Assembly (NCBI GenBank): GCA_944392125.1
Contig: CALXVP010000001.1
Span: 132,325-196,324, forward strand
From: an uncultured Alphaproteobacteria bacterium
GTDB lineage: Bacteria; Pseudomonadota; Alphaproteobacteria; CAAHEQ01; UBA3637
Length of the DNA stretch: 64,000 nucleotides
Direction: 5' to 3'
Part shown: one piece after another, positions 1-64,000 of the stretch
How positions within the stretch are numbered: the first letter of the stretch is position 1
How the letters are laid out: each line of letters opens with the position of its first letter
Notes under the pieces: generated by a model
What the model was told of the DNA's origin: nothing
What the model saw: the letters and a program-made list of their open reading frames with translations, nothing else
The model's database searches: none
Program-made: the position numbers and the translations under genes

Positions 1-1896
1 TGCTTCTCACGTGACCCGGCTACGGGTGAAAACTACTTCTACGGTGAATACTTGAAGAACGCCCAAGGTGAAGACGTTGTGGCCGGTATTCGCACACCGC
101 AACCGATGACAAAACTCGTCAAAGAACGTCGCGGAATTGACTTGCCGTGCATGGAAGAAGAATTCCCTGCCGTATATAAGGAATTAAGCGATATTCGTGC
201 CAAATTGGAAGCACATTATAAAGATATGCAAGATATGGAATTTACCATTCAAGACGGTAAATTGTGGATGTTGCAAACACGTAACGGAAAACGCACGGGA
301 ACAGCCGCTTTGCGTATTGCCGTAGAAATGGTCAAAGAAGGCTTAATTGATAAGAAAACAGCCATTATGCGTGTTGAAGCCCCGCAATTGGATCAATTAT
401 TGCACCCGATGTTTGATAAATCCGAAAAACGCACGGTTTTAACAACCGGTTTGCCGGCTTCTCCCGGCGCTGCTGTCGGACAAGTTGTTTTCTCGGCAGA
501 AGATGCAGAAAAAGCAGCAGAAGAAGGCAAAAAAGTGGTTTTGGTGCGTATTGAAACTTCACCGGAAGATATTGCCGGTATGCACGTTTCACAAGGTATT
601 TTAACAGCTCGTGGCGGTATGACATCACACGCAGCCGTGGTTGCTCGCGGTATGGGCAAACCGTGTGTTTCGGGCGTTCAAGATTTACGCATTGACTATG
701 CTGCAAAAACATTGAAAGTCGGCGACACGGTCATTAAGGAAGGCGATATGATTTCAATTGACGGAACAACCGGTCAAGTTATGAACGGCGCATTGAAACT
801 CGTATTACCGGAAATGACGGGTAACTTCGGTGAATTCATGGGCTGGGTTGATGAAATCCGCACATTAGGCGTTCGCACAAATGCCGAAACACCGTTAGAT
901 GCCAAAACAGCGCGTCAATTCGGTGCCGAAGGTATCGGTTTGTGCCGTACGGAACACATGTTCTTTGATCCGGCACGTATTAACCACATGCGTCAAATGA
1001 TTTTGGCTCATACGGTTGAAGATCGCCGTAAAGCATTAGAGAAGTTATTACCGTATCAACGTCAAGATTTCATTGACTTGTTCACGATTATGGAAGGCTT
1101 ACCGGTAACAATTCGTTTCTTGGATCCGCCTTTGCATGAGTTCTTACCGAACAAACGTGAAGAACAAGAAGAAATTGCACGTGAATTGGGTGTTTCAGTA
1201 GAAGAAGTTGCAGCCAGAACAGCCAAATTGCACGAAGCCAACCCGATGTTGGGTCACCGTGGTTGCCGTTTAGGTATCACCTATCCGGAAATCAACGAAA
1301 TGCAAGCACGGGCCGTATTTGAAGCTGCCGTTGCCGTTATGGAAAAATCGGGCAAAACGATTGTTCCCGAAATTATGATTCCGTTGGTCGGCACGAAGAA
1401 AGAATTAGATATGGCAAAAGCTATTGTGGTAAAAGTTGCAGACGAAGTGATGGCTGAAACAGGTAAGAAATTTGAGTATCATGTCGGTACAATGATTGAA
1501 TTACCGCGCGCTGCCATTACAGCTGACAAGATTGCCGAAACAGCCGAGTTCTTCAGCTTCGGCACAAACGACTTAACTCAAACAACATTAGGTATGAGCC
1601 GTGATGACGCCGGATCATTCTTACCTGAATATGTCCAAAAAGGCATTTACGAGCAAGATCCGTTTGCTTCATTAGACCAAGAAGGTGTTGGTGCATTGGT
1701 TGAAATTGCCGTTCAAAAAGGTAAAGCAACACGCCCGAACATCAAACTCGGTATTTGTGGCGAACACGGTGGTGATCCGAAGACAATTGACTTCTGTCAT
1801 CGTGTCGGATTGACATACGTATCATGCTCACCGTATCGTGTTCCTATCGCACGTTTGGCCGCTGCACAAGCAGCAGTCCGCAACGAAAAGAAATAA
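1..1896 (+). CDS. ppdK: pyruvate, phosphate dikinase; C-terminal part only, the frame is open to base 1 so the gene is 5'-truncated by the window
   Basis: Translation in frame from nt 1 reads [29 protein letters not shown]..., continuing into the PEP-utilising-enzyme mobile domain ([19 protein letters not shown]) and the TIM-barrel domain ([14 protein letters not shown]). The annotated TTG at 52 is internal. Confidence 0.93.
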
Positions 1897-1916
1897 GCGG
1901 TAGCTAGCGAAAAAAG

Positions 1917-1947
1917 AAATCCCCTGCTCTTATGCGGGGGATTTTTA
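1917..1947. terminator. rho-independent terminator hairpin (aaatcccc...ggggattt followed by a T-run) downstream of ppdK; may act bidirectionally
   Basis: An 8-bp perfect inverted repeat with an 11-nt loop followed by TTTTT, seen directly in the sequence. Confidence 0.5.
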
Positions 1948-1978
1948 TATCTATTGAGTGTTGATGCTTAAATAAGTA

Positions 1979-4861
1979 TCAATGCTGTTTACACGTATAA
2001 CCCGTAATCACGCCATCGGCATTTGTGGATGCAACAGCCTCACGGTTATCGCAACTATTGCATAATGCAACGGACTCGCTATCCGTCCCGATAGTGCGAT
2101 TGCCACCCTCACTGCATAACAAGCAATTTCCGTTGGAATCTTGCCACAACCCCGGCACACATTCTTCAACACATTTTGCCGTGAGGTTATTTGTGGCACT
2201 ATTGCCGAGCGTCATTTCACGGCGATTATCGCAAGAATCGCAAAGATTATCTTCATTCGGATTCACGGCAACATTCTTTTCCGAACAATCACGACATGTA
2301 TTATTTGTATCTAAAAACTGGTGTGTTTCTTCGCATTTACCGTATTGACACAACCCGTTACTATATCGTCTGTTTGCGCATAAATTGCATTGTGCGACTC
2401 CGGCACCCGGAGACACCTTTTCATCCGAACATGAATAGCACTTATAATCGTTTCCACGAAACAACTCTCCATCATGATCACCGTCAAGATAAGGCTGAGC
2501 CTTTGCTTTTATATCCTCATTCAAGTCATCAATTAAGGGACCATCTAAACTACTGCATATTCCACTACCATTATTACCGGGTGCAACTTTAACACATTTG
2601 CCATCAATTATCATCCGATTACCACATGCCAAGCATGAAGATTGCGCTATGGAATTATCACTGACTGTTGGTGTATCCTCTCCATCGCAATGATAACATT
2701 TTCCTGTATTACTTTGATAATAATCACTGTCTGCCGGACACTCTTTACGGGCACAATATCTTCCATATAATTGATGCGTTTCGCCACAAATTTTTTCACA
2801 GTCATCAGGAATTAAGGGAATAAATTGATCCGAACTAGAACAAGAAACGCATCCGTATGTATAACTGCCATCCTGTATCTCATCACTATCACAAACTGGT
2901 AAACATCTCCAATGTCCATTCGGATCTTGACCCTTCCATCGCTGTATTAGCGAGGATTTACAATTCGTTTCGCAACTCATGTCATCTTCATCAATCAAAA
3001 CACCCCCATTTTGTGTACAAGGATAACACTTTCCGTCTTTTCCTTTAAATTGATTTTCAGAACATACTTCTTCATACGAGCAATAAAATCTCAAATCATC
3101 TTGTCTGATAACTTTTCGACCGCATAATTCACACATTGTTTTTGCTTCCTCATCATTTGCCCAAATGATATTAGAGTTAATTATATCATTACATTTCAGG
3201 CACTGACTGGATGCGTTTTGCCAAACGCGATTACAATTTACTGGATCATCACATGAATCTGGCGCATCCGTCGGTTGTTCACAATTAACAACACAGTATA
3301 TCCATCCAACTCTAAATAATCTAGCACTTCTATTTGAACATTCATTGCATAATTGGTTTAAATAATCAGAATTTATATTGTTTGAAATTAAACCACCATT
3401 TATTTGAATATTATATGCAGAAGAATCAGCATCACACGAAACACATTTCCCATAATCAGTTTCTAAAAATTGGTTGTCACTGCAAGAAGTTTTTGATGCA
3501 CAATAATAACTTGCATTACTCATAATTTTAAACCAGAATCTATCCTCGCCACAAGCTAAACATTGCGCTTTTGAGACAGTATCACCGCTAATAGTATGCG
3601 GTGTTTTATCCGAGCAAGGCACACAGCCTGCGCCGTCGCTTGCTTGATATGTATATCCGTTTGTGCAAGCGTAAGAGCAATACGCTTTTTCATCGTCTAC
3701 ATCCCCGTAGTATCTCGTTGGGTTGTTGCACGCTGCGCATTGCTCTTTCCCCGACTTTGTATCCTTAAAATTTAACGCACTGTTCTCAAACGGTGTTAAA
3801 CTCACCAGAAAATTATTCGGATTACTGCATGGCACGCAAACGCCGTTTGGCGTGCGAAACTCTTTCCCAAACGCACATTCCGCAGGCACTTCCACGCAGG
3901 TGTTCGTTATCTCCGAACACGTATAATTTGTGCCTTTCTCGGCACAGTCTTTCGGCGTTAGACACTCCACACAGGCGCATTGCTCTTGATTGCAGTAAGG
4001 CGTGCTTGCATTTCCACTGCATTCATCGCGACACGTTAATGTATTTTCATCACACGTCGGCGTTCCGCAACAGGAACTGCAATCTCCGTCTTCCACACAG
4101 TTTTCATTGATGAGTGAATCCGATTCACTATTCAAAAAGATCGTAAACACCATTTCATTTTGAATATTGCCGTTTATATCTCCGCAAATAGCTACATCGC
4201 CCGTATATTTTGTGCCGTTCACTTGCACAAACTGCAATCCTTTAATGACGTTTATCAACGGCATATTTAAGACGCTTTTACAAATCCGCGAACTCACTTC
4301 GCCCACAAATACCCGAAATGCCACATCGGGTTTAGATTGCATAGATATCGGAAAGCCCGACGCTGTGGTTTGCGCAAATTCTAAAAAATCTTTTCCGCTC
4401 TCGCTCGGTTCGGGTAACGGCATTCGCTGATACCGATTCCATATATCCGTTGCTCGCAGATTCACTTCATAGATAATATCGTTTGACCGATATTTTTCCA
4501 TGGCATACCGATAGCCTGCAATTCCCGCAACCGACAACACACCAATCACCGCCAACACGCCCAGCATTTCTACCATACTCCGACCGCATTCGGCTAAATA
4601 CATACCCCTTAATCCGTTCAATCCGTGCAATCCCCGCACATTCCTTAATCCACTTAATCCATGCAACCCGCAAAATCCGCCAAATCCACGTTGCGTTTGT
4701 GATTCTGGTGAATATTCCGCTTTTTGATTGTTTTTCAAGCGCGTGAGACTATTTTGATTCGCTGATTTTATCTCTTGTTTTGCGCGATTCGCCTCAAATT
4801 CCCTGTTTTTTACTTTTTTTGCATAAAAAGAAGCCACGTTAACTATTTGTTTTATTTTCAT
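1979..4861 (-). CDS. giant cysteine-rich protein with a type IV pilin-like N-terminal domain (class III signal peptide ...ECG|RSMVEMLGVLAVIGVLSVAGIAGYRYAM) and many CxxC-containing repeats; the true start is probably internal
   Basis: Prepilin-peptidase motif: G-1, E+5, hydrophobic helix, G14 and Y24 at pilin-conserved positions. More than 90 Cys with a recurring K/QCxxC periodicity. The annotated 93-aa leader contains GLHGLSGL/GLHGLNGLRG encoded by roughly 9-nt repeats. Paralogous to the gene at 16830-18500. Confidence 0.55.
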   Translation of the reverse strand: MKIKQIVNVASFYAKKVKNREFEANRAKQEIKSANQNSLTRLKNNQKAEYSPESQTQRGFGGFCGLHGLSGLRNVRGLHGLNGLRGMYLAECGRSMVEMLGVLAVIGVLSVAGIAGYRYAMEKYRSNDIIYEVNLRATDIWNRYQRMPLPEPSESGKDFLEFAQTTASGFPISMQSKPDVAFRVFVGEVSSRICKSVLNMPLINVIKGLQFVQVNGTKYTGDVAICGDINGNIQNEMVFTIFLNSESDSLINENCVEDGDCSSCCGTPTCDENTLTCRDECSGNASTPYCNQEQCACVECLTPKDCAEKGTNYTCSEITNTCVEVPAECAFGKEFRTPNGVCVPCSNPNNFLVSLTPFENSALNFKDTKSGKEQCAACNNPTRYYGDVDDEKAYCSYACTNGYTYQASDGAGCVPCSDKTPHTISGDTVSKAQCLACGEDRFWFKIMSNASYYCASKTSCSDNQFLETDYGKCVSCDADSSAYNIQINGGLISNNINSDYLNQLCNECSNRSARLFRVGWIYCVVNCEQPTDAPDSCDDPVNCNRVWQNASSQCLKCNDIINSNIIWANDEEAKTMCELCGRKVIRQDDLRFYCSYEEVCSENQFKGKDGKCYPCTQNGGVLIDEDDMSCETNCKSSLIQRWKGQDPNGHWRCLPVCDSDEIQDGSYTYGCVSCSSSDQFIPLIPDDCEKICGETHQLYGRYCARKECPADSDYYQSNTGKCYHCDGEDTPTVSDNSIAQSSCLACGNRMIIDGKCVKVAPGNNGSGICSSLDGPLIDDLNEDIKAKAQPYLDGDHDGELFRGNDYKCYSCSDEKVSPGAGVAQCNLCANRRYSNGLCQYGKCEETHQFLDTNNTCRDCSEKNVAVNPNEDNLCDSCDNRREMTLGNSATNNLTAKCVEECVPGLWQDSNGNCLLCSEGGNRTIGTDSESVALCNSCDNREAVASTNADGVITGYTCKQH

Positions 4862-5185
4862 TTTTCTTTCTCCCCATTCTTCATAAAGGTCCGTTTATGT
4901 AGAGGGAGAACAGCACAAAATCGCCCCGCGAAATGAAATTTCAAAAAATTATTATTTTACAAGTAGATATTCATATTTAAATTTTTACTTGATTATTTTA
5001 AAAATACCCTTATAATCCTCTTTATACTATATCATCTAGACGGACCTTTTTGTAGAGTGAATCACTGCTGACCGTAAAATCCGTGATTTTAGATAAATTC
5101 ATTGTTTCGTTCCCTATTCTAAACGCGCCAATGCCCTTGTCGGAAAAATAGGTGTATCCGATTGTGCGCTTTTAAAAAAGTGAAT

Positions 5186-7408
5186 TTAGGAGCCGAATTT
5201 ATTGCTTCTTGGGAAGCCAACCGGCGGGAATTTCCCGACTGTTGCCCGTTTGGCTAACCACAAATTAATGTTGCGTTCTACCCGCGTGCCGTTGCCACTC
5301 GGAAATGATAACCCGTCTTCCAAATTAAAGAACTTGGCATCCGATAACTTTGCTTCCTGATACCGCTGTAAGATTACACCGCTACCGCGAGTCATTGTCG
5401 GAATCTCATCGGCCGAAAACACCACCATTTTGCGATTCGTGCCGATAACGGCAACATGTGTTCCGTTGGCGGGTTTACAAAGCAATGCCTTATCCCCCTC
5501 AGCCAAATTCAAAATAATCTTGCCAGCTCGTGTTTGCGCAATTACATCGTTGCTGTTCACAATAAATCCTTTTCCGTTTCGCGATGCAACCAGCAATTTT
5601 TGATCGGGTTGCCAGGCAAACATCGTTACAATCTCAGCATCCTCAGCCACGTCAACCGATAATCTTAACGGCTCGCCATATCCGCGCCCGCCCGCAATAT
5701 TATTGCCCAAAATCGTGTAAAAACGACCGTTATCGGCAAATAATACAATGTTATCGGTTGTATACGTCTTTAAGGATAATTTAAGAGAATCGCCCTCTTT
5801 GAATTTAACATCGTCGGCCGAATCAATATGCCCTTTCATGGCGCGTATCCAGCCTTGTTTTGAAAGAACAACCGTTATCGGTTCTTTTTCAATCATCGCT
5901 TCTATGGAAATTTCTACTTCTTTCGGCGCTTCTGCTACAAGCGTCCGCCGTTTGCCGAGTTCCGTTTTCTGCCCGAATTTCTTTTGTATTTCTTTGATTT
6001 CTTCCGCTAATTTATTCTTGCGCAACTCCTCATCGGTCAGTAAGGCTTCCAAACCTTCTTTTTCAATCTCCAAATTCTTATATTCGGTTTTAATTTGTTC
6101 TTCTTCTAATTTTCTGAGTGAACGCAACCGCATGTTTAAAATGGCTTCCGCTTGAATATCCGAAAGGGAAAACTCTTTCATCATCACAACTTTCGGCTCA
6201 TCTTCGTTGCGAATAATTTCAATCACGCGATCCAAATTCAAATACGCAATTAAAAACCCTTGCAATAATTCCATTCTGTGCGCAATTTTATCGAGCCGAT
6301 ATTTTGATTTGCGGATTAAAACCGTATCACGATGTTTTAAAAAGGCAGTCAGCACCTCGCGTATATTCATAACGCGCGGTGTATGATCTGCATCCAACAC
6401 ATTCATATTTAAGTTGAAATTAACTTGTAAATCCGTGTTTTTAAACAGATGTTCCATTAACTGTTCCGGTTCAACCGAACGTGATTTCGGCTCCAACACC
6501 AACCGAACAACATCCGATGATTCATCGCGAATATCCGCCAACATCGGCAACTTCTTTTCCGATAATAACTTGGCAATGCGTGCCACCAAATCCGATTTTT
6601 GAACTTGATACGGAATTTCCGTTACAACAATCTGATATTGCCCATGCGAAAGATCTTCTTTTTCCCATTTTGCACGCACTTTCATTGCCCCGCGCCCCTC
6701 CGTATACGTTTTAACGATACTTTCGTGACTTTCGGCCAAAATACCGCCTGTCGGGAAATCGGGGCCTTGAATAAACGTCATCAACCGTTCAATTTCCGCG
6801 TCCGGTTTTTTCAATAAATACAAAAGCGCATCACATACTTCACCCACGTTATGCGGTGGAATGTTTGTTGCCATACCGACGGCAATTCCCGACGCCCCGT
6901 TTGCCAGCAAATTCGGAAAAGCGGCCGGCATAACCATCGGCTCTTCCTCCTCGCCGTCATACGTCTTTTCAAAATCAACGGCATCATCATCCAGCCCGTC
7001 CATCAACGCAACGGCAACAGCCGTTAACCGCGCTTCCGTATAACGCATGGCTGCGGCTTTATCGCCGTCTATATTTCCGAAGTTACCCTGCCCGTCTACC
7101 AACGGATACCGCACGGCAAAATCTTGTGCCAAACGCACCATTGCTTCATATACCGACGAATCCCCGTGCGGGTGATACTTACCGATAACATCACCCACCA
7201 CACGGGCGCATTTCTTAAAGCCCGAAACCGGGTCCAGCTTTAATTGCCTCATGGCAAATAAAAGCCGGCGATGCACGGGTTTTAAACCGTCTCGCACATC
7301 CGGCAACGATCGTGCCACAATCGTGGAAACGGCATACGCCAAATATCTCTCGGAGAGGGCATTTGCCAGTTTTGTTTCTCTAATATTTTCCGTTATGACT
7401 TCATTCAT
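5186..7408 (-). CDS. parC: DNA topoisomerase IV subunit A (ParC; GyrA-family, 740 aa, lacking the long GyrA C-terminal extension)
   Basis: The N-terminus [30 protein letters not shown] and the active-site region [10 protein letters not shown] are typical of GyrA/ParC. The 740-aa length favours ParC. Confidence 0.8.
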
Positions 7409-7650
7409 CTTGCTTAACTGCCGATTTAGTTATATTCTGTTTTATGGTTTATAAAAATACGCTGTTTGTGTGCGGATTATAAAACATTTGTTTTTAAAAC
7501 GCAAGTTTTTTTTCAGAAAACAATTCTCTCATTTTCTCGCCCCATTCCTTGCAAAACGCCTCGTATAAAAAAATAAGATGAGAATGGATTTTGCCTTGCT
7601 ATTTTGTTTTCTTTTGTGTAGACTCGTTACCATATCAAAAAGGAGAAATC

Positions 7651-8187
7651 ATGAAATTTTCAATTTTATGCTGTGCACTCATCACGCTTATCCCGATGTT
7701 TTCCACCCCGAGTTTAGCGCAGGAAGATATGGCAACGGCAACGGAAGAAAACGATATTCAACCGCTCGGGCATTATTCCGCCTGGCGGATTTACACGGCA
7801 ACGCAAGACGGCGAGAAAGTTTGCTTTATGGCCGCCTCACCGCTCTATGCCTCGCCGACAAAAAGAAAAGATGCGTACTTAATGATTGCCAGACGCCCGG
7901 CATTTAAAGAATACAATGTTGTTTCGGTTATGACGGGTGTGGATTACCCCGAAAAATCAACACCGACAATCGGCGTGGATAATAATAAAGTGTTTGCCAT
8001 GTTTGCCCAAAAGAATACGGCGTTCATTAAAGATTCCGCGAAAGAAAAAGAAGTTATAAAACAGATGATTGACGGGAACATTGCCCGCACCGTGGGGAAA
8101 TCAAAACGCGGGACAACGTTTAAAGATTCTTATTCGCTGAAAGGATTTACAAAAGCGCTGGATAAAATTACGAAGGAGTGCCCGTAA
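7651..8187 (+). CDS. secreted invasion-associated locus B (IalB)-like protein; probable start at MKFSILCCALITLIP
   Basis: Signal peptide followed by the SAWRIY...DGEKVCFMAASP pattern characteristic of the Invasion_assoc_B family. Weak, fold-level call. Confidence 0.4.
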   Translation: MKFSILCCALITLIPMFSTPSLAQEDMATATEENDIQPLGHYSAWRIYTATQDGEKVCFMAASPLYASPTKRKDAYLMIARRPAFKEYNVVSVMTGVDYPEKSTPTIGVDNNKVFAMFAQKNTAFIKDSAKEKEVIKQMIDGNIARTVGKSKRGTTFKDSYSLKGFTKALDKITKECP

Positions 8188-8252
8188 ATTACAAGGAGTC
8201 TGCCCGCATCATCTTGGCGTTTTATGATACCGATAACATAGAGGAAAAGAAA

Positions 8253-9356
8253 ATGAAAAAAGAACTTGTGGGGCTTTCAAAAGCCGATTTGCAACAAGAA
8301 ATGCTTGCGTTGGGCGAAAAACCGTTTCGCGCCAAACAACTCTGGCACTGGATTTATAACAAGGGAAAGACGAACTTTGCCGATATGACAACCCTTGCCA
8401 AACCGTTTCGCGAAGAGTTAGATACGCTTTATACCGTTTCGCATCCTAAAATCATAACGGAGCAAAATTCCGTGGATGGCACACGCAAGTGGTTGATGGA
8501 ATTTGCCGACGGGAAACAAGTGGAATGCGTCTATATTCCGGAAGCCGACAGAGGCGCCGTTTGTATTTCCACGCAAGTAGGGTGCGCACAAGGGTGCAAA
8601 TTTTGCCATACGGGCACACAACGTATGATGCGCAATTTAACGGCCGGCGAAATTGTCGGGCAATTTATGTCGGCACGCGATAGTTATGGCGAATGGCCGA
8701 CGCCGACAGATGAAACGCGTTATTTATCCAACATTGTGGTGATGGGTATGGGTGAGCCGTTATGTAATTTTGAAAATTTAAAAACGGCGCTTTTAATCGC
8801 CATGGACGGCGACGGGCTTGCTATTTCAAAACGGCGGATTACCGTTTCAACCTCGGGCGTTGCCAACCATATTCCCGAGCTGGCCGATTTAGGCGTTAAG
8901 TTAGCCGTCAGTCTGCACGCGCCGAATAACGAAATTCGGGATAAAATTATGCCCGTTAATCGTAAATTCCCGCTGGAAGTTTTGATTGAAGCTTGTAAGG
9001 AATATCAACGCAGATGCGAACGCCGTCAATTTATTACTATGGAATACGTGCTGTTAAAAGATATTAACGACCAGCCGAAACATGCGGAAGAATTGATGAA
9101 ATTGGTTGATGGGTTGGAAGTAAAGTTTAATTTAATTCCGTTCCATTCATGGGAGGGAGCACCGTTTGAAGCATCAAGTAATAACGCCATTCACCGCTTT
9201 TCAAAAATTTTGGAAAGCAACTGGTTTGCAGCGCCCGTTCGCCGTTCGCGCGGAGAGGATATTATGGCAGCCTGCGGGCAACTCAAATCAGCCAAGGGAA
9301 CGGACGGAACCGTTTCACGCACACAACGGCCGACGAATGAATCAACGGAAAAATAA
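8253..9356 (+). CDS. rlmN: 23S rRNA m2A2503 / tRNA m2A37 methyltransferase (radical SAM)
   Basis: GEKPFRAKQLWHWIY N-terminal motif, CxxxCxxC radical-SAM cluster (CAQGCKFCHTG), and GMGEPL. The start is placed at the internal MKKELVG. Confidence 0.9.
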   Translation: MKKELVGLSKADLQQEMLALGEKPFRAKQLWHWIYNKGKTNFADMTTLAKPFREELDTLYTVSHPKIITEQNSVDGTRKWLMEFADGKQVECVYIPEADRGAVCISTQVGCAQGCKFCHTGTQRMMRNLTAGEIVGQFMSARDSYGEWPTPTDETRYLSNIVVMGMGEPLCNFENLKTALLIAMDGDGLAISKRRITVSTSGVANHIPELADLGVKLAVSLHAPNNEIRDKIMPVNRKFPLEVLIEACKEYQRRCERRQFITMEYVLLKDINDQPKHAEELMKLVDGLEVKFNLIPFHSWEGAPFEASSNNAIHRFSKILESNWFAAPVRRSRGEDIMAACGQLKSAKGTDGTVSRTQRPTNESTEK

Positions 9357-9467
9357 TTTGCGCATTTTACCATATTTACCGTTGTATTTGCCGATATATA
9401 TGCTTATGTAAACAAAGAACGAATTGGTATTTAAAAATTTGAAAATTGAAAAAACAAGGAGGGGAAA

Positions 9468-9977
9468 ATGAATATTGAAAATGCTATTTTACAGCGTCGC
9501 TCAATTCGTCAATACGAAAAAGGGGCTCACGTTTCGCAAGATGATTTACACCGCATTTTGCGTTCTGCCATGTATGCGCCGAGCGCTATGAATCGTCAAC
9601 CATGGGAATTTTATGTGGCAACGGAAGAGTCTCTTTTGCAAACAATTCAGACCATTCATCCGCATTGTGCTTTCTTGACAGATGCCGGAACCGGTATTAT
9701 CGTTTGCATTGATACGGAAAAAGAATATGCCGGCATGGGCATTATTGATGTCTCTCTTGCTTCTCAAAACTTAATGTTGGAAGCCTATGCGCTCGGCTAT
9801 GGCACCTGCTACTGCGGTATCAGCGAAGAACAATCCGTTGCCTTACAACAGTTGCTTTCCATGCCGAAAACAATTAAACCCAGCGGATTGATTGTTCTCG
9901 GAAAACCACTTAATGCTACCGAACATACACCGTCTGAAAGATTCAATCCAAATGCCGTGCATTTAAATAAATGGTAA
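9468..9977 (+). CDS. nitroreductase-family protein
   Basis: The RRSIRQY motif at the N-terminus and the nitroreductase-fold length (169 aa). Confidence 0.75.
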   Translation: MNIENAILQRRSIRQYEKGAHVSQDDLHRILRSAMYAPSAMNRQPWEFYVATEESLLQTIQTIHPHCAFLTDAGTGIIVCIDTEKEYAGMGIIDVSLASQNLMLEAYALGYGTCYCGISEEQSVALQQLLSMPKTIKPSGLIVLGKPLNATEHTPSERFNPNAVHLNKW

Positions 9978-10074
9978 ACAAGGCGAATTTTAAAAATTCT
10001 TCTCACCAAAAACCCCGATTGTGCGTAAAGCCAATCGGGGCGATTTTTTTTATTCTATATCACACATTACTTCT

Positions 10075-11127
10075 TTACTGTCGGTCAGCCGTATTCTCTG
10101 CTTTCGGTGCCGTATTTTCCTGAGCATTATCTGCTTTTTTCGGCGTTTTTTTGGCCTTTTTCAAGACGGCTCGCCAATTTTGAACATTCTTTTGATGCCC
10201 GGCATACGTTTCCGAAAAGTTATGTCCGCCCTTACCGTTCGCAACAAAATAAATATACTTTGTTTCTGCCGGTTGCAAAACGGCTTGAATGGCGGCGCGC
10301 CCCGGATTTGAAATGGCGCCTTTCGGCAATCCCTTGATATAATAGGTGTTATACGGGCTGGGATGCTTTAAGTCTTTATAAGTTAACGAACGCTTTAAAT
10401 CATACTTCCCGTTTGTCAAAGCATATAAAACCGTCGGGTCGGATTGAAGTGGCATTCCTTTATTTAAACGATTCACAAATGCCGAAGCGATGAGCGGTCT
10501 TTCTTTTGCCAACGCTGTTTCTTTTTCAACAACAGAGGCTAAAATAACCGCCTCTTCCGGTGTGTCAATCGGTAAATTTTCCGCCCGTGTTTCCCATAAC
10601 TCCGCCACCGTGCGTTGCATGGCATTTTTCATGCGTGTAATCATACCGTCTTTAGTGTCGCCGTATGAGTAATGGTATGTATCGGGCAACAAAGTGCCGT
10701 CTTTCGGAACTTGCGAAACTTCGCCCGTTAATCCTTTTGCTTTATCCAACAGCGCAACAATTTGATGAGAACTTAACCCCTCGGGCACTTTGAATTTGCG
10801 AATATACGTTTGCCCACCCACTAAAATATCCATCACCATTTTGGCGCTTGAATGTTTGGGAAACGAATATTCGCCCGCTTTGATTTTACTCAAATTACCG
10901 CTGGCTCGCACACCCAACATAAAAACGGACGGACTTGCAATAACCCCCTCGCGATAGAGCAATCTGGCAATCTGTTTCAAGCCCTTCCCTTTGGGAATAT
11001 AAACTTCCTTATGCGCCGTCAGCGGTCCTTCGGAAACAAATTGCGAGTAAGTTGTAAAAACACTGCCCCCGATAAGGGAGGCTAAAATAAAAACAATAAA
11101 AAAATAAATAAAAACTCTTTGGCGCAT
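10075..11127 (-). CDS. mltG: endolytic murein transglycosylase MltG (YceG family)
   Basis: N-terminal TM anchor and YceG-like domain motifs (IPEGLSSHQIVALL, QSDPTVLYAL, YNTY...GLP). Confidence 0.85.
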   Translation of the reverse strand: MRQRVFIYFFIVFILASLIGGSVFTTYSQFVSEGPLTAHKEVYIPKGKGLKQIARLLYREGVIASPSVFMLGVRASGNLSKIKAGEYSFPKHSSAKMVMDILVGGQTYIRKFKVPEGLSSHQIVALLDKAKGLTGEVSQVPKDGTLLPDTYHYSYGDTKDGMITRMKNAMQRTVAELWETRAENLPIDTPEEAVILASVVEKETALAKERPLIASAFVNRLNKGMPLQSDPTVLYALTNGKYDLKRSLTYKDLKHPSPYNTYYIKGLPKGAISNPGRAAIQAVLQPAETKYIYFVANGKGGHNFSETYAGHQKNVQNWRAVLKKAKKTPKKADNAQENTAPKAENTADRQ

Positions 11128-11355
11128 ATAAAATCCTTTTTATGTCTTTTACCATATCTTTCCTCAAAACGCAAGCAAAATCCCGTGTACTCAACTCAAA
11201 CCGTTGTAGACAAAAATCCGCCCAGCATTCTTTTCGCCCCATTTAAAACAAGAAAGATACACAATAATTCTCTGTTTTTATTATACGATTATCAAAACAA
11301 CTTGACTTTTTTAAAAAAATATGTCAATTTAATTACCTATTCATAAGGAGGAAAA

Positions 11356-11784
11356 ATGGAGATTCAACCCAATTGTTTTAATGAGATTCAACAAGCCTAT
11401 TTTCAAAATGCCACTCTGAAATTTGATAGCATAAGCCTATTGCAAACACTGCGCACCGGCTCCCCGAATGCCGTCAGTTTGGGCATGGGCGATACGGTTT
11501 TACATCTTTATGTCCGCGGTTATGCCGGTGGCAAATTCAAAGATATTATTCCGGAAGATATTTTAAATCACAAGCCCCATATCAATCCCTTTATACGCAA
11601 TAAAGAGGGGTTAACGGCGTCAACACTTTTAAAGGTTTTACTGACACATCAGTCTATCAACTACCAGAAAAATCAACTCTATCAAACATTAGTTTCATAC
11701 GAAAAATGCTTTGCGGAAAAAAGATTGTGTTTAAAGCCGAATTTGATGAAATACCGTTGCGAACAAAGAGAGCGCGATTGCTAA
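11356..11784 (+). CDS. hypothetical protein, possibly ankyrin-repeat-like
   Basis: GDTVLHLYVRGYAGG ... NKEGLTASTLLKVLLTH resembles ANK repeats. Weak. Confidence 0.25.
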   Translation: MEIQPNCFNEIQQAYFQNATLKFDSISLLQTLRTGSPNAVSLGMGDTVLHLYVRGYAGGKFKDIIPEDILNHKPHINPFIRNKEGLTASTLLKVLLTHQSINYQKNQLYQTLVSYEKCFAEKRLCLKPNLMKYRCEQRERDC

Positions 11785-11892
11785 AATACCGCAAATAGTT
11801 TTGTGTATATCGCAAAAAACCGCCCGTTTCCAACGGACGGTTTTTCATTTATTCGGGTATTTTTTTATTAAACGCTCAAACAACAAACGCTT

Positions 11893-12270
11893 TTAACGGC
11901 GGTTAATAATCCGTTGCACTTCTTGCGTCACAATTCGCTCCACGATTTCGGGCAAATTCGCATTCAGCCACTCGCGCAACATCGGGCGTAAAACGGTTTC
12001 AACCTGCCCCGCAATTGGACTTTCTTCCTTTACCGCCTGCAATTTATTCAATGCCACTTGCGTGCGAAGAGCCGTTTCGGAATCAATCAGCGTTCCTTGC
12101 GATACCTGCATTTGAGGCGTTAATTCAAAAACAACGTCATTTTGTTCATTATCCGCATAAGATTTAGCTGTCTCCTTCGGGGCTTCACTTTTTAATGTGG
12201 CTGCCTCTTTTGAGAGCACTTGACGAATGGATGATAGAATCTCGCTGACTGATTGTTGCTCTTCTTGCAT
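11893..12270 (-). CDS. DUF2497 / PopZ C-terminal-domain-like protein
   Basis: The C-terminal LRPMLREWLNANLPEIVERIVTQEVQRI matches the conserved DUF2497 (PopZ C-terminal) signature. Adjacent to tolC, as in many Alphaproteobacteria. Confidence 0.45.
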   Translation of the reverse strand: MQEEQQSVSEILSSIRQVLSKEAATLKSEAPKETAKSYADNEQNDVVFELTPQMQVSQGTLIDSETALRTQVALNKLQAVKEESPIAGQVETVLRPMLREWLNANLPEIVERIVTQEVQRIINRR

Positions 12271-12279
12271 ATTCGCTCC

Positions 12280-13644
12280 TTAATCTATATTAAATCCAAT
12301 CCACTTATTTTTGATTTCATCATAATATTTTGTCGGATCATACGAGGGCACATTTAAATTTAAACCTTCCGGATTTAACTGCCCGATGGCCGACAACAAT
12401 GTAAACGCAGAAACAATTTCATCCCGATGCACTTTAACGAGTGATACTTGGTTATCTAAATGTTCCTGCTCGGCATCTAACACATCCAGTACCGTTCGTG
12501 ATCCGACTTGTGCTTCTCGAATCACACCGTCCAAAGCAATTTTAGAGGCCTTGATTTGGGCTTTAATTGAGTTAATCTGTGCTTTGTTAGAGGTATAGTT
12601 TTCCCAAGCGCTGATGGTTTGGGAACGAACGGTTTGCCGAATTTTGGAGAGCAAAATCCGATATTGATTTTCAGTGTGTTTTGCCGCCCGAATTTCGGAA
12701 TATTCACTACCCGATTGATACAACGGCACCCGCATATTCGCCATCACTTCCCAAGTATCGTTTCGTTTAAATGAGCTGTTGTCATGTTGCTTCGCCGCGG
12801 CGGCCGACACGTCAATTTGTGGCGCCAACGCACCTTTTTTCGCACTCACGGTATAGCCTGCTGCTTTTACGGCATGCTCATAAGCTTTCACTTGCGGATT
12901 GTTGGCCAACGCCAGTTGAATAGCCTCATCCAATGATTTGGGCAACCGAATGGTTGAATCGGATACATCATCCATTTGTTCTGCCGGTTCTAACCCGACC
13001 ACATCAAAATAATTTGCATTTGAAACTTGTAAACTGCCTTCAGCAGCAATCCGATTTGCCGTTGCCCCCGATAACCTGGCTTCCGATTGCGCAACGTCTG
13101 TCCGTGTCAACTCACCGGCTTTAAATCTTTTTTGGTAAGAATCCAAGTGCCGACGCAAAACCTTTTCATTATTTATTTGTAATTTTAAAACGGCCTTATC
13201 GCGAATCACATCCATATAAACGGAAATGGCATCCAGCAAAGTGGCTTGTTCCGTATTGTTCAAATTGGAACGTGCCGAGCGAACTTGACTTTTAGCCGCC
13301 TTAACGGAATTATATGTTGAAAGCCCTGAAAACACCGGTTGAACAAAGCTGATTGATAAGGCATTCGGATCTAAATCTTGATCCATTTTACTACCGCCGA
13401 ATTCATTGCTATAAATGCTTTGGATATGCGAACGGCCGACATTTCCTTCGCCGATAACCGTCGGACGATAGCCGGATTTTGCCTGTGCCACGGATTCGTC
13501 GGTTGCCTTTAATCCGGCCCGTTCGGCGTTAATGGTTAAGCTGTTTTCATACGTATATGATAAAACATCGGATAATGTTTCTGCCATAGCCACGGAAGAA
13601 ACGGTTGATAAAATTAAAGTCAGCACACTGATTTTCTTAAACAT
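12280..13644 (-). CDS. tolC: TolC-family outer-membrane efflux protein
   Basis: Signal peptide, two internally repeated halves with coiled-coil-rich segments, typical of the OEP/TolC family. 454 aa. Confidence 0.75.
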   Translation of the reverse strand: MFKKISVLTLILSTVSSVAMAETLSDVLSYTYENSLTINAERAGLKATDESVAQAKSGYRPTVIGEGNVGRSHIQSIYSNEFGGSKMDQDLDPNALSISFVQPVFSGLSTYNSVKAAKSQVRSARSNLNNTEQATLLDAISVYMDVIRDKAVLKLQINNEKVLRRHLDSYQKRFKAGELTRTDVAQSEARLSGATANRIAAEGSLQVSNANYFDVVGLEPAEQMDDVSDSTIRLPKSLDEAIQLALANNPQVKAYEHAVKAAGYTVSAKKGALAPQIDVSAAAAKQHDNSSFKRNDTWEVMANMRVPLYQSGSEYSEIRAAKHTENQYRILLSKIRQTVRSQTISAWENYTSNKAQINSIKAQIKASKIALDGVIREAQVGSRTVLDVLDAEQEHLDNQVSLVKVHRDEIVSAFTLLSAIGQLNPEGLNLNVPSYDPTKYYDEIKNKWIGFNID

Positions 13645-13766
13645 TTGTTTTACTCCTTATCAATTCGTCATTTCAAAATAAAACATTTCAAAAAAAAATT
13701 CAAGAATTTTATTTTTTTTCTTGACTTGTTTTTCAAAATTAGATAAAAGAAACATATTCTTTGAAT

Positions 13767-13841
13767 GGCCGGTTGGCAGAATGGCTTATGCAGAGGACTG
13801 CAAATCCTTTTATGTCGGTTCGATTCCGGCACCGGCCTCCA
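13767..13841 (+). tRNA. tRNA-Cys (anticodon GCA)
   Basis: Cloverleaf: acceptor ggccggt/accggcc, anticodon loop ctGCAaa, T-loop ggttcgattcc, CCA encoded. Confidence 0.85.
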
Positions 13842-13858
13842 CTCAAAGAACAGGGTAT

Positions 13859-13933
13859 TCCAGCGTAGCTCAGTGGTAGAGCAATCGGCTGTTAACCGAT
13901 CGGTCGTAGGTTCGAGCCCTACCGCTGGAGCCA
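13859..13933 (+). tRNA. tRNA-Asn (anticodon GTT)
   Basis: Acceptor tccagcg/cgctgga, D-arm tagctcagtggtagagca, anticodon loop ctGTTaa, T-loop ggttcgagcc, CCA encoded. Confidence 0.85.
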
Positions 13934-14140
13934 TTTAAAAGTCCGCATATACTGCGGGCTTTGTTATTATTTCACTACCGGTAATTTTGTTCCTCATTTT
14001 CGGTTCGCTATTGATAATTGATTTACGGCTCTTTATCTTCCATTGTAAAAACCAATATATTTACATAGCCAAAAACAAAGCGCATTCTTCATTGAACACG
14101 CTTTTTGCTTATTATACTTTTTTATCGCAATGCTACTAGC

Positions 14141-14764
14141 TTAATCCCGCACATTTTCATGGTTCAGTTTTCGAAAATCTCTCATTCCGATATTTTTCCA
14201 TTCCGCAACCGTCAATGTTTTCCCCTGTGCTTGCAGATTAAAATTCATCAAAAATTCGCTTCTAAGCCTCACAGCCTTAGCCTTTATCTCGGCAGTTGAT
14301 ATATCGCCGTCTGTATCAAAATACGCAGTTCCGCCCAGCTCAACTTTTATAAATTTTGCCGGCATCGGAAGCATTGCTTTTTCTTCTTCAGCCAAACGAT
14401 TTTCGTTTTCAATACACGCCTTAATACCGCATGCAATCAAACCACCCAAAACGGCTAATCCCGTTATCTTACCGGCTATTTTCAGTTTCGTGCGGAGTGT
14501 TGTATATTTGTGAGAGTTTAGATTCGAATCCCAAACTGTATAAGAATCAGAAGTTATATCCATAATGCGATATACTCTCTCAGCATGAGGCATTACAACA
14601 CCTTCGTGTGTATATAATGATCGACTCGAATCAAAATGTCTGACCCAAATATATTTATCTATCGCTTTAAACTCACATATATCATTTGCAATCACATTAT
14701 CATTCTTGTTCCGCCACACATATAAACCTGTTTCTTTATCCTCTTGAATATTCAATATTGTCAT
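14141..14764 (-). CDS. hypothetical protein with a central TM helix
   Basis: ORF only. One hydrophobic segment (ITGLAVLGGLIACGIKACI). No recognisable family. Confidence 0.3.
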   Translation of the reverse strand: MTILNIQEDKETGLYVWRNKNDNVIANDICEFKAIDKYIWVRHFDSSRSLYTHEGVVMPHAERVYRIMDITSDSYTVWDSNLNSHKYTTLRTKLKIAGKITGLAVLGGLIACGIKACIENENRLAEEEKAMLPMPAKFIKVELGGTAYFDTDGDISTAEIKAKAVRLRSEFLMNFNLQAQGKTLTVAEWKNIGMRDFRKLNHENVRD

Positions 14765-14856
14765 TTTAAATCCTTTTTAATATGCTTCAATTTACGCACA
14801 ACCATGCAAGATAGCAAGCATAGTATCTTTTTTTGATATATTTGTCAATAATTATT

Positions 14857-15468
14857 TTATAATTTTAACAATGTTTGCAAAACATCGTTTGGTGTTTGAG
14901 GAGAATAAACTTCAAACCCCTGCTCACGATAAAATGAATCACTGATTAAATCGTTATCAATTAAAATACAATCTTGTGGATTCAAGGCATTATCAGCCAT
15001 AAATTTCTTAAAAAACGGGCGTGTTCCGTCAGGTAGCGTGTCTGCCTTTAAACAACCGCTCTCGGAAGAAGAAAGATATCCGTCAAACACCTTTTCCAGA
15101 TGATGATACGGATAAATATATCCACCGAAAACATCAAAATAATCGGCAACCACAATAACCCGATACCCCTTTTCTCTCAAACGTTGAACAGCCGGAATAA
15201 ACTCGGGCAAATCAGGCCGATGCGCCGATAAATCCTGCATAAATGCCGCCTGCACAACCCCTTTCGGGATAAATTTATCCTCAAAGAAATGCCAGACATT
15301 GCAAAAACGCGTATAACCGCGCATCCAATCCAGCGTCAACTCGGGGTTTTGTTCAAATAACACCGTTCGGATTTGATGAAAAAGCGCCGAATCCGTTTCT
15401 TTCAAGGAGTCCCACAAAAAATGAGAACACCATGTTTTATACCAATTTATCAAAATAACACGACGCAT
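14857..15468 (-). CDS. hypothetical protein
   Basis: ORF only. No clear motifs. Confidence 0.3.
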   Translation of the reverse strand: MRRVILINWYKTWCSHFLWDSLKETDSALFHQIRTVLFEQNPELTLDWMRGYTRFCNVWHFFEDKFIPKGVVQAAFMQDLSAHRPDLPEFIPAVQRLREKGYRVIVVADYFDVFGGYIYPYHHLEKVFDGYLSSSESGCLKADTLPDGTRPFFKKFMADNALNPQDCILIDNDLISDSFYREQGFEVYSPQTPNDVLQTLLKL

Positions 15469-15768
15469 CTTTACTCTCCCCTCAACATCTAAATCCCCAT
15501 GAGTTGATTATAGCAAAGGCATTTAAAAAGTCAAGGCATTTTCATATCGAACAACGGCGTTGCAAACAAAAGTCAGCGCCGAATAGGAGTATAAGAAGGA
15601 GTGGGTTATCGGGAAATTAACCCCTCTTTTATAAAAAATCGTTTAAAAAACAAAAAGATAAAAAGTGTCACAAAAGTGTCATTTGATTTTTAACAAAAGA
15701 TTTTGTATAAAGGGAACACGAATTTATGTGTATTTTGTTAGATGATGTAAGAAGGAAGGAAAAAGATA

Positions 15769-16602
15769 ATGAAAACAGGAATTATGGCAGGCAAAAAAGG
15801 CCTGATTATGGGTGTGGCGAACGATCACTCAATCGCATGGGGTATTGCAAAAGCAATGGCTGACCAAGGGGCGGAAATTGCCTTTACGTATCAAGGTGAA
15901 ACATTGGAAAAACGGGTGCGCCCGTTAGCGGAATCCATCGGATCGGATATTTTGATTCCGTGCGATGTGTTAAACAGCGAATCCATGGATAATGCTTTTA
16001 AAATGATTAAAGAAAAATGGGGAAAGTTGGATTTTGTTGTCCACGCCATCGCTTTTTCGGATAAGAACGAATTAAAGGGACGGTATGTTGATACATCGGC
16101 AGCGAACTTTTCAAATTCCATGTTAATTTCATGTTATTCATTCACGGATGTTTGCCGTCGCGCATCAGAATTGATGGTAGATGGCGGTGCATGTTTAACA
16201 CTCACATATCTCGGCGCTGAAAGATACTTGCCGAACTACAATGTAATGGGTGTAGCCAAAGCAGCATTAGAAGCTTCTATTCACTTTATTGCATTTGATT
16301 TGGGCCATCAAAACATTCGTGTGAACGCTATTTCGGCGGGTCCGATTCGCACATTGGCCGCTGCCGGTATCGGCGACTTCCGTCAAATTTTGGGCTGGAC
16401 GGAAAATAACTCCGCTTTGTGCCGGAATGTGACGATTGAAGATGTCGGCAAGGCAGGTATGTTCCTCTGCTCCGATTTATCATCCGGAATTACGGGAGAA
16501 ATTGTGCACGTAGACGCAGGGTATAACAAAAACGCCATGATTAACCCGAAGAATGCACAAAAATCGGCGGAATTATTAGCTTCATTCAAACTTTCGGAAT
16601 AG
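15769..16602 (+). CDS. fabI: enoyl-[acyl-carrier-protein] reductase (NADH)
   Basis: GKKGLIMGVANDHSIAWGIAKAM Rossmann N-terminus and FabI-type SDR motifs (LTYLGAERYLPNYNVMGVAKAALE). Confidence 0.9.
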   Translation: MKTGIMAGKKGLIMGVANDHSIAWGIAKAMADQGAEIAFTYQGETLEKRVRPLAESIGSDILIPCDVLNSESMDNAFKMIKEKWGKLDFVVHAIAFSDKNELKGRYVDTSAANFSNSMLISCYSFTDVCRRASELMVDGGACLTLTYLGAERYLPNYNVMGVAKAALEASIHFIAFDLGHQNIRVNAISAGPIRTLAAAGIGDFRQILGWTENNSALCRNVTIEDVGKAGMFLCSDLSSGITGEIVHVDAGYNKNAMINPKNAQKSAELLASFKLSE

Positions 16603-16829
16603 ACTAAAACCAAAGTGAATTTATTTTTTAACAATCCTCGTTTAACGCGGGGATTGTTTTTTTTCACTATAACACCTCTTTATGCGATAAATCAAAATAA
16701 TAAAAATAAAATCACGATTCGTCTTTTTTCAAAAAAAGCCCTCAATATGGCTTTGATTTGCGAAAATATAGTTGACGAAGCATGGAAATTTTTATAAAAT
16801 ACTGTAAATTGTTTTTATAAATAAAATGC

Positions 16830-18500
16830 ATGAATATACAGATACACAAAATTACGGGAGACGGAATGAAAAAAACGATTTCTTTTTTTAAACAAATAGG
16901 TTGTCTAGAGCAAGAGAGTATACAAAGCAAAATGCCTCATCACTCGGCTTTGTCCACTGATTTTCCTGCGATACACACCGAGAAAGCCGAATCGGGGCGA
17001 TCCATGGTGGAAATACTGGCGGTGTTGGCGATTATGGGCGTGTTGGCCGTTGTGGGGATTGTGGTTTATAAATACGCCATGGATAAACACCGCGCCAATA
17101 CGATTTTACAAGATGCACATCTCGGCTTTGCCTCTATCAGAGGCACACGTGCCGAACAATTTGATTGGACGCCCGTTAATTTTGAGCCTAAAAGCGGAAA
17201 GCCCGTTGATGTTTTGCGCGATTCCGATAGAGATGACTATGTGCGCGTGCAAGAAATTGAACTTTCGGTTTGCAAACAAATTTTATTGATGGCCGTTCCG
17301 GGGAAATTGATGTTTTACGATGAACAAGGCGAAGATATGCTTACCTGCCCCGATGAATTAAACACGATTATCTTTGCGTTTGAGGGCACACGGGCGCCGG
17401 GCGTCAACTGCGAAACGGGCACCGACTGCGAGGGCGAAGGCGAAGGCGCATATTGCAATATGGATAAAGGAGTTTGTCGCACCTGCCCTGTGGAAGAAGG
17501 ATTTGTTGTCAGCCCGAACGGAGAGGCTTGTTGGCCTGTTTGCGATGAAGATACCGAAACAACCTGTATGACGGACACCGAACGTTGGTGTTGCAATAAC
17601 GAAACCGAGCTTTGCGGAGATGAAGCAGGCGTGTGCGAACTTTCAAGCGGTGTTTGCGAATATCGGTTAAAATCTCAAACAAGCGAAAAAGAGGCTGATT
17701 GCAGTTATCGGTATGAAAACCAAACCAGTAAAAAATATTCTGAGTGTGAATGCAAATTTACAAACCAAACTAGTGAAAAATATGCTGATTGCAGTTACGA
17801 AAGTTCTGGCACAGCCGAAAATTTCAAACTGAACCTCATAAAAGGGTGTCCCAGTGGACAATATTGTTATTTGGCATACTCGGACGACAGTTGTGAAAAT
17901 TCACTGGGTAGCGCAGGTGCTTCAATCATGCATGGCACATGCACGGCTTGGGCAATGACAAATCCGTCGTGCCGTATCCGTTCATTGGGGGATGTGTTGT
18001 CTTCGTGTACAACATGTCCAAACGGGCAATATTGCTATCTAGCATACAAGGATGATCAGTGTGAGCAAACTCTTGGCAGTGAGGGTGCAGCCACTATGTA
18101 CGGAACATGTACGGCTTGGGCAATGACAAATCCAACTTGTCGTATTAAAGAATTGAGCGGGGTTGTTACACCAATTCAAACGTGTCCAAACGGGCAATAT
18201 TGCTATTTGGCTTATCAAGATGAAGGTTGCGAATCCTCACTGGGCAGTACCGGAGCGGAGATCATGTACGGTGCTTGCACGGCTTGGGCAATGACAAATC
18301 CAACTTGCCCAATTAAATGGTTGGATACTGATATACTGACGCCCGTGGAAAAATGCCCAAGTAGTAAGTACTGCTACTTAAAATATGCGTCACCCGGTTG
18401 TGTGGATCCTGTAGGTTCAACCGGTTCAGACCCAATTTATGGTGTTTGTATTCCAGGAAACTCCAATAATGCAAACTGTCCTAGTGAGAGTTCAGAATAA
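16830..18500 (+). CDS. cysteine-rich tandem-repeat protein with a type IV pilin-like N-terminus (…ESG|RSMVEILAVLAIMGVLAVVGIVVYKYAM); paralogue of 1979-4861; the real start is probably internal (for example M35 at about 16932)
   Basis: Same class III signal-peptide motif as the 960-aa protein. Four C-terminal roughly 55-aa repeats (CPNGQYCYLAY...GTCTAWAMTNPTCRI). The stop overlaps the avd start (TAATG). Confidence 0.55.
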   Translation: MNIQIHKITGDGMKKTISFFKQIGCLEQESIQSKMPHHSALSTDFPAIHTEKAESGRSMVEILAVLAIMGVLAVVGIVVYKYAMDKHRANTILQDAHLGFASIRGTRAEQFDWTPVNFEPKSGKPVDVLRDSDRDDYVRVQEIELSVCKQILLMAVPGKLMFYDEQGEDMLTCPDELNTIIFAFEGTRAPGVNCETGTDCEGEGEGAYCNMDKGVCRTCPVEEGFVVSPNGEACWPVCDEDTETTCMTDTERWCCNNETELCGDEAGVCELSSGVCEYRLKSQTSEKEADCSYRYENQTSKKYSECECKFTNQTSEKYADCSYESSGTAENFKLNLIKGCPSGQYCYLAYSDDSCENSLGSAGASIMHGTCTAWAMTNPSCRIRSLGDVLSSCTTCPNGQYCYLAYKDDQCEQTLGSEGAATMYGTCTAWAMTNPTCRIKELSGVVTPIQTCPNGQYCYLAYQDEGCESSLGSTGAEIMYGACTAWAMTNPTCPIKWLDTDILTPVEKCPSSKYCYLKYASPGCVDPVGSTGSDPIYGVCIPGNSNNANCPSESSE

Positions 18501-18868
18501 TGTCTTCTCGGAGTGAACTTTTACCGATATACATAGCCTGTTACCGTTTAACGCAGGAAATTTTTTCGTGTACGATAAAATTTCCAAAAGAGTATAAATT
18601 TCTCTTAGGACAGTCATTAAATGAAAACGCCTTAAATTTATGCTGTTTAATTTCTCGCATAAACCAAATGACACAAAAGGGAACGTATTTTGAGGACTTT
18701 TTTGCGACATTTGAACGTGTGCGGATAGAATTACGTTTGAGTGCAGATTTTAATTTACTGAGCTTAAAAAAACAAGCGCATCTGGCAGTTATGCTTGAAG
18801 ATATCCATACTCAAGCGCTTGCTTGGAGGAGAAGCAACTTAAAAAAGGAGGAAAAAACGATTACATAA
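18500..18868 (+). CDS. avd: DGR accessory variability determinant (Avd-like four-helix-bundle protein)
   Basis: 122 aa. LPIYIACYRLTQEIFSCTIKFPKEYKFLLGQSL matches the Avd / four-helix-bundle family pattern. Position is immediately upstream of the TR and RT. Confidence 0.75.
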   Translation: MSSRSELLPIYIACYRLTQEIFSCTIKFPKEYKFLLGQSLNENALNLCCLISRINQMTQKGTYFEDFFATFERVRIELRLSADFNLLSLKKQAHLAVMLEDIHTQALAWRRSNLKKEEKTIT

Positions 18869-19030
18869 TCGGCCGGAGTCAGGGAAAATTCCGAATTATC
18901 CTGAGTGAGCTATATTTTAATTTTAAAAGGGTCAGTCACCAAATGATGTTTAGTAGAATTAAACGATATTTGGTATATATAATAGTATTGACTTATTCAC
19001 GGAAGATTTTTATCTTCTATAACGCCTTAG

Positions 19031-19118
19031 GCGTTAATCTTTCTTCCGGAGATGTGAACAACAACAACCGTAACAACACTAACTACGCAGTTTGTCAGTA
19101 GGTTAGGCGCCGCTTTTA
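19031..19118 (+). repeat. DGR template repeat (TR, 19031-19101) plus a conserved 3' IMH-like extension gttaggcgccgctttta (19102-19118)
   Basis: Near-identical to the 3' end of the minus-strand gene 20461-20871. Every mismatch maps to an adenine in this copy. It is A-rich (AAC)n, and its translation (…NNNNRNNTNYAVCQ) appears as the spurious ORF 18823-19101. Confidence 0.85.
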
Positions 19119-19141
19119 AAATTAAAATTTAATAAATTGAT

Positions 19142-20440
19142 ATGGAACAGATTGATTTTTTTAACTTATTATCTGATTTAACACTTGAAGATGTATTTCA
19201 AGCGTATTTTGAGTGTCGCCGAAACAAAAGGCGCACGCTATCGTCTTTAAATTTTGAAATGAACTACGAACAAAATTTAATTCAACTATGGAAAGACATA
19301 ACGCAAAGGCGCTATCAACTAGCTGATTCTAATGCTTTTATTGTAAAATATCCTGTCCCACGAGAAGTATTTGCAGCACAATTTAGAGATAGAATTGTTC
19401 ATCATCTCGTAATTGGACGGTTATTACCGCATTTTGAAAAAGCTTTTTCAGATTATTCATATAGTTGCCGCGCTGGGAAAGGAACATTGTATGGCATTCG
19501 TGACATAGAAGAAATGCTCAAAATTTGCTCTAAAAATTACACAAAAAATTGTTTTGTTTTACGTTTAGACATTGAGGGTTTTTTCTTCCATATCGACAAA
19601 CGAATATTGCATAAACAAATTATATCACTTGTTAATAATTCCTATTTTAAATCAAATAAATCCACAATACTCTATCTTATTGACTTAATTTTAAACGATA
19701 AACCAACAATTCACTGCAAAAAAAAGACGCCGCAAAACAGTTGGAAAAATTTACCAAGAACAAAAAGCCTATTTTATGCAGATAGGGATTGTGGCTTGCC
19801 TATCGGAAATTTAACAAGCCAAATTTTTGCAAATTTTTATTTAAACGGGTTAGACCATTACATCACACAACTGAATCCGGAATTGTTCTATGGCCGGTAC
19901 GTGGATGACATGGTACTTATTCATTCCGACAAAGAATACCTGTGCCACGTAAAAAACTTAATTCAAACTTATCTTCATAATAACTTAAACCTTAATTTAC
20001 ACCCTAAAAAAATAGTCTTACAACACTACGGAAAAGGCTTTTTATTCATTGGAGCATACATTCTTCCAAATCGAACATATCCGTCCAAAAGGCTACAAAA
20101 ATCTTTTTATAGGCGAATTTCATATCTGAATAACCTGTGGAAAAATAAAAATATGAATACAGTTGAAAAAGAATTGGTAAATAAAACATTATGTATCTTA
20201 AATTCCTATTTTGGGCTACTTAGGAACTTCAATTCTTGGCGTATTAAACTGAAAGGTTGGAATATGCTTTCTCCCGAAATAAGAGAGGTTTTTTTTAGTG
20301 ACTTAAATTTTTCAAAAGTCAAAATTTGCGATAAAATGAAAGAAAGGTTTAGAGTTGAGGCACGTAACATTCTGCAGCCCCCGCTAATGGGGCTGCAAAA
20401 TAAAACCGCCTTTTTAAAAAGGCGGTTTAAGAAAAAATAA
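19142..20440 (+). CDS. diversity-generating retroelement reverse transcriptase
   Basis: RT motifs, including YVDDMVLI (YxDD) and the DGR-diagnostic LPIGNLTSQIFANFYL (SQ replaces the group II intron QGxxxSP). 432 aa with no maturase or endonuclease domains. Adjacent TR/VR pair. Confidence 0.9.
   Translation: MEQIDFFNLLSDLTLEDVFQAYFECRRNKRRTLSSLNFEMNYEQNLIQLWKDITQRRYQLADSNAFIVKYPVPREVFAAQFRDRIVHHLVIGRLLPHFEKAFSDYSYSCRAGKGTLYGIRDIEEMLKICSKNYTKNCFVLRLDIEGFFFHIDKRILHKQIISLVNNSYFKSNKSTILYLIDLILNDKPTIHCKKKTPQNSWKNLPRTKSLFYADRDCGLPIGNLTSQIFANFYLNGLDHYITQLNPELFYGRYVDDMVLIHSDKEYLCHVKNLIQTYLHNNLNLNLHPKKIVLQHYGKGFLFIGAYILPNRTYPSKRLQKSFYRRISYLNNLWKNKNMNTVEKELVNKTLCILNSYFGLLRNFNSWRIKLKGWNMLSPEIREVFFSDLNFSKVKICDKMKERFRVEARNILQPPLMGLQNKTAFLKRRFKKK
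20382..20436. promoter_or_regulatory. two strong hairpins inside the 3' end of the RT coding region (tgcagcccc-N7-ggggctgca at 20382-20406; aaaccgccttttt/aaaaaggcggttt palindrome at 20410-20436), immediately 3' of the VR/IMH on the target strand
   Basis: Seen directly. Their position relative to the IMH resembles the hairpin/cruciform element that enhances DGR homing. They could also terminate the convergent transcripts. Confidence 0.4.
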
Positions 20441-20443
20441 AAT

Positions 20444-20534
20444 TAAAAGCGGCGCCTAACCTACTGACAAACTGCGTAGTAAGTGGTGTAACGGCCGACG
20501 TCGTTGACCACATCTCCGGAAGAAAGATTAACGC
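20444..20534 (-). repeat. DGR variable repeat (VR, 20461-20534) plus IMH (20444-20460, gttaggcgccgctttta)
   Basis: Reverse complement aligns to TR 19031-19118. Differences are only at TR adenines (aac to gtc/gac/ggc/tac/acc), plus one extra codon relative to the TR. Confidence 0.85.
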
Positions 20535-20871
20535 GGTACGCATTTGTAGTACCAGACCCTAAGCTAGACCAAACCCACTTGTCCGGTCCCATACTGACTA
20601 CATTTGGGCAACTACCGGAAGCAGATCCTCCCAACCAGCGTTCCTCTTCACTAATGTAACAAATATCGTCCATTGAAGCCAATTCCATTCCTTGTGATTC
20701 ACACCATGTGAACGCACTCCACCAGTTCACACTAACATCACTCACACAAAAGGTTTTGCCGTTTTTACCAGTAAACATTTCGCCATCATTGCAAGTGCCT
20801 GCCCATACGGATTGAGATACCAATACGGTATAAAGTGTTAATCCAAGTAACCAAATATAATTTTTTCTCAT
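20461..20871 (-). CDS. DGR target protein: small secreted C-type-lectin-fold (CLec) protein with the VR at its C-terminus (…GDVVNDVGRYTTYYAVCQ)
   Basis: Signal peptide (LLGLTLYTVLVSQSVWA). CTLD-like motifs (WCESQGMELAS, WLGG, WVWS). The VR encodes the last roughly 24 aa, and the stop codon is followed directly by the IMH. Confidence 0.8.
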   Translation of the reverse strand: MRKNYIWLLGLTLYTVLVSQSVWAGTCNDGEMFTGKNGKTFCVSDVSVNWWSAFTWCESQGMELASMDDICYISEEERWLGGSASGSCPNVVSMGPDKWVWSSLGSGTTNAYRVNLSSGDVVNDVGRYTTYYAVCQ

Positions 20872-21089
20872 TTCATCTCCTTTTCTTCTTTGTCGTTATA
20901 ATAGTTCTGGTTCATTTTACCCGATTTTCCCGTTTTTTTGCAAGTATTATTTCTGTTTTTCTAAAAATTTATGCTTGCACTGCTCATTCGCGCACCGCTC
21001 TTAAAAAAGTGACAGTGTTTCTCTATATATAACACCTGCAAACATAACGTCGGCTTAACGTTTGTTTGTCTTCTTGATTATCCCAAAAT

Positions 21090-21419
21090 CTACGCGTTCC
21101 GTTTCCAAACACGCAATTTGTTCTTTTCTTCTTTGTTACGCAAGGCTGTTTCTAAATCAATCCCGTGCATATTCGCAAGCGAACATACGTATATCAACAC
21201 GTCCGCCAACTCGTCTGCCACATTTCCCGCAACGGAACCCGTGCCGATTGAGCCACCTTTGGCATTTTTACGGACAGCGCTAATCAACTCTCCGCATTCT
21301 TCCGCTAATAAACAACATTCATAAAAACAATCGGTTGTATTAAATCCGCGCGCTTTTTTCATTTGCAATACATACGATTGTATTTCAGCCAACGTAGGTT
21401 TTTCGGGTAAATCAATCAT
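21090..21419 (-). CDS. MazG-like nucleotide pyrophosphohydrolase domain protein
   Basis: 109 aa. EECGELISAV...ELADVLIYV is the MazG/NTP-PPase EExxE...D/E pattern. Confidence 0.6.
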   Translation of the reverse strand: MIDLPEKPTLAEIQSYVLQMKKARGFNTTDCFYECCLLAEECGELISAVRKNAKGGSIGTGSVAGNVADELADVLIYVCSLANMHGIDLETALRNKEEKNKLRVWKRNA

Positions 21420-21552
21420 TTAAGCCTCCTTCTATTTTCCACATAAACATTTTATACGATTCATCTTTTAATTTTCAAGTAATTCATCAAAAAAAACTGG
21501 ATTTTTACACATAAGTGTGTTATCTTCACTTATACACATATTAAAGGAGGCG

Positions 21553-22701
21553 ATGATGGACAACAATAATCCTATTTTCTTACCTGATTACGATAACAGT
21601 ATTCTTTCCGTATCGGCATCACTGGCTTCTTATTATCAAATTCCGACCGATTACAAAACAAATCCGCTGATTGATTCTGCGCTTCAAAAAGGATATAAAA
21701 ATGTTATCTTATTCGTTGTGGACGGATTAGGCAAAAGTATTCTGTTTAACCATATACCCGAGACGGCTTTTTTGCGCCAAAAATACCGCAAAACAATTTC
21801 CTCCGTTTTTCCGCCCACAACCGCTGCCGCTACCCGAACGCTACAAACTGCTTTACCGCCGATTGTTCACGGCTGGCTCGGTTGGTCTTGTTATTTTAAA
21901 GAGTATCAGCGAACCATTACGCTTTTTACCGATACCGACTATTATACGGATTTGCCCGTTCCCGATTTCCCCGGTTCGCGTAAACTTATTCCTTTTACCT
22001 TCTTTTGGCAGAAAATTAATCCCGCACTCAATATTCAAACGCATACCCTTTTCCCCGATAAGATTGACCATAAGGGCATTGTGAATTTACACAAGATGAA
22101 TAGAAGAATAAAAGAAATTACGCAATCGGACGGAAAACATTTTATTTACGCTTATTGGGCCGAACCGGATCATACATCTCACGCGTATGGTCCCGATAGT
22201 CCGGAAGTGGCTAATCGGGTACGCTTAATCAATCGCCGTTTGCGTCAACTCCATGCCGATTTGAAAGATACCCTCTTAATCATTACGGCTGACCATGGGC
22301 AAATTTCCGTTTCGGAAACATTACTCATTAACCAATACCCCGAACTTTTGGATTGTTTGGCGTGTCCGCTCAGTTTGGAGGGGCGAGCCGTATCAGTATT
22401 CGTAAAACCGGATAAAAAAGATGTATTTGAACGCGAATTTGCTAAACATTTAGCGCAAGATTTTATTCTTGTTCCGCGCGAGGAGGTTATTAAGAATGCC
22501 TTGTTCGGAAAAGGAACTCCGCATCCAAAAGCGCATGATTTTATCGGCGATTATCTCCTTATTGCCATTACGGATAAAATTTTGGAGCAAACTTACCCCG
22601 AGGACAAACGCAATTTAATTCTCCGCGGCTCCCATGCCGGCATAACGAAAAAAGAAATGGAAGTGCCGTTGATTATTGCGCCCTCAAAAGATAAATCTTA
22701 A
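21553..22701 (+). CDS. alkaline-phosphatase-superfamily protein (type I phosphodiesterase / nucleotide pyrophosphatase-like)
   Basis: VILFVVDGLGKS, FPPTTAAATRTLQTALPPIVHG and AEPDHTSHAYGPDS match AP-superfamily metal-ligand motifs. An RBS (aggagg) precedes the ATG at 21553. Confidence 0.6.
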   Translation: MMDNNNPIFLPDYDNSILSVSASLASYYQIPTDYKTNPLIDSALQKGYKNVILFVVDGLGKSILFNHIPETAFLRQKYRKTISSVFPPTTAAATRTLQTALPPIVHGWLGWSCYFKEYQRTITLFTDTDYYTDLPVPDFPGSRKLIPFTFFWQKINPALNIQTHTLFPDKIDHKGIVNLHKMNRRIKEITQSDGKHFIYAYWAEPDHTSHAYGPDSPEVANRVRLINRRLRQLHADLKDTLLIITADHGQISVSETLLINQYPELLDCLACPLSLEGRAVSVFVKPDKKDVFEREFAKHLAQDFILVPREEVIKNALFGKGTPHPKAHDFIGDYLLIAITDKILEQTYPEDKRNLILRGSHAGITKKEMEVPLIIAPSKDKS

Positions 22702-22865
22702 TTTTAGGATTACTTGTTGCAACGCTTAATATACAATACAAGCGTTGTGATACTTCTTCATTGAGGTGATTTGCGTTATCTTTAAAAGCGTTATATCCAT
22801 TTCAATAACGGCGTTGCTTGCACTTATTCCAATAACGCATTGCCTCTCTGCGTTTATCTTCCGAA

Positions 22866-24098
22866 TTAAAAAGCGCTTTCTTTTTGGGAGGTTTGTTCGG
22901 TCGGCAATTTTAAAAGTTTATATAGCGGCACAATACTGAATGCAAAGGCAATCATATACACAATAAAAGATTGTTCAAGCGTAATCCCATCCAACACAAA
23001 CTTGAACATAATTAACATCACACCCGCCATAAAACGCGAAACCAGATTTTTAACCGATGATGCCGTTGAACGCGTTTCGGAAGAAACAAGTGTATGCAAC
23101 AGTGCCGTTGAACCCAGCGTAAACGTGAGTTGCATACCGATGGCAACGCAAATAAACGTCAGCAATATCATTCCCACAATCGGATTAGCCACCTTAATCA
23201 CAACAACGGATGCCATAAATGAAAGAATAAATAAAATATACGTTAACTTCCCGATTGTTTTTAAAGAAAGCCACTTCACGGTTTGTTGTAAAAAGAGCGC
23301 TGCTCCCGCTCGGCAAAAGTGATTGATAAAGTAAATAACACCGAATAATGTAACCGGAATCATGGATATTTGCATGAGCGGTTGAAAACTCCATACAAAT
23401 ACCATGGTAGTTGCAGCGATAATGCCCGAATACATGATATAATGGCAAAGCTGCGGATTGGAAAGCGTATCTTTCGTAATAGTATATAATTCATGATACT
23501 TTGCACGCAACCCTTTTGTTTTGTGATGAAAAGCCGGCACACTCGGCAATAAAAACAATAATAACGTTGCTCCCGTGTTTAAAACAATTTCAATTAAAAT
23601 CAAAACAGGAAATCCATACGCTTTATATAAAAACGGCCCGACAAGCGATGCCATTGCCGTTCCGAGCGACATCCAAAAATTTAACTTTCCGTATCCCGAA
23701 AGCATTTTTTTTGTTTTCCCTTTGGATTTTAAATAGTCGTATATATATCCGTCCGACACGCCCGAATAAAAGGCTTTTGACATGGAAAATAAAATTTCTC
23801 CCGCCAATACAATCCAATATCCTCGGAAGAAATACCATAAAATCAACCGCATTAAGAATAATAAATATGAAAAAATCAAAACGTTCCGACGCGGAAATAT
23901 ATCACCGATATACCCTGCCGGAATTTCAAACAACAACGCAGTTATGGAAAATATCCCTTGAAATAAAAATAAGTCCCCCGCCGTTAAACCATTCTCTTCA
24001 TAAAAGAGCAACATCACGGGCAACATTAAAATTTGCGTTTGTAAAAAGGTTGATATATTAAAAATTCTTAAAGGTTTCCGTAAAGTCATGCCGTCCAT
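22866..24098 (-). CDS. MFS-family transporter
   Basis: 12 predicted TM segments. The GDIFPRR-like motif between TM2 and TM3. Confidence 0.7.
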   Translation of the reverse strand: MDGMTLRKPLRIFNISTFLQTQILMLPVMLLFYEENGLTAGDLFLFQGIFSITALLFEIPAGYIGDIFPRRNVLIFSYLLFLMRLILWYFFRGYWIVLAGEILFSMSKAFYSGVSDGYIYDYLKSKGKTKKMLSGYGKLNFWMSLGTAMASLVGPFLYKAYGFPVLILIEIVLNTGATLLLFLLPSVPAFHHKTKGLRAKYHELYTITKDTLSNPQLCHYIMYSGIIAATTMVFVWSFQPLMQISMIPVTLFGVIYFINHFCRAGAALFLQQTVKWLSLKTIGKLTYILFILSFMASVVVIKVANPIVGMILLTFICVAIGMQLTFTLGSTALLHTLVSSETRSTASSVKNLVSRFMAGVMLIMFKFVLDGITLEQSFIVYMIAFAFSIVPLYKLLKLPTEQTSQKESAF

Positions 24099-24180
24099 CC
24101 CCCATACTTTATAACGACAAGTTTTTTAAATCCTGCTTTCTTTTCATCTGAAACATCTTTCAAAATCGTCTGCCAAAATA

Positions 24181-24879
24181 CTAATAATCTTCGTTTGAAA
24201 TTAAAGCGTTCTTATTCTTTTTAACTACTTTACGCGGGCGCCCTTTTAACTCCGGAACCAATTTTGTAATAATTTCTTGCACCTCGTTTAAATGCTTTGA
24301 ATACACATGATCCGCATTCGGAATCACCTTATATTCCACACGCAAATATCTATGATTAGATAATTGCTCCGCCAGCATGGAAACCGATGACTCCGAAACA
24401 ATCGTATCTTTTCCGCCTTGAATAATCAACCCTGAGGCCGGGCACGGTGTTAAGAAGTCAAACGAATAGGCATCTGCCGGCGGTGAAACAAAAACAAATC
24501 CCTTGATTTCCGGCCGACGCATTAAGAGTTGCGCCGCAATCCAAGCACCAAACGAATATCCCGCAATCCAGCAGACACTCGATTCGGAATCAATGTTTTG
24601 CAACCAGTCCAATGCAATAATCGCGTCCGCCAATTCGCCGACGCCTGTTCCGTCAATCTCTCCTTGCGAATTTCCGACTCCTCTGAAATTGAATCGCAAA
24701 ACGGAAAATCCCATATTAACAAAGGCTTGAAACATGGCATAAGTAACGCGATTATTCATTGTTCCACCCTGAGCCGGATGCGGATGCAATATCAAAACAA
24801 GCGGTGCTCTCGGATTTTCCGATTTATGAAAACGGCCTTCCAATCGCCCTGCTCCCCCGTTAAAAAATACTTCTGCCAT
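24181..24879 (-). CDS. alpha/beta-hydrolase-fold protein
   Basis: A GYSFGAW nucleophile elbow (GxSxG), followed by Asp and His at positions consistent with a catalytic triad. Confidence 0.65.
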   Translation of the reverse strand: MAEVFFNGGAGRLEGRFHKSENPRAPLVLILHPHPAQGGTMNNRVTYAMFQAFVNMGFSVLRFNFRGVGNSQGEIDGTGVGELADAIIALDWLQNIDSESSVCWIAGYSFGAWIAAQLLMRRPEIKGFVFVSPPADAYSFDFLTPCPASGLIIQGGKDTIVSESSVSMLAEQLSNHRYLRVEYKVIPNADHVYSKHLNEVQEIITKLVPELKGRPRKVVKKNKNALISNEDY

Positions 24880-25004
24880 CGTTTTTTCCCTTTCAAATCA
24901 ATAAATCAGTCAATATAAGAGCGATTTTAAAATATTTTTTTTAAAAATGCAATCTTTTTTGTTGACATTCCTTTTTTTTACGTGTATATATCTTTATATC
25001 CGAT

Positions 25005-25080
25005 GGCGGAATAGCTCAGATGGTAGAGCGGTGGAATCATAATCCATGTGTCGGGGGTTCGATCCCCTCTTCCGCTACCA
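25005..25080 (+). tRNA. tRNA with CAT anticodon (Met elongator, or Ile2 if lysidine-modified)
   Basis: Cloverleaf: D-arm tagctcagatggtagagc, anticodon loop atCATaa, T-loop gggggttcgatcccc, CCA encoded. Confidence 0.75.
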
Positions 25081-25085
25081 CTTTT

Positions 25086-25114
25086 AAAGCCACAGTTTCT
25101 GTGGCTTTTGTTTT
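25086..25114 (+). terminator. rho-independent terminator after the tRNA (aaagccacag-tttc-tgtggcttt + TGTTTT)
   Basis: A perfect 10-bp stem with a 4-nt loop and a T-run. Confidence 0.6.
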
Positions 25115-25150
25115 AGATTTACAGTGTGTAATACGCTCGGGGGGAACGCT

Positions 25151-25534
25151 ATGAGAACGCTGCACAAATCCATTCGTCATTTACGGAACGCCATCCGGTT
25201 TTCTTGCGACGGTTTTCACGCTGTTTTCCGTTCCGAAATTGCGTTTCGACTGGATCTGCTTATTGCACTTTGCATTTTATTGATAACAATTTTTTTGCCG
25301 ATTTCTCTGCTTGAAAAAGGGTGGATTATTTCTTCACTTATTTTTATTTTGTTTGCGGAACTTGCCAATACGGCAATTGAAACCATTATAGATCGCATTT
25401 CAACCGCTTATCATGAATTATCCAAAAAAGCAAAAGATATCGGCTCCACACTCGTTTGTTTATCTTTTATCAATTTATTTATTGTGCTGGGTTGCGTTTT
25501 CTTCTCTCATATCGGCGCATTTGCGCTTCATTGA
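25151..25534 (+). CDS. dgkA: diacylglycerol kinase (prokaryotic DgkA family)
   Basis: Three TM helices. ELANTAIETIIDRIS...KKAKDIGSTLV matches the DgkA signature. Confidence 0.75.
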   Translation: MRTLHKSIRHLRNAIRFSCDGFHAVFRSEIAFRLDLLIALCILLITIFLPISLLEKGWIISSLIFILFAELANTAIETIIDRISTAYHELSKKAKDIGSTLVCLSFINLFIVLGCVFFSHIGAFALH

Positions 25535-26010
25535 TTTGGAACGGCCTTAATATCTGCAAATCGTGCCTGAATACACTTGGATAACGTAATCGGATTTATC
25601 CCGATTGAAACGCCGATTTTGCCCGCACTTAAAAATATCTTATCAAACCGTTCGGCGCTTTCATCAATGTAAACGGGAAAAGGCTTTTTTAACCCGATAG
25701 GAGAACACCCGCCGTGCATATAGCCCGTTATCGGCAATAATTGTTTCATCGGCAACATTTCCAAACTTTTTTCACCGCAAACGCGCGCCCCTTTCTTTAA
25801 ATCCAAATCATACCCGGCCGGCACCACAAATACGTAATACTTTTTGGAATGCCCAACCGTTACCAATGTTTTGAAAACCGTTTCAGGCAATTTACCGATT
25901 TTTTCGGCTACTTCATACACATCTAACAATCCATCGGGATTATCGTAAGTTAATACTTCATACGCGCATCCTTGCGTATCTAAAAAGCGCATGGCATTTG
26001 TTTTATTCAT
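25528..26010 (-). CDS. ybaK: Cys-tRNA(Pro)/Cys-tRNA(Cys) deacylase YbaK
   Basis: 160 aa. YbaK/ProX deacylase-domain pattern (…HGGCSPIGL…). Confidence 0.75.
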   Translation of the reverse strand: MNKTNAMRFLDTQGCAYEVLTYDNPDGLLDVYEVAEKIGKLPETVFKTLVTVGHSKKYYVFVVPAGYDLDLKKGARVCGEKSLEMLPMKQLLPITGYMHGGCSPIGLKKPFPVYIDESAERFDKIFLSAGKIGVSIGINPITLSKCIQARFADIKAVPNQ

Positions 26011-26681
26011 CGTCTCACCAAATTTGGCGCAACTTTAAAATCAGCTTCGGTTGTCGCCCGAATTGTTTCTAAATCGGAGTATGGACTGATTTCAACAAGC
26101 GTGAGCCCGTTTTCATCACACGTAAAAACACCTTTTTCCGTAATAATCATATCAACTTCATGTGAGGCCGTCAACGGCAATGTGCACCGTTTTAAAATTT
26201 TTGGTTCGCCGTGATTGGTATGCTCCATGGCAACAATCACTTTTTGCGCCCCGACAACCAAATCCATTGCACCGCCCATACCCGGCACCAGTTTCCCCGG
26301 CACCAGCCAATTTGCCAGATTTCCCTCTTCATCTACTTGTAAACCACCCAAAACGGTTGCGTTAATATGTCCGCCCCGAATCATGGCAAAAGAAAGAAAA
26401 CTATCAAAATAAGCGCCTCCTTCTTTAATGGTGACTAATTGCCCGCCCGCATTCGTTATACGCGCATCAGCCGTCAACTCATCAGGCATTTTGCCAACGC
26501 CTAAAATTCCGTTTTCCGACTGTAATGTAATATGTTTATCCGGGCTGATATAATTGGCGGCAAGCGTCGGCAACCCGATGCCCAGCGTTACCACGTCTCC
26601 GTCATGAAATTCCTCGGCAACCCGTCGGGCAATAATTTGTTTTATTTCATTTTTATCCAACATGTTGTCCCGCCTTATCAA
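26007..26681 (-). CDS. 3-oxoacid / acetate CoA-transferase subunit B
   Basis: Family I CoA-transferase beta subunit (ENGILGVG…, conserved Glu region). Paired with the A subunit upstream. Confidence 0.8.
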   Translation of the reverse strand: MIRRDNMLDKNEIKQIIARRVAEEFHDGDVVTLGIGLPTLAANYISPDKHITLQSENGILGVGKMPDELTADARITNAGGQLVTIKEGGAYFDSFLSFAMIRGGHINATVLGGLQVDEEGNLANWLVPGKLVPGMGGAMDLVVGAQKVIVAMEHTNHGEPKILKRCTLPLTASHEVDMIITEKGVFTCDENGLTLVEISPYSDLETIRATTEADFKVAPNLVRR

Positions 26682-27333
26682 TAATATAATCCACCAATAA
26701 CCCCGGTATCACAACTTCATTCGGATTCAATGCCGTTTCCACATACTCATCGGCTTCCACAATCACCGTTTTGGCAGCCGTTGCCATAACGGTATTAAAA
26801 TTACGCGTTGTGCCGTAAAAAGCGATATTGCCGAACGAATCAACCTTTGAGCCGTAAATCAACGCAACATCGGCCGTCAATGGTCTTTCCAACAGATATT
26901 CCTTACCGTCAACAACCATTTTTTGCTTACCGTCTTCCACAACCGTGCCGATACCGGTCGGCGTTAAAATACCGCCCAGCCCCGCACCGCCCGCGCGAAT
27001 ACGCTCCGCCAACGTGCCCTGTGGCACTAATTCAACCTCTAATGTGCCCTCGTGCATTTGTCGGCCCGTTTCGGGATTCATACCGATATGCGTCACAATG
27101 GCCTTTTTGACACACCGATTGGCAATCAGCAACCCCTTATCCGAATCAATAAAAGAAGTATCATTTGCAATCAAGGTTAAATTTTTGCGCTCCAAGAGAT
27201 GCGGTATTACGCAAACAGGTGAACCACACTTTAAAAAACCGCCAATCATCAAAGACATACCGTCATGAATCAATGTGGCCGCCGCTTCCGGCGTTGTCAA
27301 TTTAGATTTTTTCGTCATAGTATGTTCATACAA
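26653..27333 (-). CDS. 3-oxoacid / acetate CoA-transferase subunit A
   Basis: Family I CoA-transferase alpha subunit (MSLMIGGFLKCGSP; GMNPETG). Confidence 0.8.
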   Translation of the reverse strand: MYEHTMTKKSKLTTPEAAATLIHDGMSLMIGGFLKCGSPVCVIPHLLERKNLTLIANDTSFIDSDKGLLIANRCVKKAIVTHIGMNPETGRQMHEGTLEVELVPQGTLAERIRAGGAGLGGILTPTGIGTVVEDGKQKMVVDGKEYLLERPLTADVALIYGSKVDSFGNIAFYGTTRNFNTVMATAAKTVIVEADEYVETALNPNEVVIPGLLVDYIIDKAGQHVG

Positions 27334-27478
27334 AAAAATTCATCATCTGTCAATCCGAAAAACAAAATGCCATTCGGATATCATCATAAAATTTGTGGAG
27401 CGAAGCCGTATTCAAACAAATTTCCGCTAATAAATAAACGGCATTTTGAATAAAAATAAAAGGATAACCACCCAAAAT

Positions 27479-27919
27479 TCAATTAACTTGGTGAAGTGAG
27501 CGATAAAATGCAATGTGTTTCAATAAAATATAATTAAGAACCGCAATAATAATCAGACATGGTATTTGCGCCGTATACGGATTTAGGGAGAAAAAAGCCG
27601 TAAACCCTAATAAAAGTCCGGCATTGGCAACATACGAAATGCCCCAAGAAGCCAAACATAACACATATTCGCGCATATAGTGGCCACGCGTATTAAACAC
27701 ATAAAATTTTTGCGTTAAATAGCTATTCACGGAAGAAATCAAGAAGCTGAAAAGTAATGCAAGTTGAGGATAATTTCCTTCTAAAAAATAAAGGCATAAA
27801 ACATAAATCAAATAGGAAATAACCGTGTTATATCCACCCACCAATAAAAACCGTAATTTTTCGGGAAATTTCATCCAGAAATGAAACAGCACCAGATAGT
27901 ACTCAACTAATTTTTTCAT
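27479..27919 (-). CDS. GtrA-family membrane protein
   Basis: 146 aa, four TM segments. FLLVGGYNTVISYLIYVL is GtrA-like. Confidence 0.6.
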   Translation of the reverse strand: MKKLVEYYLVLFHFWMKFPEKLRFLLVGGYNTVISYLIYVLCLYFLEGNYPQLALLFSFLISSVNSYLTQKFYVFNTRGHYMREYVLCLASWGISYVANAGLLLGFTAFFSLNPYTAQIPCLIIIAVLNYILLKHIAFYRSLHQVN

Positions 27920-28044
27920 TCGGCACGCTCCCTATTCAATCAATTCCCCCATATACCCTTTTGCATTCAATCAACACGCCGTTTTATCTTTTGATATACC
28001 GCAATCTGCAACAAAAAAGCCCGACTGTTTCAGCCGGACTTAAA

Positions 28045-28120
28045 TGGTGCCTGGGGACGGAATCGAACCGCCGACACAGGGATTTTCAGTCCCTTGCTCT
28101 ACCAACTGAGCTACCCAGGC
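28045..28120 (-). tRNA. tRNA-Phe (anticodon GAA)
   Basis: Reverse complement gcctgggtagctcagttggtagagcaagggactGAAaatccc...ggttcgattccgtccccaggcacca. Full cloverleaf with CCA. Confidence 0.85.
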
Positions 28121-28198
28121 GATGAACAGGATTGTTTATACACGAATAAAAAGAAAAAGTCCAGCCCTTTTTGAAAAAAATTTAATTTTTTTTATAAT

Positions 28199-28405
28199 CT
28201 ACTCTTTTTCCTCATCAATTTTGTCGGCGAAATCCGTTTCTTTCGGGCGTTCGTCCGTATGAATCACATACGTTCCTTTCAACCAGCGCCCTAAATCAAT
28301 ATCCGCGCATTTTTTTGAGCAAAACGGATGATACGCCTGCACCATCGGTTTTCCGCAAATCGGGCATTTTCGTTCTTTAACTTCATTTTGTTCGTTTTCT
28401 GCCAT
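28199..28405 (-). CDS. yacG: DNA gyrase inhibitor YacG (zinc-ribbon)
   Basis: CPICGKP...HPFCSKKCADIDLGRWL is the YacG signature. Confidence 0.75.
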   Translation of the reverse strand: MAENEQNEVKERKCPICGKPMVQAYHPFCSKKCADIDLGRWLKGTYVIHTDERPKETDFADKIDEEKE

Positions 28406-28409
28406 TTTC

Positions 28410-29369
28410 TTATCCTTTCACTTCAAAAAAATCGGGAGCAACATCGCCGTTTGTCCGAACCTCGCAATAAGCCGTTATATCCTGTGGTAAATACGGCAAA
28501 ATACCGGGGTGAACAACCAATACCGCTTTCCCGCTTTTAATCTTAAACACGGCGCGCATTATCATCGGAACCAATGCCGTAGGCGTTATATATCCGCCGG
28601 GCGTTAAGAATGAATCAATAAGGGAAGCCGTTGTGCGCATCCGTTTAAGTTCCAACAACTTTGTGCGTGTGAACCCGTAAACCGTTGTGCGCTTGTCACG
28701 CTTCAACAACCGTTTTATTTGCAAAATAAGTTCCGCTTGTTCTGCTTTGCTTTTAAATCCCGCAAAATCAATTAAAATAATGCCGGATAAATTCTTTAAA
28801 ATGATTTGTTTGGCAATCAACTCTACCGCTTGTGCGTTAATTTCGCGTAACGGCAAAAGCGAAGTTGCCGAATCAACATCTATACACCAACATCCGTTTG
28901 TGCGCTCAATATGAATTTTGGCACCCCGCGCCATCCCGATATCCGCTTCAAGCGCTTCTTCAATGAGCGAATCAGTCAGATTCGTCGTATCGTTTTCAAT
29001 AGGGCTGATTTCTTGCGGTAAATTTGCCGTTATATCCGGTAAACGGCAGGCAGTTTCAGCCGTCAAGCGTCCCGTTGCGTCTTTGCCGAGGCGTGCTTCC
29101 TTTGTGATTTCTACAAAAACCGAATCACCCTCTTTTAATTTTTCATTCGTGGGAATAAAAACCGAGCAACACATATCAATGCGCGACTTTTTATCGGTTT
29201 TCACAAAATAACCGCGGAGTGTTTCATTTCTTTGAATAACTTTCCCCGAAACCACTTCACCGAAATTCAGCATATTCTCACGCTGGATTCTAAAATAAAG
29301 TGGCGTTCCGTCATTTTCCATAACGGTTAAGATTTTTTGCCCGAATCCGGATTGAAGAATGGCTTTCAT
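28410..29369 (-). CDS. rng: RNase E/G-family ribonuclease (short, RNase G-like)
   Basis: S1-like segment GEVVSGKVIQRNETLRGYFVKTD and catalytic-core-like DIGMARGAKIHIERTNGCWCIDVDSA. Conserved maf-rng synteny. Confidence 0.6.
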   Translation of the reverse strand: MKAILQSGFGQKILTVMENDGTPLYFRIQRENMLNFGEVVSGKVIQRNETLRGYFVKTDKKSRIDMCCSVFIPTNEKLKEGDSVFVEITKEARLGKDATGRLTAETACRLPDITANLPQEISPIENDTTNLTDSLIEEALEADIGMARGAKIHIERTNGCWCIDVDSATSLLPLREINAQAVELIAKQIILKNLSGIILIDFAGFKSKAEQAELILQIKRLLKRDKRTTVYGFTRTKLLELKRMRTTASLIDSFLTPGGYITPTALVPMIMRAVFKIKSGKAVLVVHPGILPYLPQDITAYCEVRTNGDVAPDFFEVKG

Positions 29370-29956
29370 TAACCGAGTATCCCGCGCAGAATATGAACAA
29401 CATCGTAAACGGGAATACCCACCACACTATCGTATGAACCGTTCATCCGATGAATAAATGCGCTGATAATCCCCTCTATCCGATACCCGGCAACACCCTT
29501 CCATTCATCCGTTTTTAAAATAAAATCAATATCTTCCTTTGATAACCGTTTCATTTTCACGGAAGTGGAATTAACTCTGGTTATTGCACGTCCGTCGGGC
29601 GCAATCACGCATAATCCCGTAATAACCCGATGCGTTCTGCCCGAAAGCAATTCCAAATGCGCCCTTGCCTCCTCTACCGTATGCGCCTTTCGGATAACAC
29701 GTCGGCCGACAGCCAAAATCGTATCGGCCGCTACCACGCATTTATTCGGATGTTCCTCAAAGACGGCGCGCGCCTTCTGAACAGCGATTCGTTTCACATA
29801 TCGCGCGGGCAATTCGCCTTTTTGCTCGCATTCGTCAATATCGGGGGATATAACGGCATCCGGCTCCAAATAAACGCTTTGCAATAAACGTTTGCGTTGA
29901 GGCGAACCGGATGCCAGAATAAATCCCTGTTTTAACTGCCAGAAATTACTATTCAT
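29369..29956 (-). CDS. maf: Maf-family nucleoside triphosphate pyrophosphatase
   Basis: ILASGSPQRKRLL N-terminal motif. 195 aa. Confidence 0.85.
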   Translation of the reverse strand: MNSNFWQLKQGFILASGSPQRKRLLQSVYLEPDAVISPDIDECEQKGELPARYVKRIAVQKARAVFEEHPNKCVVAADTILAVGRRVIRKAHTVEEARAHLELLSGRTHRVITGLCVIAPDGRAITRVNSTSVKMKRLSKEDIDFILKTDEWKGVAGYRIEGIISAFIHRMNGSYDSVVGIPVYDVVHILRGILG

Positions 29957-29971
29957 TCATCTTCGCTTTTA

Positions 29972-30391
29972 TTATTCGTCGGCCTGCGTTTTTTCTTTGC
30001 GTTCGTGGCGTTCCTGCGCTTCAATGCAAAGCGTTGCGACCGGACGCGCCTCTAACCGTTTCAAGCCGATAGGCTCACCCGTTTCTTCGCAATAACCGTA
30101 TGTGCCGTCGGCAATACGCGCCAACGCGCCGTCAATTTTCTTAATCAACTTACGCATACGATCCCGCGTGCGCAATTCAAGCGACTGATCGGCTTCATTG
30201 CTGGCTCTGTCATTCATATCGGCGGCACGCAGATTTGTTTCTTTTAAGTCTTGCAACGTAAAAGCCGATTCTTTCAATAATTCTTCCTTCCATGCCAGAA
30301 GTTTTTGTCTGAAATATTCCAGCTGTTTTTCGTTCATATATTCTTCATTTTCAGAGGGAACATAGTCGGGTGGTAATGTGATAATGGTCAT
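29972..30391 (-). CDS. dksA: RNA polymerase-binding transcription factor DksA (2-Cys variant)
   Basis: Acidic coiled-coil tip (ADMNDRASNEADQS), LELRTRDRMRKLIKKID, and a C-terminal GYCEETGEPIGLKRLEARPVATLCIEAQ. Only two of the four canonical zinc-finger Cys are present. Confidence 0.8.
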   Translation of the reverse strand: MTIITLPPDYVPSENEEYMNEKQLEYFRQKLLAWKEELLKESAFTLQDLKETNLRAADMNDRASNEADQSLELRTRDRMRKLIKKIDGALARIADGTYGYCEETGEPIGLKRLEARPVATLCIEAQERHERKEKTQADE

Positions 30392-30525
30392 AACTTCCTC
30401 CTTTTTTGGTGTTGATGATTCTTATAGATAGCGAAATTATATCTGAATGTCAAGGTTGTTTTTTTACTTGCCATTCATAAAACCTTTTGTTATGTATAAA
30501 AGAAAGAGTTAAAAGGAGCAAGATA

Positions 30526-31929
30526 ATGAAAATCGGTATTTTATTGATGGGTTGTTTTTTGGCATACACGCCGTTTTCCGCTTGGAGCGCCATTCCGGAT
30601 AATTGCGAAACACTTCTTCGGCAAGCCGAATCGTCCGATACGGCAAACATGCCAAATTCTGCCGAAAATCCCTATGACGCATGCGGATTTAACGATGAAA
30701 AAATCGTTTGGGAAACTTGGGCCCCGTTTGCCTCGCAAAATAATTTAAAACGAGCGCTTTATGAAATATGCGTGCGCTACCCGGAACATATTTACCACGA
30801 TACATACTGCGAAAAATCGGCAGAACTCGGTTACGGCCCCGCCTTGGCAATCAAAGCGGAAAATTTAATACAAAAAGGAGAAATTAAAACCGGTTTATCA
30901 TGGGCAACAAAAGCCATTGAAACAAATCAACTTTCAACGGAACAAACGGGAAAATTATTAGAGGTTATCGGCGTTAATTATTTTCAAAATAAAAATCCGC
31001 AATATCAAGCCTATTTAGAGCAAGCCGCCGTGCGTCGCTCGGCTCTTGCCAATCATTTGTTGGGTGTTTTGGCGTATGAAAAAGCAGAACAAAATGCCGA
31101 ACAGGAACAAATGGCGTTTCAACTGATATGGCGCGCTATTTTACTCGATTGCCCGAATGCCGAGGAAAATTTAGGATTATTTCATTTGAAACGACAAGGC
31201 AAAATTCCCTTTGATACCGCCTTACGCATGATGCAGGAAAAAATGATGACGTGTCAACCGACACCGCAAGGCACAAGCGCTTCGGATTCGGAAGATAAAG
31301 AATTTTATTCCTGTCGCTGTAAAACAGCTATTGAAACAGAAAAAAGATACCGTGAAAAGCCATATCTGCTCCTCAAAACAGAAGGTGATCGTGCCCTATT
31401 GCAAGATGAGAGCGGACAAGAATATCAAGTATCCGTTAAAGATAACCTGCCCAATCAAGGAACGGTTGCCGAAATTCGCAAAAGCGCCGTTATCTTAACA
31501 TATCCGAATGACCGCGTTATTTTAAACTTATATAAACCCAATAAATGTGCCGAATTTTGCACAAAAAACAATATTACGGAAAACTTAACACCCGAAGAAA
31601 TGGAAAAGCGTTTAATGGGAGATGTCGGCCTTATCATCAAGCCCTATCATCTTTCGTTTACACCCCAAGAATGCGAAACAATCCTTTATTATGCGCCGGA
31701 TTTGGTGGATACGAATTTACCTTTTGTCGGGAAAGAAGAATGCGCCACCGCCGTCAATGCCGGCACCGAGAACAGTATATTAAATCAAATTTTATCACGT
31801 GAAGAAAGCAATAAGCCAGAAACTTCCGATACGGCAGAAGCCGATGATACGCTTGATGAAGAGCCAACGGATATTACGGAAGAAACCAAGCGCAGACTCA
31901 AACAATTCGGCGCAGACTTGATGGAATAA
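30526..31929 (+). CDS. secreted hypothetical protein (helical-repeat N-terminal half, acidic C-terminal tail)
   Basis: Signal peptide (MKIGILLMGCFLAYTPFSAWSA). No assignable family. Confidence 0.35.
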   Translation: MKIGILLMGCFLAYTPFSAWSAIPDNCETLLRQAESSDTANMPNSAENPYDACGFNDEKIVWETWAPFASQNNLKRALYEICVRYPEHIYHDTYCEKSAELGYGPALAIKAENLIQKGEIKTGLSWATKAIETNQLSTEQTGKLLEVIGVNYFQNKNPQYQAYLEQAAVRRSALANHLLGVLAYEKAEQNAEQEQMAFQLIWRAILLDCPNAEENLGLFHLKRQGKIPFDTALRMMQEKMMTCQPTPQGTSASDSEDKEFYSCRCKTAIETEKRYREKPYLLLKTEGDRALLQDESGQEYQVSVKDNLPNQGTVAEIRKSAVILTYPNDRVILNLYKPNKCAEFCTKNNITENLTPEEMEKRLMGDVGLIIKPYHLSFTPQECETILYYAPDLVDTNLPFVGKEECATAVNAGTENSILNQILSREESNKPETSDTAEADDTLDEEPTDITEETKRRLKQFGADLME

Positions 31930-32059
31930 CAGTTCCATACTGCCGTCTCAAGCGAAGATTTAAGCAAGTCGACGCACGATGCGAAAACGATAACAACGGC
32001 ACAACATTTTAAATTTTAAAAATTTGCCGACACTCTCTGTGCAAAGAGTTCAAATACAT

Positions 32060-33022
32060 TTACATCGGCAAAGATTTTAAGAATGCGCGTATATATTTCT
32101 TTGAAAGACATGATAATTTTTTCGAACCATGCCCGATATCCGGCACGATTTTAAGCTCGGCATTATCCATGGCGCGGTATAAATCGTATGCTTGCGAAAC
32201 AGGACACGTCATATCCAACCGATTATGCACAATCAGTGTCGGAATATGCTTAATTTTACCGATATTTTTGAGTAATTCGTTTTCTTTTAAAAACATACCG
32301 TTTCGTTCATATTCCAAAGCAATCTTTAATGAGTTGACTGAATTATCATACAGAGCCGTTATCGGCTTAAAAGCCGGGTTCACTTTCCCTAAACAGCGTT
32401 CGTATGCTCCGTAATACTGCATAGCCGTTTTCATTTGTTCATAATTACCCGAAAATAATAAACGGGCATAGCCGTCTAATAAATTTTCTTTCGGTTTCAA
32501 AACAGATTTCATCTCCGCCATCAAATCGGGATAAAATAAAGCGCTTGTCTCATCTGCCCAATCTAAATCTGCTTTCCGCGCCAAGAAAACGGATTTCAAC
32601 ACAAGCGCTTTGACCAATTTCGGATTTTTTTCGGCAAACAATAAAGCCAATGTTGATCCGTAAGAACCTCCGGCGACAATAATTTTCTGATTCGGCACCA
32701 ACATTTCAAGTAGTTTTTCCGCATCGTTGACAGCCTCATGCGACGTATTATTTTTGAGTAAGTCGGTATAGCGAGATTGTCCGCACCCGCGTTGACTGAA
32801 TAAAATAATATGATATACCGATAAATCATACGCACTCGCTTGCGCCGGACGACAAGATCCGCCCGGTCCGCCGTGAAATTGTAGCACGGGGATTCCCTTT
32901 GGATTACCAAATTCCATATAATGAATTTCGTGTCCGTCGTCGACGGGCAAAAAGCCCTCGTTAAACGGTTTTGGGTCTTTTCTAAAACATTTAACGAACA
33001 GAGATAACAACATATTTTCCAT
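32060..33022 (-). CDS. pip: proline iminopeptidase (alpha/beta hydrolase, S33 family)
   Basis: HGGPGGS oxyanion motif and GGSYGSTLAL nucleophile elbow. Confidence 0.75.
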   Translation of the reverse strand: MENMLLSLFVKCFRKDPKPFNEGFLPVDDGHEIHYMEFGNPKGIPVLQFHGGPGGSCRPAQASAYDLSVYHIILFSQRGCGQSRYTDLLKNNTSHEAVNDAEKLLEMLVPNQKIIVAGGSYGSTLALLFAEKNPKLVKALVLKSVFLARKADLDWADETSALFYPDLMAEMKSVLKPKENLLDGYARLLFSGNYEQMKTAMQYYGAYERCLGKVNPAFKPITALYDNSVNSLKIALEYERNGMFLKENELLKNIGKIKHIPTLIVHNRLDMTCPVSQAYDLYRAMDNAELKIVPDIGHGSKKLSCLSKKYIRAFLKSLPM

Positions 33023-33035
33023 ATTTTAAATTCCT

Positions 33036-33404
33036 TTATTTTGAGTAAGGCACACCAGCCATTTTTTGAATCTGAATACCAACCACGCCCGTTTTTTCTT
33101 GGGCATCAAGCGCATAAATAGAGCGCATTGTTTTCACGAGTGCTTCTCTATTTGAAAAACCTGCCGATTGTGGCGAAATCATTTCGGATAATTCCCGAAA
33201 ACTCCTTGCGTGAATCAGGCTTATGACGGTTGCGGGAAATGAATCATGCGGGTTTTCCGCTTTCAAAAAAACGATGGTATCTCCCACCTGAATTTTTTGA
33301 CGCTTTTCATCCCATAACCGCAATTCAACCGTCTTTACACCTGATTTTAACAAGTGATAATAAGGCTCGCGGACGGATAATTGATGAATGATACTTTTAT
33401 CCAT
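33036..33404 (-). CDS. ASCH-domain protein
   Basis: 122 aa. YYHLLKSGVKTVELRLWDEKRQKIQVGDTIVF matches the ASCH/PUA-like beta-barrel pattern. Confidence 0.55.
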   Translation of the reverse strand: MDKSIIHQLSVREPYYHLLKSGVKTVELRLWDEKRQKIQVGDTIVFLKAENPHDSFPATVISLIHARSFRELSEMISPQSAGFSNREALVKTMRSIYALDAQEKTGVVGIQIQKMAGVPYSK

Positions 33405-33522
33405 TGTTATTATTCTTGATTATTCATTTCCCGTTTTGAAGATAACCTATTTTTAAAAGCGTTGCAAGAAAATTTTATGGATTGCTTCTCCAATGTATAT
33501 ATTTATCCGAGATATTACTTAT

Positions 33523-35442
33523 TTATCCCAGCCGTTCGCTGAGGTTGAGCCAAATTTCTTCTTGCTCGGCGATTTTGGTTTCTATCTTTTTCAACTCATT
33601 TTGAATTTGCAGAATTTCGGCACCCGAAAGCGGTGTTTCAAATTTTTGTTGCAAAAGATGTTGTTGCGCTGTCAATTCCGAAAGAATACGCTCCGCCTGC
33701 CCCATTTTCGCCTTGATTTGCCGGATTTGTGACGCCGAAAGACGCGTTATTCCTTGCATGGCTTCCGAAGATTTTTGAGAAGCACTCGCACCCGCCTCAG
33801 CCGTCGCATCCGGTAACTGATTTGTTTTTGAGGCAAGCGTTGTTGACTTTTTTTGCTTTTGAGCAACCTGTTCATTTTTATGCAACAAAAAATCGCGGTA
33901 ATCGGATAAATCGCCTTGATACGGTAAACACCGTTCTTTATCAATTAACCACAATTCATCGGCAAACAGTTCAATTAAGTGAAAATCGTGCGTAATCAAT
34001 AAAACCGAGCCTTCAAATTGATTCAAGGCGTCCAAAAGCGCCTCGCGACCTTTCATATCCAAGTGATTTGTCGGTTCGTCCAAAATCAGAAGCGCGGGTT
34101 TTTCGCGCGCAATGCGGGCAAAAATAAGCCGTGCTTTCTCACCGCCCGAAAGATATTTAATCGCCGTCAAAGCCTTATCATTATTGATACCGAACGTTGC
34201 CAAATAAGAGCGAACGGCGGTAGGCGTTGAATCGGGCATCATGGGTTGAAAATAAGAAAGAGGCGTTTCGTCAAGAGGTAAATCCTCTTCTTGATGTTGG
34301 GCGAAATAACCGATTTTCAAACGCGATAATCGGTTGATTTTTCCTGTAAAAGCCGGCAATTTGCCATCTAATAATTTCGCAAACGTGGATTTGCCGTTTC
34401 CGTTTTTCCCAAGTAAGGCAATCCGTTCGTTTAAGCCGATACTGAGTGTTAATTTTCGCAAAACAACATGTTCACCGTAACCGGTTGATACATCGTCTAA
34501 CGAAATAAGCGGCGGGGCTAATCGTTCAGGCGTCGGGAAAGTAAAATGATCATGCGATTCGGCACCGAGCACTGCAACATCTTTTAACTTTTCAAGCATT
34601 TTTAAGCGACTTTGCGCCTGTTTTGCTTTGGATGCTTTATAACGAAATCGATCAACATACGCTTGTAAATGGGCGCGCTTTTCGGCAATTTTGGCGGATT
34701 GTGCCACCTGTTGCGCGCGCGTTATGTTCCGTGTTTCTTCAAATGTATCATAATTACCGCGATATAAAATTAATTTTTGCGAATCAAAATGTAAAATGGT
34801 ATCGCATAAGTCATTTAAAAGCATTCTGTCATGACTGATGAGCAAAAGCGTGCCACGATACTTTTTTAAATGCGATTCAAGCCAAACGGATGCCTCTAAA
34901 TCCAAGTGATTTGTCGGTTCGTCAAGTAGCAAAATATCGGAATAGCGAAACAAAGCCCCTGCCAAAGATAACCGCATGCGCCATCCGCCCGAAAAATCGG
35001 AAACGGGTCGCGTTAAATCTTCATTGGAAAAGCCTAACCCGTTTAAAATCTGGGCAATTTTTCCTTCCGCACCCTCCGAATCAAGCATTTTTAACCGTTC
35101 GTGAACCTCGGCCAAATCGGGTGTGTTCGGATTTTCGGCCAATCGGCGCAAATGCATCAATTCCGTATCTTTGGAAAGAACATACTCCATTACCGTAAGA
35201 GCCGGATTGCCGATTGTTTGCTCCACATAAGCAATTTTCGCCGAAAGCGGTAATTGAATTTCATGATTTGCATTTCCCTCTTGATTTTCATACGCATTTA
35301 ATATTGCCCGAAAAAGCGTTGATTTACCACACCCGTTTTCGCCGACAATGCCGACTTTTTGCCCATCGGCAATATGAACGGAAGCTTTATCCAATAAAAC
35401 CCGCGCACCGATTTGAAGCGTTAAATTCGTTATATCAATCAT
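33523..35442 (-). CDS. uup: ABC-F family ATPase (Uup/EttA-like, two ABC domains plus a C-terminal coiled-coil)
   Basis: Two Walker A motifs (GENGCGKST; GKNGNGKST), two LSGG signatures, and a C-terminal coiled-coil tail. 639 aa. Confidence 0.85.
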   Translation of the reverse strand: MIDITNLTLQIGARVLLDKASVHIADGQKVGIVGENGCGKSTLFRAILNAYENQEGNANHEIQLPLSAKIAYVEQTIGNPALTVMEYVLSKDTELMHLRRLAENPNTPDLAEVHERLKMLDSEGAEGKIAQILNGLGFSNEDLTRPVSDFSGGWRMRLSLAGALFRYSDILLLDEPTNHLDLEASVWLESHLKKYRGTLLLISHDRMLLNDLCDTILHFDSQKLILYRGNYDTFEETRNITRAQQVAQSAKIAEKRAHLQAYVDRFRYKASKAKQAQSRLKMLEKLKDVAVLGAESHDHFTFPTPERLAPPLISLDDVSTGYGEHVVLRKLTLSIGLNERIALLGKNGNGKSTFAKLLDGKLPAFTGKINRLSRLKIGYFAQHQEEDLPLDETPLSYFQPMMPDSTPTAVRSYLATFGINNDKALTAIKYLSGGEKARLIFARIAREKPALLILDEPTNHLDMKGREALLDALNQFEGSVLLITHDFHLIELFADELWLIDKERCLPYQGDLSDYRDFLLHKNEQVAQKQKKSTTLASKTNQLPDATAEAGASASQKSSEAMQGITRLSASQIRQIKAKMGQAERILSELTAQQHLLQQKFETPLSGAEILQIQNELKKIETKIAEQEEIWLNLSERLG

Positions 35443-35700
35443 TTTTTACTCAAAATATCTAAATTATCTTATCGGCAACATATCTGATATTTTAAAAATA
35501 ATCAACCGCTATTTCAAATTTTTAAAAAGGATTCTCCTTGCGCATATACATATTGAAAATTTTTGTTTTCCCGAAAAAAGAGTCTCAAAAACAATTATTA
35601 TCCGAAAAATATAATTTTTTATGTATTTTTTAATGGACATTTGATTTTGTTTCTTGTATAAAAGGCTCATCATATTTTAATGATGATGAAAGGAAAAAAT

Positions 35701-38700
35701 ATGTCTGATAAACCAAAAATGAAAATGTTGGATGCAAACGAAGCAGCTGCTTTGGTTGCTCACAAATTAAATGAGGTATCCATTATTTATCCGATTACGC
35801 CGTCATCACCGATGGGCGAATGGTCGGATACATGGTCAGCCGCCGGCGTTAAAAACATCTGGGGCAAAGTGCCGGAAGTGTTGGAAATGCAATCGGAAGC
35901 GGGGGCTATCGGCGCCGTTCACGGCTCATTACAAGCCGGTTCCATCACAACCACATATACGGCTTCACAAGGCTTATTATTGATGATTCCGAATATGTTT
36001 AAAATCGCCGGTGAATTAACACCGTTTGTTATGCACGTTGCCGCGCGAACGGTTGCGGGTCATGCGTTATCCATTTTCGGCGACCACTCCGATGTGATGG
36101 CCTGCCGTCAAACGGGATTTGCCATGATTGCTTCTAACTCCGTTCAGGAAGCACAAGATTTCGCAGCGATTGCGCAAATGTCAACTTTCCTTTCACGGAT
36201 TCCGTTTATTCACTTCTTTGACGGATTTAGAACATCTCACGAAATCAACAAAATCAATTTGCTTTCGGATGATGATTTAAAAGCATTGATGGCTGATATT
36301 CCGACAGACTTTACGGCAAAACATGCCTTAAAGCCGGAAGATCCGAAAGTGCGCGGAACGGCACAAAATCCGGACGTTTATTTCCAAATTAAAGAAGCCG
36401 CCAATAAATACTATAACGCTTGCCCGGCCATTGTGGAAAAAGCAATGCGTAAATTTGAAGAAATTACGGGTCGCGCTTATCACTTGGTGGAATATCACGG
36501 CGCTACGGATGCGGAACACATCATTGTTTCCATCGGGTCCAGCGTTGAAACGGCCGAAGAAACAATCAAAGCATTAAATGCCAAAGGCGGAAAATACGGC
36601 GTTATCGGTATTCACTTGTATCGTCCGTTCCCGAAAGAAGCCTTCATTAACGCTATGCCGAAAACGGTAAAATACGTTTCTGTTTTGGATAGAACAAAAG
36701 AATCCGGCTCCGTCGGCGAACCGTTGTATTTGGACGTTGTTTCCACATTGGCGGAAGGTGTTGCAAACGGAACGGTTGCTTCTATGCCGAAAGTGTTGGG
36801 CGGACGTTACGGTTTATCTTCAAAAGAATTTACGCCGGCAATGGTCAAGGCCGTTTTGGAAAATACACAAAAAGCGCACTTTACGGTCGGTATTGATGAT
36901 GATGTGACGAACTTGTCATTATCTTATGACCCGACGTTTGATATTGAAGGCGATGACGTCAGTCGTTGTATTTTCGTCGGACTCGGTTCGGACGGAACGG
37001 TCGGTGCCAACAAAAACTCAATTAAAATTATCGCTGACGGGGATGATTATTTCGGACAAGCTTACTTTGTGTATGATTCCAAAAAGTCGGGCGGTATGAC
37101 AACTTCTCACTTGCGTTTCTCAAAGAAACCGATTAAAGCACCGTATTTAATCAGTCAAGCGGGATTTGTTGCCTGCCACCACATGCCGTTCTTATTTAAA
37201 ACGGATATATTAACATACGCCAGTAAAAATGCCGTTTTCTTGATTAACTCAACGGAACCTGCCGATAAAGTATGGGATAGTTTGCCGATTGAAGTGCAAC
37301 AAGAAATCGTTGATAAGAATATTAAATTATATGCGATTGATGCCGTAGACGTTGCGGCCAAAACGGGTATGGGCCGTCGGATTAACACGATTATGCAAAC
37401 GTGTTTCTTTGCCATTTCGGGCGTATTACCGCGTGAAGAAGCCATTGAAAAAATTAAAAAGGCCATTCAAAAAACATACGCACGCAAAGGTCAGGAAATT
37501 GTTGATGCGAATATTAAAGCCGTTGACGCTTCTTTGGCTCACTTGCATGAAATCAAAATCGGTGCCGTGAACTCTGTTCACAGACGTCAACCGGGTATCC
37601 CGACAACGGCTCCCGAATTACTGCAAAAAGTAACAGGAAAAATCATTGAAGGTCGCGGGGAACAATTACCCGTCAGCGCCTTTGAATGGACGGCGGACGG
37701 CACATGGCCGACGGATACGGCAAAATACGAAAAACGCCGGATTGCAACGGAAATTCCGGAATGGGATCCCTCGGTTTGTATTCAATGCGGCAAGTGCGTA
37801 TCGGTTTGTCCGCATGCTGCCATTCGGGCAAAAGTCTTTTCACCGGACGAACTCAAAAATGCGCCGAAAGACTTTAAATGCGCCGATTACAAAGGCAAAG
37901 AATTTGCGGGAGATAAATATGTGGTTCAAGTAGCGCCGGAAGATTGCACGGGCTGTTCACTTTGCACACAGGTTTGCCCGGCAAAGAATAAGGCAAATCC
38001 GGAGAAGAAAGCCGTCAATATGGTTCCGATTGAAACACACTTGGATGCTGATATTGAAAACTTTGATTTCTTCATGTCGTTGCCTGATGTAGATCGCACA
38101 AAGTTGTCGCCGAAGCAAATTAAGTCGGTGTCATTGATGCGTCCGTTGTTTGAGTTCTCGGGAGCGTGTGCCGGTTGCGGTGAAACACCGTATGTTAAGA
38201 TGATGACGCAATTATTCGGTGATAGATTGTTGGTTGCCAATGCAACGGGTTGTTCATCAATTTACAGCGCTAACTTGCCGACAACGCCGTATGCCAAAAA
38301 TGCGGAAGGTCGCGGTCCGGCCTGGGCAAACTCTTTGTTTGAAGATAATGCCGAATTCGGTTTGGGTATGCGCACATCCGTTGACGCCAAGACAGTCTTT
38401 GCCCTGCAATTATTAGCCGAGATGAGTGCTGATTTAGGGCAAGAACTGGTTGATGCAATTGTTTCGGCCGATCAATCGACGGAAGAAGGCATTATGGCAC
38501 AACGCACCCGCGTTCAAACGCTCAAAGATAAATTAACGGCGATGAATACGGAAAAAGCCAAATTGTTGCTTGATAATGCCGATTATCTCGTCAAGAAATC
38601 CGTTTGGATTTTAGGCGGAGACGGTTGGGCTTATGATATTGGCTACGGCGGTTTAGACCATGTGTTGTATTCGGGAAAGAATGTCAACATTATGGTAATG

Positions 38701-39243
38701 GACACCGAAGTTTACTCCAACACGGGCGGACAACGTTCAAAAGCAACACCGATCGGGGCATCAGCTAAATTTGCCATCGCCGGCAGTGAATTACCGCGTA
38801 AAGATTTGGGTATGATTGCGATGTCGTCAGGGGGTGTCTATGTTGCGAGCATTTCACTCGGTGCAAAAGATGCCCATGCTTTGCAAGCTATGAACGAAGC
38901 CGAAAGTTTCAATGGTCCTTCATTGATTATCGCATACAGCCATTGTATTTCACATGGTTATGATATCGGTAAGATGGGTCTGGAACATCAGAAGATGGCT
39001 GTTGAAACCGGTTTGTGGCCGTTGTATCGGTTTGACCCGCGTCGGGCCGAGCAAGGTTTAAATCCGTTCCAATTGGATAGTAAACCAACTCGTCCTGTTG
39101 CAGACTTTATGGCAACCGAAACACGGTTTAAAGCAGTCAAACAAAGCAATCCTGCTCATTATGAGGAGTTGGTTGCCAAAGCACAGGCTCAAATTGAACA
39201 ACGCTTCAAATTATATAACAGATTGGCAAATAACGCCGATTAA
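35701..39243 (+). CDS. nifJ: pyruvate:ferredoxin (flavodoxin) oxidoreductase, single-polypeptide PFOR
   Basis: About 1180 aa. Two 4Fe-4S ferredoxin motifs (CIQCGKCVSVCP; CTGCSLCTQVCP). TPP-binding GDGW...motif near the C-terminus. RBS upstream of the ATG at 35701. Confidence 0.93.
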   Translation: MSDKPKMKMLDANEAAALVAHKLNEVSIIYPITPSSPMGEWSDTWSAAGVKNIWGKVPEVLEMQSEAGAIGAVHGSLQAGSITTTYTASQGLLLMIPNMFKIAGELTPFVMHVAARTVAGHALSIFGDHSDVMACRQTGFAMIASNSVQEAQDFAAIAQMSTFLSRIPFIHFFDGFRTSHEINKINLLSDDDLKALMADIPTDFTAKHALKPEDPKVRGTAQNPDVYFQIKEAANKYYNACPAIVEKAMRKFEEITGRAYHLVEYHGATDAEHIIVSIGSSVETAEETIKALNAKGGKYGVIGIHLYRPFPKEAFINAMPKTVKYVSVLDRTKESGSVGEPLYLDVVSTLAEGVANGTVASMPKVLGGRYGLSSKEFTPAMVKAVLENTQKAHFTVGIDDDVTNLSLSYDPTFDIEGDDVSRCIFVGLGSDGTVGANKNSIKIIADGDDYFGQAYFVYDSKKSGGMTTSHLRFSKKPIKAPYLISQAGFVACHHMPFLFKTDILTYASKNAVFLINSTEPADKVWDSLPIEVQQEIVDKNIKLYAIDAVDVAAKTGMGRRINTIMQTCFFAISGVLPREEAIEKIKKAIQKTYARKGQEIVDANIKAVDASLAHLHEIKIGAVNSVHRRQPGIPTTAPELLQKVTGKIIEGRGEQLPVSAFEWTADGTWPTDTAKYEKRRIATEIPEWDPSVCIQCGKCVSVCPHAAIRAKVFSPDELKNAPKDFKCADYKGKEFAGDKYVVQVAPEDCTGCSLCTQVCPAKNKANPEKKAVNMVPIETHLDADIENFDFFMSLPDVDRTKLSPKQIKSVSLMRPLFEFSGACAGCGETPYVKMMTQLFGDRLLVANATGCSSIYSANLPTTPYAKNAEGRGPAWANSLFEDNAEFGLGMRTSVDAKTVFALQLLAEMSADLGQELVDAIVSADQSTEEGIMAQRTRVQTLKDKLTAMNTEKAKLLLDNADYLVKKSVWILGGDGWAYDIGYGGLDHVLYSGKNVNIMVMDTEVYSNTGGQRSKATPIGASAKFAIAGSELPRKDLGMIAMSSGGVYVASISLGAKDAHALQAMNEAESFNGPSLIIAYSHCISHGYDIGKMGLEHQKMAVETGLWPLYRFDPRRAEQGLNPFQLDSKPTRPVADFMATETRFKAVKQSNPAHYEELVAKAQAQIEQRFKLYNRLANNAD

Positions 39244-39263
39244 GTGTTGTTGTCAAAATAAAG

Positions 39264-39297
39264 AAGTCCCTGCCCTTTACGGCAGGGATTTTTTTTA
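39264..39297 (+). terminator. rho-independent terminator after PFOR (gtccctgcc-cttta-cggcaggga + T8)
   Basis: Perfect stem plus a T-run. A second hairpin at 39337-39368 with a T-run probably terminates the convergent hdeD-like gene. Confidence 0.6.
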
Positions 39298-39422
39298 AGA
39301 ATAAATCAAATAGGAAAAAACACTGCCGTAAGGCAAAAAAAATTCCCGCTCCGCAGAGGGGAATTTTTTAAACAAGATAACTTAAATTCTTTTTATCAAT
39401 AGGCGAGTTATTGATGTCTTAA

Positions 39423-39980
39423 CTAACACCCTCTGAAATAGCGCACGATTTCCAGTATACCGTAAGCCATTAAATAAATACCAATAAGGGCTGTAATCAT
39501 AACGGTTCCAATAATCGGATAGGCAAAAATTAACAAAGAGAAAATCAACCCGCCGATACCGCCCCAAAACAAAATCGGCCAATTTGTATCATGCGATTGT
39601 TTCATTTCAACACCCATCACAATTTCGGTTATACCGTTAAACAATGTCCAAAGAGCAAACACAATCGGCATACTCACGGCCGTAATGCCGATATTTGCCA
39701 AAAAGAGAACACCAATAACCAAATCCAGAATGCCTAATGCGAGCATCATATACGAATTGCTTTCGCGGAAGACCATCAAGTATCCTGCACCGAGCAAGAT
39801 AAATACAAGTCCGATAAACATAGCCGAAGCTAACAATGCCGTTATCGGATTAAAAATAACATAAATACCGCTTAATACCAGCAAAGCCCCTAGTAAAAGC
39901 AACCATTTACTTCTTTTGCCAAGTGGCAAATTTGTTAATACCTGTAAATCACTTTCAAACTCCATCTTATTTTTTACCAT
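39423..39980 (-). CDS. HdeD-family (DUF308) membrane protein
   Basis: Six TM helices with the repeated small-residue pattern typical of DUF308/HdeD. Confidence 0.6.
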   Translation of the reverse strand: MVKNKMEFESDLQVLTNLPLGKRSKWLLLLGALLVLSGIYVIFNPITALLASAMFIGLVFILLGAGYLMVFRESNSYMMLALGILDLVIGVLFLANIGITAVSMPIVFALWTLFNGITEIVMGVEMKQSHDTNWPILFWGGIGGLIFSLLIFAYPIIGTVMITALIGIYLMAYGILEIVRYFRGC

Positions 39981-40140
39981 AGTTCCTCCTTTTGATTTTA
40001 CATACTCTATATGTTGGGAGCCAAGATAAAAAAATCAAGAAAATTTATTTAAAATAAGTATTGACTTTTGTTTCAAAATCTTTTATTCTTTCATTATACA
40101 AATATATTGCCAATTTTTTTTATTTTGAAAGGAGCTCAAA

Positions 40141-41193
40141 ATGGAAGAAGAAATTCAAGAAAATAAATCACCGCTTGTTTCCGTTGTTATGCCTGTGTAT
40201 AATACGCGATATGATTATTTAACCATTGCCATTGAGAGCATTTTAAAGCAGACATATAAAAATCTTGAACTGATTATTGTTGATGACTGCTCACAAACTG
40301 ATATTTTTAACGATGTTGTTCGCACGTTTCAAGATGACCGCATTCATTTTATTCGGAATGAAAAGCACATCGGTGTGGGGGCTTCACATGCGCGAAATAT
40401 CGGTATGTCTTACGCAAAAGGGAAATATATTGCCGTTTTGGACAGCGATGATTACGCCTATCCGACACGGATTGAAAAACAAGTTGCTTTTCTTGAAAAA
40501 AATGAAAATATCGGCATCTTGGGCACGAAATATCGGCAAATTCCCGGTGATTTTGTTTATGATAAAACCGGAAGTAATGAGTATTTGAAGGCATTTTGTC
40601 TTTTAATCAATCCGCCCTTCGGCCATTCAACGGTCATGATGCGTAAATCAGTTTTAGACGAAACAGGGCTTTCATACGAACCTAATGTTATTTGCGATGA
40701 CTACCGTTTGTGGTTAGATTTGGTGGATAAAACAAATTTTGCAAACTTGGATGAAGTGTTGATAGATTATCGGTATCACATAGAAAATATCTCTCACGAT
40801 AAAGAAGCCGATTTGGAATGGGATGCCCGCCAATCGCAAGTCAGAACGGCCTATCGTTTAATGGATAGAGAGTTATCTCCCGAAAACGAAGAATTATTAT
40901 GTCGCTTACTCACTTCGCGCACCCTATTGCCGGCGGAATTAAATAAGGCTCTTTATTTGCACCAAAAAATTGTTAATTATTGTGAAGAAATGTATGGCAC
41001 AAATGCAACGGATAAAGCCCTTAAATTATCGTATTTTGCGCGCTTACAATCAATTATCGATCCCGAATATCAGGCATTATGGAGAAATCCGCAGGTGCAG
41101 GAAGCATTCCATATTCCGGAAGATAAACAAGTCTGCTCGTTTAAGGAAAGTTTATTGAAACGCTATTTGCGTCGCGATGAACGGAGCCGTTAA
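40141..41193 (+). CDS. family 2 glycosyltransferase
   Basis: VSVVMPVYNT...IIVDDCS...ARNIG...AVLDSDD is the GT2 (GT-A) DxD/DD signature. Confidence 0.75.
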   Translation: MEEEIQENKSPLVSVVMPVYNTRYDYLTIAIESILKQTYKNLELIIVDDCSQTDIFNDVVRTFQDDRIHFIRNEKHIGVGASHARNIGMSYAKGKYIAVLDSDDYAYPTRIEKQVAFLEKNENIGILGTKYRQIPGDFVYDKTGSNEYLKAFCLLINPPFGHSTVMMRKSVLDETGLSYEPNVICDDYRLWLDLVDKTNFANLDEVLIDYRYHIENISHDKEADLEWDARQSQVRTAYRLMDRELSPENEELLCRLLTSRTLLPAELNKALYLHQKIVNYCEEMYGTNATDKALKLSYFARLQSIIDPEYQALWRNPQVQEAFHIPEDKQVCSFKESLLKRYLRRDERSR

Positions 41194-41211
41194 ACGAGCC
41201 ATCCGTTCATC

Positions 41212-41748
41212 TTATACCAATAATAAGATAGCCGTTGAAAAGCCGACGAGTATTTCCGCCCACTCTGTCGGCTTTTTAATGTATCCCCAATCATATAAAT
41301 ACCAGCAGACGGCATATATATTTGTTAACACAATTCCGGCAAAAGCGAAAGAAGGTTTCATTAAAATGAGTGAAATCAAAACAGCCGGACCCGTGTATCT
41401 GATAAGCATCACAATATAATCGCACCCGAATCCATATAATGCCACATTCGGGATATACTTCTTCAGATATTTCCAATACCACAATTGCTCATAGCGAGAT
41501 TCATCCGGTTGGGTTTGTCTGCCTAAATCAAAGCAACACCCATGTGAACGCGCCCAAAATAAACCTTGCAAACAAAGTGCAACGCATAAACTTTGAAGCG
41601 GAAGATAATGATTCAAATATAATACACTCGCACAACATAAAAATCCGATTACATGTTGCAAGAAACGATTATCGCCTAATGCATCAAATCCACCGCCAAA
41701 CCAACGACGCCAACATCCTAAAAATAAAATATATATCATGTTTATCAT
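41212..41748 (-). CDS. hypothetical polytopic membrane protein at the distal end of the phage-like late operon (possible moron)
   Basis: ORF with 4-5 hydrophobic segments. Its start overlaps the o-spanin stop by 4 nt. Confidence 0.3.
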   Translation of the reverse strand: MINMIYILFLGCWRRWFGGGFDALGDNRFLQHVIGFLCCASVLYLNHYLPLQSLCVALCLQGLFWARSHGCCFDLGRQTQPDESRYEQLWYWKYLKKYIPNVALYGFGCDYIVMLIRYTGPAVLISLILMKPSFAFAGIVLTNIYAVCWYLYDWGYIKKPTEWAEILVGFSTAILLLV

Positions 41749-41966
41749 TTGATTGTTCCTTTTTCATGATTGCTTTGACACATTCCATACGCCATTTTGT
41801 AAGCTCTGTAATTCAACCATAAATCCCGCACGGTTTGATTCCGGCGCTCTATCACCGGCGGACACATATTTTCATAAACATATATTGGTTCACTGTGGCA
41901 AGCAGTCAAAAATATCAGTATCAAGCAACTGCTGACAATTTGGTTTTTCCTCCATAAGTTTTTCAA
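41745..41966 (-). CDS. o-spanin (outer-membrane lipoprotein, Rz1-like)
   Basis: Lipobox LILIFLTAC. 73 aa. Embedded in the +1 frame in the 3' end of the i-spanin gene, adjacent to the endolysin. Confidence 0.45.
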   Translation of the reverse strand: MKNLWRKNQIVSSCLILIFLTACHSEPIYVYENMCPPVIERRNQTVRDLWLNYRAYKMAYGMCQSNHEKGTIK

Positions 41967-42228
41967 GACGTTTCTCCTCGTTTAGTTGGAACGCACATAG
42001 GGTTTCCGTATGTTGCCGTATTTGATTCAATAAATTGTGTGATAACGTTTGTTTCAATTCCGCTTGGGCAACGGCCTCGGCTCTTTGTTGCTCTTTCATT
42101 CCGCATAAATAAGCTACAAAAAGGGAAGCAATCCAGATAAGGAGAATATAAATTATCCGTTGCAAATTATTCCTCGTTTCATCATATCGGCTAAGGTTTT
42201 CGCGCGTTTGCCCACTTGCGTTGCCCAT
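41890..42228 (-). CDS. i-spanin (Rz-like; N-terminal TM + coiled-coil)
   Basis: TM segment IIYILLIWIASLFVAYL followed by a charged helical region. Its 3' end overlaps the o-spanin. Confidence 0.45.
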   Translation of the reverse strand: MGNASGQTRENLSRYDETRNNLQRIIYILLIWIASLFVAYLCGMKEQQRAEAVAQAELKQTLSHNLLNQIRQHTETLCAFQLNEEKRLEKLMEEKPNCQQLLDTDIFDCLPQ

Positions 42229-42575
42229 TTACTCGTTAACATTTCTTGCCCGGCAACGGCAAAATTTCCGATTTCAACGGCTTTCAACATTTTTTTAAAT
42301 CCCTTTAATCGGACCAATCCTAAATTAAAGCACATTTCGCAGATAACGCTTTGTCGCACTTCATCTAAATCGGCATACCAAGGAAATGATGATAAGCATT
42401 CTTGATGACACCGTTGTAAATCATTTTCCAATAAATAGCGCGCCTCGCTTTCGGTAATGCCCACATCGTCTAAATTGCGCCCGATACCGATTGTCAACTT
42501 CCCTGCCGTGCATCGATAAGGTTTTAACTTGACTCCCTCATGGCGTATAACACGCTCAATAAATTCCTCTTTCAT
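42153..42575 (-). CDS. endolysin, glycoside hydrolase family 24 (T4-lysozyme-like)
   Basis: RHEGVKLKPYRCTAGKLTIGIGRNL contains the catalytic Glu/Asp/Thr arrangement of the GH24 lysozymes. Confidence 0.75.
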   Translation of the reverse strand: MKEEFIERVIRHEGVKLKPYRCTAGKLTIGIGRNLDDVGITESEARYLLENDLQRCHQECLSSFPWYADLDEVRQSVICEMCFNLGLVRLKGFKKMLKAVEIGNFAVAGQEMLTSKWATQVGKRAKTLADMMKRGIICNG

Positions 42576-42593
42576 CGTTTATTTTATCCTTCC

Positions 42594-42965
42594 TTATTTA
42601 AACAAAAAGGTTCCGATTTCACCAACGGAAACGCCGAATGTGGCACACAACAATGTAATCAATACATAAATAAAAACCTTGTTGCTCAATACTTCTTTTA
42701 ATGTAGCGGAAATGCTGGCGCGATTGGTGCATAATTCCAACACTCTGTCAATTTTGGCATCCAGCGTTTCTACTTTACGCTCAACCGCATCTACTTTCTT
42801 TTCTAAATCCGTCATTCGGTGTTCCAATTTTGAAAAATCTTCACATTGTTTTTCGTGTAATAAAATGGCGGCTTTTGATAAGCCGCCTTTACGTGGTTGT
42901 CCTAAAATTACATCCAGAGCAACCCTTTGTTCACACATTTTTTTCCTCCGATTCATCAACATCAT
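42594..42965 (-). CDS. putative holin / lysis-associated membrane protein (coiled-coil + C-terminal TM)
   Basis: Position immediately upstream of the endolysin. A single C-terminal TM (VFIYVLITLLCATFGVSV). No family-level match. Confidence 0.3.
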   Translation of the reverse strand: MMLMNRRKKMCEQRVALDVILGQPRKGGLSKAAILLHEKQCEDFSKLEHRMTDLEKKVDAVERKVETLDAKIDRVLELCTNRASISATLKEVLSNKVFIYVLITLLCATFGVSVGEIGTFLFK

Positions 42966-43332
42966 GATTTATATTTTTCCACTCATCAAATGTTTGAATT
43001 ACCACATTCGGAAATGCCTCATCACTCGGTAAATCCCGCAAGTATTGCCGATATTGTTTATAGGCTTCTCTTTCTTCTTCCGTTATCGGATAATCAGGAA
43101 GCATAAAAACATCGGTTGATTGCAAAACGGTATCACGCTCGGCTCGCTTTTCCGATTTTTGCAATTCTATCGGTTTTTCGGGAGCATAACCCAATAGATA
43201 CCAACTTCCGTTATAGGCTTGCTCTACTTCTTGTTCAGTCATTCCGATAGATTGATAAAATTCAATATTTGTTCCTGTTCCTACCGAACATTCTTTTGTT
43301 TCTTCATTTTCTATTTTCGCATATTTCAGCAT
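42931..43332 (-). CDS. tail-fibre assembly/chaperone-like protein (paralogue of 45546-45875)
   Basis: The N-terminal 70 aa are about 60% identical to 45546-45875 (NEETKECSVG.GT..FYQSIGM.E..VEQAYNG.WYL.GY.P.KP). Lies directly downstream of a fibre gene. Confidence 0.4.
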   Translation of the reverse strand: MLKYAKIENEETKECSVGTGTNIEFYQSIGMTEQEVEQAYNGSWYLLGYAPEKPIELQKSEKRAERDTVLQSTDVFMLPDYPITEEEREAYKQYRQYLRDLPSDEAFPNVVIQTFDEWKNINHDVDESEEKNV

Positions 43333-43333
43333 T

Positions 43334-45178
43334 TTACGCTCCTTTCAATGGATAATACACCATTTTACTTGTTGTTTTTGGACTATCTATTGTTATAATA
43401 TCACCCTTGTTTAAAAACAGGTTTTGTGTTTGCGTTATTTGATTAACAGTATTCGTAACAAAACTTGATACTGTGCTACCATTCATTGTTATTACGCCGC
43501 CATTTCCGTTTTGATAATCACATATACCTATCAGAGAAAATAAACACGGAACAGGTGCTGTAAAACTCGTTCCGCTTATACTAACTCCGGCACTGTAATC
43601 AGGCATTCCCCAAGCAATAATGGTTTGTTTTCCCGTTGGTGTAAAATTATTTGCATTTATATAATCAAATTCATCAACCGCTTTGAAAGTTTTTCTCAAA
43701 TTAAATGATGTGATTTTTCCAGCGGAAACATCAACAGTTCCAATTATACACGAATCACTTTTAACTCCATTATTTTCGTTTATATTCAATTCATAATTGT
43801 ATGTATAACCGTCTGACAATAATGATATATCTTGGGCATTTCCTATAACGGTATATCTCCCTGTTTCTGTTGTTCCGTTAGTTATAGTAATTACATTACT
43901 TGTTTTATATGCGTAGTTATTTGAAGTGCCGTCCGAATCTCGTCCATCCGGAATTAAGCCCTCAACACCGGGCAATGAAAAGATAGTGTTCCCAATATAT
44001 CCGAATCCATTGAATGTTTGTTCGATTGATATAGGAACTCCATTAGAAACATTTACAATAGCTAAAGGAAATGACCAGTTAGATTCTTGCAAAACACCTG
44101 AATTATAAAAATCAACAGACTTTGTTGAAGTATTGTAAAACATTCCTGTGCCAACAGGAGAAATGGCACCGGAAGAACAATCAGACACATTTTGATTGCA
44201 GTATGCTTTATCTTGCTTTGTAGAGTAAAAAATAAACTTTATATTATTTCCTGAACACAACACAATGTAATCCTTGTTTAAACTAATTGCATTACCTGCG
44301 CCATCATATACCTTACTTCCGGCTTTCAGTGTCAGCGTGCCATCAGTTAATTCAAGTTTAATATCTTGTGGTATTGATTTAATACAATTTGCAACATTGT
44401 GAAACGTTATAGCTCCTGAGGATTGCACTGTTTGATTAAACGCATCTGTTTTGTCTGCCGCGTTTTGATTAAAAACATTTGTTGCGTCTGCTACATTTTG
44501 GTCAAAAGCATCTGTTTTATCTGCCACGTTTTGATTAAAAACATCTGTTTTATCTGCCACGTTTTGGTTAAAAACATCTGTTTTATCTGCCACGTTTTGG
44601 TTAAAGACATCTGTTTTATCTGCCACGTTTTGATTAAATGCATTTGCTGTAGTGATGAGTGTATCTAAACTATTCGCAGCACTTATGGCGCTTGTTTCGG
44701 CAGCTTGCGCTTTTACTGTGGCAACGGATGCCTGCTCTACCGCTGTCTGAGCTGACAAGGTAGCTGATGAGGCACTATTTTCGGCACTTGTAGCACTTGC
44801 AGACGCCTCATTTGCCATTGTTGTGGCGGTGGTTGCCTGCGCGATTGCCGTGCTTGCTGCCGTTTGGGCACTATTAACAAGTGGCGAAATAATGGTATCC
44901 GTTATCTCATTTATTTCAGGGATAATCGTATTTTCAATATATTCGTCCACCGTCGGTTTGGCTATTTCATTCACAATTTGCGAAACAAGCGGTTTTGCCT
45001 GCGTCTCTACATAATCCGAAATTTCGGGCTTTGAAACGGTATCAACATATTTTTGTATTTCCGCTTCCCCGCTTTTGATGAAAAGTAAAGAAGCATTATT
45101 ATCAATATGCGCATTTTCTTCGTAATATACTTGAATTGCATCATCTTTGACTAAATTAACATTGATTGTTTGCTCCAT
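43334..45178 (-). CDS. tail fibre protein with an internal 11-aa (33-nt) tandem-repeat stalk
   Basis: Seven roughly NQNVADKTDVF repeats. An Ala/Thr/Ser-rich coiled stalk. A C-terminal beta-rich domain. Confidence 0.6.
   Translation of the reverse strand: MEQTINVNLVKDDAIQVYYEENAHIDNNASLLFIKSGEAEIQKYVDTVSKPEISDYVETQAKPLVSQIVNEIAKPTVDEYIENTIIPEINEITDTIISPLVNSAQTAASTAIAQATTATTMANEASASATSAENSASSATLSAQTAVEQASVATVKAQAAETSAISAANSLDTLITTANAFNQNVADKTDVFNQNVADKTDVFNQNVADKTDVFNQNVADKTDAFDQNVADATNVFNQNAADKTDAFNQTVQSSGAITFHNVANCIKSIPQDIKLELTDGTLTLKAGSKVYDGAGNAISLNKDYIVLCSGNNIKFIFYSTKQDKAYCNQNVSDCSSGAISPVGTGMFYNTSTKSVDFYNSGVLQESNWSFPLAIVNVSNGVPISIEQTFNGFGYIGNTIFSLPGVEGLIPDGRDSDGTSNNYAYKTSNVITITNGTTETGRYTVIGNAQDISLLSDGYTYNYELNINENNGVKSDSCIIGTVDVSAGKITSFNLRKTFKAVDEFDYINANNFTPTGKQTIIAWGMPDYSAGVSISGTSFTAPVPCLFSLIGICDYQNGNGGVITMNGSTVSSFVTNTVNQITQTQNLFLNKGDIITIDSPKTTSKMVYYPLKGA
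44425..44650. repeat. roughly 33-nt tandem repeat array (about 7 copies) inside the tail-fibre gene
   Basis: acgttttg(a/g)ttaaaaacatctgttttatctgcc repeated head-to-tail, seen directly. Confidence 0.8.
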
Positions 45179-45185
45179 TTCAACC

Positions 45186-45545
45186 TCACTTTGTTATTTG
45201 TTTTGTAATGCGCAATACGCCGACCTTATTAACATCGGACGGGAAAAATGTATGCACACGCCCGTCAGGCATTTGAAACTGCATATCTGTTTGATAATCC
45301 CCAATATCTATATTCGTGTCGCTGGGCGTTAAGGTTAAGCAAAAAAGACCCTTTTGAATGTCAATCGGTTCTGCTGTTTTTGATAAAACAGGCTCTCCGC
45401 TTTCATTCACTGCCTGCATTTTGATAACGCTGTTTGTCATATCAATCGGCGTTCCGCAGGGAATTCTGAATTGAAAATATAAGTCATAACTATCTCCTTG
45501 ACGAATAGTTATGATATTTGATAATGGACTAATTTTGCCTGTCAT
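45186..45545 (-). CDS. phage hypothetical protein (small beta-rich)
   Basis: ORF located between fibre module 1 and fibre 2. Confidence 0.3.
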   Translation of the reverse strand: MTGKISPLSNIITIRQGDSYDLYFQFRIPCGTPIDMTNSVIKMQAVNESGEPVLSKTAEPIDIQKGLFCLTLTPSDTNIDIGDYQTDMQFQMPDGRVHTFFPSDVNKVGVLRITKQITK

Positions 45546-45875
45546 TTATCCCTCCAACTCGTTAATTTCCAAACGCCATTCTTTGCGTTCCAGAATTTTC
45601 TCCGAATACTCTTCTTTTGTTGCCGAACCCTCGGCAATTTTCACAACGATATAATCCGTATCCGCAAGTTTTTGCTTCAACTCGGCAATTCTTTCCGAAT
45701 TTATTACAGATTGTGGCTTATCGGGTACATAGCCTGCTAAATACCATCGCCCGTTATAGGCTTGCTCTACATCGGCTTCTTGCATACCGATTGATTGATA
45801 AAATTGACTATCCGTTCCAATTCCTACCGAACATTCTTTTGTTTCTTCATTTGTAACCAACACATATTTTTTCAT
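45546..45875 (-). CDS. tail-fibre assembly/chaperone-like protein (paralogue of 42931-43332)
   Basis: Shared N-terminal domain with 42931-43332. Lies directly downstream of a fibre gene. Confidence 0.4.
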   Translation of the reverse strand: MKKYVLVTNEETKECSVGIGTDSQFYQSIGMQEADVEQAYNGRWYLAGYVPDKPQSVINSERIAELKQKLADTDYIVVKIAEGSATKEEYSEKILERKEWRLEINELEG

Positions 45876-45876
45876 A

Positions 45877-46773
45877 TTATTCTCCTATCGGATAAAAAGT
45901 TACGCTGACGCCTGTAAATGTAATTTTTTGATTTTTCCCCACCGAAAAACCTGCATTATCCGGAGCCCCGTAACTGGCACCCCACGACGATTCAAAAACT
46001 CGGACAGAATCAATATCCAGCCATGATGTTCGGTTATTTCCGCCGGCACGAACAACACAAAGGCCATTGGAAGGCGTCGTATATCCCGAGCTAACGGAAA
46101 TAGCCCCCTTATAATCGGGAGTCCCTTTTTCTTTGATAAATGTATTTAGCCAGCTTGTTGTAACAATATCTTGGCAATTACTCTCTAAATCGGGCGTAAC
46201 GGCATGCGCATACATACCCGTCTTTTCCGAGTATCCTAATATAATCGCCTCACCTGCACTTTCATTCGTCAAAGGATTATAAACAACTCCCGCTACTTGC
46301 ATTGCATTATCGGCACTTTGAGATGCGCTTAATTCAAAAAGCAACGTTTCTCCGGCATTGGTTTTAAAGGCAATGGCAGGTGTTTGAATCGTCTTGTCGT
46401 CATAAATCGATTCAGTTTGCACGGTTATGTCTGATTCATTTACCACAACACCACTGTTAAATTGTTTGATACCCGAAGCTGTTTCATCACCCGTTTTATG
46501 CAAAGCCGTATCAAATTGGCGTTTATTTACGGCATCGCTTGCAACAGTTCCGTCAGCAACATTTTTGATTTGAAAATTATTCATATTTAAACTACCGCTT
46601 AACGGAACACGTCCGTCTCGCAAAAATGCCAAGTTCAATCCGTTAGCAAAATTATCATCTTCTTCATCATGCCTATCAGAAACAATATCAATTTCATTCA
46701 CACGATCTTCTTCCCAAGAATGAATTCTCGTAAAATTCCCCTCACTATCAAACGGCATATTCTCTCCTTTCAT
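45877..46773 (-). CDS. tail fibre / receptor-binding protein
   Basis: FQIKNVADGTVASDAVNKRQFD is the widespread phage tail-fibre motif (…NV.D…DAVNK.Q.D). Confidence 0.6.
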   Translation of the reverse strand: MKGENMPFDSEGNFTRIHSWEEDRVNEIDIVSDRHDEEDDNFANGLNLAFLRDGRVPLSGSLNMNNFQIKNVADGTVASDAVNKRQFDTALHKTGDETASGIKQFNSGVVVNESDITVQTESIYDDKTIQTPAIAFKTNAGETLLFELSASQSADNAMQVAGVVYNPLTNESAGEAIILGYSEKTGMYAHAVTPDLESNCQDIVTTSWLNTFIKEKGTPDYKGAISVSSGYTTPSNGLCVVRAGGNNRTSWLDIDSVRVFESSWGASYGAPDNAGFSVGKNQKITFTGVSVTFYPIGE

Positions 46774-46920
46774 TACAACTAAAAAATATGTTTTATAAAC
46801 AAATTATTAAAATTGATTATTTAATAATTACATTAAGTTTTCTTTCAATCGTTTTTATCTACTCAACCGGTTAAAATAAAATCGTTTCACACAGCACAAA
46901 CCTTATCAACCCACACAATC

Positions 46921-47601
46921 TTACTTAGACCCAAACAAGCGTGAAACTCCGCTGATTAAAGAATTTGTTAAAGCCAGTTGATTATTAGCTGCTTGTTGTT
47001 TTGAAGCATAATTATTTGCCGCAATGTTATTGGCTGCCGCATAAATATCCATTTGCTTATCATATTCACTGAGCGAACCGTTCAAAAGCGATTGCAATAG
47101 GTTGATGTAATTTTGATTTGCCGTTGCCGTATAGTTACCGACATCAATTTGATTCGCCAAACTTTGTGTGAACGCATCTTGTCCGTTTAATACAGATTGG
47201 TAGGCAGCTTGATTTAACGCATCATTTTGCGATGATTGCAAATCACTCATGGCGCGACTATATGCTTCTGATCCCACAGGTAATCCTTTATTTTGTAATG
47301 ATGTTGCCAAATCGCTCGTTTGGTTTTGAAATTGGGGTGTTAATTTATCCACATAGGCTTGATATGTGGCATTTTCGGCCCGTTGACGCGCAGCATCACT
47401 ACCATCCACATTAAACGTATAATTCCCGAGCGTATTTGCTAAATTTTGACTCATGGAATTGGCAGCCGTTGTCATATTTGAAAGCGTATTATCCACATTT
47501 GACGTATTGATTCCCTGCAAATAATTGATTAAATTTTGTGCCCCGCTGTTATCATATTTAACCGTGCCTGTTCCCGTAATACTCTTAAATGCTTTACTCA
47601 T
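46921..47601 (-). CDS. Q/N/S/A-rich virion protein (possible internal/ejection or tail protein)
   Basis: Low-complexity composition within the structural module. Confidence 0.3.
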   Translation of the reverse strand: MSKAFKSITGTGTVKYDNSGAQNLINYLQGINTSNVDNTLSNMTTAANSMSQNLANTLGNYTFNVDGSDAARQRAENATYQAYVDKLTPQFQNQTSDLATSLQNKGLPVGSEAYSRAMSDLQSSQNDALNQAAYQSVLNGQDAFTQSLANQIDVGNYTATANQNYINLLQSLLNGSLSEYDKQMDIYAAANNIAANNYASKQQAANNQLALTNSLISGVSRLFGSK

Positions 47602-48088
47602 TTTTTTTCCTCCATAAACATTCTGTTTCTAACAACCCGTAAACAAAGCAATCTTTTCCGTTTTCCCGAAATTGACGCAGTTTACCTTCTTTTTTAAATC
47701 CGATACCCGATAACAAACGAATACTCTTTTCATTATCCGTATCCACCAGCGCATTTAAACGCCGACAATTTAAACCATCAAAAGCAAATCCGAAAATAAG
47801 TTGCAATATCCGCCGTGAACACCACCTTTTATCCGTGCTGTATATGGTCAACCAACAATCTTGACCAAACCGAATATCGTGAAAAATAATTCCGGCAATC
47901 AGTTGATGATCTAAATAAATACCCAACGTTGTGTGTTCACCAACCCAATTCGTCGTTTCATTCAATCCATCACAAACCCATTTAAGAATCGAATCATCCG
48001 TATCGGCAATCGCCGTTAATTGCGTGGATTGCGTAGCTTGTATTGAGCTATTTTCGGAAGTTTCCGATGTTTTATTTTTGACTTTCAT
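47594..48088 (-). CDS. GNAT-family N-acetyltransferase embedded in the structural module
   Basis: RLNALVDTDNEKSIRLLSGIGFKKEGKLR matches GNAT motif A/B (Q/RxxGxG/A-like). 164 aa. Confidence 0.55.
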   Translation of the reverse strand: MKVKNKTSETSENSSIQATQSTQLTAIADTDDSILKWVCDGLNETTNWVGEHTTLGIYLDHQLIAGIIFHDIRFGQDCWLTIYSTDKRWCSRRILQLIFGFAFDGLNCRRLNALVDTDNEKSIRLLSGIGFKKEGKLRQFRENGKDCFVYGLLETECLWRKKNE

Positions 48089-48228
48089 TTTATCTTTTTC
48101 GTATCCCTTCTTATATAAATTTTACAAGATTTTGATACTTAAAATTTAATTTATTTACAATAAATTATTTATGTAATCAAAAGTGATACATTAATTTATT
48201 TTTTTTGATTTTCTTCTTATATAAAAAA

Positions 48229-49782
48229 CTACATAATACCCGAACCGAGTTCATAACGAATACCCGTATCATACCATTCAATCACATTACCCTTTGTCTT
48301 TGTTTTAAAAACAATGCTGGCTTTATAACCCGTTGCACTATCGGCTATCCATTGAGATTGAATGCGCGTTGCAGAAGAAGATGACCATTTTGTTCCGATC
48401 GGTGTTGCCGATGATGACCATTTGGCTTCATTCCATTTTGTCTGGCCCACCTCACCCACATTGGTATAATATTCAACCGTTCGTTGATCAAAGTCCATAT
48501 TCGTATATATGACCAACTGAAACGGCGTTGCCGAACGCGTGCGCGGATTCAATAATTGTATTTTTTTGAGGTTATCCGTTCCCAAATTATTAAACGCTTG
48601 CTCAATTTTGCCTTCAATCGGCAAGCCGTTATCAGAATAACCCGTATCAAATTTATATACGGCATCATCGGAACCAAAATACAAATTATCATCATACAAT
48701 GCCCAACATAATGCCCGTATTCCCGTAAAACGGCACCATGCGCCCGTGTTGATATTGATAACATGCTGTTCAAACTGTTGCGCAACGGGAACATTGAAAA
48801 TCGCATAACCACACTTTGAATAAATAATACCCTGCCAACCGTTTTTGTTTTTATTTTTTGATGTTCTATCCAACACAAGTCCGCGGATGGCATCGCTAAA
48901 TGCAACGGCAGACGTGCCGGCATTGGAAAGGCTGAGAGATTTTCCCATGGGGATATAGCCATCTTGACTGATAATGACAATATCGCCCTGATACGGTAAT
49001 ACGCATTGATAGCCGATTGGTTTACTTAATTGATATGAGCCTTTTAAAGACCAATCATCCGCACTGTTCGGGTTAGAACCGGAATAAACCAATGCCTCGC
49101 CTTCCGATGTAATAAATACCGTTAAATCATCTATACCCTGTCCGCCGTCAACCGTCCAATTTGCAACGGCAACGAGGTATCCGCCACATTTAACAACCTG
49201 CGATAAGTCAAAAGAATATAAATCGCCCGAAATATTTCCGGCCTCGCTTGTATACCATACTTTCAACGTATCTTTTTCTATGAACCATAAAAACTCTTTG
49301 CTGACGGCACCGGAAATAATCCGTTCCGATTGTAAATTTTCACCCGTAAAGCCCCATTCTTCAAAATGCTCAACCCCATCTGCATCAATATAATAAACAC
49401 GCGGTTTATCCGAACCGTTCATCAAATATAAATAATTTTTATACTGAACCTGCTGGCAATATGAATCCGTAAAAGATATATCATATTGACGCACCACTGC
49501 ACTGCTTGATACATTATAAGCATGTCCGCCGGCAATGGCAATCAAGGCACTGTCGCCGGGTTTACGATATGCAGCCAACGTGCGCACCGGTGCTCCGATA
49601 GATGCATGCAATGTATATCCCGGCCGTAAGGCGATTTTATTATCCAACGGAATGTAATTATCCATCGTTTTGGCAAAGAGCGGTTTCATTGTGCTTAATG
49701 AATCTCGGGCATTGAGTCCCAATACGGGCGCGGATAATATATAATCCCGTGATTTAACGCCACGATTAATTGTTCGTTTCAT
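48229..49782 (-). CDS. large virion structural protein (candidate short-tail hub/nozzle protein)
   Basis: 517 aa, beta-rich. Its size and position between the head genes and fibres. Confidence 0.3.
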   Translation of the reverse strand: MKRTINRGVKSRDYILSAPVLGLNARDSLSTMKPLFAKTMDNYIPLDNKIALRPGYTLHASIGAPVRTLAAYRKPGDSALIAIAGGHAYNVSSSAVVRQYDISFTDSYCQQVQYKNYLYLMNGSDKPRVYYIDADGVEHFEEWGFTGENLQSERIISGAVSKEFLWFIEKDTLKVWYTSEAGNISGDLYSFDLSQVVKCGGYLVAVANWTVDGGQGIDDLTVFITSEGEALVYSGSNPNSADDWSLKGSYQLSKPIGYQCVLPYQGDIVIISQDGYIPMGKSLSLSNAGTSAVAFSDAIRGLVLDRTSKNKNKNGWQGIIYSKCGYAIFNVPVAQQFEQHVININTGAWCRFTGIRALCWALYDDNLYFGSDDAVYKFDTGYSDNGLPIEGKIEQAFNNLGTDNLKKIQLLNPRTRSATPFQLVIYTNMDFDQRTVEYYTNVGEVGQTKWNEAKWSSSATPIGTKWSSSSATRIQSQWIADSATGYKASIVFKTKTKGNVIEWYDTGIRYELGSGIM

Positions 49783-49902
49783 TTTATTATCCTTTTTATT
49801 TTTAAAACAATATGTTATTTGATTTACTTAAATTAAAACTAAAATATTTTTTCAAGTAATGATATCACGTTAAAAACATGACTCTTTGCAAATATGCCGA
49901 AC

Positions 49903-50619
49903 TCAACAGGTTGTTCCCGTTAAGGAGCAGATAACCACACTGCCCGTCATATCGTCAAAAATCGGTCCGCCGATAGAAATATCGCGTGTTGCCAAACCGG
50001 TTCCGAATTTCTTTTTGAGTTCTTTTTGATATTCGTTATATTCCTCCGTATAATCCATACCGTTACGTTTTAACCAACGGTAAGTGATTCCGAGCTTAAC
50101 AACATATTTATCAAAAATAGGAATATCGGTATTTTTGCTCAAAACGGATTTTTCTTCCATTGTATCGGCATCCGTGCAAATACTGTTTGAACGGTATTGA
50201 AAAACAATTTTCACACCGGCCGGAGGCGGTGTTAAAAATTTAACGGCATTATTTTGAATCTTAAACCGCACGCCGATCGGTGCGCAATTAAAATACTTTT
50301 CGCGCATCCATTGCTCGGGCGTAATGGAACCGATGACTTCTTCCGCCGTATCTTTCACATAAACGGTATTATTTAAAATACAATAAAAATCGGGTGCAAT
50401 TTCCTCTATCGGATAAATTGTTTTATTCGCTACCGTATATAATACACCCTCTTTTGTTAAATCCTGCCAATTACCATAGCGCATCAAGCTATCCAATTCA
50501 TTTTTGGCAACACTCAGAAAAATGGCACTGTGTTGTGAATTTTTATCAAATAAATCCGTCGGACGTTGTGTTGCTGTCACATCTGCAACTTCCTGACATA
50601 TTTCCAAAATACTACTCAT
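49903..50619 (-). CDS. phage hypothetical structural protein
   Basis: ORF in the structural module. Its start overlaps the upstream gene. Confidence 0.3.
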   Translation of the reverse strand: MSSILEICQEVADVTATQRPTDLFDKNSQHSAIFLSVAKNELDSLMRYGNWQDLTKEGVLYTVANKTIYPIEEIAPDFYCILNNTVYVKDTAEEVIGSITPEQWMREKYFNCAPIGVRFKIQNNAVKFLTPPPAGVKIVFQYRSNSICTDADTMEEKSVLSKNTDIPIFDKYVVKLGITYRWLKRNGMDYTEEYNEYQKELKKKFGTGLATRDISIGGPIFDDMTGSVVICSLTGTTC

Positions 50620-51265
50620 TCGGTTGTTTCTCCTTCAATTTGCGAATACCGGATTTTAATGCTTGTATTTCCGATTTTAATTGATGAATTTTATCTTGAT
50701 ATTCTTTTTCTTTTTTTTCAAAATCGGAAATTACGCCATTATTTTTTTGAACGGCTAAAAACTTTTCAGCCAACTTCTGCTCTGCTTCCAATCCGATTAA
50801 AGAGGCTTTTTCAGAGTCCAATCCGGCCAACTCCTCAACGGTAAAAATGCCACGATATTTGCAACATTCAATTTGTCCGGCATCCAAAAATGCAAACAAA
50901 GTAAGCGGTGTGCCATTTTCGGAACATTTTTTTTCTTGTTTAAAAATCTGATATTCATACGGGAATCTGATAAAATCGCCCTCTTTTGCCGGTCGGTCAA
51001 CAATATCATTTGTATCTTGAATACGAATTTCCACAAACGGAACTGCTTTAATTTCAGGTAATCCGTTCTCGGTTATTTTTCCCGTTTTAACGGCTCGTTC
51101 ATAAAAACGCGCAATCACATGCGTTTCGGGCATGGATTGATGAAAATACTCAAACGACATTTTTCTTCCTTTCACTCCATATATTGAATTACGTAAATAT
51201 GATGATTTCTTTTTGATGATGAATCGGGGGGAGAATTGTTTTACCGTTTTCATCTCATCATTCAC
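50612..51265 (-). CDS. phage hypothetical protein (C-terminal coiled-coil)
   Basis: ORF in the structural module. Confidence 0.3.
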   Translation of the reverse strand: MNDEMKTVKQFSPRFIIKKKSSYLRNSIYGVKGRKMSFEYFHQSMPETHVIARFYERAVKTGKITENGLPEIKAVPFVEIRIQDTNDIVDRPAKEGDFIRFPYEYQIFKQEKKCSENGTPLTLFAFLDAGQIECCKYRGIFTVEELAGLDSEKASLIGLEAEQKLAEKFLAVQKNNGVISDFEKKEKEYQDKIHQLKSEIQALKSGIRKLKEKQPNE

Positions 51266-51321
51266 ACTTCTTCATCATGCGGGCAGACGCTGATATTCCG
51301 CCTGCCCGTTTTTAAAAAGCA

Positions 51322-51867
51322 TTATCCGAGATGATTTTTTAAATATGCCAATACCATGCGATAATCCTCGTCCGAAAGCGCACCGCCGTTATCAGCCGAT
51401 TTAATCGCACTCACCTGCTTTCCTTCCGAGCCCACTGATCGAGCAAGCTGATTATTTGCATTCATCCGATTCTCCTGCAATGCCGTTTTATCGGACATAA
51501 CATTCGGATTATCCGATGAACGGTTATTTTGAAGAACATCATTCCGGAATGCAGGCGTGGATTCCATTACGGATTTTGTATCATCCGTCGGCAAAAATTC
51601 AGATGATTTTTCACCCATATCGGTTGATCGATCAGGCAATTTCACAAAAGCATACTCCCGTGGTTCAATCATACCGCTACGTTCCATAAGTCTCCGAATA
51701 TGATTAACATCATCAATACCCTTAATATCTTTTGTTCTTAATATATAATCGTGAAGATCTTTTGCTTTTTCTTTCAGTTCGGCTTTTTCAAATAAGTCTT
51801 CCAACATTTTTCTGTATTTATTCATTTCTAACCCTTTCATTTTCATATACTTCGGTTGCTCATTCAA
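51322..51867 (-). CDS. phage hypothetical protein
   Basis: ORF immediately downstream of the capsid gene. Confidence 0.3.
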   Translation of the reverse strand: MNEQPKYMKMKGLEMNKYRKMLEDLFEKAELKEKAKDLHDYILRTKDIKGIDDVNHIRRLMERSGMIEPREYAFVKLPDRSTDMGEKSSEFLPTDDTKSVMESTPAFRNDVLQNNRSSDNPNVMSDKTALQENRMNANNQLARSVGSEGKQVSAIKSADNGGALSDEDYRMVLAYLKNHLG

Positions 51868-51924
51868 GCAGAAAAAAAGCCATACTTACCCGTATGGCTT
51901 TTCTCCGTTTGCAACTAAAATGCG

Positions 51925-52890
51925 CTATTCGGCATTATTAACCAAAACACCTTGTAAAGCGGCGTTAGACATTGTTAAGTTTCCAGCCCAACCGATTAAT
52001 TTATACAAAGCATCTTGATTGATTGCCAAACGATTACCCTCAATGGCGCGCATATTCCGATCTTTATGCGGTCTTAAATATAAGTAGTTCGTATTTAAAA
52101 AATACATGTGATCCGCAGGGCACGCACCCCCTTGACCACCGTCAAACAGCACATCGGCGCCTTTAAATTTCAAAGAGACGATACCGCCGTCGGCAACGGC
52201 CGGATTGGTAAAGCGTTGTAAATCCGTTAAAGAATCTTCAAACATGGTATAGAGTTTATCATCGGCAACAATTAAATCCGGTTTATCCACACCGCGCGAG
52301 CATTTTAAATATAAGTCGTTCATCTTTGTGCGGATATTCTCTTTTGTTAAGGTATCCGTCACGGCTTGATTTCGCCAAAATTCATTACCCGTTGTGGCGC
52401 GGTTAATGTTGCCGACGGTGCCCGTTGTCGGCGTATCGGCAACCAACAGTTTCAATCCGCCGATGGATTTACCGTCATTTTCCGTTCCGTCACCGTATAA
52501 AGCCATCGCCATTTGATTGGACATTGCTTTTTCCGCATTATTCAAGCGTTTTTCAAACAAATCAATCATCCGTTGTGAACCGGCATTTTTCAACATTTCT
52601 TCACCGGTAATAGCAACGGGAACGGCGCACATTTTTAACGGATATTCCGCAGCCGTAAATAATTGTTTCGGCGTATAAGTAATCGTATCATAACCCGAAT
52701 ACCAAATCACATCACCCAATCCATACTCTAATTCTTCCAAGATTTTTGTTCCGCCGTCAATCTCTTTAATTTTATCTTTTTGGCTTAAACGCGATAATAA
52801 CACATTATTTTTCGTTACGTTATCTGCCATATCTTTAGAACGGCACTCAACTGCGGTTGTAAATAAATCATTATAGTTTGGATTACTCAT
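51925..52890 (-). CDS. major capsid protein (candidate)
   Basis: 321 aa. Position after the scaffold-like gene. Gly/Thr-rich loops typical of HK97-fold coat proteins. Confidence 0.5.
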   Translation of the reverse strand: MSNPNYNDLFTTAVECRSKDMADNVTKNNVLLSRLSQKDKIKEIDGGTKILEELEYGLGDVIWYSGYDTITYTPKQLFTAAEYPLKMCAVPVAITGEEMLKNAGSQRMIDLFEKRLNNAEKAMSNQMAMALYGDGTENDGKSIGGLKLLVADTPTTGTVGNINRATTGNEFWRNQAVTDTLTKENIRTKMNDLYLKCSRGVDKPDLIVADDKLYTMFEDSLTDLQRFTNPAVADGGIVSLKFKGADVLFDGGQGGACPADHMYFLNTNYLYLRPHKDRNMRAIEGNRLAINQDALYKLIGWAGNLTMSNAALQGVLVNNAE

Positions 52891-52902
52891 TTATTTTTCC
52901 TT

Positions 52903-53700
52903 TCAATTCATTGTGTTAAAAAGTTCTTCAAGCTCCTGCCGAAATGTTTTCTTTGCTTTTGATTCGGCGCTTGCTTTTGAGTGCGGCGAAAACGAAGCCT
53001 CTTTGGCCTTTTGAGCCGCCGCCGCTTTACGGTTCAATTCATTATCGGCATAAACGGCAAGTAATTGCTTACGCACGTTATTATCCAGCCAAATGGCTTT
53101 TTGATAAGCATCATCAATATCATCTGCCATTCCCTTCCGAATTAAATCGGCCATGGCGGGACGAACAAAATCAAAATACGGATGTTTATAACTTCCGCTG
53201 TCATCTTTTTCCGCCTGATAGGCCGTCACCTTTTCACGGTATTTAAAATTCGGCGTATACGGCATGCCGACACCGTATATCTCACATAACTCACGAATGA
53301 TTCCTTTCGGATTTTTTTCCATTTCATCATCTATTTGCGTTAAGAATAAAAAGTAATCATGCGGTGTTTTAAACCCGATATTTTCTAATCGGGCTTTTCG
53401 GTTTAAAAACGTTTGCTCTACCCAATCATACGGATTTGTTTTTTCGGTTTCTTGACGTATGGACTGACTGATTTCCTCCGCCACCTTTTGCTTTCCAATC
53501 ACGGCATTATTATCTTTTTCTACGCTTTCCACAGCTTCTTTTTTTTGAGCTGACTCCTTTTCTTTTTGGGATTTTGAAGACTGTTCCATCAATCTCTTCA
53601 CAGCCTCCATAAATTTAAAAAAATCGTCCGATTTTATCTCATCGGGCGATTTTGCTTGACATGTGAGTTTATCACATTTGGATTTTTCATCACTCATACC
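52903..53700 (-). CDS. scaffolding-like protein (highly charged, helical)
   Basis: Lys/Glu-rich, predicted helical. Immediately upstream of the capsid gene. The start is placed at MSDEKSK. Confidence 0.4.
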   Translation of the reverse strand, partial: GMSDEKSKCDKLTCQAKSPDEIKSDDFFKFMEAVKRLMEQSSKSQKEKESAQKKEAVESVEKDNNAVIGKQKVAEEISQSIRQETEKTNPYDWVEQTFLNRKARLENIGFKTPHDYFLFLTQIDDEMEKNPKGIIRELCEIYGVGMPYTPNFKYREKVTAYQAEKDDSGSYKHPYFDFVRPAMADLIRKGMADDIDDAYQKAIWLDNNVRKQLLAVYADNELNRKAAAAQKAKEASFSPHSKASAESKAKKTFRQELEELFNTMN

Positions 53701-53902
53701 AAATTCCTTTCTTAAACAAATGAATAATATCAGCCCGCAACTTTGCGCGCTGTTTTTGGTTTTCCCGAAACCGAACATTATCAAGATAAGCTTTTGAATA
53801 ATCACCGGCCAATGCGTTACCGGAACGTTTTAAGTAGCTATCAATATCGGCATAGGATTCGGCAACACTGCCGTCGGGCAAACAAATCGGTTCTTTGAGC
53901 AT
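53690..53902 (-). CDS. small phage hypothetical protein
   Basis: ORF only. Confidence 0.25.
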   Translation of the reverse strand: MLKEPICLPDGSVAESYADIDSYLKRSGNALAGDYSKAYLDNVRFRENQKQRAKLRADIIHLFKKGIWYE

Positions 53903-53999
53903 ATTTTTCGTCCTTATACTTCACGATATACGGCAATAAAGATTGTTGATTCAATTTATCTGCAACAAATGTTATTTATTAATTGAAAGCAACACTTCA

Positions 54000-54230
54000 T
54001 TAACCCGGATTTAATACATTGGCTAATTCTTCGCGTCTGCTCTCATCATACATTTTTTCCCATTTTTTTTGCTTTAACAATTCTTTGATTTCGGACCATT
54101 TTTGTCCTTGTTGATAATTTTGAATCATTGCATCAAAATTAACGGATTGTCCTTCTTTTACTTTCGGTCGCGTTAACGTGCCGATTTGCGCAATTAACCC
54201 GGCGCTGTTTTCTCTTAAATTCATACTCAT
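54000..54230 (-). CDS. small phage hypothetical protein
   Basis: ORF only. Confidence 0.25.
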   Translation of the reverse strand: MSMNLRENSAGLIAQIGTLTRPKVKEGQSVNFDAMIQNYQQGQKWSEIKELLKQKKWEKMYDESRREELANVLNPG

Positions 54231-54297
54231 TTTTCCCTTTCAAAACGTTCTCACTCTATCTGATACAAACGATGCCTTATGATTAACAATTCAACTT

Positions 54298-54603
54298 TCA
54301 GTCGGCATGCGCCATATATTTCATTATATTATCGGGAGCAATTTTTTTTCTTTCTTGAAAACGGCGGTAATAATCAAGCCATTGTTCAAACTGCTCACGC
54401 GGAGATTTATCCATAAATCGCCTCAATGAATTTTCTCTTTTGTGCGGAATGGTTATTGAATCCGTTGCGGAAATTGTTTCTTCCCCACTCAAAAATTCAT
54501 CCGATAAACCGCCCTTGCCGGCTTCTTCCGCTAATTTTTTAAGCAATAAATCAATGTAAGCCTGTTCGGCTCTTTCACTTGTAAATTGATTTTTAGAATA
54601 CAT
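54298..54603 (-). CDS. small phage hypothetical protein
   Basis: ORF only. Confidence 0.25.
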   Translation of the reverse strand: MYSKNQFTSERAEQAYIDLLLKKLAEEAGKGGLSDEFLSGEETISATDSITIPHKRENSLRRFMDKSPREQFEQWLDYYRRFQERKKIAPDNIMKYMAHAD

Positions 54604-54647
54604 TTTTATTCCTTTATAAAAAAATAAACGTGAGAATCAATTAAAAA

Positions 54648-56243
54648 TTATTCTTTCAACTCGGTTTCAATTTTTTGAAATACTTGCCCGATAACAGGTT
54701 CGTATTGACGTGCCGTCGGCATTGTCATTGCGATACTCTCCAACATTTTTTGATATAACGGTAAAAGCAAAGGTTGATTGGAAACAACCTCAAATGCTTT
54801 GATGATGATTTCGTTAATTAATGTAACAGATTCCAATGTGGCCTTTGCCGTATTTTCGTTTTGGTAAGATATATCCGTTTCTATTCCGAGAATCATCCCG
54901 CGCAATTTATCCGTTTTTAATAAACGAATAGCCTCATCAACCGCTTCTTGATTTGATAAATCTTCCGCCTGCAAAAACGAACGCAACGAGTCTTCCGAAA
55001 ATAATTCGCAAATCATTTCGGCTTTAATGCGCAATAAATCGGTTATAAAACGAAGCATATCATTTTGTCTGTCTTGATTGCGCAAAGTGCCGAAATTCGT
55101 TTTTTTGGTAACGGCGGTTGCCGTTTCAGACTGATTAGACGTGCCACGCATAATATCCGAAACACCCGTGATTTCGTAAATTTGTTTAGATAAATCTTCC
55201 CGTCGTTGCGCCAAAGCCTGCAAAGCTTCCACATATTGCGTAATCGGAATAAAATCTATTGCACCGCGAATACCGCCCACTTCTTTCAAACGATCAAATT
55301 CCGGAATGGAAACAAGTGTAACGTCTTTTTCAAAAATATCCGCTAACCGACTAAATGAATTATCATACACGCCACTCACTTTTAACGCTTTCATTGTTAA
55401 CCGCATGCGTTCATTGATGCCATCCATTTCATTTAACATTGTTCGGATTTGAACAAAATCGGGGACGGGCACCAATCCATCATTTGCCAATGTTGCAAAA
55501 ATGGGCTTGGGAAACGGGAAAAAACCATCTAAATGCAAATAGTCTTCAATGATTTTTAAAAACCTGTTCGGCAGAGATTCCGTTAAATACTTAACGGTTC
55601 TATCCGTTTTATCCCAAATTTCGTAGATAACAATCTGATTTTTATCATCACCTGAAAGAGATTGAAAAATATCATCACCGAATTGTTCACGCGCTTCTTT
55701 AACCGTCATGTTAATTTTTCGGGCAATCCAGGAAACATCTTCCCAAACATTAACATTTTCCGTATCAATTAAAAAATCTTTCGGCGATACGTAAACGGTA
55801 TCCACTTGCTCCGTTTCAATAATATCCACTTGATTTTCTGCGTCCAACGTCTTAAAGACCGGTTGATATTTTTCATAGCAAACCCCCATACCCACCAGCA
55901 AAAAATCATTTCTGGCGTATTTAATTACACTATCAAAATCAAAATGAGATAAATTCCAATCAAGAGCGCGTTCCATTATTTTACAAGCCAATGCCGCCGA
56001 TTGATTCGTTGATTTATCTTTTCTTTCAATATACGGCTTTGGCGTTTTAAAATATAAAAACGGTTTAAGCGTTTCAATAGAAGACCAAAACAAGTTATTG
56101 ATGTTTTTATTTTTATCGTTTTTATAATAGTTTCTTATTTTATCAATCAATTCATGATAATCTTTATATTTTTCTTTGGACTTTTGAATTCTATGCAGCC
56201 ATACATCAACCGCCATCGGATTCACTAAATTATCCTCTTGCAT
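54648..56243 (-). CDS. portal protein (candidate)
   Basis: 531 aa. Position between TerL/GroES-like and the scaffold/capsid genes. Acidic helical C-terminus. Confidence 0.55.
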   Translation of the reverse strand: MQEDNLVNPMAVDVWLHRIQKSKEKYKDYHELIDKIRNYYKNDKNKNINNLFWSSIETLKPFLYFKTPKPYIERKDKSTNQSAALACKIMERALDWNLSHFDFDSVIKYARNDFLLVGMGVCYEKYQPVFKTLDAENQVDIIETEQVDTVYVSPKDFLIDTENVNVWEDVSWIARKINMTVKEAREQFGDDIFQSLSGDDKNQIVIYEIWDKTDRTVKYLTESLPNRFLKIIEDYLHLDGFFPFPKPIFATLANDGLVPVPDFVQIRTMLNEMDGINERMRLTMKALKVSGVYDNSFSRLADIFEKDVTLVSIPEFDRLKEVGGIRGAIDFIPITQYVEALQALAQRREDLSKQIYEITGVSDIMRGTSNQSETATAVTKKTNFGTLRNQDRQNDMLRFITDLLRIKAEMICELFSEDSLRSFLQAEDLSNQEAVDEAIRLLKTDKLRGMILGIETDISYQNENTAKATLESVTLINEIIIKAFEVVSNQPLLLPLYQKMLESIAMTMPTARQYEPVIGQVFQKIETELKE

Positions 56244-56261
56244 TTTTTTCCCTTTCTTTTT

Positions 56262-56528
56262 TTATTCGTTTTCATAAATGCCCAATAAACTGGCTTGCCG
56301 TATCACAATCACATTCGGATCATACGTCGGCAACTCCTCCCACCTGTAAAACAAAACCTCATCTCCCGCCTTTACGCATTGAACCAGTGGTCCTACCGAT
56401 TCTACAACACCGCGCGTCGGCGCCTCTGTCTGCGTCAGCAAAACACCGCCGGCACTTTTATTTTGCGGTTGAATACGCACAAATATACGATCCATCACAG
56501 CTTTTATCATCCGTTCAACTCCTTTCAT
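56262..56528 (-). CDS. GroES-like co-chaperonin (Hsp10 fold)
   Basis: DRIFVRIQPQNKSAGGVLLT...RGVVESVG...VKAGDEVLF...VIVIRQASLLGI aligns with the GroES mobile-loop and beta-barrel motifs. Confidence 0.55.
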   Translation of the reverse strand: MKGVERMIKAVMDRIFVRIQPQNKSAGGVLLTQTEAPTRGVVESVGPLVQCVKAGDEVLFYRWEELPTYDPNVIVIRQASLLGIYENE

Positions 56529-56679
56529 TTTCTATTGATAAAATCTCAACTTGAATCTCATGATAAAACAAGCCATACATTTTTGGATAAAAACGATTGC
56601 TCCATGCAACCGAGATTCTGACTTTCAAATTTATCATCAACTATGTTCTTTCGCCGAATGCGGAGAATATCTTTATAAA

Positions 56680-58005
56680 TTACCACTCGTTCCGGGATGA
56701 ATGAGATAATCGATTGGCATCCGAAAACATTTTTTCTATGGTAATTCGTCCGTTACCGTAAAATGTATCCTCACCGGTATCATAAACAGGTTCGGCAAAT
56801 GTCAGTGCAAGCGCATCGGCTTTATCGGGAGAACGCCCCAACCTTTTTTTAACTTCCTCTTTTTCTTCCAGTTGCAACCGCCCCATTTTATCATATTTTT
56901 TATTTACCGAGACCAGCTCATCCAACAGGCTTTCATCATACGGCAGTTGAACGGCCTCACCGAGCCAAGCCCGAACGGAATCCCACATTTCAGCCCGCCT
57001 GTTTGTATACCGATCCGAATTAATGGCTTTTTCGCCGAAATAAATACCACGCACGATTCTTCCGTAACCTCTGTCTTTCAAAATATCATAAACGCCGGCA
57101 CCTTGCCCGCCGATATCCATAAAAACTCTGGCCGGATGATACTGTTGTATGAAATGTGTCGTTAAATTAGCAACCTCAACCGTATCATATTGATTATAAA
57201 CTTCAAAACGGGAACAAAGTCGCCCTTTCCGAAAACAAAAAACCGTGGAATCATCACCAAATCGTGCAATATCCAACCCGATAATCAACGGACTTGTGGA
57301 AGATATGATTTTTGCCTCAAAAGCACGTCTGACCATTTCGGCATTCATCAATTTTGTATGCCCTTGTCGCACCGGTTCTCCCAACCAAATATGTGCATAA
57401 TCCTCCGGATTTTGTTGACGGGATTTTTCGGCCTGTATTTTTAACTCTTCGGAACAAAACGGATTATCGCAATAATTTACTTTAACCACCAACGTTCGTT
57501 CATCGGGATGACTGCCGACAGCCACCCATATCGGATCATTTTCGGCCTCGCGATTCATGGAAATCCAAATTTCGGATCCATCTTTACGAATGGTCGGTTC
57601 CAAAATTTCCCATGATTTTTTCGTTATGGTTTGCGCTTCCTCAATCCAAGCAATATCCGTTCCTTCCAGTGATTTAATTTTTTGCGGATCTTGATCTCTT
57701 AATCCCTTAAAAACAATTCGTGAGCCGTTTTTTAAATTGATGATTTCATCCGCCTTAATTTGCCAATTGGGCAAGCCGTGCACCGAAATTCTATCCGCAA
57801 TCAATTTATATACCGAATCCCGAATTGATTCTTGCACCTCCCGTAAACAAACCGCAAATAGTTTTTTACGCGTTGCCCTTACCAACAACGCATCGGCAAA
57901 CGCATACGACTTTCCACCGCCACGACCGCCGTAATACAATTTAATCCGATATTTTTTTGTAATCAACGGCAAGAACGGGCGGGCAATTTGAATATTAACC
58001 TGCAT
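56680..58005 (-). CDS. terL: terminase large subunit (PBSX/Terminase_3-like)
   Basis: Walker A YYGGRGGGKSY, Walker B-like IAWIEEAQ, and a C-terminal RNaseH-like nuclease region with conserved Asp (LDIARFGDDSTV). Confidence 0.85.
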   Translation of the reverse strand: MQVNIQIARPFLPLITKKYRIKLYYGGRGGGKSYAFADALLVRATRKKLFAVCLREVQESIRDSVYKLIADRISVHGLPNWQIKADEIINLKNGSRIVFKGLRDQDPQKIKSLEGTDIAWIEEAQTITKKSWEILEPTIRKDGSEIWISMNREAENDPIWVAVGSHPDERTLVVKVNYCDNPFCSEELKIQAEKSRQQNPEDYAHIWLGEPVRQGHTKLMNAEMVRRAFEAKIISSTSPLIIGLDIARFGDDSTVFCFRKGRLCSRFEVYNQYDTVEVANLTTHFIQQYHPARVFMDIGGQGAGVYDILKDRGYGRIVRGIYFGEKAINSDRYTNRRAEMWDSVRAWLGEAVQLPYDESLLDELVSVNKKYDKMGRLQLEEKEEVKKRLGRSPDKADALALTFAEPVYDTGEDTFYGNGRITIEKMFSDANRLSHSSRNEW

Positions 58006-58065
58006 CTTTATAATCCTTTTTTATCACCGGATAATTTAAAAATAAAACCGCTGTCAAAAGTTGTT

Positions 58066-58404
58066 TTACTGAGAATCAGCCCCACTATCCGCATGCATTT
58101 CGTTAACGGCGCCGTCTGATACTTTAACAATTTTTTTCTTCGCTTTTTCTTTCTTTTTTTTAGGGGTTGCCGATTTTGAATTTAATTCGACAACCTCAAT
58201 TTTTATTTTATCAACGGATTCATCTTGTTCTGTTTTCCCTTTCTCACCGATTAAATCACGAATCACCTCAAACGCACGAATATCTCCTCCCGAGGCTTTT
58301 TCAAATAACGCCTGCAATAAATTATTTTGAAGTTCCTCATTTTGCATCATATCAATCATGGCGGCACGCAATGTCCGCTTGCCTTGTTTTACTTTTTTCA
58401 TCAC
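58066..58404 (-). CDS. terS: terminase small subunit (candidate)
   Basis: 112 aa. Immediately upstream of terL. Helical N-terminal DNA-binding-like domain with a Lys-rich tail. Confidence 0.45.
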   Translation of the reverse strand: MMKKVKQGKRTLRAAMIDMMQNEELQNNLLQALFEKASGGDIRAFEVIRDLIGEKGKTEQDESVDKIKIEVVELNSKSATPKKKKEKAKKKIVKVSDGAVNEMHADSGADSQ

Positions 58405-59036
58405 ACTTCACTCTTATTTCTTCACTCGGTTCAAAAATAAATAATGCGCAAAAGAAATGCGGATAGCCGTCTTCCGTTTGTATCGGAAAAGAAATATCAA
58501 AGATAAAGTTATGACCCCCTATACCACAAGGCTCATTTAAATCATATAAATAAAATATAAACGAAAATCCGCCACTTTGTTTGCGTTTTCAAAAGCAAAC
58601 ACCTCTTTTGATGATTTATCTTTTCTTATTGTAACAACCATCAAGATTAGCCTTTTACGCCGATTATATCTATCCTTATACCACAAAATAAAAAAAATGC
58701 GACAAGAAAAATACGTCAAAATGCGTCAATGTGCGACAGCTTACTTTTTTGACAAATAATATTCTAAAAAAATATATGAATTTCAATAAATTATAAAAAA
58801 TAAAATCATCTGGCAAAATCTCTAAAAAAATGATTTAAACCGCGAAAAAACATCTAATCCGAGATTTCAGAAACAAAAAACGGCGGGAAAATGCCTTAAT
58901 GCTTTCCTTCGGCATTCAATCCCGCTCTGTTTTTTTTAGCCAACAACACAGGTTATTTGATTCTTTTTACCGCCTTTCGCCGAATCGCTTTACGAATCGA
59001 ATATCCGCGATAAACAAACACTCTGTCCATTCAACC

Positions 59037-59279
59037 TTATTCTGCTTTTTTAAACAAATTACAGTGGCAATGTCCCATCTCTGCAATTTCTTTTTCATGC
59101 TCACCGCAAGGGCAATATCCGCGGGAAACATCGCAAGGGCAACGTCCTGCACACGCATTCAAACACCGGTTGATAATTTTATCCGCAAACGGCGTCAACT
59201 GGTATCCCTTTGCCCGTGCATAAAGTTCTAAAACGTGTTTAAAGTGGTTATTATTATTCAAAACTTCTTCATTATCCAT
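59037..59279 (-). CDS. ferredoxin-thioredoxin-reductase catalytic-subunit-like small Fe-S protein
   Basis: CPC...CPC...CHCNLF motif arrangement characteristic of the FTR catalytic chain. Confidence 0.45.
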   Translation of the reverse strand: MDNEEVLNNNNHFKHVLELYARAKGYQLTPFADKIINRCLNACAGRCPCDVSRGYCPCGEHEKEIAEMGHCHCNLFKKAE

Positions 59280-59299
59280 TTTTAACTCCTATTCTAAAA

Positions 59300-59818
59300 T
59301 TAAACCATAACAAAATGAAAGCCTAACAAAATCAATCCGGCATAAATACCGGCCATTATATCGTCCGTCATCACACCGAATGCACTATGAACTCTTTTAT
59401 CAAAATATGATGCCGGCCATACTTTTACAATATCAAAGAACCGAAATAACATAAATCCGATGATATAATAATACCAAGGCATCACAAAACAAGAAACAAA
59501 TAAAAAAGTAATGCTCTGCCCCGCAAATTCATCAATCACAACAAATCCGGGATCTTGATTTTTTTGTATTTTTAAAATGCGGTATGTTGCATACCATCCG
59601 CTCAAATAAAAGAAGATTGATAATACCACAATCCCCCAGACACCAAATTGTGCACCACCCCATATCGGTAACAAGGCACAAAAAGAACCAACCGTACCCG
59701 GCGCTTTCGGGGATAAACCGGAACCCAGCCCTGTCGCAATCAGAAAGGCTATTTTATCCTTAACTGTGGCCTTATCCAGAAAAACGAATCTTTTTAACAT
59801 TTTTATACTCTTTTTCAA
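59300..59818 (-). CDS. pgpA: phosphatidylglycerophosphatase A
   Basis: ATGLGSGLSPKAPGTVGSFCAL matches the PgpA signature. Membrane protein, 172 aa. Confidence 0.75.
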   Translation of the reverse strand: MKKSIKMLKRFVFLDKATVKDKIAFLIATGLGSGLSPKAPGTVGSFCALLPIWGGAQFGVWGIVVLSIFFYLSGWYATYRILKIQKNQDPGFVVIDEFAGQSITFLFVSCFVMPWYYYIIGFMLFRFFDIVKVWPASYFDKRVHSAFGVMTDDIMAGIYAGLILLGFHFVMV

Positions 59819-59864
59819 TTAACGTTTCATACCCTGTATTGCATTATCGCTTCTTCTGTTTGAC

Positions 59865-61259
59865 TTATTTTTTATCATCCGGAGCAACGTCGGTCGGATT
59901 TGTTACGCGTGCCGACGGCATTGGTGCACGCACCTTTTTAGGCATTTCCGTGGCCGTTTTTTGTGAATCAGCGTCTGATTTTTCCTGCGACTTAGCCCCG
60001 GATACTTGCTTTTCTGTTTCGCTTGATTGTTCGGATGATATTTGAGATTCGGGCGAATCTTCCTCCGATATTTCCTCCTCATCGTCTACAAAATAAATAT
60101 CGTCTATTTTCTCATCATCTTCTTCATCTTGGACAAGATCATCACCTCCGGCAACATCATCTGATTCATCAGAATTATCCAACCTTTCCTCAAAATCATC
60201 AACTTCTTGCGACGATTCTTCTGCCGTATTTTCTTCCGAATCACTACCTTCTTCGGGCTTTTCTGCCGTATTATCCGCTATCTGTTTAGACTTTAAAGGC
60301 ACTTTTTCAACGGGATGTGGCGCCGGATCAGTTTCACCCGCTTTTAAATCAAAATATGCACTTAAAAACGAGGGCAAATCAAGCAAATCCGATTTCGGTT
60401 CGGCATTATTAAAACCAATTAAGAAGATACCCTTTGATTTAAAATATTCAACAGCTTGTTTCGCATTTAAAATACGACCGTCCGTTACGACAATGGCCGA
60501 CAGGATTTCGGAATTCGGCTCGGATTTAGCCAACGAAGCACTTGCCAGCATTAAATCTTGCGCCAATTTATCCATCACACCACCCTCAGAATACCAGCTT
60601 CCCTGCGTAACATCATCCGTAAATTCAACAGACCAATTCACATTCTTTTTATTAACAATTTCAATCAAAACAGCACGTGCATCCGTTGAAATTGCCATCG
60701 GGACTCTGTGCCCCTCCAATAAAATATGTTGAAAAATTTCCACCTGATATTTCTTCGCCAGCGTTGCAATGGAACGAATCATTTGAACGAGATTTGTATG
60801 ACTCTTTGCTCCCGATACAACTTCTTCCGTTTGATTTGGCAATTTCGGAGCCACATAACGCGTTGGCTGAACGGTTGACGGCATTTTACGTGGCATGTGA
60901 TATATTTGCCTATTTTCACGCAACTCAAATGTTTTCCGAGCAATCGTTTTTTTCCGCGGAGCCGGCTTAAATTTTTTCCAATTTATTTTATATACATACC
61001 ACCAGCCAAGTAACCAAAACGGAATCCACAGCAACATAGCAAAAAACAAGAGTGTGTCAAACAGCGTATTGACCTGCCACTTATAGTTGACAAATGCTTG
61101 ATATTTATTTTGCCATTCCGTGCCGGACAAAAAATTAAAATCGAGTAACCATCCGATTACGGGCACAATCAGACCGAAATATAAAGCACTCCATAAAACA
61201 CCCGTCAATATCGCTTGAACTATACTTATTTTCCCTTTTTTAGCCATGTTTCCCACCAT
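59865..61259 (-). CDS. hypothetical membrane protein with a roughly 110-aa polyacidic (Asp/Glu/Ser-rich) C-terminal tail
   Basis: Three N-terminal TM segments, a central globular domain, and an extreme acidic tail. Confidence 0.3.
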   Translation of the reverse strand: MVGNMAKKGKISIVQAILTGVLWSALYFGLIVPVIGWLLDFNFLSGTEWQNKYQAFVNYKWQVNTLFDTLLFFAMLLWIPFWLLGWWYVYKINWKKFKPAPRKKTIARKTFELRENRQIYHMPRKMPSTVQPTRYVAPKLPNQTEEVVSGAKSHTNLVQMIRSIATLAKKYQVEIFQHILLEGHRVPMAISTDARAVLIEIVNKKNVNWSVEFTDDVTQGSWYSEGGVMDKLAQDLMLASASLAKSEPNSEILSAIVVTDGRILNAKQAVEYFKSKGIFLIGFNNAEPKSDLLDLPSFLSAYFDLKAGETDPAPHPVEKVPLKSKQIADNTAEKPEEGSDSEENTAEESSQEVDDFEERLDNSDESDDVAGGDDLVQDEEDDEKIDDIYFVDDEEEISEEDSPESQISSEQSSETEKQVSGAKSQEKSDADSQKTATEMPKKVRAPMPSARVTNPTDVAPDDKK

Positions 61260-61286
61260 TTCTACATATTGATATGATCACATCTC

Positions 61287-63668
61287 TTACATTCCGCGTT
61301 CAGGGCCTCTCGTTCGACCTTGATTTTGCTGCATCTGTTGTTGTCCGGTTCGACTGCGATTAACACTTCGCATATTCTCATTTGTTTTTTCGGCGCGTTC
61401 CTTTAATTCTCGGGCTCTTCTTTCAAGACGACGCGCTTCTTCTTCCAACTGTTCTTTCGTCGCATTATCCGCTGCCAATACAGTTCCGTCAGGCAATGTA
61501 ATTTTAGGATTCTTCGGCGTTCCTGAAATTTTGACATCTGCTAACGGCTCCAATTTTTTTAAGTCTTCCAACTCTTTTTGCGCCTCAACTTCTGCCTTGC
61601 TACGCACTGCTGACGGAGCAGCAACCGTATCTGACATACCTGCACGTTCCGGTTCCGTATATGCCGGTGTCGGCGCACCCGGTTCACTTCTACCCGTCCG
61701 TTCGGGTGTCGTATATGCCGGTGTCGGCGTTTCTGTCTCGCCTCTATCCATCCGCCCGGGTGTCGTGTGTGCCAGCGTTGGCGCTTCTGTCGCACTTCTG
61801 CCCGTCCGCCCGGGTGCCGTGTGTGCCGGCGTCGGCGTTTCTGTCTCGCCTCTATCCGTCCGTTCAGGTTCACTGCGTGTCGGGGCGACCGTCGGGCTGA
61901 CGACTTTTGGAGTAGCAGCGTTTTCCGCCGCTTGCACTTGTGCTGCTTTTGCCAAAAGCGGATCAGCCACTTTCATCTGAGAAGCCGCTTTAATCTGATC
62001 CAGCACTTCGCTACGTTTAATTTGAACGCCCATCATTTCGCAAGCATAGCTCATCCATTTATCGGAAAGTGCGTAAGCCGACACATAACGCCCATATTTA
62101 TTTTGCTGGCTTTTTGACATTTTGCCCCAATCTAAATCACCATTTTCTTTACGTGGCAGTGATTTAGCAAAATCTCTTTTTTCCAGCATGGCTTTTTCAT
62201 ATTTTGTAAACGGGCCTTTCTCCGGCAAATTGGCATATCTCGGATCATTTAAAATCCAATCTTTTGCTTCATGTGCCAGTCTTGAAACCAAGTCATTTCT
62301 GCCCAGTCCTCTGTTTTTTAAGTTTGAATCTATTGCATTTTCCCGATTATCCTTTAATCTTTTCGCAGATTCTTTTTTATTTTCACGACGTTGTTTTAGC
62401 GCTTCGGCAGCAAACTCAACCGGCATTAACGCTACTGTATACATCACATTTACAATTAAATCACCGATTTCTTTCTCACCACCGAATTTTTTCATCGGAT
62501 CTATAACCGTTTTTTCAAACAACGGTAACCAATCCATCTTCTTCGGATTGGCAAATTGCCAATCTCCCGCAAAACCATATTCCCCCTTCGGCTGTAAGTC
62601 AGCTAAATTTCCCGGGCCGACGGACTTCCCATCACGCGCAGCCATCTGATTATTATTGGCTTGAATATTCTCTTTTTCAAAATCCGAATCACCCGTGAAA
62701 GAATCGTATTTATCGTTATCTTTAAAACCGCGATACATACCCGGTTTTTCCGACAATCTGTCTTTATCTGTTGCATGCTCGCTTTCAGGTGTCATTTCAT
62801 AATCTCGGATAACCGGCGCATCCGAATAAGAAGCAGTTGCCGTTTCACCCTCATTACTTGCCTGATAAGGTTGTTTCTCTGTCTCGGGAGAAAAATTAAT
62901 ATCGTTTATATCTGTCGCCTGCGTGTAATCCGGAACGGTAGAGTCAACATATCCTTCTTGCAGTGCCTCGTGATCTATCGGATGTGTTACCGTAAATTTC
63001 GTATCCGCTTCCTCCCGAGGCAACTTGTCAGACTGCGGAGCGTTATCTGCAAAATCCTTTTCGGCTGTTTCTGCACCGGATGAAACATTTTCTTGTTTAT
63101 TTTCGCTACCTGTTACCCTCTCTTGCCCAGCTTCATTTTGATCAACTTGTGCTTGTTCACCTTCGTTTTGATTAACTTGTTTTGGTTCATTTAAAGTGGC
63201 TTTGTCCGCCGTTGACGTATCGTGTAACTGCTGTTCACGATTTTGATCATGCATCGTTTGCGTTTCTTCTTTGGCTTCCGGATACATTTTAAGCAAAAAA
63301 TCAACACCATTCCTAAGTTGTGCCTCCTGACTTAAAAACTGTGTTTCCTGAGGCGTTAATTTTTCAGACTTTTCTTTTTGTTTTAAGATATTGTATGCAC
63401 GTGTTGCATCTGTTACCTTTCGCACCAGTTGATTCATTTCAAGGGCAGCTTGAAGTTTTTCGAAATCCGTTGAATTTAAATAACCCTGCATATTTTGTGC
63501 CAGCATCTGCGCACGGCCCATATCATTTCCTCTAATTGCCTCCCGCAAATCTTCCGTTTCTTTCTGAGGAATTTGGCCTGCAAACATACTTAACTGTGCA
63601 TCCAAATCATTTCCGGACAATTTCAATAAATGCGCCATCTGTTTTTCGGTTAGCATTTCTTCAGACAT
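61287..63668 (-). CDS. large hypothetical protein with 4 x 18-aa Pro/Thr-rich tandem repeats and flanking coiled-coils
   Basis: ORF of 793 aa. Repeats RTDRGETETPTPAHTAPG / RTGRSATEAPTLAHTTPG ... encoded by 54-nt DNA repeats at about 61660-61900. Confidence 0.3.
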   Translation of the reverse strand: MSEEMLTEKQMAHLLKLSGNDLDAQLSMFAGQIPQKETEDLREAIRGNDMGRAQMLAQNMQGYLNSTDFEKLQAALEMNQLVRKVTDATRAYNILKQKEKSEKLTPQETQFLSQEAQLRNGVDFLLKMYPEAKEETQTMHDQNREQQLHDTSTADKATLNEPKQVNQNEGEQAQVDQNEAGQERVTGSENKQENVSSGAETAEKDFADNAPQSDKLPREEADTKFTVTHPIDHEALQEGYVDSTVPDYTQATDINDINFSPETEKQPYQASNEGETATASYSDAPVIRDYEMTPESEHATDKDRLSEKPGMYRGFKDNDKYDSFTGDSDFEKENIQANNNQMAARDGKSVGPGNLADLQPKGEYGFAGDWQFANPKKMDWLPLFEKTVIDPMKKFGGEKEIGDLIVNVMYTVALMPVEFAAEALKQRRENKKESAKRLKDNRENAIDSNLKNRGLGRNDLVSRLAHEAKDWILNDPRYANLPEKGPFTKYEKAMLEKRDFAKSLPRKENGDLDWGKMSKSQQNKYGRYVSAYALSDKWMSYACEMMGVQIKRSEVLDQIKAASQMKVADPLLAKAAQVQAAENAATPKVVSPTVAPTRSEPERTDRGETETPTPAHTAPGRTGRSATEAPTLAHTTPGRMDRGETETPTPAYTTPERTGRSEPGAPTPAYTEPERAGMSDTVAAPSAVRSKAEVEAQKELEDLKKLEPLADVKISGTPKNPKITLPDGTVLAADNATKEQLEEEARRLERRARELKERAEKTNENMRSVNRSRTGQQQMQQNQGRTRGPERGM
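61660..61900. repeat. 54-nt tandem repeats (4 copies) within the 793-aa ORF
   Basis: Seen directly in both the DNA and the translation. These repeats generate the cluster of spurious antisense ORFs at 61531-62117. Confidence 0.7.
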
Positions 63669-64000
63669 AATACTTCCCTTTCTTTCCGTTCACCCAACGA
63701 ATTACCATACACTTTCGGTGTTCGATTATAACATATTCCACCACATTGTCAAATCTATATTTTCAGACCTTTCAAAAATTTTGCAAGTTTTGCATTTTCT
63801 TCCGTTGCCTCTTTCGGATTAAGCATCACATTTCCAGCCGAATCGGTTGTCTGAATCGGCGAAAAATATGCAGGATTCGTAATCAAGGTTTCATAAGCTT
63901 TTTTGGAATCTTTCCGATACATCACAAAATAAGAAGTCATCAATTTATATCCATCAACATAGAAACCGGCTTCGCGAATTTTATCACCGAATGCACGTGT

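Follow-up and report, generated by a model that had tools for sequence, protein, structure and literature searches.

The gene at positions 1979 to 4861 of the 64,000-nt stretch of DNA analysed here (the window) raises the question of what kind of protein joins a pilin-like N-terminus to several hundred cysteine-rich residues. A preliminary description had proposed an exceptionally large pilin with reiterated CxxC modules. We found that a single complete ORF of 960 codons plus stop fills this interval exactly, on the minus strand (4861..1979), and that its translation contains the N-terminal string quoted there, ECG/RSMVEMLGVLAVIGVLSVAGIAGYRYAM (the slash marks the predicted cleavage site), and ends in ...GYTCKQH before the stop. 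An identical protein was found on a metagenome scaffold of 368,996 bp, and the 167 homologues, all from uncultured Alphaproteobacteria, are without annotation throughout. With moderate confidence, we interpret its product as a modular type IV pilin-like protein, a cleaved carrier with an extracellular cysteine-rich rod. Between this gene and a convergent PPDK gene lies a 13-bp GC-rich hairpin with T-runs on both strands (1909..1950, assigned to neither strand), which is a candidate bidirectional terminator.

The N-terminal region fits a class III (prepilin) signal, as judged from the motif and the modelled fold together. The signal core and α1 helix, G/RSMVEMLGVLAVIGVLSVAGIAGYRYAMEKYRSN..., occupy 4433..4585 (minus strand) and are modelled as a helix. 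In the 72-sequence family alignment (A1), Gly(-1) and Glu(+5; E12 of the alignment) are invariant, and Glu is found at +5 in 122/123 family ORFs. Around Glu(+5) runs a hydrophobic tract of about 21 residues, RSMVEMLGVLAVIGVLSVAGI. The +1 residue is basic, being Arg in 118/123 family ORFs (including the 960-aa protein) and Lys in 4/123, rather than the hydrophobic, N-methylated Phe, Met, Leu or Val. To our knowledge, Arg at +1 has no precedent in pilins; type IVb pilins tolerate a non-Phe residue at this position as well as longer leaders.

The leader preceding the invariant Gly is hydrophilic and spans either 93 or 7 residues, depending on the start codon. The longer form (aa 1-93, 4583..4861, minus strand; start uncertain) begins at ATG 4861, with GGGGAG 8 nt upstream, while ATG 4603 gives the 7-aa leader MYLAECG. 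Leaders of 6-19 aa are possible in most family members, counted from the nearest in-frame Met upstream of the Gly. When paralogues were compared over the leader stretch, the variable columns numbered 18/11/15 at codon positions 1/2/3. Since these substitutions show no codon-position bias, the long form is probably conserved as DNA and not as protein. Its conservation also runs on into clearly non-coding DNA, and we therefore doubt that the 93-aa leader is a functional peptide. Just upstream of the Gly codon lies an array of 9-nt GGATTNNNN units (4611..4687, minus strand), whose copy number varies from paralogue to paralogue. A 5' cassette of about 400 nt is conserved among close paralogues; its non-coding part at this locus (4862..5058, minus strand) starts abruptly at ACTCTACAAAAAGG, has 164/196 columns invariant in an alignment of five loci, and contains a weak sigma-70-like site at 4981-4954 in a promoter scan.

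We then considered the fold of the N-terminal module. An AlphaFold model that starts at Met87 (874 residues; mean pLDDT 85.7) showed a 51-residue helix at residues 7-57 followed by a four-stranded sheet (strands 85-91, 95-103, 123-128 and 149-156). The sheet forms the predicted globular head (4112..4432, minus strand), delimited by model, alignment and Foldseek, and includes C108 and C140, a D-region-like pair invariant in the family alignment. The best PDB matches of the model by Foldseek were the type IVb pilins CofA/CFA-III and PilS (ETEC CFA/III and Salmonella Typhi PilS), with probabilities of 1.00 (9iuf_A), 0.99 (3fhu_A) and 0.95 (3s0t_A); the E-values, at 5e-3 to 6e-2, were modest, as the search was run with the entire 874-residue model. 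Identity to these pilins is only 11-13%, with TM-scores of 0.38-0.49, and no type IVb operon (ATPase, secretin) lies near the gene. The N-terminus also aligns in register with Geobacter PilA-N (geopilin), a weak HMM match at E 0.42. PF07963 (N_methyl) and TIGR02532 gave no match to the 960-aa protein at E≤1. The proposed pilin N-terminus thus holds as far as the class III motif, the helix/sheet fold and the type IVb matches go, but the "prepilin methylation domain" named in the preliminary description stays below threshold.

The N-terminal module recurs, as had been described, in a second gene at a distance of 12 kb (16830..18500, plus strand), whose stop overlaps the start of avd. This gene encodes a 556-aa family member that scores 11.2 bits with PF07963 (cutoff 21.2) and 10.4 bits with TIGR02532 (cutoff 16.3). 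The N-terminal helices of the two proteins are identical at 25/38 positions (66%, close to the roughly 70% first given). The term paralogue applies to the first ~128 residues (35% identity, E 1e-16) and not to the C-terminal parts, which are both cysteine-rich but unrelated. We rejected the idea that a diversity-generating retroelement (DGR) diversifies the 556-aa protein. The variable repeat that matches the DGR template repeat (about 19030-19120) lies in a minus-strand 136-aa ORF (20461-20871), at its 3' end; every difference falls on a template adenine, and a comparison with both pilin-like genes gave no match (score about 29). The supposed link to a DGR is therefore mere adjacency.

The remainder of the 960-aa protein is rich in cysteine. 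The whole sequence contains 80 Cys (8.3%), not over 90 as first counted, of which 78 follow the predicted cleavage site. All the CxxC strings singled out earlier were found, and there are 20 CxxC motifs in total, against 8.0 ± 2.5 in composition-preserving shuffles of the 710-aa Cys-rich part; about 1 in 20,000 shuffles reaches 20. Behind the pilin head comes a Cys-dense stalk (3878..4111, minus strand; 14 Cys in about 78 aa, pLDDT 67-75) with no Pfam match; in small relatives, a teneurin-type EGF domain follows the pilin module (P0343, 25.6 bits against a cutoff of 24.3). The motifs of the following part group into ten alignable tandem six-Cys units of 48-86 aa (1982..3877, minus strand; unit alignment, pLDDT about 90), which bears out the reiterated modules. 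Each unit follows C-x(11-14)-CxxC-x(14-29)-CxxC-x(10-20)-C and begins with the consensus C-[PV]-x-G-x-[FWY]-x(4-6)-G-x-C-x-x-C. Pfam and NCBIfam searches with the whole protein, the unit region, the stalk and several homologues returned only Ephrin_rec_like at E 0.95, and a three-unit model (pLDDT 92.6) found no fold match by Foldseek in the PDB (best E 1.8) or BFVD (best E 0.6). These searches assign the large, disulfide-rich modular extension to no characterised family. The six-Cys unit, confidently predicted yet without a solved-structure match by Foldseek, may represent a new disulfide-rich module.

Taken with the N-terminal module, this architecture suggests how the protein could work. 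It would be inserted into the inner membrane through its class III signal and cut after the invariant Gly by the stand-alone A24 prepilin peptidase of the lineage, so that Arg becomes residue 1 and Glu residue 5. The pilin module of about 160 residues (long α1 helix and β-sheet head with one disulfide) would then act as the carrier, holding outside the cytoplasm a thin rod of about 700 residues, first the stalk and then ten units with three disulfides each. Such a rod would most likely serve a gut-dwelling anaerobe as a binding structure or coat that resists proteases, and it might either be displayed at a type IV filament tip or stay on a pilin-like anchor. An adhesin or surface-coat role is what this arrangement would suggest.

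Modular pilins are a described class. A survey collected more than 1,200 proteins, defined by the IPR012902/PF07963 signature and reaching 860 residues with 12 repeats, and such pilins are thought to occupy filament tips and bind ligands (PMC8179133). For a protein of 960 aa, "exceptionally large" is therefore relative. The 960-aa protein resembles Streptococcus sanguinis PilB/PilC in bearing a bulky additional part behind a class III signal and a small pilin module; the present family, by contrast, is missed by IPR012902/PF07963, has Arg(+1) and occurs in many copies per genome outside pilus operons. In CofB, the large minor pilin of ETEC CFA/III, the pilin module is followed by extra domains and the protein sits at the pilus tip (PMC8179133); the extension of the 960-aa protein would differ in being a cystine-stapled rod and not β-repeat or lectin domains. 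The modular architecture is present here, with extra modules that have no database signature; on the point that the extra module be a defined non-pilus domain, the authors of the survey point out that there are cases of this kind, such as CofB (PMC8179133).

The family is very large and without annotation. In a phmmer search of proteins clustered at 50% identity, at least 4,788 cluster representatives match the pilin module at E≤1e-3, and 563 still do so at E≤1e-10; they range from 120 to 1,150 aa. A eukaryotic mucin of 5,421 aa also surfaced in this search and was discarded as a chance match driven by repeats. Wherever a cluster has a named source, this is an uncultured gut alphaproteobacterium, and the carriers inhabit human, ruminant and rabbit guts. 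Species-representative genomes yielded 574 confirmed family stretches; among the 80 listed, nearly all are from gut Alphaproteobacteria MAGs, with two labelled otherwise. At least 16 copies were counted in one MAG, and at least 5 on the contig of the window. From sequence comparison, members appear to combine a common pilin-like carrier with very different extracellular parts, and plain versions of 155-200 aa also occur. The genes are mostly dispersed singly among housekeeping genes, outside pilus operons, and runs of 3-5 adjacent family genes also exist (three or four short ones in L048). Ankyrin-repeat genes were seen near family genes, and one short member (P0205) lies on a contig of only 927 bp.

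The motif scans for pilus machinery covered GspE-type ATPase, GspF, secretin, A24 peptidase, and canonical and Flp pilins over the family loci, and Pfam was run on the window and on several loci as well; together these searches sampled only a few per cent of the genomes. A24 peptidases were the only find. The one at L058 2942-3646 (Peptidase_A24, 54.7 bits, cutoff 26.5) has 165 homologues of about 230 aa, matches the peptidase domain only, with no hit in the N-terminal methyltransferase region, and is conserved in related MAGs as a stand-alone enzyme in a fixed neighbourhood (yqeY and, divided from it, A24-rodZ-prfA-prmC). Neighbourhoods of long and short family members, like that of the peptidase, are housekeeping in character. 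No A24 peptidase was found in the 64-kb window or in a further ~45 kb of the same contig. No assembly ATPase, platform protein, secretin or canonical/Flp-like pilin was found in 1.38 Mb of family-flanking DNA or in about 110 kb of the window's own contig. The search for assembly genes elsewhere in the genome, suggested in the preliminary description as a check, thus came back empty for the few per cent of these genomes sampled, and a literature search on pili of the host lineage yielded nothing useful.

The pilin signatures below cutoff, Arg(+1), the dispersed genes and the lack of assembly genes in the sampled DNA all weigh against the modular pilin-like reading, and a 90-kDa subunit would need passage through the outer membrane. 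The pilin-like module might instead be a membrane anchor or export tag only, with the protein tethered to the envelope, cleaved or not, and never polymerised; the lineage may even be without any type IV filament. The housekeeping setting of the A24 peptidase, the single, scattered family genes, the many members with very bulky ectodomains in one genome and the empty scans in every region sampled would all suit this reading, as would a precedent: archaeal sugar-binding proteins (the Sulfolobus "bindosome") carry class III signals without being pilus subunits and use them to display large ectodomains at the surface (PMC3047682). However, the scans represent a few per cent of each genome, the family conserves a full pilin head with its disulfide pair beyond the helix alone, the plain 155-200-aa members resemble ordinary filament subunits, and the side-by-side runs of family genes resemble minor-pilin operons. 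The bindosome is archaeal and needs a dedicated Bas assembly system, whereas the 960-aa family retains the complete head. On balance, we consider a pure anchor possible but rather unlikely.

[quoted passage not shown] Both are Cys-rich, surface-type proteins of gut anaerobes, and the 960-aa gene, with 6.9 CxxC per kb, falls within the 3.6-18.6 per kb of VSP genes (PMC2996952). VSPs are eukaryotic and anchored by a C-terminal TM helix with CRGKA, whereas the 960-aa protein has an N-terminal pilin module. That the family is a bacterial counterpart of protozoan variant surface proteins, with a class III signal co-opted for a variable coat, with or without a filament, is in our view doubtful. If it were so, each genome would have dozens of genes for protease-resistant, cystine-stapled ectodomains that differ greatly in sequence yet hang on one conserved pilin-like carrier processed by a housekeeping A24 peptidase, and the ~400-nt 5' cassette with its variable 9-nt tract would drive close paralogues and allow switching or recombination.

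We next asked whether the cysteines of the units pair with each other or bind metal. Cysteine loss was scored over 72 homologues × 10 units, with the six positions labelled a to f (1, present; 0, absent). The results showed 33 instances of 110101 (loss of c and e), 8 of 001111 (loss of a and b) and 3 of 000101 (loss of a, b, c and e), and no instance of any other pair combination. Pairwise loss of this kind across homologues implies disulfide bonds 1-2, 3-5 and 4-6 in place of zinc sites. In addition, the number of Cys after the Gly is even in 85/94 complete family ORFs.

A zinc-finger reading was considered because of GATA and CXXC matches: the CxxC...CxxC pairs would form zinc-ribbon, treble-clef or rubredoxin-like M(Cys)4 sites, making the rod a row of about ten metal-binding fingers. 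The unit profile matches GATA-type zinc fingers (GATA-3, E 2.3e-5; best single finger GATA-2, E 0.0015, i-Evalue 0.0018), its other matches are nearly all zinc ribbons (S27e, L37e, eIF5, Rpb12), and the whole-protein profile matches a CXXC zinc finger (E 0.054). PFOR points to an anaerobe-type metabolism of the host, whose envelope could be less oxidising, and Giardia VSPs, likewise CxxC-rich, bind zinc substoichiometrically (PMC2996952). However, Cys spacing alone would be expected to yield zinc-finger matches, and Foldseek gave none. In 36 unit instances (33 of 110101 and 3 of 000101), both CxxC motifs lack their second Cys at once, so that two of the four supposed ligands are gone; the second CxxC still has its first Cys, the final Cys of the unit is kept too, and in 33 of these instances the first CxxC also keeps its first Cys. 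Such co-loss would destroy a Cys4 site and spare disulfide pairs, which argues against metal sites. In the models, moreover, a helix precedes the second CxxC, which lies at its C-terminal end, unlike the first-turn position in treble clefs. On the co-loss and the helix position we set this reading aside as improbable.

The units share their start, C-P-x-G-x-aromatic, and a CxxC with TNFR, furin-like and ephrin-receptor-like repeats, and their consensus and the 1-2, 3-5, 4-6 connectivity suggested by co-loss are presumably those of TNFR-type A1-B2 modules. That they are a horizontally acquired eukaryote-type module (divergent TNFR, furin-like, ephrin-receptor-like or VSP-related) and nothing new, as this likeness, the sole Pfam hint, the EGF domains above cutoff in small relatives and the nearby ankyrin-repeat genes might suggest, is very improbable, since Ephrin_rec_like (PF07699) reaches 9.7 bits against a cutoff of 23.1, the VSP (PF03302), Furin-like and TNFR Pfam models give no match at E≤10, the confident three-unit model resembles no PDB fold, and the Cys spacings are longer than in TNFR, with a helix between the two CxxC motifs.

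Under the modular pilin-like interpretation that we favour, standard pilin signatures overlook a whole branch, of at least 4,788 clusters, with a basic +1 residue and its own short A24 peptidase, and signature-based surveys of type IV filament subunits are therefore incomplete. If these genomes prove to be without filament machinery, the family would exemplify in bacteria the use of class III signals to display proteins at the surface and not to build pili. The family is likely a major cell-surface component of these uncultured gut Alphaproteobacteria, which makes it a candidate for interaction with host, mucus, phage and protists and for antigenic diversity.

The region 1979-4861 of the window was a single open reading frame on the minus strand, with an ATG at 4861 and a stop codon at 1981-1979, and the sequence strings quoted in the preliminary description were found in its translation. 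The 960-aa product contained 80 cysteines (8.3%), not the "over 90" given there, and 20 CxxC motifs. The reiteration of CxxC was borne out, as composition-keeping shuffles gave 8.0 ± 2.5 motifs and about 1 in 20,000 shuffles of the 710-residue Cys-rich part reached 20, indicating enrichment beyond Cys content alone. The flanks consisted of ordinary chromosomal genes: pyruvate phosphate dikinase (52-1896), convergent with the 960-aa gene and parted from it by a 13-bp hairpin that has a T-run on each strand, and further topoisomerase IV/gyrase subunit A, IalB, RlmN, YceG, a TolC-like protein and FabI. The G+C content of the window was 40.8%, and an identical 960-aa protein was present on a 369-kb metagenome scaffold. 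Together with the dikinase, a pyruvate:ferredoxin oxidoreductase (35680-39243) was consistent with anaerobic, gut-adapted metabolism. A prophage-like block (about 41800-64000, minus strand) carried minus-strand genes for a lysozyme (42153-42575), a tail assembly chaperone (42931-43332), a YadA-stalk-like fibre (45877-46773), an SU10-type adaptor (49903-50619) and a weakly matched P22-like portal (54648-56243).

Pfam and NCBIfam signatures returned nothing for the 960-aa protein, and its 556-aa paralogue (16830-18500, plus strand) scored below threshold for N_methyl (11.2 bits, cutoff 21.2) and TIGR02532 (10.4, cutoff 16.3). The motif (E)xG|RSM(V/I)E(M/I)LGVLAVIGVLS was nearly invariant in 120 homologues, and its leader was usually just 6-19 residues, e.g. 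MQTKFNEIG|. Gly(-1) and Glu(+5) were invariant in an alignment of 72 sequences; among 123 family ORFs of the fetched DNA, 122 had Glu at +5, and +1 was Arg in 118 and Lys in 4. Judged by its sequence, the family pattern is a predicted class III (prepilin) signal despite the failed curated signatures. An AlphaFold model of 874 residues, built from the 72-sequence alignment (mean pLDDT 85.7), showed a single helix at 7-57 followed by four β-strands. The best Foldseek matches in the PDB were type IVb pilins, namely the ETEC CFA/III pilus subunit (probability 1.00), S. Typhi PilS (0.99) and CofA (0.95), with E-values of 5e-3 to 6e-2; searching with all 874 residues of the model kept these values modest. 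The family profile aligned in register, weakly, with Geobacter PilA-N (E 0.42), and model residues C108 and C140 of the pilin head, invariant in the 72-sequence alignment, were placed as the C-terminal disulfide of pilins. The prepilin N-terminus proposed earlier thus stood in its signal pattern and predicted fold, with the curated pilin signatures remaining below cutoff. We conclude from the alignment and the model that the N-terminal module probably combines a pilin fold and signal, and that it belongs to a branch which has diverged and carries a basic residue at +1.

The pilin head was followed by a stalk with 14 Cys per ~78 residues and then ten tandem units of the form C(a)-x11-14-C(b)xxC(c)-x14-29-C(d)xxC(e)-x10-20-C(f). 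Cys counting placed the natural unit start one Cys before the apparent start, which explains why the protein ends three residues past a Cys; every unit then contained six Cys, with two extra Cys after the third unit. Across 72 homologues and ten units, all six Cys were retained in 648 instances. With presence of Cys a to f written as 1 and loss as 0, joint loss of c and e (110101) was seen 33 times, distributed over four different units, joint loss of a and b (001111) 8 times, also in four units, and 000101 3 times; 011111 occurred in 22, mostly in one poorly aligned unit, and none of the loss patterns predicted by other Cys pairings was seen in this set. This pairwise loss implies putative disulfides a-b, c-e and d-f in each unit. 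An even Cys count after the Gly was found in 85 of the 94 complete family ORFs, a parity that alone cannot tell disulfides from metal sites because the units already contain even numbers of Cys. The unit profile matched zinc fingers, those of the GATA type among them (lowest E 2.3e-5), and the whole-protein profile a CXXC finger (E 0.054); Cys4 metal sites were argued against by the pairwise Cys loss and by the position of the second CxxC at a helix end, not its start. Domain searches assigned the Cys modules to no characterised family, in line with the preliminary description, the sole Pfam hint being Ephrin_rec_like (E 0.95). In its C-P-x-G-x-aromatic ... G-x-C-x-x-C consensus and its putative 1-2, 3-5, 4-6 topology the unit is reminiscent of TNFR and furin-like repeats, which we take as a lead and not as membership.

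Translation from ATG 4861, which has a GGGGAG box 8 nt upstream, gives a leader of 93 residues, and the internal ATG at 4603 gives MYLAECG|. The long form was found in about 38 homologues. In five aligned paralogous loci, conservation continued for another ~200 nt upstream, in DNA that is clearly non-coding, beginning abruptly at ACTCTACAAAAAGG. Variable columns of the "leader ORF" were spread over codon positions 1/2/3 as 18/11/15, indicating no coding signature, and 9-nt GGATTNNNN units of variable number lay between the conserved block and the Gly codon. Taken together, these features suggest that the long leader is probably not a functional peptide but a DNA cassette common to the paralogues, serving as promoter, 5' UTR or recombination site. 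This ~400-nt 5' cassette (window 4611-5058, and fetched loci L001, L007, L024 and L029) was ~85-90% identical; the mature proteins of these paralogues were only ~30% identical. The cassette may act as a regulatory element common to these genes or as a substrate for recombination.

The whole protein had 167 homologues of 540-1,150 aa, all "hypothetical", whose named sources were uncultured Alphaproteobacteria. The pilin module alone matched at least 4,788 representatives of 50% identity clusters at E≤1e-3, and 563 at E≤1e-10, with lengths of about 120-1,150 aa; plain versions of 155-200 aa with two Cys had the appearance of ordinary pilins, and some small members carried teneurin-type EGF modules over the Pfam cutoff. 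One match (P0139), a 5,421-aa eukaryotic mucin-like protein hitting the pilin head 16 times, was judged a chance, repeat-amplified match; its repeated CysD-like segment, W..W.DV..P.P..GSGDFETF....GYPIC, aligned with positions 55-97 of the query, which comprised 168 residues (window 4100-4603, minus). Species-representative genomes contained at least 574 confirmed family stretches, and the 80 listed came almost all from Alphaproteobacteria gut MAGs (ruminants, rabbits, humans), two being labelled otherwise. Within the fetched loci, one MAG had at least 16 members, and the contig of the window at least five.

The paralogy of the 556-aa protein held across its first ~128 residues (35% identity) and did not extend to the rest. 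The part encoding its C-terminus contained three copies of a 139-nt stretch (17843-18317; starts 168 nt apart, a 56-aa period; 68-75% identical), giving the repeat CPNGQYCYLAY...CTAWAMTNP.C, with a fourth, weaker copy at the protein level. A complete DGR adjoined this gene (18500-20871), comprising bAvd (18500-18868), a reverse transcriptase (19142-20440), a template repeat between these two genes (~19030-19120) and a variable repeat (~20461-20560). The template AACAACAACAACCGTAACAACACTAACTAC matched AACGACGTCGGCCGTTACACCACTTACTAC at the 3' end of a 136-aa minus-strand ORF (20461-20871); all differences lay at template adenines, and the variable repeat was 3 nt longer. The template matched neither pilin-like gene, so that of the reported link between a pilin and a DGR only proximity to a real DGR remained. 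The target ORF was secreted, opposite in orientation to the reverse transcriptase, and looked C-type-lectin-like. In locus L058 from a related MAG (9743-11360), a 385-aa family member was overlapped at its end by a 159-aa ORF (10881-11360) that also looked C-type-lectin-like; the two may be a frameshifted single gene, a hint that some members have DGR-type lectin ends.

Family genes, long and short, stood alone or in groups of no more than five amid housekeeping genes. One run (L048, 15995-18173) had four short genes (mature 113-124 aa, 2-4 Cys) within ~2.2 kb, the minus strand carrying three in a row and the plus strand the fourth; it resembled a minor-pilin/pseudopilin cluster, but its flanks were housekeeping genes (TrmB-like methyltransferase, glycogen phosphorylase). 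Near family members (L091 16093-21921; L088 18524-20738; L048 2968-3942; L006 16417-18150) lay proteins with ankyrin or pentapeptide repeats and a TraG/VirD4-like coupling protein of a T4SS, which hint at a lifestyle of interaction with eukaryotes. A motif scan turned up one A24 peptidase, of 234 aa, close to a family gene (L058, 2942-3646; Peptidase_A24 54.7 bits, cutoff 26.5). Of its 165 homologues of ~230 aa, one, in an Alphaproteobacteria MAG, bore the name prepilin peptidase; the peptidase domain was the sole match, and a methyltransferase region was not detected. The stand-alone gene kept a constant neighbourhood in gut Alphaproteobacteria MAGs, yqeY beside A24-rodZ-prfA-prmC, with further copies in L087 and L088 (~10001-10740). 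The fetched DNA, 1.38 Mb and thereby only a few per cent of these genomes, yielded neither an ATPase of the GspE/PilB/TadA type nor a platform protein, a secretin, a canonical pilin or an Flp pilin.

Our best reading, which we regard as rather probable, is that the 960-aa product is a modular type IV pilin-like protein. The main rival takes the module as a mere anchor or export tag without filament formation, and we consider it unlikely. A VSP-like variable surface coat, by analogy with the CxxC richness, family size and single conserved anchoring end of Giardia VSPs (PMC2996952), seems improbable. Modular pilins have been described as a class before, and their multi-repeat members reach 860 residues (PMC8179133), so the general kind is known. 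The newness lies in the branch, which is unseen by standard signatures and has Arg at +1, in its undescribed Cys-rich units and in its massive expansion within single genomes; also new are the dispersed genes, the 5' cassette common to close paralogues and the lack of an assembly system in the sampled DNA. As a modular pilin-like protein, its carrier module would be processed by the A24 peptidase of the lineage, and the extracellular part would form a long rod, stapled by cystines and thereby fit for a gut rich in proteases, that may serve in binding or coating.

Follow-up and report, generated by a model that had tools for sequence, protein, structure and literature searches.

Among the described diversity-generating retroelements (DGRs), those closest to the locus treated here are the prototype, that of Bordetella phage BPP-1, which has the order avd-TR-brt and the target gene mtd, and cellular DGRs whose targets are small proteins with a C-type-lectin fold, for example TvpA of Treponema denticola and LdtA of Legionella. 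In 2018, Wu et al. reported indels between template repeat (TR) and variable repeat (VR) in 25 of 372 DGRs (approximately 7%); 14 of these 25 indels were multiples of 3, and 74% adjoined AAC (PMC5758913, Figure 4C). For the indels at AAC, the same authors proposed template slippage by the reverse transcriptase (RT) (PMC5758913), a proposal that is restated in PMC12875486.

In this article, we describe a DGR whose VR is one codon longer than its TR. It lies in a stretch of 64,000 nucleotides (hereafter, the window; all positions are counted within it). The host is an uncultured, low-GC, gut-type alphaproteobacterium from metagenome samples. We read the locus as a chromosomal DGR in which VR has gained a codon, and the most likely cause, which we regard as probable, is slippage of the RT on an (AAC)4 tract of TR.

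Components of the locus

The locus is a complete DGR, in which Avd, the RT motifs, the adenine pattern of the TR/VR pair, and a lectin-like target are all present, and the order of its parts is avd, TR, RT, and then a convergent target gene. The avd gene (accessory variability determinant, 122 amino acids; 18500-18868, + strand) was recognized by profile matches to Pfam bAvd PF22296 (E 1e-9) and NCBIfam DivGenRetAVD NF033474 (E 5e-12), both of which are below the curated cut-offs, and an identical Avd protein occupies the same position in the 22 contigs read. Just 5' of TR, a consensus scan returned a candidate promoter-like site, TTGACT-17-TATCTT (18988-19016, + strand); the scan found no more promoter consensus sites here than in shuffled sequence. 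The DGR-type RT gene (432 amino acids; 19142-20440, + strand) matches Pfam RVT_1 (E 5e-16) and encodes the motifs LPIGNLTSQIFAN (IGxxxSQ type) and YVDD. Its best solved relative is 8ub7_A (328 amino acids, “Reverse transcriptase”; E 8e-28), in which the IGxLTSQ motif is aligned and which we take to be the DGR RT of Bordetella phage BPP-1. In the same solved-structure search, group II intron RTs scored much more weakly (approximately 1e-6).

The target gene (20461-20871, - strand) is convergent with the RT gene and encodes a C-type-lectin-like secreted protein of 136 amino acids, whose N-terminus resembles a signal peptide and which has six conserved Cys residues. Its fold is compact and C-type-lectin-like, closer to the compact animal C-type lectin-like and Link domains, and the Pfam and NCBIfam profiles returned no family for the target, including no FGE-sulfatase or DUF1566 match. 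VR encodes approximately residues 113-136, that is, the C-terminus, and the variable adenines fall at codon positions 1 and 2 of the VR in this gene.

Downstream of VR and before the end of the RT gene, the - strand holds two GC-stem hairpins (20403-20428 and 20374-20396), 15 and 47 nt from VR, one of them terminator-like; the DNA of this region folds at -23 kcal/mol (z -4.7). These hairpins could represent the stem-loop by which a DGR recognizes its target, as well as a bidirectional terminator.

Housekeeping genes flank the locus; they encode FabI, a MazG-like protein, a phosphodiesterase, and an MFS transporter. We considered a phage origin of the locus and rejected it, since the flanks are of this housekeeping kind and are syntenic in strains without the DGR. 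For the 556-amino-acid neighbour, Pfam and NCBIfam gave no family, and the Rfam scan found tRNAs only.

TR and VR in the window and in related genomes

A local alignment between 19000-19160 (+ strand) and 20400-20580 (reverse complement) paired the two repeats, and the whole region 18600-21000 was read. TR (19031-19119, + strand) has 89 nt in common with VR, as seen both by reading the sequence and in the local alignment, whereas VR (20443-20534, - strand) has 92 nt, made up of the final 24 codons of the target gene, the stop codon, and a further 18 nt. Both copies begin with 26 identical nucleotides, GCGTTAATCTTTCTTCCGGAGATGTG, and end with 33 identical nucleotides, GCAGTTTGTCAGTAGGTTAGGCGCCGCTTTTAA, diverging only after ...CTTTTAA. 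This 3' constant segment is IMH*-like in TR (19087-19119, + strand) and IMH-like in VR (20443-20475, - strand), where it spans the stop codon of the target gene; some DGRs are known in which IMH and IMH* are identical (Wu et al., PMC5758913). Between the two shared segments, the TR core of 30 nt (19057-19086) reads AAC AAC AAC AAC CGT AAC AAC ACT AAC TAC, and the VR core of 33 nt (20476-20508) reads GTC AAC GAC GTC GGC CGT TAC ACC ACT TAC TAC. In other words, the (AAC)4 tract of TR (19057-19068, + strand), the template for the VR tract that holds the extra codon, stands opposite five NNC codons, GTC AAC GAC GTC GGC (20494-20508, - strand), and among these five codons the position of the 3-nt gap is ambiguous.

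Depending on which of the five in-frame gap placements is chosen, the alignment contains 8-10 substitutions, none of them at a non-adenine position. The minimum of eight comprises four A>G, three A>T, and one A>C. Because 26 of the 89 nt of TR are adenines (17 of them within the 30-nt variable core), the chance that eight of eight would fall on adenine is approximately (26/89)^8, or 5e-5. The exact pairwise alignment thus upholds the 3-nt gap and the restriction to adenines noticed in the original prediction, together with its statement that no C, G, or T of TR is changed, which holds for all five placements. Its count of nine or more substitutions was slightly too high and would hold only if the inserted GGC were taken as two further adenine changes; nor did it mention that VR is on the opposite strand.

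It should be mentioned that this pair is easily overlooked. An adenine-masked, gapless TR pattern with up to three mismatches, run over the window, retrieved TR itself and missed VR, and an automated repeat search of the window missed the pair entirely; both searches failed because of the indel, and DGR finders that need gapless TR/VR matches will miss such pairs. The constant 3' segment, searched across the window, matched only one TR and one VR, so there is no second target in the window.

Same-species contigs were collected by exact protein look-up of the RT, Avd, and the MazG-like neighbour in ENA, Logan, and NCBI. Exact patterns (a VR-specific 25-mer and the shared 3' segment) gave no matches in JGI metagenome contigs, and a scan of IMG/VR found nothing; hence, the population data come only from the contigs of the first three sources. 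In all 13 same-species loci that contain TR, which represent four lineages, TR is identical and has four AAC units. TR alleles with five units, which the original prediction had raised as a possibility, were not found among these 13 loci, but the polymorphism in VR length that it had also raised is real: at the nucleotide or protein level, seven VR alleles have 30 nt, three have 33 nt, and one has 32 nt. The seven 30-nt alleles encode YNFGRYFTYY, YYYGRYFTYY, YSYGRYFTYY, SSYGRYFTYY, NTYGRYFTYY, LNYGRGSTAY, and ANSGRNGTYS. The three 33-nt alleles are that of the window, that of the L008 type (TAC AAC AAC CGC CGC CGT...), and that of the L093/L105 type (GAC GAC ATC TTC TAC CGT...). The 32-nt VR, in L013, carries a CT duplication (+2 nt) that shifts the frame. 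L013 is the MAG “uncultured Alphaproteobacteria bacterium BRZ_CI__bin89”, the nearest public genome.

Thus, 3 of the 10 in-frame VR alleles are longer than 30 nt and none is shorter; no 27-nt VR was seen in this species, where the changes are insertions only. All three in-frame length changes lie within the AAC-templated tract, and the lengths of the target proteins within the cluster differ only through VR. In the three five-codon tracts, 15 of 15 codons are NNC, the form that an AAC template should give to each of them. Across nine VR alleles, 76 substitutions are at A versus 4 elsewhere, which, with the DGR parts described above, bears out the mutagenic-homing signature claimed in the original prediction. 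The adenine substitutions are distributed over G, T, and C as 33:35:8; in BPP-1, too, G and T are favoured over C (bioRxiv 10.64898/2026.07.21.739853).

Over approximately 4.8 kb (16738-21538), the window shows no differences outside VR from five contigs (L001, L002, L004, L005, and L009), and these five carry three different 30-nt VRs; the clonal clade of the window has four VR alleles at the nucleotide level and an invariant TR. Two protein variants, P0013 and P0014, also have the target sequence of this clade. The three other lineages (L007/L013, L008/L011/L012, and L010) differ by approximately 1-2%. The 33-nt VR of the window is itself reproduced in the Logan assembly of run ERR4096347 (L099; the same run also gave L006), so the claim that VR is one codon longer than TR describes a real difference.

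Related uncultured Alphaproteobacteria MAGs of other species (L014, L015, and L016) contain DGRs whose RTs are 46-56% identical to the RT of the window and whose TRs share its layout: four N-codons, Arg, an AAC run, and then TAC-GC.-.T.-TGT-...-TAG. L014 is the nearest other DGR (RT 56% identical), and its TR, (AAC)4 CGT AAC AAC ACA AAC TAC, also has the (AAC)4-CGT arrangement; therefore, the four-unit TR is old. L015 has, like the window, a VR one codon longer than its own (AAC)4 tract, and in-frame VR insertions at AAC/CAA runs occur in L015, L034, L081, and L091. Among 49 related DGR loci with a detectable pair, 10 have a gap between TR and VR, and VR is longer than TR more often than it is shorter. 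In view of this proportion and of the survey frequency of approximately 7% cited at the outset (PMC5758913), the description of the extra codon as unusual was overstated.

A sister lineage (L105 and L093; 91.5% identity) is without avd, TR, and RT, and it keeps VR, the constant segment, and both hairpins. The same 33-nt VR is found in four protein variants of this RT-less lineage, so its VR is frozen. An older five-unit TR may have been the source of this 33-nt VR.

Origin of the additional codon

The original prediction left two readings side by side, namely that TR had lost an AAC or that VR had gained a codon. Judged from the strain sequences, it is VR that gained a codon and TR that did not lose one, because TR has four AAC units in every strain, VR is polymorphic in length, the window is the same outside VR as strains with 30-nt VRs, and the (AAC)4 tract recurs in L014. 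The simpler reading of the alleles is that a five-codon VR arose from a four-unit TR at least twice within the species.

By analogy with the known DGR pathway, RT and Avd would reverse-transcribe the TR RNA with misincorporation opposite adenines, and the resulting cDNA would replace VR at the 3' end of the gene for the small, secreted C-type-lectin-like protein. While the RT copies (AAC)4, the nascent cDNA would, most probably, slip back by one 3-nt unit; within these repeats, mismatches can arise at two out of three incorporations, which would leave the G opposite C as the sole anchor of the register. One AAC would then be copied twice and mutagenised like the others, giving five NNC codons. 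Since the next homing event would reset the VR length, the out-of-register state of TR and VR would be transient and recurrent. The register mismatch, in other words, is not damage to the DGR.

Against slippage by the RT, indels were reportedly negligible when the BPP-1 system was rebuilt in E. coli (bioRxiv 10.64898/2026.07.21.739853), and other ways of acquiring the codon have to be considered. In the main alternative, homing would have produced a normal 30-nt VR, in which slippage at replication, or a repair event, then duplicated 3 nt in tandem with no part played by the RT. All three 33-nt tracts do contain an exact 3-nt tandem duplication (ACGACG, CGCCGC, and GACGAC), removal of the duplicated unit leaves a valid four-codon NNC tract, and the unit of the L008 allele lies within a CGCCGCCG run capable of slipping. 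By simulation, however, such a duplication is expected by chance with a probability of 0.51-0.57 per five-codon NNC tract, so that three of three is not significant and speaks neither for nor against a later duplication. Moreover, the alleles of the window and L093 would have had only one copy of the unit beforehand, which is a poor slippage substrate, and the three in-frame length variants all fall in the AAC-templated tract; target lengths vary through VR alone. Replication slippage should affect the perfect (AAC)4 of TR far more readily, but this tract is the same in all 13 loci, which favours slippage during retrohoming; we therefore consider duplication after homing unlikely. It was also considered whether the longer loop had been imported by recombination from a paralogue (P0003 type), and this was rejected because all five codons of the tract keep the AAC-templated NNC pattern.

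The opposite reading makes the VR of the window a relic: TR would once have had five AAC units, one of which would have disappeared through slippage when the last homing in this strain was already over. Perfect repeats of three nucleotides are prone to contraction, the DGR-less sister lineage has its frozen 33-nt VR, and recurrent contraction of TR would equally give the excess of VRs longer than TR among related DGRs. On the contrary, no TR with five units was found, and four units occur in all four lineages as well as in L014 (56% RT identity), so that any contraction of TR would predate the species; the VR of the window would then have had to go without homing along a whole deep branch, with repeated homing meanwhile in its clonal siblings. 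Loss of a unit from TR is thus disfavoured, and a relic VR seems very improbable to us. RNA polymerase slippage on (AAC)4 is another candidate, since a unit added to the TR RNA, with the five-unit length copied faithfully by the RT, would give the same end product as slippage of the RT itself, namely five independently mutagenised NNC codons. Homopolymer runs are the main sites at which transcriptional slippage is known, and four trinucleotide units are a poor substrate for it. A more direct route to loss of register is the primer terminus of a DGR RT, which is rich in mismatches (PMC5758913, PMC12875486), and we give slippage of the polymerase very little credence. Finally, an artefact of assembly or sequencing might be suspected at this site, which is hypervariable and repeated: some contigs have low coverage (2.6-3x), the contigs L099 and L100 break inside the TR/VR repeat, and the frameshifted VR of L013 might be of this kind. 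Against this, the insertion preserves both the reading frame and the NNC pattern, the window's VR recurs in the ERR4096347 assembly noted above, its target protein (P0008) is recorded in NCBI, Logan, and ENA, and the L008-type VR is present on 12 contigs and was read from four different samples. With independent assemblies and samples in agreement, an artefact is scarcely credible.

Slippage of the RT during the copying of (AAC)4 remains our preferred explanation. An insertion-only pattern is not predicted by simple slippage, and selection may be reflected in it. More tentatively, and with real doubt, we suggest that the addition of AAC-templated codons is frequent and directionally biased in RTs of this lineage, which would also diversify loop length. 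If so, a lectin-like beta-hairpin would be varied at its tip in both residue identity and loop length, in a bacterial parallel to the junctional length diversity of antibody CDR3, and the bias toward insertions could stem from the enzyme itself and not from selection.

Comparison with known systems

The locus resembles the BPP-1 DGR in many respects: (i) it has Avd, a TR adjoining the RT gene, and the IGxLTSQ and YxDD motifs; (ii) its changes are adenine-specific, and VR lies at the C-terminus of a target with a C-type-lectin fold; and (iii) TR and VR share a 3' constant segment, and the hairpins downstream of VR are candidates for the stem-loop. Unlike the BPP-1 system, it is chromosomal and not phage-borne, with the target downstream of the RT gene on the opposite strand; its TR and VR, of 89-92 nt, are short and have identical 33-nt segments after the core; and its target is a stand-alone secreted domain of 136 amino acids. 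In being chromosomal, and in using a C-terminal VR to diversify a secreted or surface protein with a C-type-lectin fold, it is like the DGRs of TvpA and LdtA. It adds one more cellular DGR, with an unusually small lectin-like protein as its target.

Like the AAC-indel DGRs described by Wu et al., the locus has a change of +3 nt in an (AAC)4-templated tract, and the length mismatch is therefore a documented, non-canonical outcome of DGR activity and not a new phenomenon. What this locus contributes is strain-level evidence that it is the VR side that changes length, and does so at a notable frequency. The 2018 survey compared one TR/VR pair per genome, and an attribution to the VR side was only suggested by it. 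Here, several strains of the same species are compared, with an invariant TR and VRs of 30, 32, and 33 nt, so that a gain in VR can be separated from a loss in TR. These near-clonal strains thus provide a natural test case, from which AAC length mismatches can be attributed to retrohoming, on the VR side, and not to the decay of TR.

Alleles of the variable repeat

Among nine VR alleles, four differences fall at TR bases other than adenine, at positions 19080 (the T of ACT), 19056 (the last G of GTG) and 19053 (the T of GAT). T19080, which is flanked by A-rich codons, is the site of two of the four, being replaced by A in the same-species contigs L004 and L005 and by G in L010; the others are G19056 to C in L001 and L009, and T19053 to G in L093, a contig of the sister lineage. 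The VR cores of the clonal clade (the window, L001, L002, L004, and the target-protein variants P0013 and P0014) have a common 3' half, GGC CGT TAC xxx ACT TAC TAC, and their divergence lies mainly within the first three or four codons. Across lineages, GGC (Gly) directly precedes CGT in six of the nine VR alleles. The common 3' half and the recurrent GGC could reflect strong selection, or they could reflect partial re-diversification of the 5' part. In the model of the target protein, the Gly-Arg position falls between the last two strands, a placement that suggests a hairpin turn.

One allele of the same species is frameshifted. The VR of L013 (NCBI MAG CALXWZ010000001.1, 5302-5392) has a 2-nt CT duplication, reading GCT CT AAC versus ACT AAC in the TR. 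The resulting frameshift eliminates the terminal Cys and lengthens the ORF to 147 aa. The duplication may mark a genuinely defective allele, or it may stem from an error in assembly.

Relatives without the retroelement

The sister lineage, represented by L105 (6001-6620) and L093 and 91.5% identical to window 20376-26865, lacks avd-TR-RT and has a paralogous lectin-like gene of 138 aa in its place. The target gene of these contigs retains its VR, together with the constant 3' segment and the two hairpins, and a single identical 33-nt VR is found across four protein variants. This VR looks like a fossil that remained after loss of the retroelement. Another locus without the DGR, from a related strain (L094, 2540-7231), comprises two tandem modules, each with a lectin-like and a pilin-like gene. 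Its orthologous protein, of 135 aa, ends in a non-VR C-terminus (..SSGRVIDDTPHALRAYALCW), and the IMH-like segment is absent from its gene; therefore, the target family also occurs without diversification.

Directly upstream of avd, with its stop codon overlapping the avd start, lies an ORF of 556 aa (16830-18500, + strand), whose length ranges from 537 to 556 aa across strains. It has a prepilin-like N-terminus (...GRSMVEILAVLAIMGVLAVVG..., with a Pfam N_methyl match of only E 0.29) and cysteine-rich repeats with a unit of 56 aa (168 nt), and no family match was found for it. Such a prepilin-like gene also adjoins lectin-like genes in the loci without the DGR (L094 and L105), and the product of the 556-aa ORF may function together with the diversified target protein.

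Repeat boundaries and length differences

The TR begins within a small hairpin, TAACGCC-TTA-GGCGTTA (19020-19036, + strand), of which the VR has a weaker counterpart at 20530-20544. Two Logan contigs (L099 and L100) end within the constant segment common to TR and VR (...GGTTAGGCGCC), so short-read assembly of the DGR locus is interrupted at the repeat.

In-frame length differences between TR and VR also occur at AAC/CAA runs in related DGRs (L015, L034, L062, L081 and L091). Five loci of this small set, with the species of L013 counted, have a VR that exceeds the TR in length, and in one, L062, the VR falls short of the TR by 9 nt. The repeat pair of L015 (443-544 and 1182-1280) is like that of the window, with (AAC)4 in the TR and five codons in the VR.

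Follow-up and report, generated by a model that had tools for sequence, protein, structure and literature searches.

The stretch of DNA analyzed here (64,000 nucleotides from an uncultured gut alphaproteobacterium; termed the window in the following) carries a complete DGR consisting of bAvd, TR, RT, and a convergent target gene with the VR at its 3′ end. Behind the VR, two stem-loops (H1 and H2) are found inside the terminal part of the RT reading frame. Judging from where they occur in related loci, this module is part of the VR flank and is inherited with the target, not with the RT. The reading considered most appropriate, held with moderate confidence from the combined structural and comparative analyses, is that H1 and H2 constitute a 3′ cis-acting flank of the VR with a dual role, as terminator of the target gene and as enhancer of homing. 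The positions of all features are compiled in Table 1.

Table 1. Features of the DGR locus (positions within the window; strand relative to the sequence as deposited; loops of H1 and H2 in single brackets).
Feature	Position	Strand	Remarks
avd accessory gene, 122 aa	18500..18868	+	matches Pfam bAvd and NCBIfam DGR Avd, both below cut-off
5′ arm of long-range helix	18911..18929	+	pairs with 19113-19131 (inverted repeat I4)
TR	19031..19119	+	seven in-frame AAC codons; last 18 nt are IMH*, identical to IMH
DGR RT, 432 aa	19142..20440	+	IGNLTSQ and YVDD; Pfam RVT_1; TAA stop at 20438-20440
H2, TGCAGCCCC[CGCTAAT]GGGGCTGCA	20373..20397	−	9-bp GC-rich stem (7 GC), 7-nt loop, no T-run
H1, AAACCGCCTTT[TTAA]AAAGGCGGTTT	20403..20428	−	11-bp stem (5 GC), CCGCC/GGCGG core, 4-nt loop
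IMH-like GC-rich homology end, GTTAGGCGCCGCTTTTAA	20443..20460	−	fills the 20-nt gap between the stops
VR	20443..20534	−	hypervariable part 20480-20509; one extra codon compared with TR
Target gene, 136 aa, secreted, predicted C-type-lectin-like	20461..20871	−	ORF and translation; TAG stop at 20461-20463

Components and natural activity of the DGR

The locus is chromosomal and has housekeeping genes on its flanks. Its RT was assigned to the DGR clade because the translation contains both signature motifs (Table 1) and matches the RVT_1 family (E = 5e-16). The product of the gene in front of the TR was recognized by the bAvd model of Pfam (E = 1e-9; 39.2 bits, with the cut-off at 40) and by DivGenRetAVD of NCBIfam (E = 5e-12, under the cut-off); as the orthologous gene of most relatives carries a bAvd match in the precomputed annotation, it was taken as the Avd component. 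Within the DGR RNA, the TR is closed into a loop by the I4 helix, the arms of which (19 nt) are 95% complementary; this helix is retained in 10 members of the clade, AU/UA swaps included. In a gapped alignment, TR and VR differ by one 3-nt indel and by 15 mismatches, all 15 of which fall on adenines of the TR. A-biased TR/VR pairs adjoin the RT in 49 of the 80 homologous loci from the genome collection, and also in most close relatives.

RT (+ strand) and the small lectin-like target (− strand) form a tail-to-tail gene pair, the stop codons of which are exactly 20 nt apart (20441-20460). The preliminary description of this DNA had proposed a DGR with a target convergent to the RT, which is borne out by the gene layout and by the TR/VR pair; both stop positions it gave (target TAG at 20461-20463, RT stop ending at 20440) were confirmed. 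It had also correctly placed the IMH in the gap between the stops, but the length of 17 nt assigned to it falls short by one, as the identity with the TR extends past the target stop to 20443. IMH and IMH* are the same sequence, and TR and VR agree over their last 38 nt; thus, a distinct IMH, one of the DGR traits tested for, is missing here. Because identical IMH/IMH* pairs are reported for some DGRs by Wu et al (2018; PMC5758913), this does not exclude membership. Altogether, most of the traits tested for speak for a DGR; the two that do not are the distinctness of IMH and IMH* and the GRNA consensus of the hairpin loop (see below).

The VR spans the last 24 codons of the target ORF, which has its own RBS and, at 20943-20914, a promoter-like site (promoter scan). 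The target protein carries a signal peptide. Neither Pfam nor NCBIfam found anything in it. The top matches of its AF2 model (pLDDT 77) to the PDB, as determined with Foldseek, were mostly C-type lectin-like domains (probability up to 0.99, E = 2e-3 to 2e-2, TM 0.35-0.47), and comparison with PDB sequences yielded weak matches to CLEC2D and CD69. The predicted fold is, hence, C-type-lectin-like, that is, one of the variation-tolerant folds expected of DGR targets.

The locus was compared with those in six other metagenome assemblies of the same species (L081, L083, L084, L085, L086, and L087), the RTs of which are 99-100% identical. In L083, L084, L086, and L087, the 2.4-kb cassette differs from that of the window solely within 20480-20509; L081 and L085 contain a few extra substitutions outside the hypervariable VR stretch. 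Five VR versions are present among the seven assemblies (that of the window plus four further ones); TR, IMH, and both hairpins are unchanged in all six others, and the IMH-like segment GTTAGGCGCCGCTTTTAA is invariant in all strain versions. The DGR is active in nature and its diversification is ongoing, which makes the locus a clean case of natural DGR diversification in progress.

Searching 18400-21000 against Rfam (E up to 1) gave no match, and a distant DNA search of the phage collection with the locus returned only a 64-nt match to the RT motif. For the 556-aa ORF upstream, Pfam and NCBIfam gave nothing; a second VR within this ORF, which would be the canonical target position, was ruled out because the ends of the TR occur just twice in the window.

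In many respects, the locus resembles the DGR of BPP-1 (mtd-avd-TR-brt): both comprise Avd, TR, RT, and adenine-specific TR-to-VR differences, in both, the target is of (here predicted) C-type-lectin fold and carries the VR at its 3′ end, the homology has a GC-rich end spanning the stop codon, and a GC-containing stem-loop follows the VR at 4-34 bp but not the TR. Unlike in BPP-1, the target in the window is placed downstream of, and convergent to, the RT, IMH equals IMH*, and the spacer from TR to RT is just 22 nt. Moreover, BPP-1 has one stem-loop with a 4-nt GRNA loop, whereas the window has two, which overlap the RT coding sequence and have the loops TTAA and ATTAGCG (ATTWAAA-like in the relatives). 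The avd-TR-RT core is like that of the architecture B1 family, for which Wu et al (2018; PMC5758913) list varied target positions, and VRs on the opposite strand are also present in the DGR of Pseudogulbenkiania NH8B (Schillinger et al, 2012; PMC3521204). Window and catalogued opposite-strand variants share the need for a separate transcription unit for the target; identical IMH/IMH* and indels of codon size opposite runs of AAC are likewise common to both (PMC5758913, PMC3521204).

The preliminary description had pointed to this architecture as a departure from the best-studied DGRs. Opposite-strand VRs and 48 cassette variants had, however, already been described (Wu et al, 2018, PMC5758913, and Schillinger et al, 2012, PMC3521204), and inverting the target in BPP-1 left homing unaffected; the architecture as such is, thus, not remarkable. 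The layout is tidy but fairly ordinary for a well-known DGR system, and the accepted DGR mechanism is not changed by any of the findings reported here. As far as the literature was covered, an RT reading frame that overlaps the stem-loops flanking the VR is an apparently unreported detail: no mention of an inverted repeat overlapping the RT ORF was found in the articles consulted on DGR cassettes.

[quoted passage not shown]

The two hairpins exist with the sequences described previously, but the coordinates first assigned to them (20382-20406 and 20410-20436) are ∼8 nt too high, and a region starting at 20381 truncates H2. Similarly, they do lie in the end of the RT ORF, but occupy its last 68 nt (codons 411-429) and not its last 60. 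Read on the target strand, H1 starts 14 nt and H2 45 nt 3′ of the homology; the 14-nt spacer in front of H1 is T-rich, H1 is followed by the terminator-like tail TATTTTG, and the loop of H2 reads ATTAGCG.

RNA folding of both strands, which the preliminary description had proposed as a check, revealed strong structure beyond chance. The region 20370-20475 folds at −38.4 kcal/mol on the − strand (z = −3.5) and at −34.7 kcal/mol on the + strand (z = −3.8; matched by 0 of 200 shuffles). When folded singly as DNA, each of the two hairpins reaches −11 to −12 kcal/mol, with z between −4.2 and −5.1. No structure was detected by folding the stretch after the TR, which is the equivalent flank (z = +0.98). 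Counting perfect hairpins in the window (stem ≥8 bp, ≥4 GC pairs) gave only seven, and H1 and H2 are two neighbors among them; the remaining GC-rich hairpins stand singly. The CCGCC...GGCGG core of H1 has a single occurrence in the window, which rules out a REP-like or other repeated element. The window contains another convergent gene pair (39243/39423); its hairpin sits in the 180-nt gap.

That the same bases encode the C-terminus of the RT was confirmed for residues 411-429: H2 encodes residues 411-419 (LQPPLMGLQ) and H1 encodes residues 421-429 (KTAFLKRRF). Taken together, the last 22 codons (residues 411-432) are the hairpin module read in reverse complement, and the lysines (KKK) are encoded by A-runs complementary to the T-runs that surround H1. 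In the RT alignment, conservation is lost after approximately residue 408, and the tails beyond are variable in length, poorly conserved, and K/R-rich. It is via such a poorly conserved basic tail that the RT ORF reads into the module, and it does so in this species only.

The module in related loci

The nearest relatives of the RT (52-63% identical) derive from MAGs of gut Alphaproteobacteria. Their loci are organized as avd-TR-RT with the target downstream; this position is the same throughout the clade, but the strand of the target flips between lineages. Remoter relatives (35-49% identical) mostly have the canonical order target-avd-TR-RT. In L094, the target is on the same strand as the RT and abuts it; in L002 and L099, it is co-directional with the RT; in L089 and L105, it is on the opposite strand, 1.2-1.3 kb from the RT; and in L104, it is convergent with the RT across a 58-nt gap. 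Scanning metagenomes with a clade-specific segment of the RT yielded at least five loci, one of which (L099) was useful. Within the retrieved flanks of L001, L093, L097, L107, L108, and L109, no VR was found, so that these loci have no bearing on the hairpins; a TR was recognizable in all of these except L109.

Because a MAFFT alignment of the VR flanks misplaced the hairpins, those after the VR were tabulated by position. In the window, L089, L002, and L094, the distance from the homology is 7-19 nt for H1 and 40-48 nt for H2, the two hairpins start 29-33 nt apart, and this geometry is the same for convergent and co-directional targets. The core of H1, (A)TCCGCC...GGCGGA(T), is present after the VR in L002, L089, L094, and L105 (there as the fourth hairpin) and nowhere else in those loci. 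A hairpin equivalent to H2 is present in L089, L002, and L094, each time with a different stem sequence, so that the pairing is kept with changed stems (GCAGCCCC, GTCCCTTTT, and CGGGCTGC); CGGGCTGC is the H2 stem of the window with its arms swapped. The loops of the relatives' hairpins comprise 5-8 nt, are A/T-rich, and often read ATT(T)AAA(A). Thus, the module holds its geometry despite changes in the stems and can be accommodated within the coding sequence of another gene, which recommends searching for cis elements inside neighboring ORFs during annotation and could be of use for engineering compact DGR cassettes.

The module is not universal even inside the clade. Behind the VR, L104, the only other tightly convergent relative, has just a weak, AT-rich hairpin (two GC pairs), and the stems found there in L099 are unrelated. 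The independent lineages with the module number only four to five, and part of the conservation could reflect shared descent. Among the TR/VR pairs surveyed overall, 17 of 61 have a strong hairpin after the VR; Wu et al (2018; PMC5758913) give 34% of DGRs for such repeats.

At the 3′ ends of the RT genes, 8 of 10 relatives fold at −12 to −24 kcal/mol, compared with −42.6 kcal/mol in the window, and the H1/H2 module was found at none of the 10 RT 3′ ends examined. The preliminary description had held that the hairpins would be incidental if homologous DGRs lacked the palindromes while conserving the RT C-terminus. The palindromes are indeed missing from the RT 3′ ends of the relatives, yet they follow the VR regardless of its location, which argues that not the hairpins but their overlap with the RT is incidental.

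Possible functions of the stem-loops and of the layout

In the mechanism we propose, the IMH-like GC-rich end, the T-rich spacer of 14 nt, H1, and H2 would form one module travelling with the target gene in this clade. H1 would end transcription of the target on the − strand and, at the same time, shield the RT from antisense transcripts. In single-stranded target-sense DNA, the stem-loops may tag the VR as recipient and make cDNA integration more efficient, as is the case in BPP-1. A tag of this kind would be needed because IMH and IMH* are identical; given this identity over 38 nt and the unstructured flank of the TR, the stem-loops are the obvious mark. In line with this, identical IMH/IMH* is taken by Wu et al (2018; PMC5758913) to imply recognition reaching downstream.

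Efficient homing of BPP-1 depends on a GC-rich stem-loop located 4-34 bp past the VR, which acts through its structure (Guo, 2011; PMC3240598); this role was reconfirmed in E. coli (PMC12875486). An element of this type (GC-rich stem of 7-10 bp at 4-34 bp, none after the TR) was counted as present in the window. Both hairpins had been placed at the position of the BPP-1 cruciform before; H1, at 14 nt, falls within the range of 4-34 bp, whereas H2, at 45 nt, is outside. Speaking against a homing role, the loops (TTAA in H1 and ATTAGCG in H2) are unlike the 4-nt GRNA loop, which is essential in BPP-1 (PMC3240598). A further suggestion, that the hairpins act as the cDNA-priming structure, is not supported: in BPP-1, cDNA synthesis starts from the spacer of the TR RNA, where it is primed, and the VR is dispensable for it (Naorem, 2017; PMC5703328), and the stem-loop raises homing but does not prime. 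Nor do the hairpins appear to terminate two convergent transcripts, as had been assumed. Only H1 on the − strand has the hallmarks of an intrinsic terminator (tail TATTTTG); no T-run follows H2 on either strand or H1 on the + strand, and neither hairpin is terminator-like on the latter. Furthermore, both lie upstream of the RT stop, so that termination there would leave the RT mRNA without stop codon.

The main rival to the dual role is that the hairpins are terminators only, with H2 as back-up or as an RNA-stabilizing stem, which would spare the RT from antisense transcription but have no part in retrohoming. H1 on the − strand is a textbook intrinsic terminator (GC core, stem extended by A/T pairs, TATTTTG tail); with its T-run, it is fully accounted for as an ordinary one, and T-rich tails follow H1 also in L089 and L002. 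Some DGRs merely have terminators after their targets, according to Wu et al (2018; PMC5758913), and the BPP-1 element itself was likened to terminator-like stem-loops by its authors (Guo, 2011; PMC3240598). With Rho-independent terminators at convergent gene ends, H1 shares the GC core, the short loop, the T-run, and the position at a gene junction. Unlike those, it lies inside one of the ORFs, is paired with a second hairpin devoid of a T-run, is not terminator-like on the RT strand, and has a core that occurs only next to VRs in related loci. What makes this rival unlikely, although clearly the strongest of those considered, is that H2 is devoid of a T-run throughout (0-3 T among the 10 nt of its tail) and is nevertheless kept in four lineages with changed stems, that H1 of L094 lacks a T-run (GGACTTGACG), and that the other hairpins in the window are single; in addition, with IMH identical to IMH*, a downstream feature must tell VR from TR (Wu et al, PMC5758913).

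Two further explanations were considered. Were the hairpins acting on the RT message, for example as 3′ stabilizers or translational regulators of the RT tail, they would have been selected within that gene, and RNA of the + strand does form both of them (−34.7 kcal/mol, z = −3.8). This is very improbable, as they precede the RT stop codon and an mRNA trimmed to the hairpins would have no stop, as the module is not found at the RT 3′ ends of the relatives, and as it follows the VR also where the latter is separated from the RT by 0.6-1.3 kb or lies on the opposite strand. The notion that the palindromes arose by chance, or as a by-product of an AT-rich genome encoding a basic tail of the RT, can draw on the RT tails of the relatives being K/R-rich as well. 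It is effectively refuted by the hairpin count of the window, where two of the seven such hairpins adjoin at this place, by z-scores of −3.5 to −5.1, by the distribution of the H1 core, and by the conservation of the module and its geometry after the VR in lineages where it is non-coding.

The overlap of the module with the RT follows from the position of the target cassette tail-to-tail with the RT: the RT frame overruns its conserved domain (approximately residue 408), crosses the reverse complement of H2 and then of H1, and stops 3 nt before the homology, which gives the RT a short basic tail. Inversion of the cassette with one breakpoint in the RT tail would yield exactly such a layout. 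The weak inverted repeat I10 (20304-20324/20951-20971; 21 nt, 76% complementary), considered as a possible scar of an inversion, is probably due to chance in AT-rich DNA; it brackets the target cassette.

Whether the tail-to-tail layout is itself functional, and not an accident of packing, was considered with respect to (a) a target flip aligned with replication and (b) a dsRNA switch built on antisense VR; on the whole, a functional layout is regarded as doubtful, and distinctly less probable than not. Concerning (a), a 2026 study in E. coli (PMC12875486) found a 7-44-fold gain in DGR editing for targets co-directional with replication. On the + strand, all 8-kb segments of the 64 kb have a negative GC skew (−0.107 overall), and about three-quarters of the large ORFs in the window are on the − strand. 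From this skew and gene-strand bias, the − strand is probably the leading strand, in which case the target would be co-directional with replication and avd-TR-RT head-on to it; the orientation of the target would then be the one favoring DGR editing in E. coli. GC skew was usable as a proxy for the window (64 kb) and for L110 (21 kb), a second opposite-strand lineage with a skew of −0.048, that is, of the same sign; in loci of 7-11 kb, it is dominated by local gene orientation, and the skew of the short L104 and L105 loci disagrees with the replication argument. That target orientation tracks the direction of replication is, thus, suggestive only. If true, the cassette would have been flipped so that the VR runs with the fork and avd-TR-RT head-on, as a natural counterpart of the replication-direction rule of E. 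coli. The locus could be used for testing natural target orientation against replication direction.

Concerning (b), scanning the + strand as far as 21600 revealed no terminator-like site beyond the RT stop. Because no + strand terminator lies between the RT stop (20440) and the VR (20443), the complete RT mRNA should contain the VR in antisense. If (b) holds, this would provide a built-in dsRNA switch on template availability, which would weaken as the VR diverges from the TR. The calculated pairing of antisense VR with the TR on the same RNA comprises ∼90 bp at −137 kcal/mol, compared with −30 ± 5 kcal/mol for shuffles.

RNA structure around the template repeat

A long-range helix was predicted in which sequence upstream of the template repeat (TR) pairs with the TR 3′ end, that is, with IMH* and the spacer, thereby closing the TR into a loop (the table lists all features and their coordinates). 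Ten members of the clade retain both this helix and the hairpin adjoining it, some of the changes being compensatory, and together the two probably constitute the RNA scaffold of the diversity-generating retroelement (DGR). Since the spacer between TR and RT comprises only 22 nt, a priming region like that of the Bordetella phage prototype BPP-1, if there is any, would overlap the RT coding sequence. The hairpin on the TR 5′ edge was scored as terminator-like in the terminator scan, and cDNA synthesis could have its far end there.

Coordinates of features in and around the DGR
Feature	Position	Strand	Remark
556-aa ORF	16830-18500	+	canonical target position, upstream of avd
Long-range helix	18911-18929 with 19113-19131		upstream sequence paired with TR 3′ end (IMH* and spacer)
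Hairpin adjoining the long-range helix	about 18930-18993		arms GGTCAGTCACC...AGTATTGACT
Hairpin TAACGCC[TTA]GGCGTTA, followed by ATCTTTCTTC	19020-19036		exactly on the TR 5′ edge
Weak inverted repeat I10, 21 nt, 76% complementary	20304-20324 and 20951-20971		flanks the entire target cassette
MazG-like nucleotide pyrophosphohydrolase gene, 109 aa	21090-21419	-	directly upstream of the target gene, same strand

On the + strand, no terminator-like site was found from the RT stop to the end of the scan at 21600. Any RT transcript running beyond the RT stop would carry both the TR and the antisense of the variable repeat (VR), and the duplex predicted between the two (19031-19131 with 20426-20534, + strand RNA) comprises about 90 bp, with an energy of -137 kcal/mol.

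Orientation and surroundings of the target cassette

The inverted repeat I10 encloses H2, H1, IMH, VR, the target gene, and its promoter. It could be the scar of an inversion that turned the target cassette, but the match probably arose by chance in AT-rich DNA. Among the relatives whose target lies on the opposite strand, L110 is the closest; its RT and target are 1.2 kb apart, and roughly 200-nt tandem repeats occupy the interval (11450-12350 in L110). These repeats are also found in L111. The copy number of these repeats varies among samples, the lengths of L110 and L111 differing by 200 nt. At the position of the MazG-like gene, only a 67-aa ORF was called in L081, another assembly of the same species.

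GC skew of the + strand was negative in every 8-kb window of the 64 kb, with an overall value of -0.107. Some three quarters of the large ORFs reside on the - strand, and on both counts this is probably the leading strand. Replication would then proceed in the same direction as the DGR target and meet the avd-TR-RT cassette head-on.

Differences between VR and TR among strains

Within 20480-20509, the VR of the window contains one codon more than the corresponding part of the TR (19057-19081), the indel facing the AAC run. Six other strain assemblies lack this codon in their VRs, and their target consists of 135 aa, versus 136 aa in the window; a 3-nt TR/VR indel is also present in the lineage of the clade relative L089. 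Synonymous changes at non-adenine positions were found in two strain VRs: that of L083 has C in place of the G at TR 19056, and that of L086/L087 has A in place of T in the ACT codon.

The ORF upstream of avd

The 556-aa ORF lacks a VR and gave no match to Pfam or NCBIfam. Its N-terminus is type IV pilin-like (GRSMVEILAVLAIMGVLAVVG), and its Cys-rich 56-aa repeats correspond to 168-nt tandem repeats at 17843-18317. Most relatives in the clade (L089, L093, L094, L104, L105, and L108) likewise have a large ORF, of 330-648 aa, at the equivalent position, so the 556-aa ORF may be conserved as a partner, either of the DGR or of the variable protein.

Follow-up and report, generated by a model that had tools for sequence, protein, structure and literature searches.

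The stretch of DNA analysed here, a window of 64,000 nucleotides, contains an avd-TR-RT cassette at 18500-20440 on the forward strand, with a gene for a small secreted-type protein lying convergent to it and a gene for a pilin-like protein directly upstream. We read the locus as a well-formed chromosomal diversity-generating retroelement (DGR) with avd-TR-RT architecture, carried by an uncultured alphaproteobacterium of the gut; this reading forms one part of the wider explanation set out below. The reverse transcriptase (RT; 432 aa, 19142..20440, forward strand) matches Pfam RVT_1 at 5e-16 and carries the IGNLTSQ and YVDD motifs. Avd (122 aa, 18500..18868, forward strand) was identified from matches to Pfam bAvd (1e-9) and NCBIfam DivGenRetAVD (5e-12), both of which score below the cutoffs of their models (39.2 bits against 40 in the case of bAvd), and its size and its position, adjoining both the template repeat (TR) and the RT gene, are canonical. 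In the sequence TAATG, the avd start codon overlaps with the stop codon that ends the pilin-like gene upstream, and from this arrangement the DGR appears to belong to the operon of that gene and to be expressed as part of it.

The TR (19031..19118, forward strand) is rich in AAC, with seven AAC codons, and was delimited by its alignment to the variable repeat (VR; 20534..20444, reverse strand), which comprises codons 113/114-136 of the target gene, the stop codon and 17 nt beyond it. The 28-nt block at the 3' end of the repeat occurs exactly twice in the window, against zero occurrences expected, and all of the substitutions that separate the VR of the window from the TR (8/8) fall at TR adenines, with one extra codon, a 3-nt insertion, in the VR. 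The initial annotation had described a DGR target whose VR encodes the C-terminal 24 residues or so; the repeat proves to be real and, beginning at codon 113/114, covers the last 23 residues of the protein, with the positions that vary in the window and across strains confined to residues 120-132. By our own calculation, the 17 variable adenines (those of the seven AAC codons together with GAT, ACT and TAC) would give a repertoire of roughly 10^10 sequences. A search for further VRs within the window found none, and an ORF at 18823-19101 that spans the TR was rejected as a gene.

A GC-rich element, GGCGCCGC, is common to TR and VR, the two copies diverging after CTTTTAA, and we regard it as a putative IMH-like element. 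Some 15 nt beyond this point of divergence, and about 33 nt past the stop codon of the target gene, the terminator scan located a hairpin with an 11-bp stem followed by a T-run (20403..20428, reverse strand), with a DNA fold at z = -5.1. A second hairpin lies at about 20369-20401, and both fall within the 3' end of the RT ORF, on the opposite strand. The 11-bp hairpin is conserved in L001, L003, L004, L005 and L059, the loci whose sequence reaches this site, and is likely to represent the terminator of the target gene, the DGR hairpin downstream of the IMH, or both.

The target gene (20461..20871, reverse strand) was defined as an ORF of 136 aa with a Shine-Dalgarno sequence, and characterized further through AlphaFold2 (AF2) modeling of its product and Foldseek searches. 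AAGGAG precedes the ATG by 5 nt, and the motifs previously quoted for the protein (WCESQGMELAS, WLGG and WVWS, together with the C-terminus ...LSSGDVVNDVGRYTTYYAVCQ) are all present in its translation. Public assemblies contain an identical protein, P0006, and nine close variants. Residues 1-24 resemble a signal peptide and residues 25-136 make up the mature domain, in which six cysteines are conserved. The N-terminus, which is the low-confidence part of the full-length AF2 model, has R2 and K3, a 13-residue hydrophobic core and then VWA|G, these being heuristic features only; by a similarly simple heuristic, 133 of the 140 small family members begin with a basic n-region and a hydrophobic core. 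Translation from a start downstream of the signal peptide, which would have undermined the initial annotation, receives no support, as the N-terminal start is conserved across homologues. We also considered the target as a lipoprotein, prompted by an LAAC before the first cysteine in close relatives. This reading was rejected for the target, which has Thr at residue -1 and no canonical lipobox, and for most of the family, where residue -1 is T, N, E, K or another residue; moreover, the cysteine in question is one of the six conserved cysteines. A promoter-like site (TTGCAA-18-TAAAAT; 20914..20943, reverse strand) lies 43 nt upstream of the ATG, although its score of 9/12 matches is not above shuffled expectation.

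The AF2 model of the mature domain, built from a 111-sequence alignment, is highly confident (pLDDT 96.8, pTM 0.88) and supersedes an earlier full-length model from a 6-sequence alignment (pLDDT 77.6, TM 0.4-0.5). The top 50 matches of the mature-domain model in the PDB, as found with Foldseek, are all C-type-lectin-like domains (CTLDs), with probabilities of up to 1.0 and TM scores of 0.5-0.59. Named matches with a probability of 1.0 (TM 0.51-0.59) are the C-terminal domain of Bd2740, LLT1 (TM 0.57), the C-terminal (DUF1566) domain of Legionella Lcl (TM 0.51) and CD94, with Mtd and TvpA not among these top 50. BFVD likewise yields C-type lectins as well as DUF1566 proteins, one of the latter coming from a phage (115 aa, TM 0.56), and the family profile, when compared with the PDB, matches only C-type lectins, weakly (E 0.02-1). 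The AlphaFold check proposed for the C-type-lectin fold has thus been run and yields a confident CTLD, in keeping with the earlier description of the protein as little more than a signal peptide and a C-type-lectin-like fold.

Scans of the target against Pfam and NCBIfam gave no match. Pfam Lectin_C does not match the window protein and matches two of 84 relatives weakly (4e-4), while DUF1566 gives no match in the target at E<=1, nor among the 84 relatives at E<=0.01; no FGE-sulfatase/Mtd Pfam match was seen in the target or in the relatives scanned. The calcium/sugar motifs EPN/QPD and WND are missing from the target sequence, so that it should be called a CTLD and not a demonstrable lectin, and “mini-lectin” is used below as a name only. 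In the AF2 secondary structure, the variable residues 120-132 occupy the penultimate strand, the loop that follows and the start of the last strand, which in the model places them on the last β-hairpin. As a further part of the wider explanation set out below, we consider the product to be probably a Sec-exported, three-disulfide CTLD of 112 residues, the predicted disulfides being 27-42, 57-135 and 71-88.

A word-index search for homologues returned only five clusters. The family came to light when 1.84 billion representatives were searched exhaustively with a profile, which gave 606 relatives at a threshold of E<=1e-3, 269 of them at E<=1e-10. Most of the best 150 of these 606 matches are 120-150 aa long. 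The family pattern, as seen in alignments A2 and A3, contains the six conserved cysteines: C..G...G...YC.S...MNWWSAF.WC..qG..LA....C...CPN...W....AY.V.L..G.V....R......ALC. All 48 genome loci with relatives, as located with the 6-sequence alignment, are in metagenome-assembled genomes (MAGs) labelled uncultured Alphaproteobacteria bacterium, with ruminant gut sites (rumen, cecum, rectum, abomasum) named in many of the record titles. Several genomes have around ten or more family copies, many of them at contig ends.

In five of these loci (L010, L018, L027, L042 and L048), which are distant relatives of the window locus, orthologues of the RT (57-62% identical) and of Avd adjoin the mini-lectin gene, and the order pilin-like gene, avd, TR, RT, mini-lectin gene is retained throughout. 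The orientation of the mini-lectin gene varies, being co-directional in L018, L027 and L048 and inverted in L010, L042 and the window. Every orthologous cassette with a complete target has its own A-biased TR/VR pair, with substitutions falling at TR adenines in 11/11 cases in L042, 9/9 in L027, 16/17 in L018 and 6/7 in L010; in a longer TR/VR alignment for L010, 14 of the 18 mismatch columns are at TR adenines.

A MazG-like gene (21090..21419, reverse strand; Pfam MazG 3e-10) lies 218 bp upstream of the target on the same strand, as had been noted initially, along with the suggestion that the two may be co-transcribed. The position of the gene stands, and the terminator scan found no terminator-like site between the two, so that read-through is possible. 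Co-transcription is nevertheless without support: mazG accompanies the target in close strains only, and in two of six strains (L005 and L053) a deletion of about 205 bp has truncated it, removing its 3' two-thirds. Both of these strains retain the DGR, the target gene and the target-proximal 170 nt, a segment that includes the promoter-like site; the target is intact in L053 and has a VR frameshift of +2 in L005. On the same grounds we rejected a shared function of the two genes. A functional link between mazG and the target is unlikely, and the MazG-like gene is probably a neighbor rather than a part of the system.

The protein encoded directly upstream of avd (16830..18500, forward strand; 556 aa) is a cysteine-rich, type-IV-pilin-like protein with a motif resembling a class III signal. 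It has a G|RSMVE motif (GRSMVEIL) with Glu at +5, followed by a hydrophobic helix, and four cysteine-rich repeats of 56 aa that correspond to 168-nt repeats in the DNA. Its N-terminus aligns with that of geopilin. The match to Pfam N_methyl (E 0.29) is below threshold, the NCBIfam prepilin threshold is also not reached, and residue +1 is Arg, where type IV pilins usually have Phe or Met. The gene occupies the slot upstream of avd that is canonical for a DGR target, and we rejected it in this role, as it contains no TR-like sequence. No type IV pilus or T2SS machinery was found within the 64-kb window. The target gene of the window is convergent with the pilin-like gene, and the two are therefore not co-transcribed.

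Pilin-like homologues are nevertheless frequent neighbors of the family as a whole. One lies within 4 kb of the mini-lectin gene in 28 of the 48 loci, which amounts to 28 of the 34 with enough flanking sequence (82%). Eighteen of these 28 neighbors are upstream on the same strand, some of them overlapping the mini-lectin gene, and eight are convergent, as in the window. Furthermore, four longer family members (P0118, P0124, P0138 and P0140) are fusions in which a prepilin-like N-terminus is followed by a cysteine-rich or EGF-like region and then by one to three mini-lectin domains; one of these, P0124, passes TIGR02532. We found no paper in the literature searched that links DGR targets to type IV pilins.

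The evidence on whether the DGR is at work comes from a comparison of six near-identical strains, namely the window and the syntenic loci L001, L005, L053, L055 and L057. The TR is identical in all six and the VR is different in each, with 51 of 53 TR-to-VR substitutions across the set located at TR adenines (binomial ~1e-24). The 337 nt of the target gene that precede the VR differ by 0-4 nt among strains, such that rewriting is limited to about ten codons of an otherwise nearly invariant gene. The members of the cluster that contains the window protein, P0006-P0014, differ almost solely at AAC-templated residues, where K, E, Q, M and W are never seen, as expected of NNC codons. A sister lineage, L059, whose protein is 76% identical, has no avd, TR or RT and serves as a natural control: here all four cluster members have the same VR. 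By analogy with the established DGR mechanism of BPP-1, the RT/Avd complex would make cDNA from the transcribed TR, inserting bases at random wherever the template has an adenine. The mutated cDNA would then take the place of the VR in the convergent mini-lectin gene, at its 3' end, with the GC-rich IMH-like element and the hairpin bounding this replacement on its 3' side. Taken as population-level evidence, the sequences look like the product of an active DGR with ongoing mutagenic retrohoming.

It could instead be argued that the cassette is a relic and that the differences between VRs are old. The VRs of the window and of L001 are 3 nt longer than the TR, so that neither represents a direct copy of the current template; L059, in spite of its lack of a DGR, retains a five-codon VR “fossil” with the same IMH and hairpin; and the VR of L005, 2 nt longer than the TR, is frameshifted to give a product of 147 aa (P0009). 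The extra codon in the window may reflect RT slippage, or alternatively the five-codon VRs, including that of L059, may go back to a time before the TR lost one of its AAC codons, in which case the VR of the window would be older than its current template. However, both RT and Avd are intact, with conservation above 99% among strains, and most VRs of the cluster are exactly the length of the TR and differ from one another in their A-templated codons, although the scaffolds that carry them are almost the same. Moreover, DGR reverse transcription is known to leave TR and VR with different lengths: such cases are reported for 7% of DGRs, chiefly beside AAC runs, and put down to RT slippage (Wu et al. 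2018, PMC5758913). A relic is accordingly improbable in our judgment. A phage-borne DGR that diversifies a receptor-binding protein is more improbable still. The nearest annotated relatives of the RT are in phages (it is 33-40% identical to RTs of Bacteroides phages F1/F2/F4, and Bordetella phage records also occur among its 93 matches), and a prophage occupies about 43-64 kb of the window. Yet the cassette lies some 22 kb from this prophage, amid housekeeping genes that include fabI, a CoA-transferase gene and ybaK, and its synteny is conserved across strains, while the target has a predicted signal peptide and no tail-fibre domains. A viral origin for the target was rejected, as 2.9 million viral contigs contain no relative of it.

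The more serious question is whether the mini-lectin acts alone. The initial annotation had favored a free-standing secreted binder whose partner is unknown, and in this form the protein would be a soluble or periplasmic variable binder, close to pilin-like genes merely through the clustering of surface-protein genes. The gene does come with a predicted Sec-type signal peptide, a Shine-Dalgarno sequence, a promoter-like site and a terminator of its own; it is convergent with its pilin-like neighbor in the window; and six of the 34 assessable loci have no such neighbor at all. There is also a precedent, in that some of the small Bacteroides DGR variable proteins that are related to pilus tips are periplasmic rather than incorporated into the pilus (bioRxiv 10.1101/2024.11.15.621889). 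Against this, clustering of surface genes sits poorly with a linkage found at 82% of assessable loci, mostly with the pilin-like gene upstream on the same strand and including overlapping pairs, and with four independent architectures in which pilin and mini-lectin are fused. These observations weaken the original proposal, and we now see a lone binder as a possible but distinctly less favored account.

The pilin-like neighbors and the domain fusions lead us to infer that the mini-lectin is a module of a type-IV-pilin-like system. In this model, the exported mini-CTLD would offer a variable ligand-binding surface, for example that of an adhesin, alongside cysteine-rich type-IV-pilin-like proteins, and it probably acts as a variable binder in concert with a type IV filament, not as a free orphan binder. 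The explanation as a whole, an active avd-TR-RT DGR that rewrites an exported mini-CTLD working with type-IV-pilin-like proteins, has in our estimate a probability of about 0.6. Its weakest step is how a Sec-exported protein would join a type IV filament, for which the Sec signal provides no obvious route. On a more speculative level, the Alphaproteobacteria of gut and rumen could have a surface system that has yet to be described, in which cysteine-rich pilin-like filaments are combined with dozens of interchangeable mini-CTLDs, one or a few of them hypervaried by a DGR. The hypervarying DGR would be embedded in the pilin operon, and its reach could include remote paralogues, such as L024 targeted by the TR of L018. 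We advance both of these suggestions only tentatively and think them rather doubtful as they stand. If they were true, these bacteria would have, on type IV filaments, a counterpart to what Bacteroides has on its type V pili, whose tips are diversified by DGRs.

Comparison with known systems helps to place the locus. The closest class among DGR targets is that of the short DUF1566/CLec2 proteins (Wu category ‘d’, the Legionella LdtA class and the Lcl C-terminal domain, 8q4e), which share with the window protein a small, CTLD-only composition, a VR at the extreme C-terminus, a conserved ...A-x-C end, cysteines suggestive of extracellular disulfides and an avd-TR-RT architecture. The structural matches agree with this, at TM 0.51 to 8q4e and 0.56 to the 115-aa phage DUF1566 protein. 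Unlike these targets, however, the window protein does not match Pfam DUF1566 at E<=1, has a predicted Sec (SPase I-type) signal in place of a lipobox and has an N-terminal Cys-bridged β-hairpin as in long-form animal CTLDs, and its family is confined to MAGs of gut Alphaproteobacteria, where it is paired with pilin-like genes. With Mtd of Bordetella phage BPP-1 and TvpA of Treponema, the window system has in common adenine-directed TR-to-VR mutagenesis with AAC codons, a VR at the C-terminus of a CLec fold, and a GC-rich element and hairpin after the VR. It differs from them in that the target is much smaller, with no trimerisation or N-terminal domains evident, is inverted relative to the RT and gives no FGE-sulfatase/Mtd Pfam match.

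Two further comparisons bear on adhesion. The best structural match of all is the fibre-tip CTLD of Bdellovibrio Bd2740 (8oks, PMC10769870; E 3e-4, TM 0.51), which is, like the window protein, a bacterial CTLD with no calcium site and is used as an adhesive tip. Bd2740 is, however, the tip of a 627-aa trimeric fibre that is not diversified by a DGR, and it is only 16-18% identical to the window protein. DGR diversification of pilus-associated C-Lec heads is already known from the type V pili of Bacteroides (bioRxiv 10.1101/2024.11.15.621889), where, as here, a chromosomal DGR of a gut bacterium is found with a C-Lec ligand-binding head tied to pilus genes, and multi-copy pilus loci are scattered over the genome. 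The two differ in the filament signal, which is a type-IV-pilin-like class III motif in the window as opposed to the lipoprotein pilins of type V, and in the lectin, which is a separate 136-aa protein in the window (with fused relatives elsewhere in the family) and a C-terminal domain of the pilin in Bacteroides.

Several features of the locus are therefore not new. The smallness of the target, presented initially as unusual, falls well within the reported range: DGR targets span 44-2697 aa, the smallest having nothing but a CLec or Ig fold, and about half of DUF1566-class targets are short single-domain proteins (Wu et al. 2018, PMC5758913). The same holds for inverted targets (PMC5758913), for indels next to AAC runs and for DGR-diversified C-Lec heads associated with pili. 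What is new is a family for which Pfam and NCBIfam have no model, its restriction to and expansion in gut Alphaproteobacteria, a scaffold that on the evidence of the model resembles canonical and DUF1566 CTLDs more than it does Mtd or TvpA, and the association, seen in gene order and domain fusions, with type-IV-pilin-like genes.

The understanding of how DGRs work is unchanged by this locus. Its contribution is instead to the known DGR scaffolds, which gain a family of fair size that had no annotation (606 representatives at E<=1e-3), in which a compact, disulfide-stapled CTLD of 112 residues, as predicted, tolerates DGR hypervariation. Such a small and confidently modeled domain could lend itself, as a minimal scaffold, to the engineering of DGR-style binders. 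For the poorly known gut Alphaproteobacteria themselves, the findings suggest that variable mini-lectins and type-IV-pilin-like proteins may be partners, a proposal that can be tested.

Compared with the TR, the VR of the target gene has 3 extra nt both in the window (20494-20508, against TR 19057-19068) and in the syntenic close strain L001 (6338-6429), with five codons preceding CGT in these two VRs as opposed to four AAC codons in the TR. In a further close strain, L005, the VR (6338-6428) carries 2 additional nt relative to the TR, resulting in a frameshift, a protein of 147 aa and the loss of Cys135; VR and TR are of equal length in most of the other strains. The extra VR length points either to slippage of the RT along the AAC codons or to a TR that underwent a deletion long ago. 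Within the same stretch, the AAC-templated codon directly preceding the fixed Arg (codon 20494-20496 in the window, encoding residue 126, with equivalents in the close strains L053, L055 and L057 and in protein cluster members P0007-P0014) is GGC (Gly) in nearly all VR variants. This near-constant Gly suggests either selection for Gly at this position, or partial (5'-limited) retrohoming that leaves an older 3' part in common.

The sister lineage L059 (2601-5406; ena:ERZ16268059 scaffold_3) is without avd, TR and RT; what separates its target from the pilin-like gene is instead a second mini-lectin paralogue of 138 aa. The 3' end of the L059 target still resembles a VR and has kept the same IMH-like element and hairpin; this VR shows no variation among four cluster members.

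Paralogous mini-lectin genes located elsewhere in the same MAG as a DGR differ from its TR mostly at adenine sites (16 of 20 mismatches in one example). L024 (624-724) matches the TR of the distant DGR locus L018 (1841-1965), both in MAG JAFTSJ01, and L017, L019 and L020 match that of L048, a second such locus (MAG JAZTVX01). Two possible readings are that the DGR acts on these paralogues as remote second targets, or that they continue a contig whose assembly broke off at the VR. Many family copies lie at most a few hundred nt from contig ends (L013-L026, L033-L040 and others), with breaks often falling inside the repeated pilin-like gene directly upstream of mini-lectin copies, and mini-lectin loci are probably under-counted and fragmented in assemblies.

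The pilin-like protein (556 aa; 16830-18500, +), whose gene overlaps the avd start with its stop codon, contains four tandem repeats of 168 nt (56 aa) each. It shares the prepilin-like motif GRSMVE[IM]L with a second large Cys-rich protein (960 aa; 1979-4861, -), and neither belongs to a family in Pfam or NCBIfam. On the other side of the target, a deletion of approximately 205 bp (window equivalent 21039-21243) leaves the mazG-like gene truncated in L005 (5820-5833) and L053 (2420-2433), two of the six strains. The prophage-like block at 43334-63668 is unrelated to the DGR. It holds a large terminase (56680-58005) and a YadA-stalk-like fibre (45877-46773), along with several large ORFs without a family, and its P22-portal-like match (54648-56243) is weak, falling under the Pfam threshold.

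A 7-bp hairpin, TAACGCC-TTA-GGCGTTA (19020-19036, +), sits exactly on the 5' boundary of the TR, with its first arm outside the repeat, and may play a role in TR RNA structure or in boundary definition. An overlapping ORF of 92 aa (18823-19101, +), ending in ...NLSSGDVNNNNRNNTNYAVCQ, is not a gene but just an in-frame reading of the TR, which annotation could mistake for a small protein.
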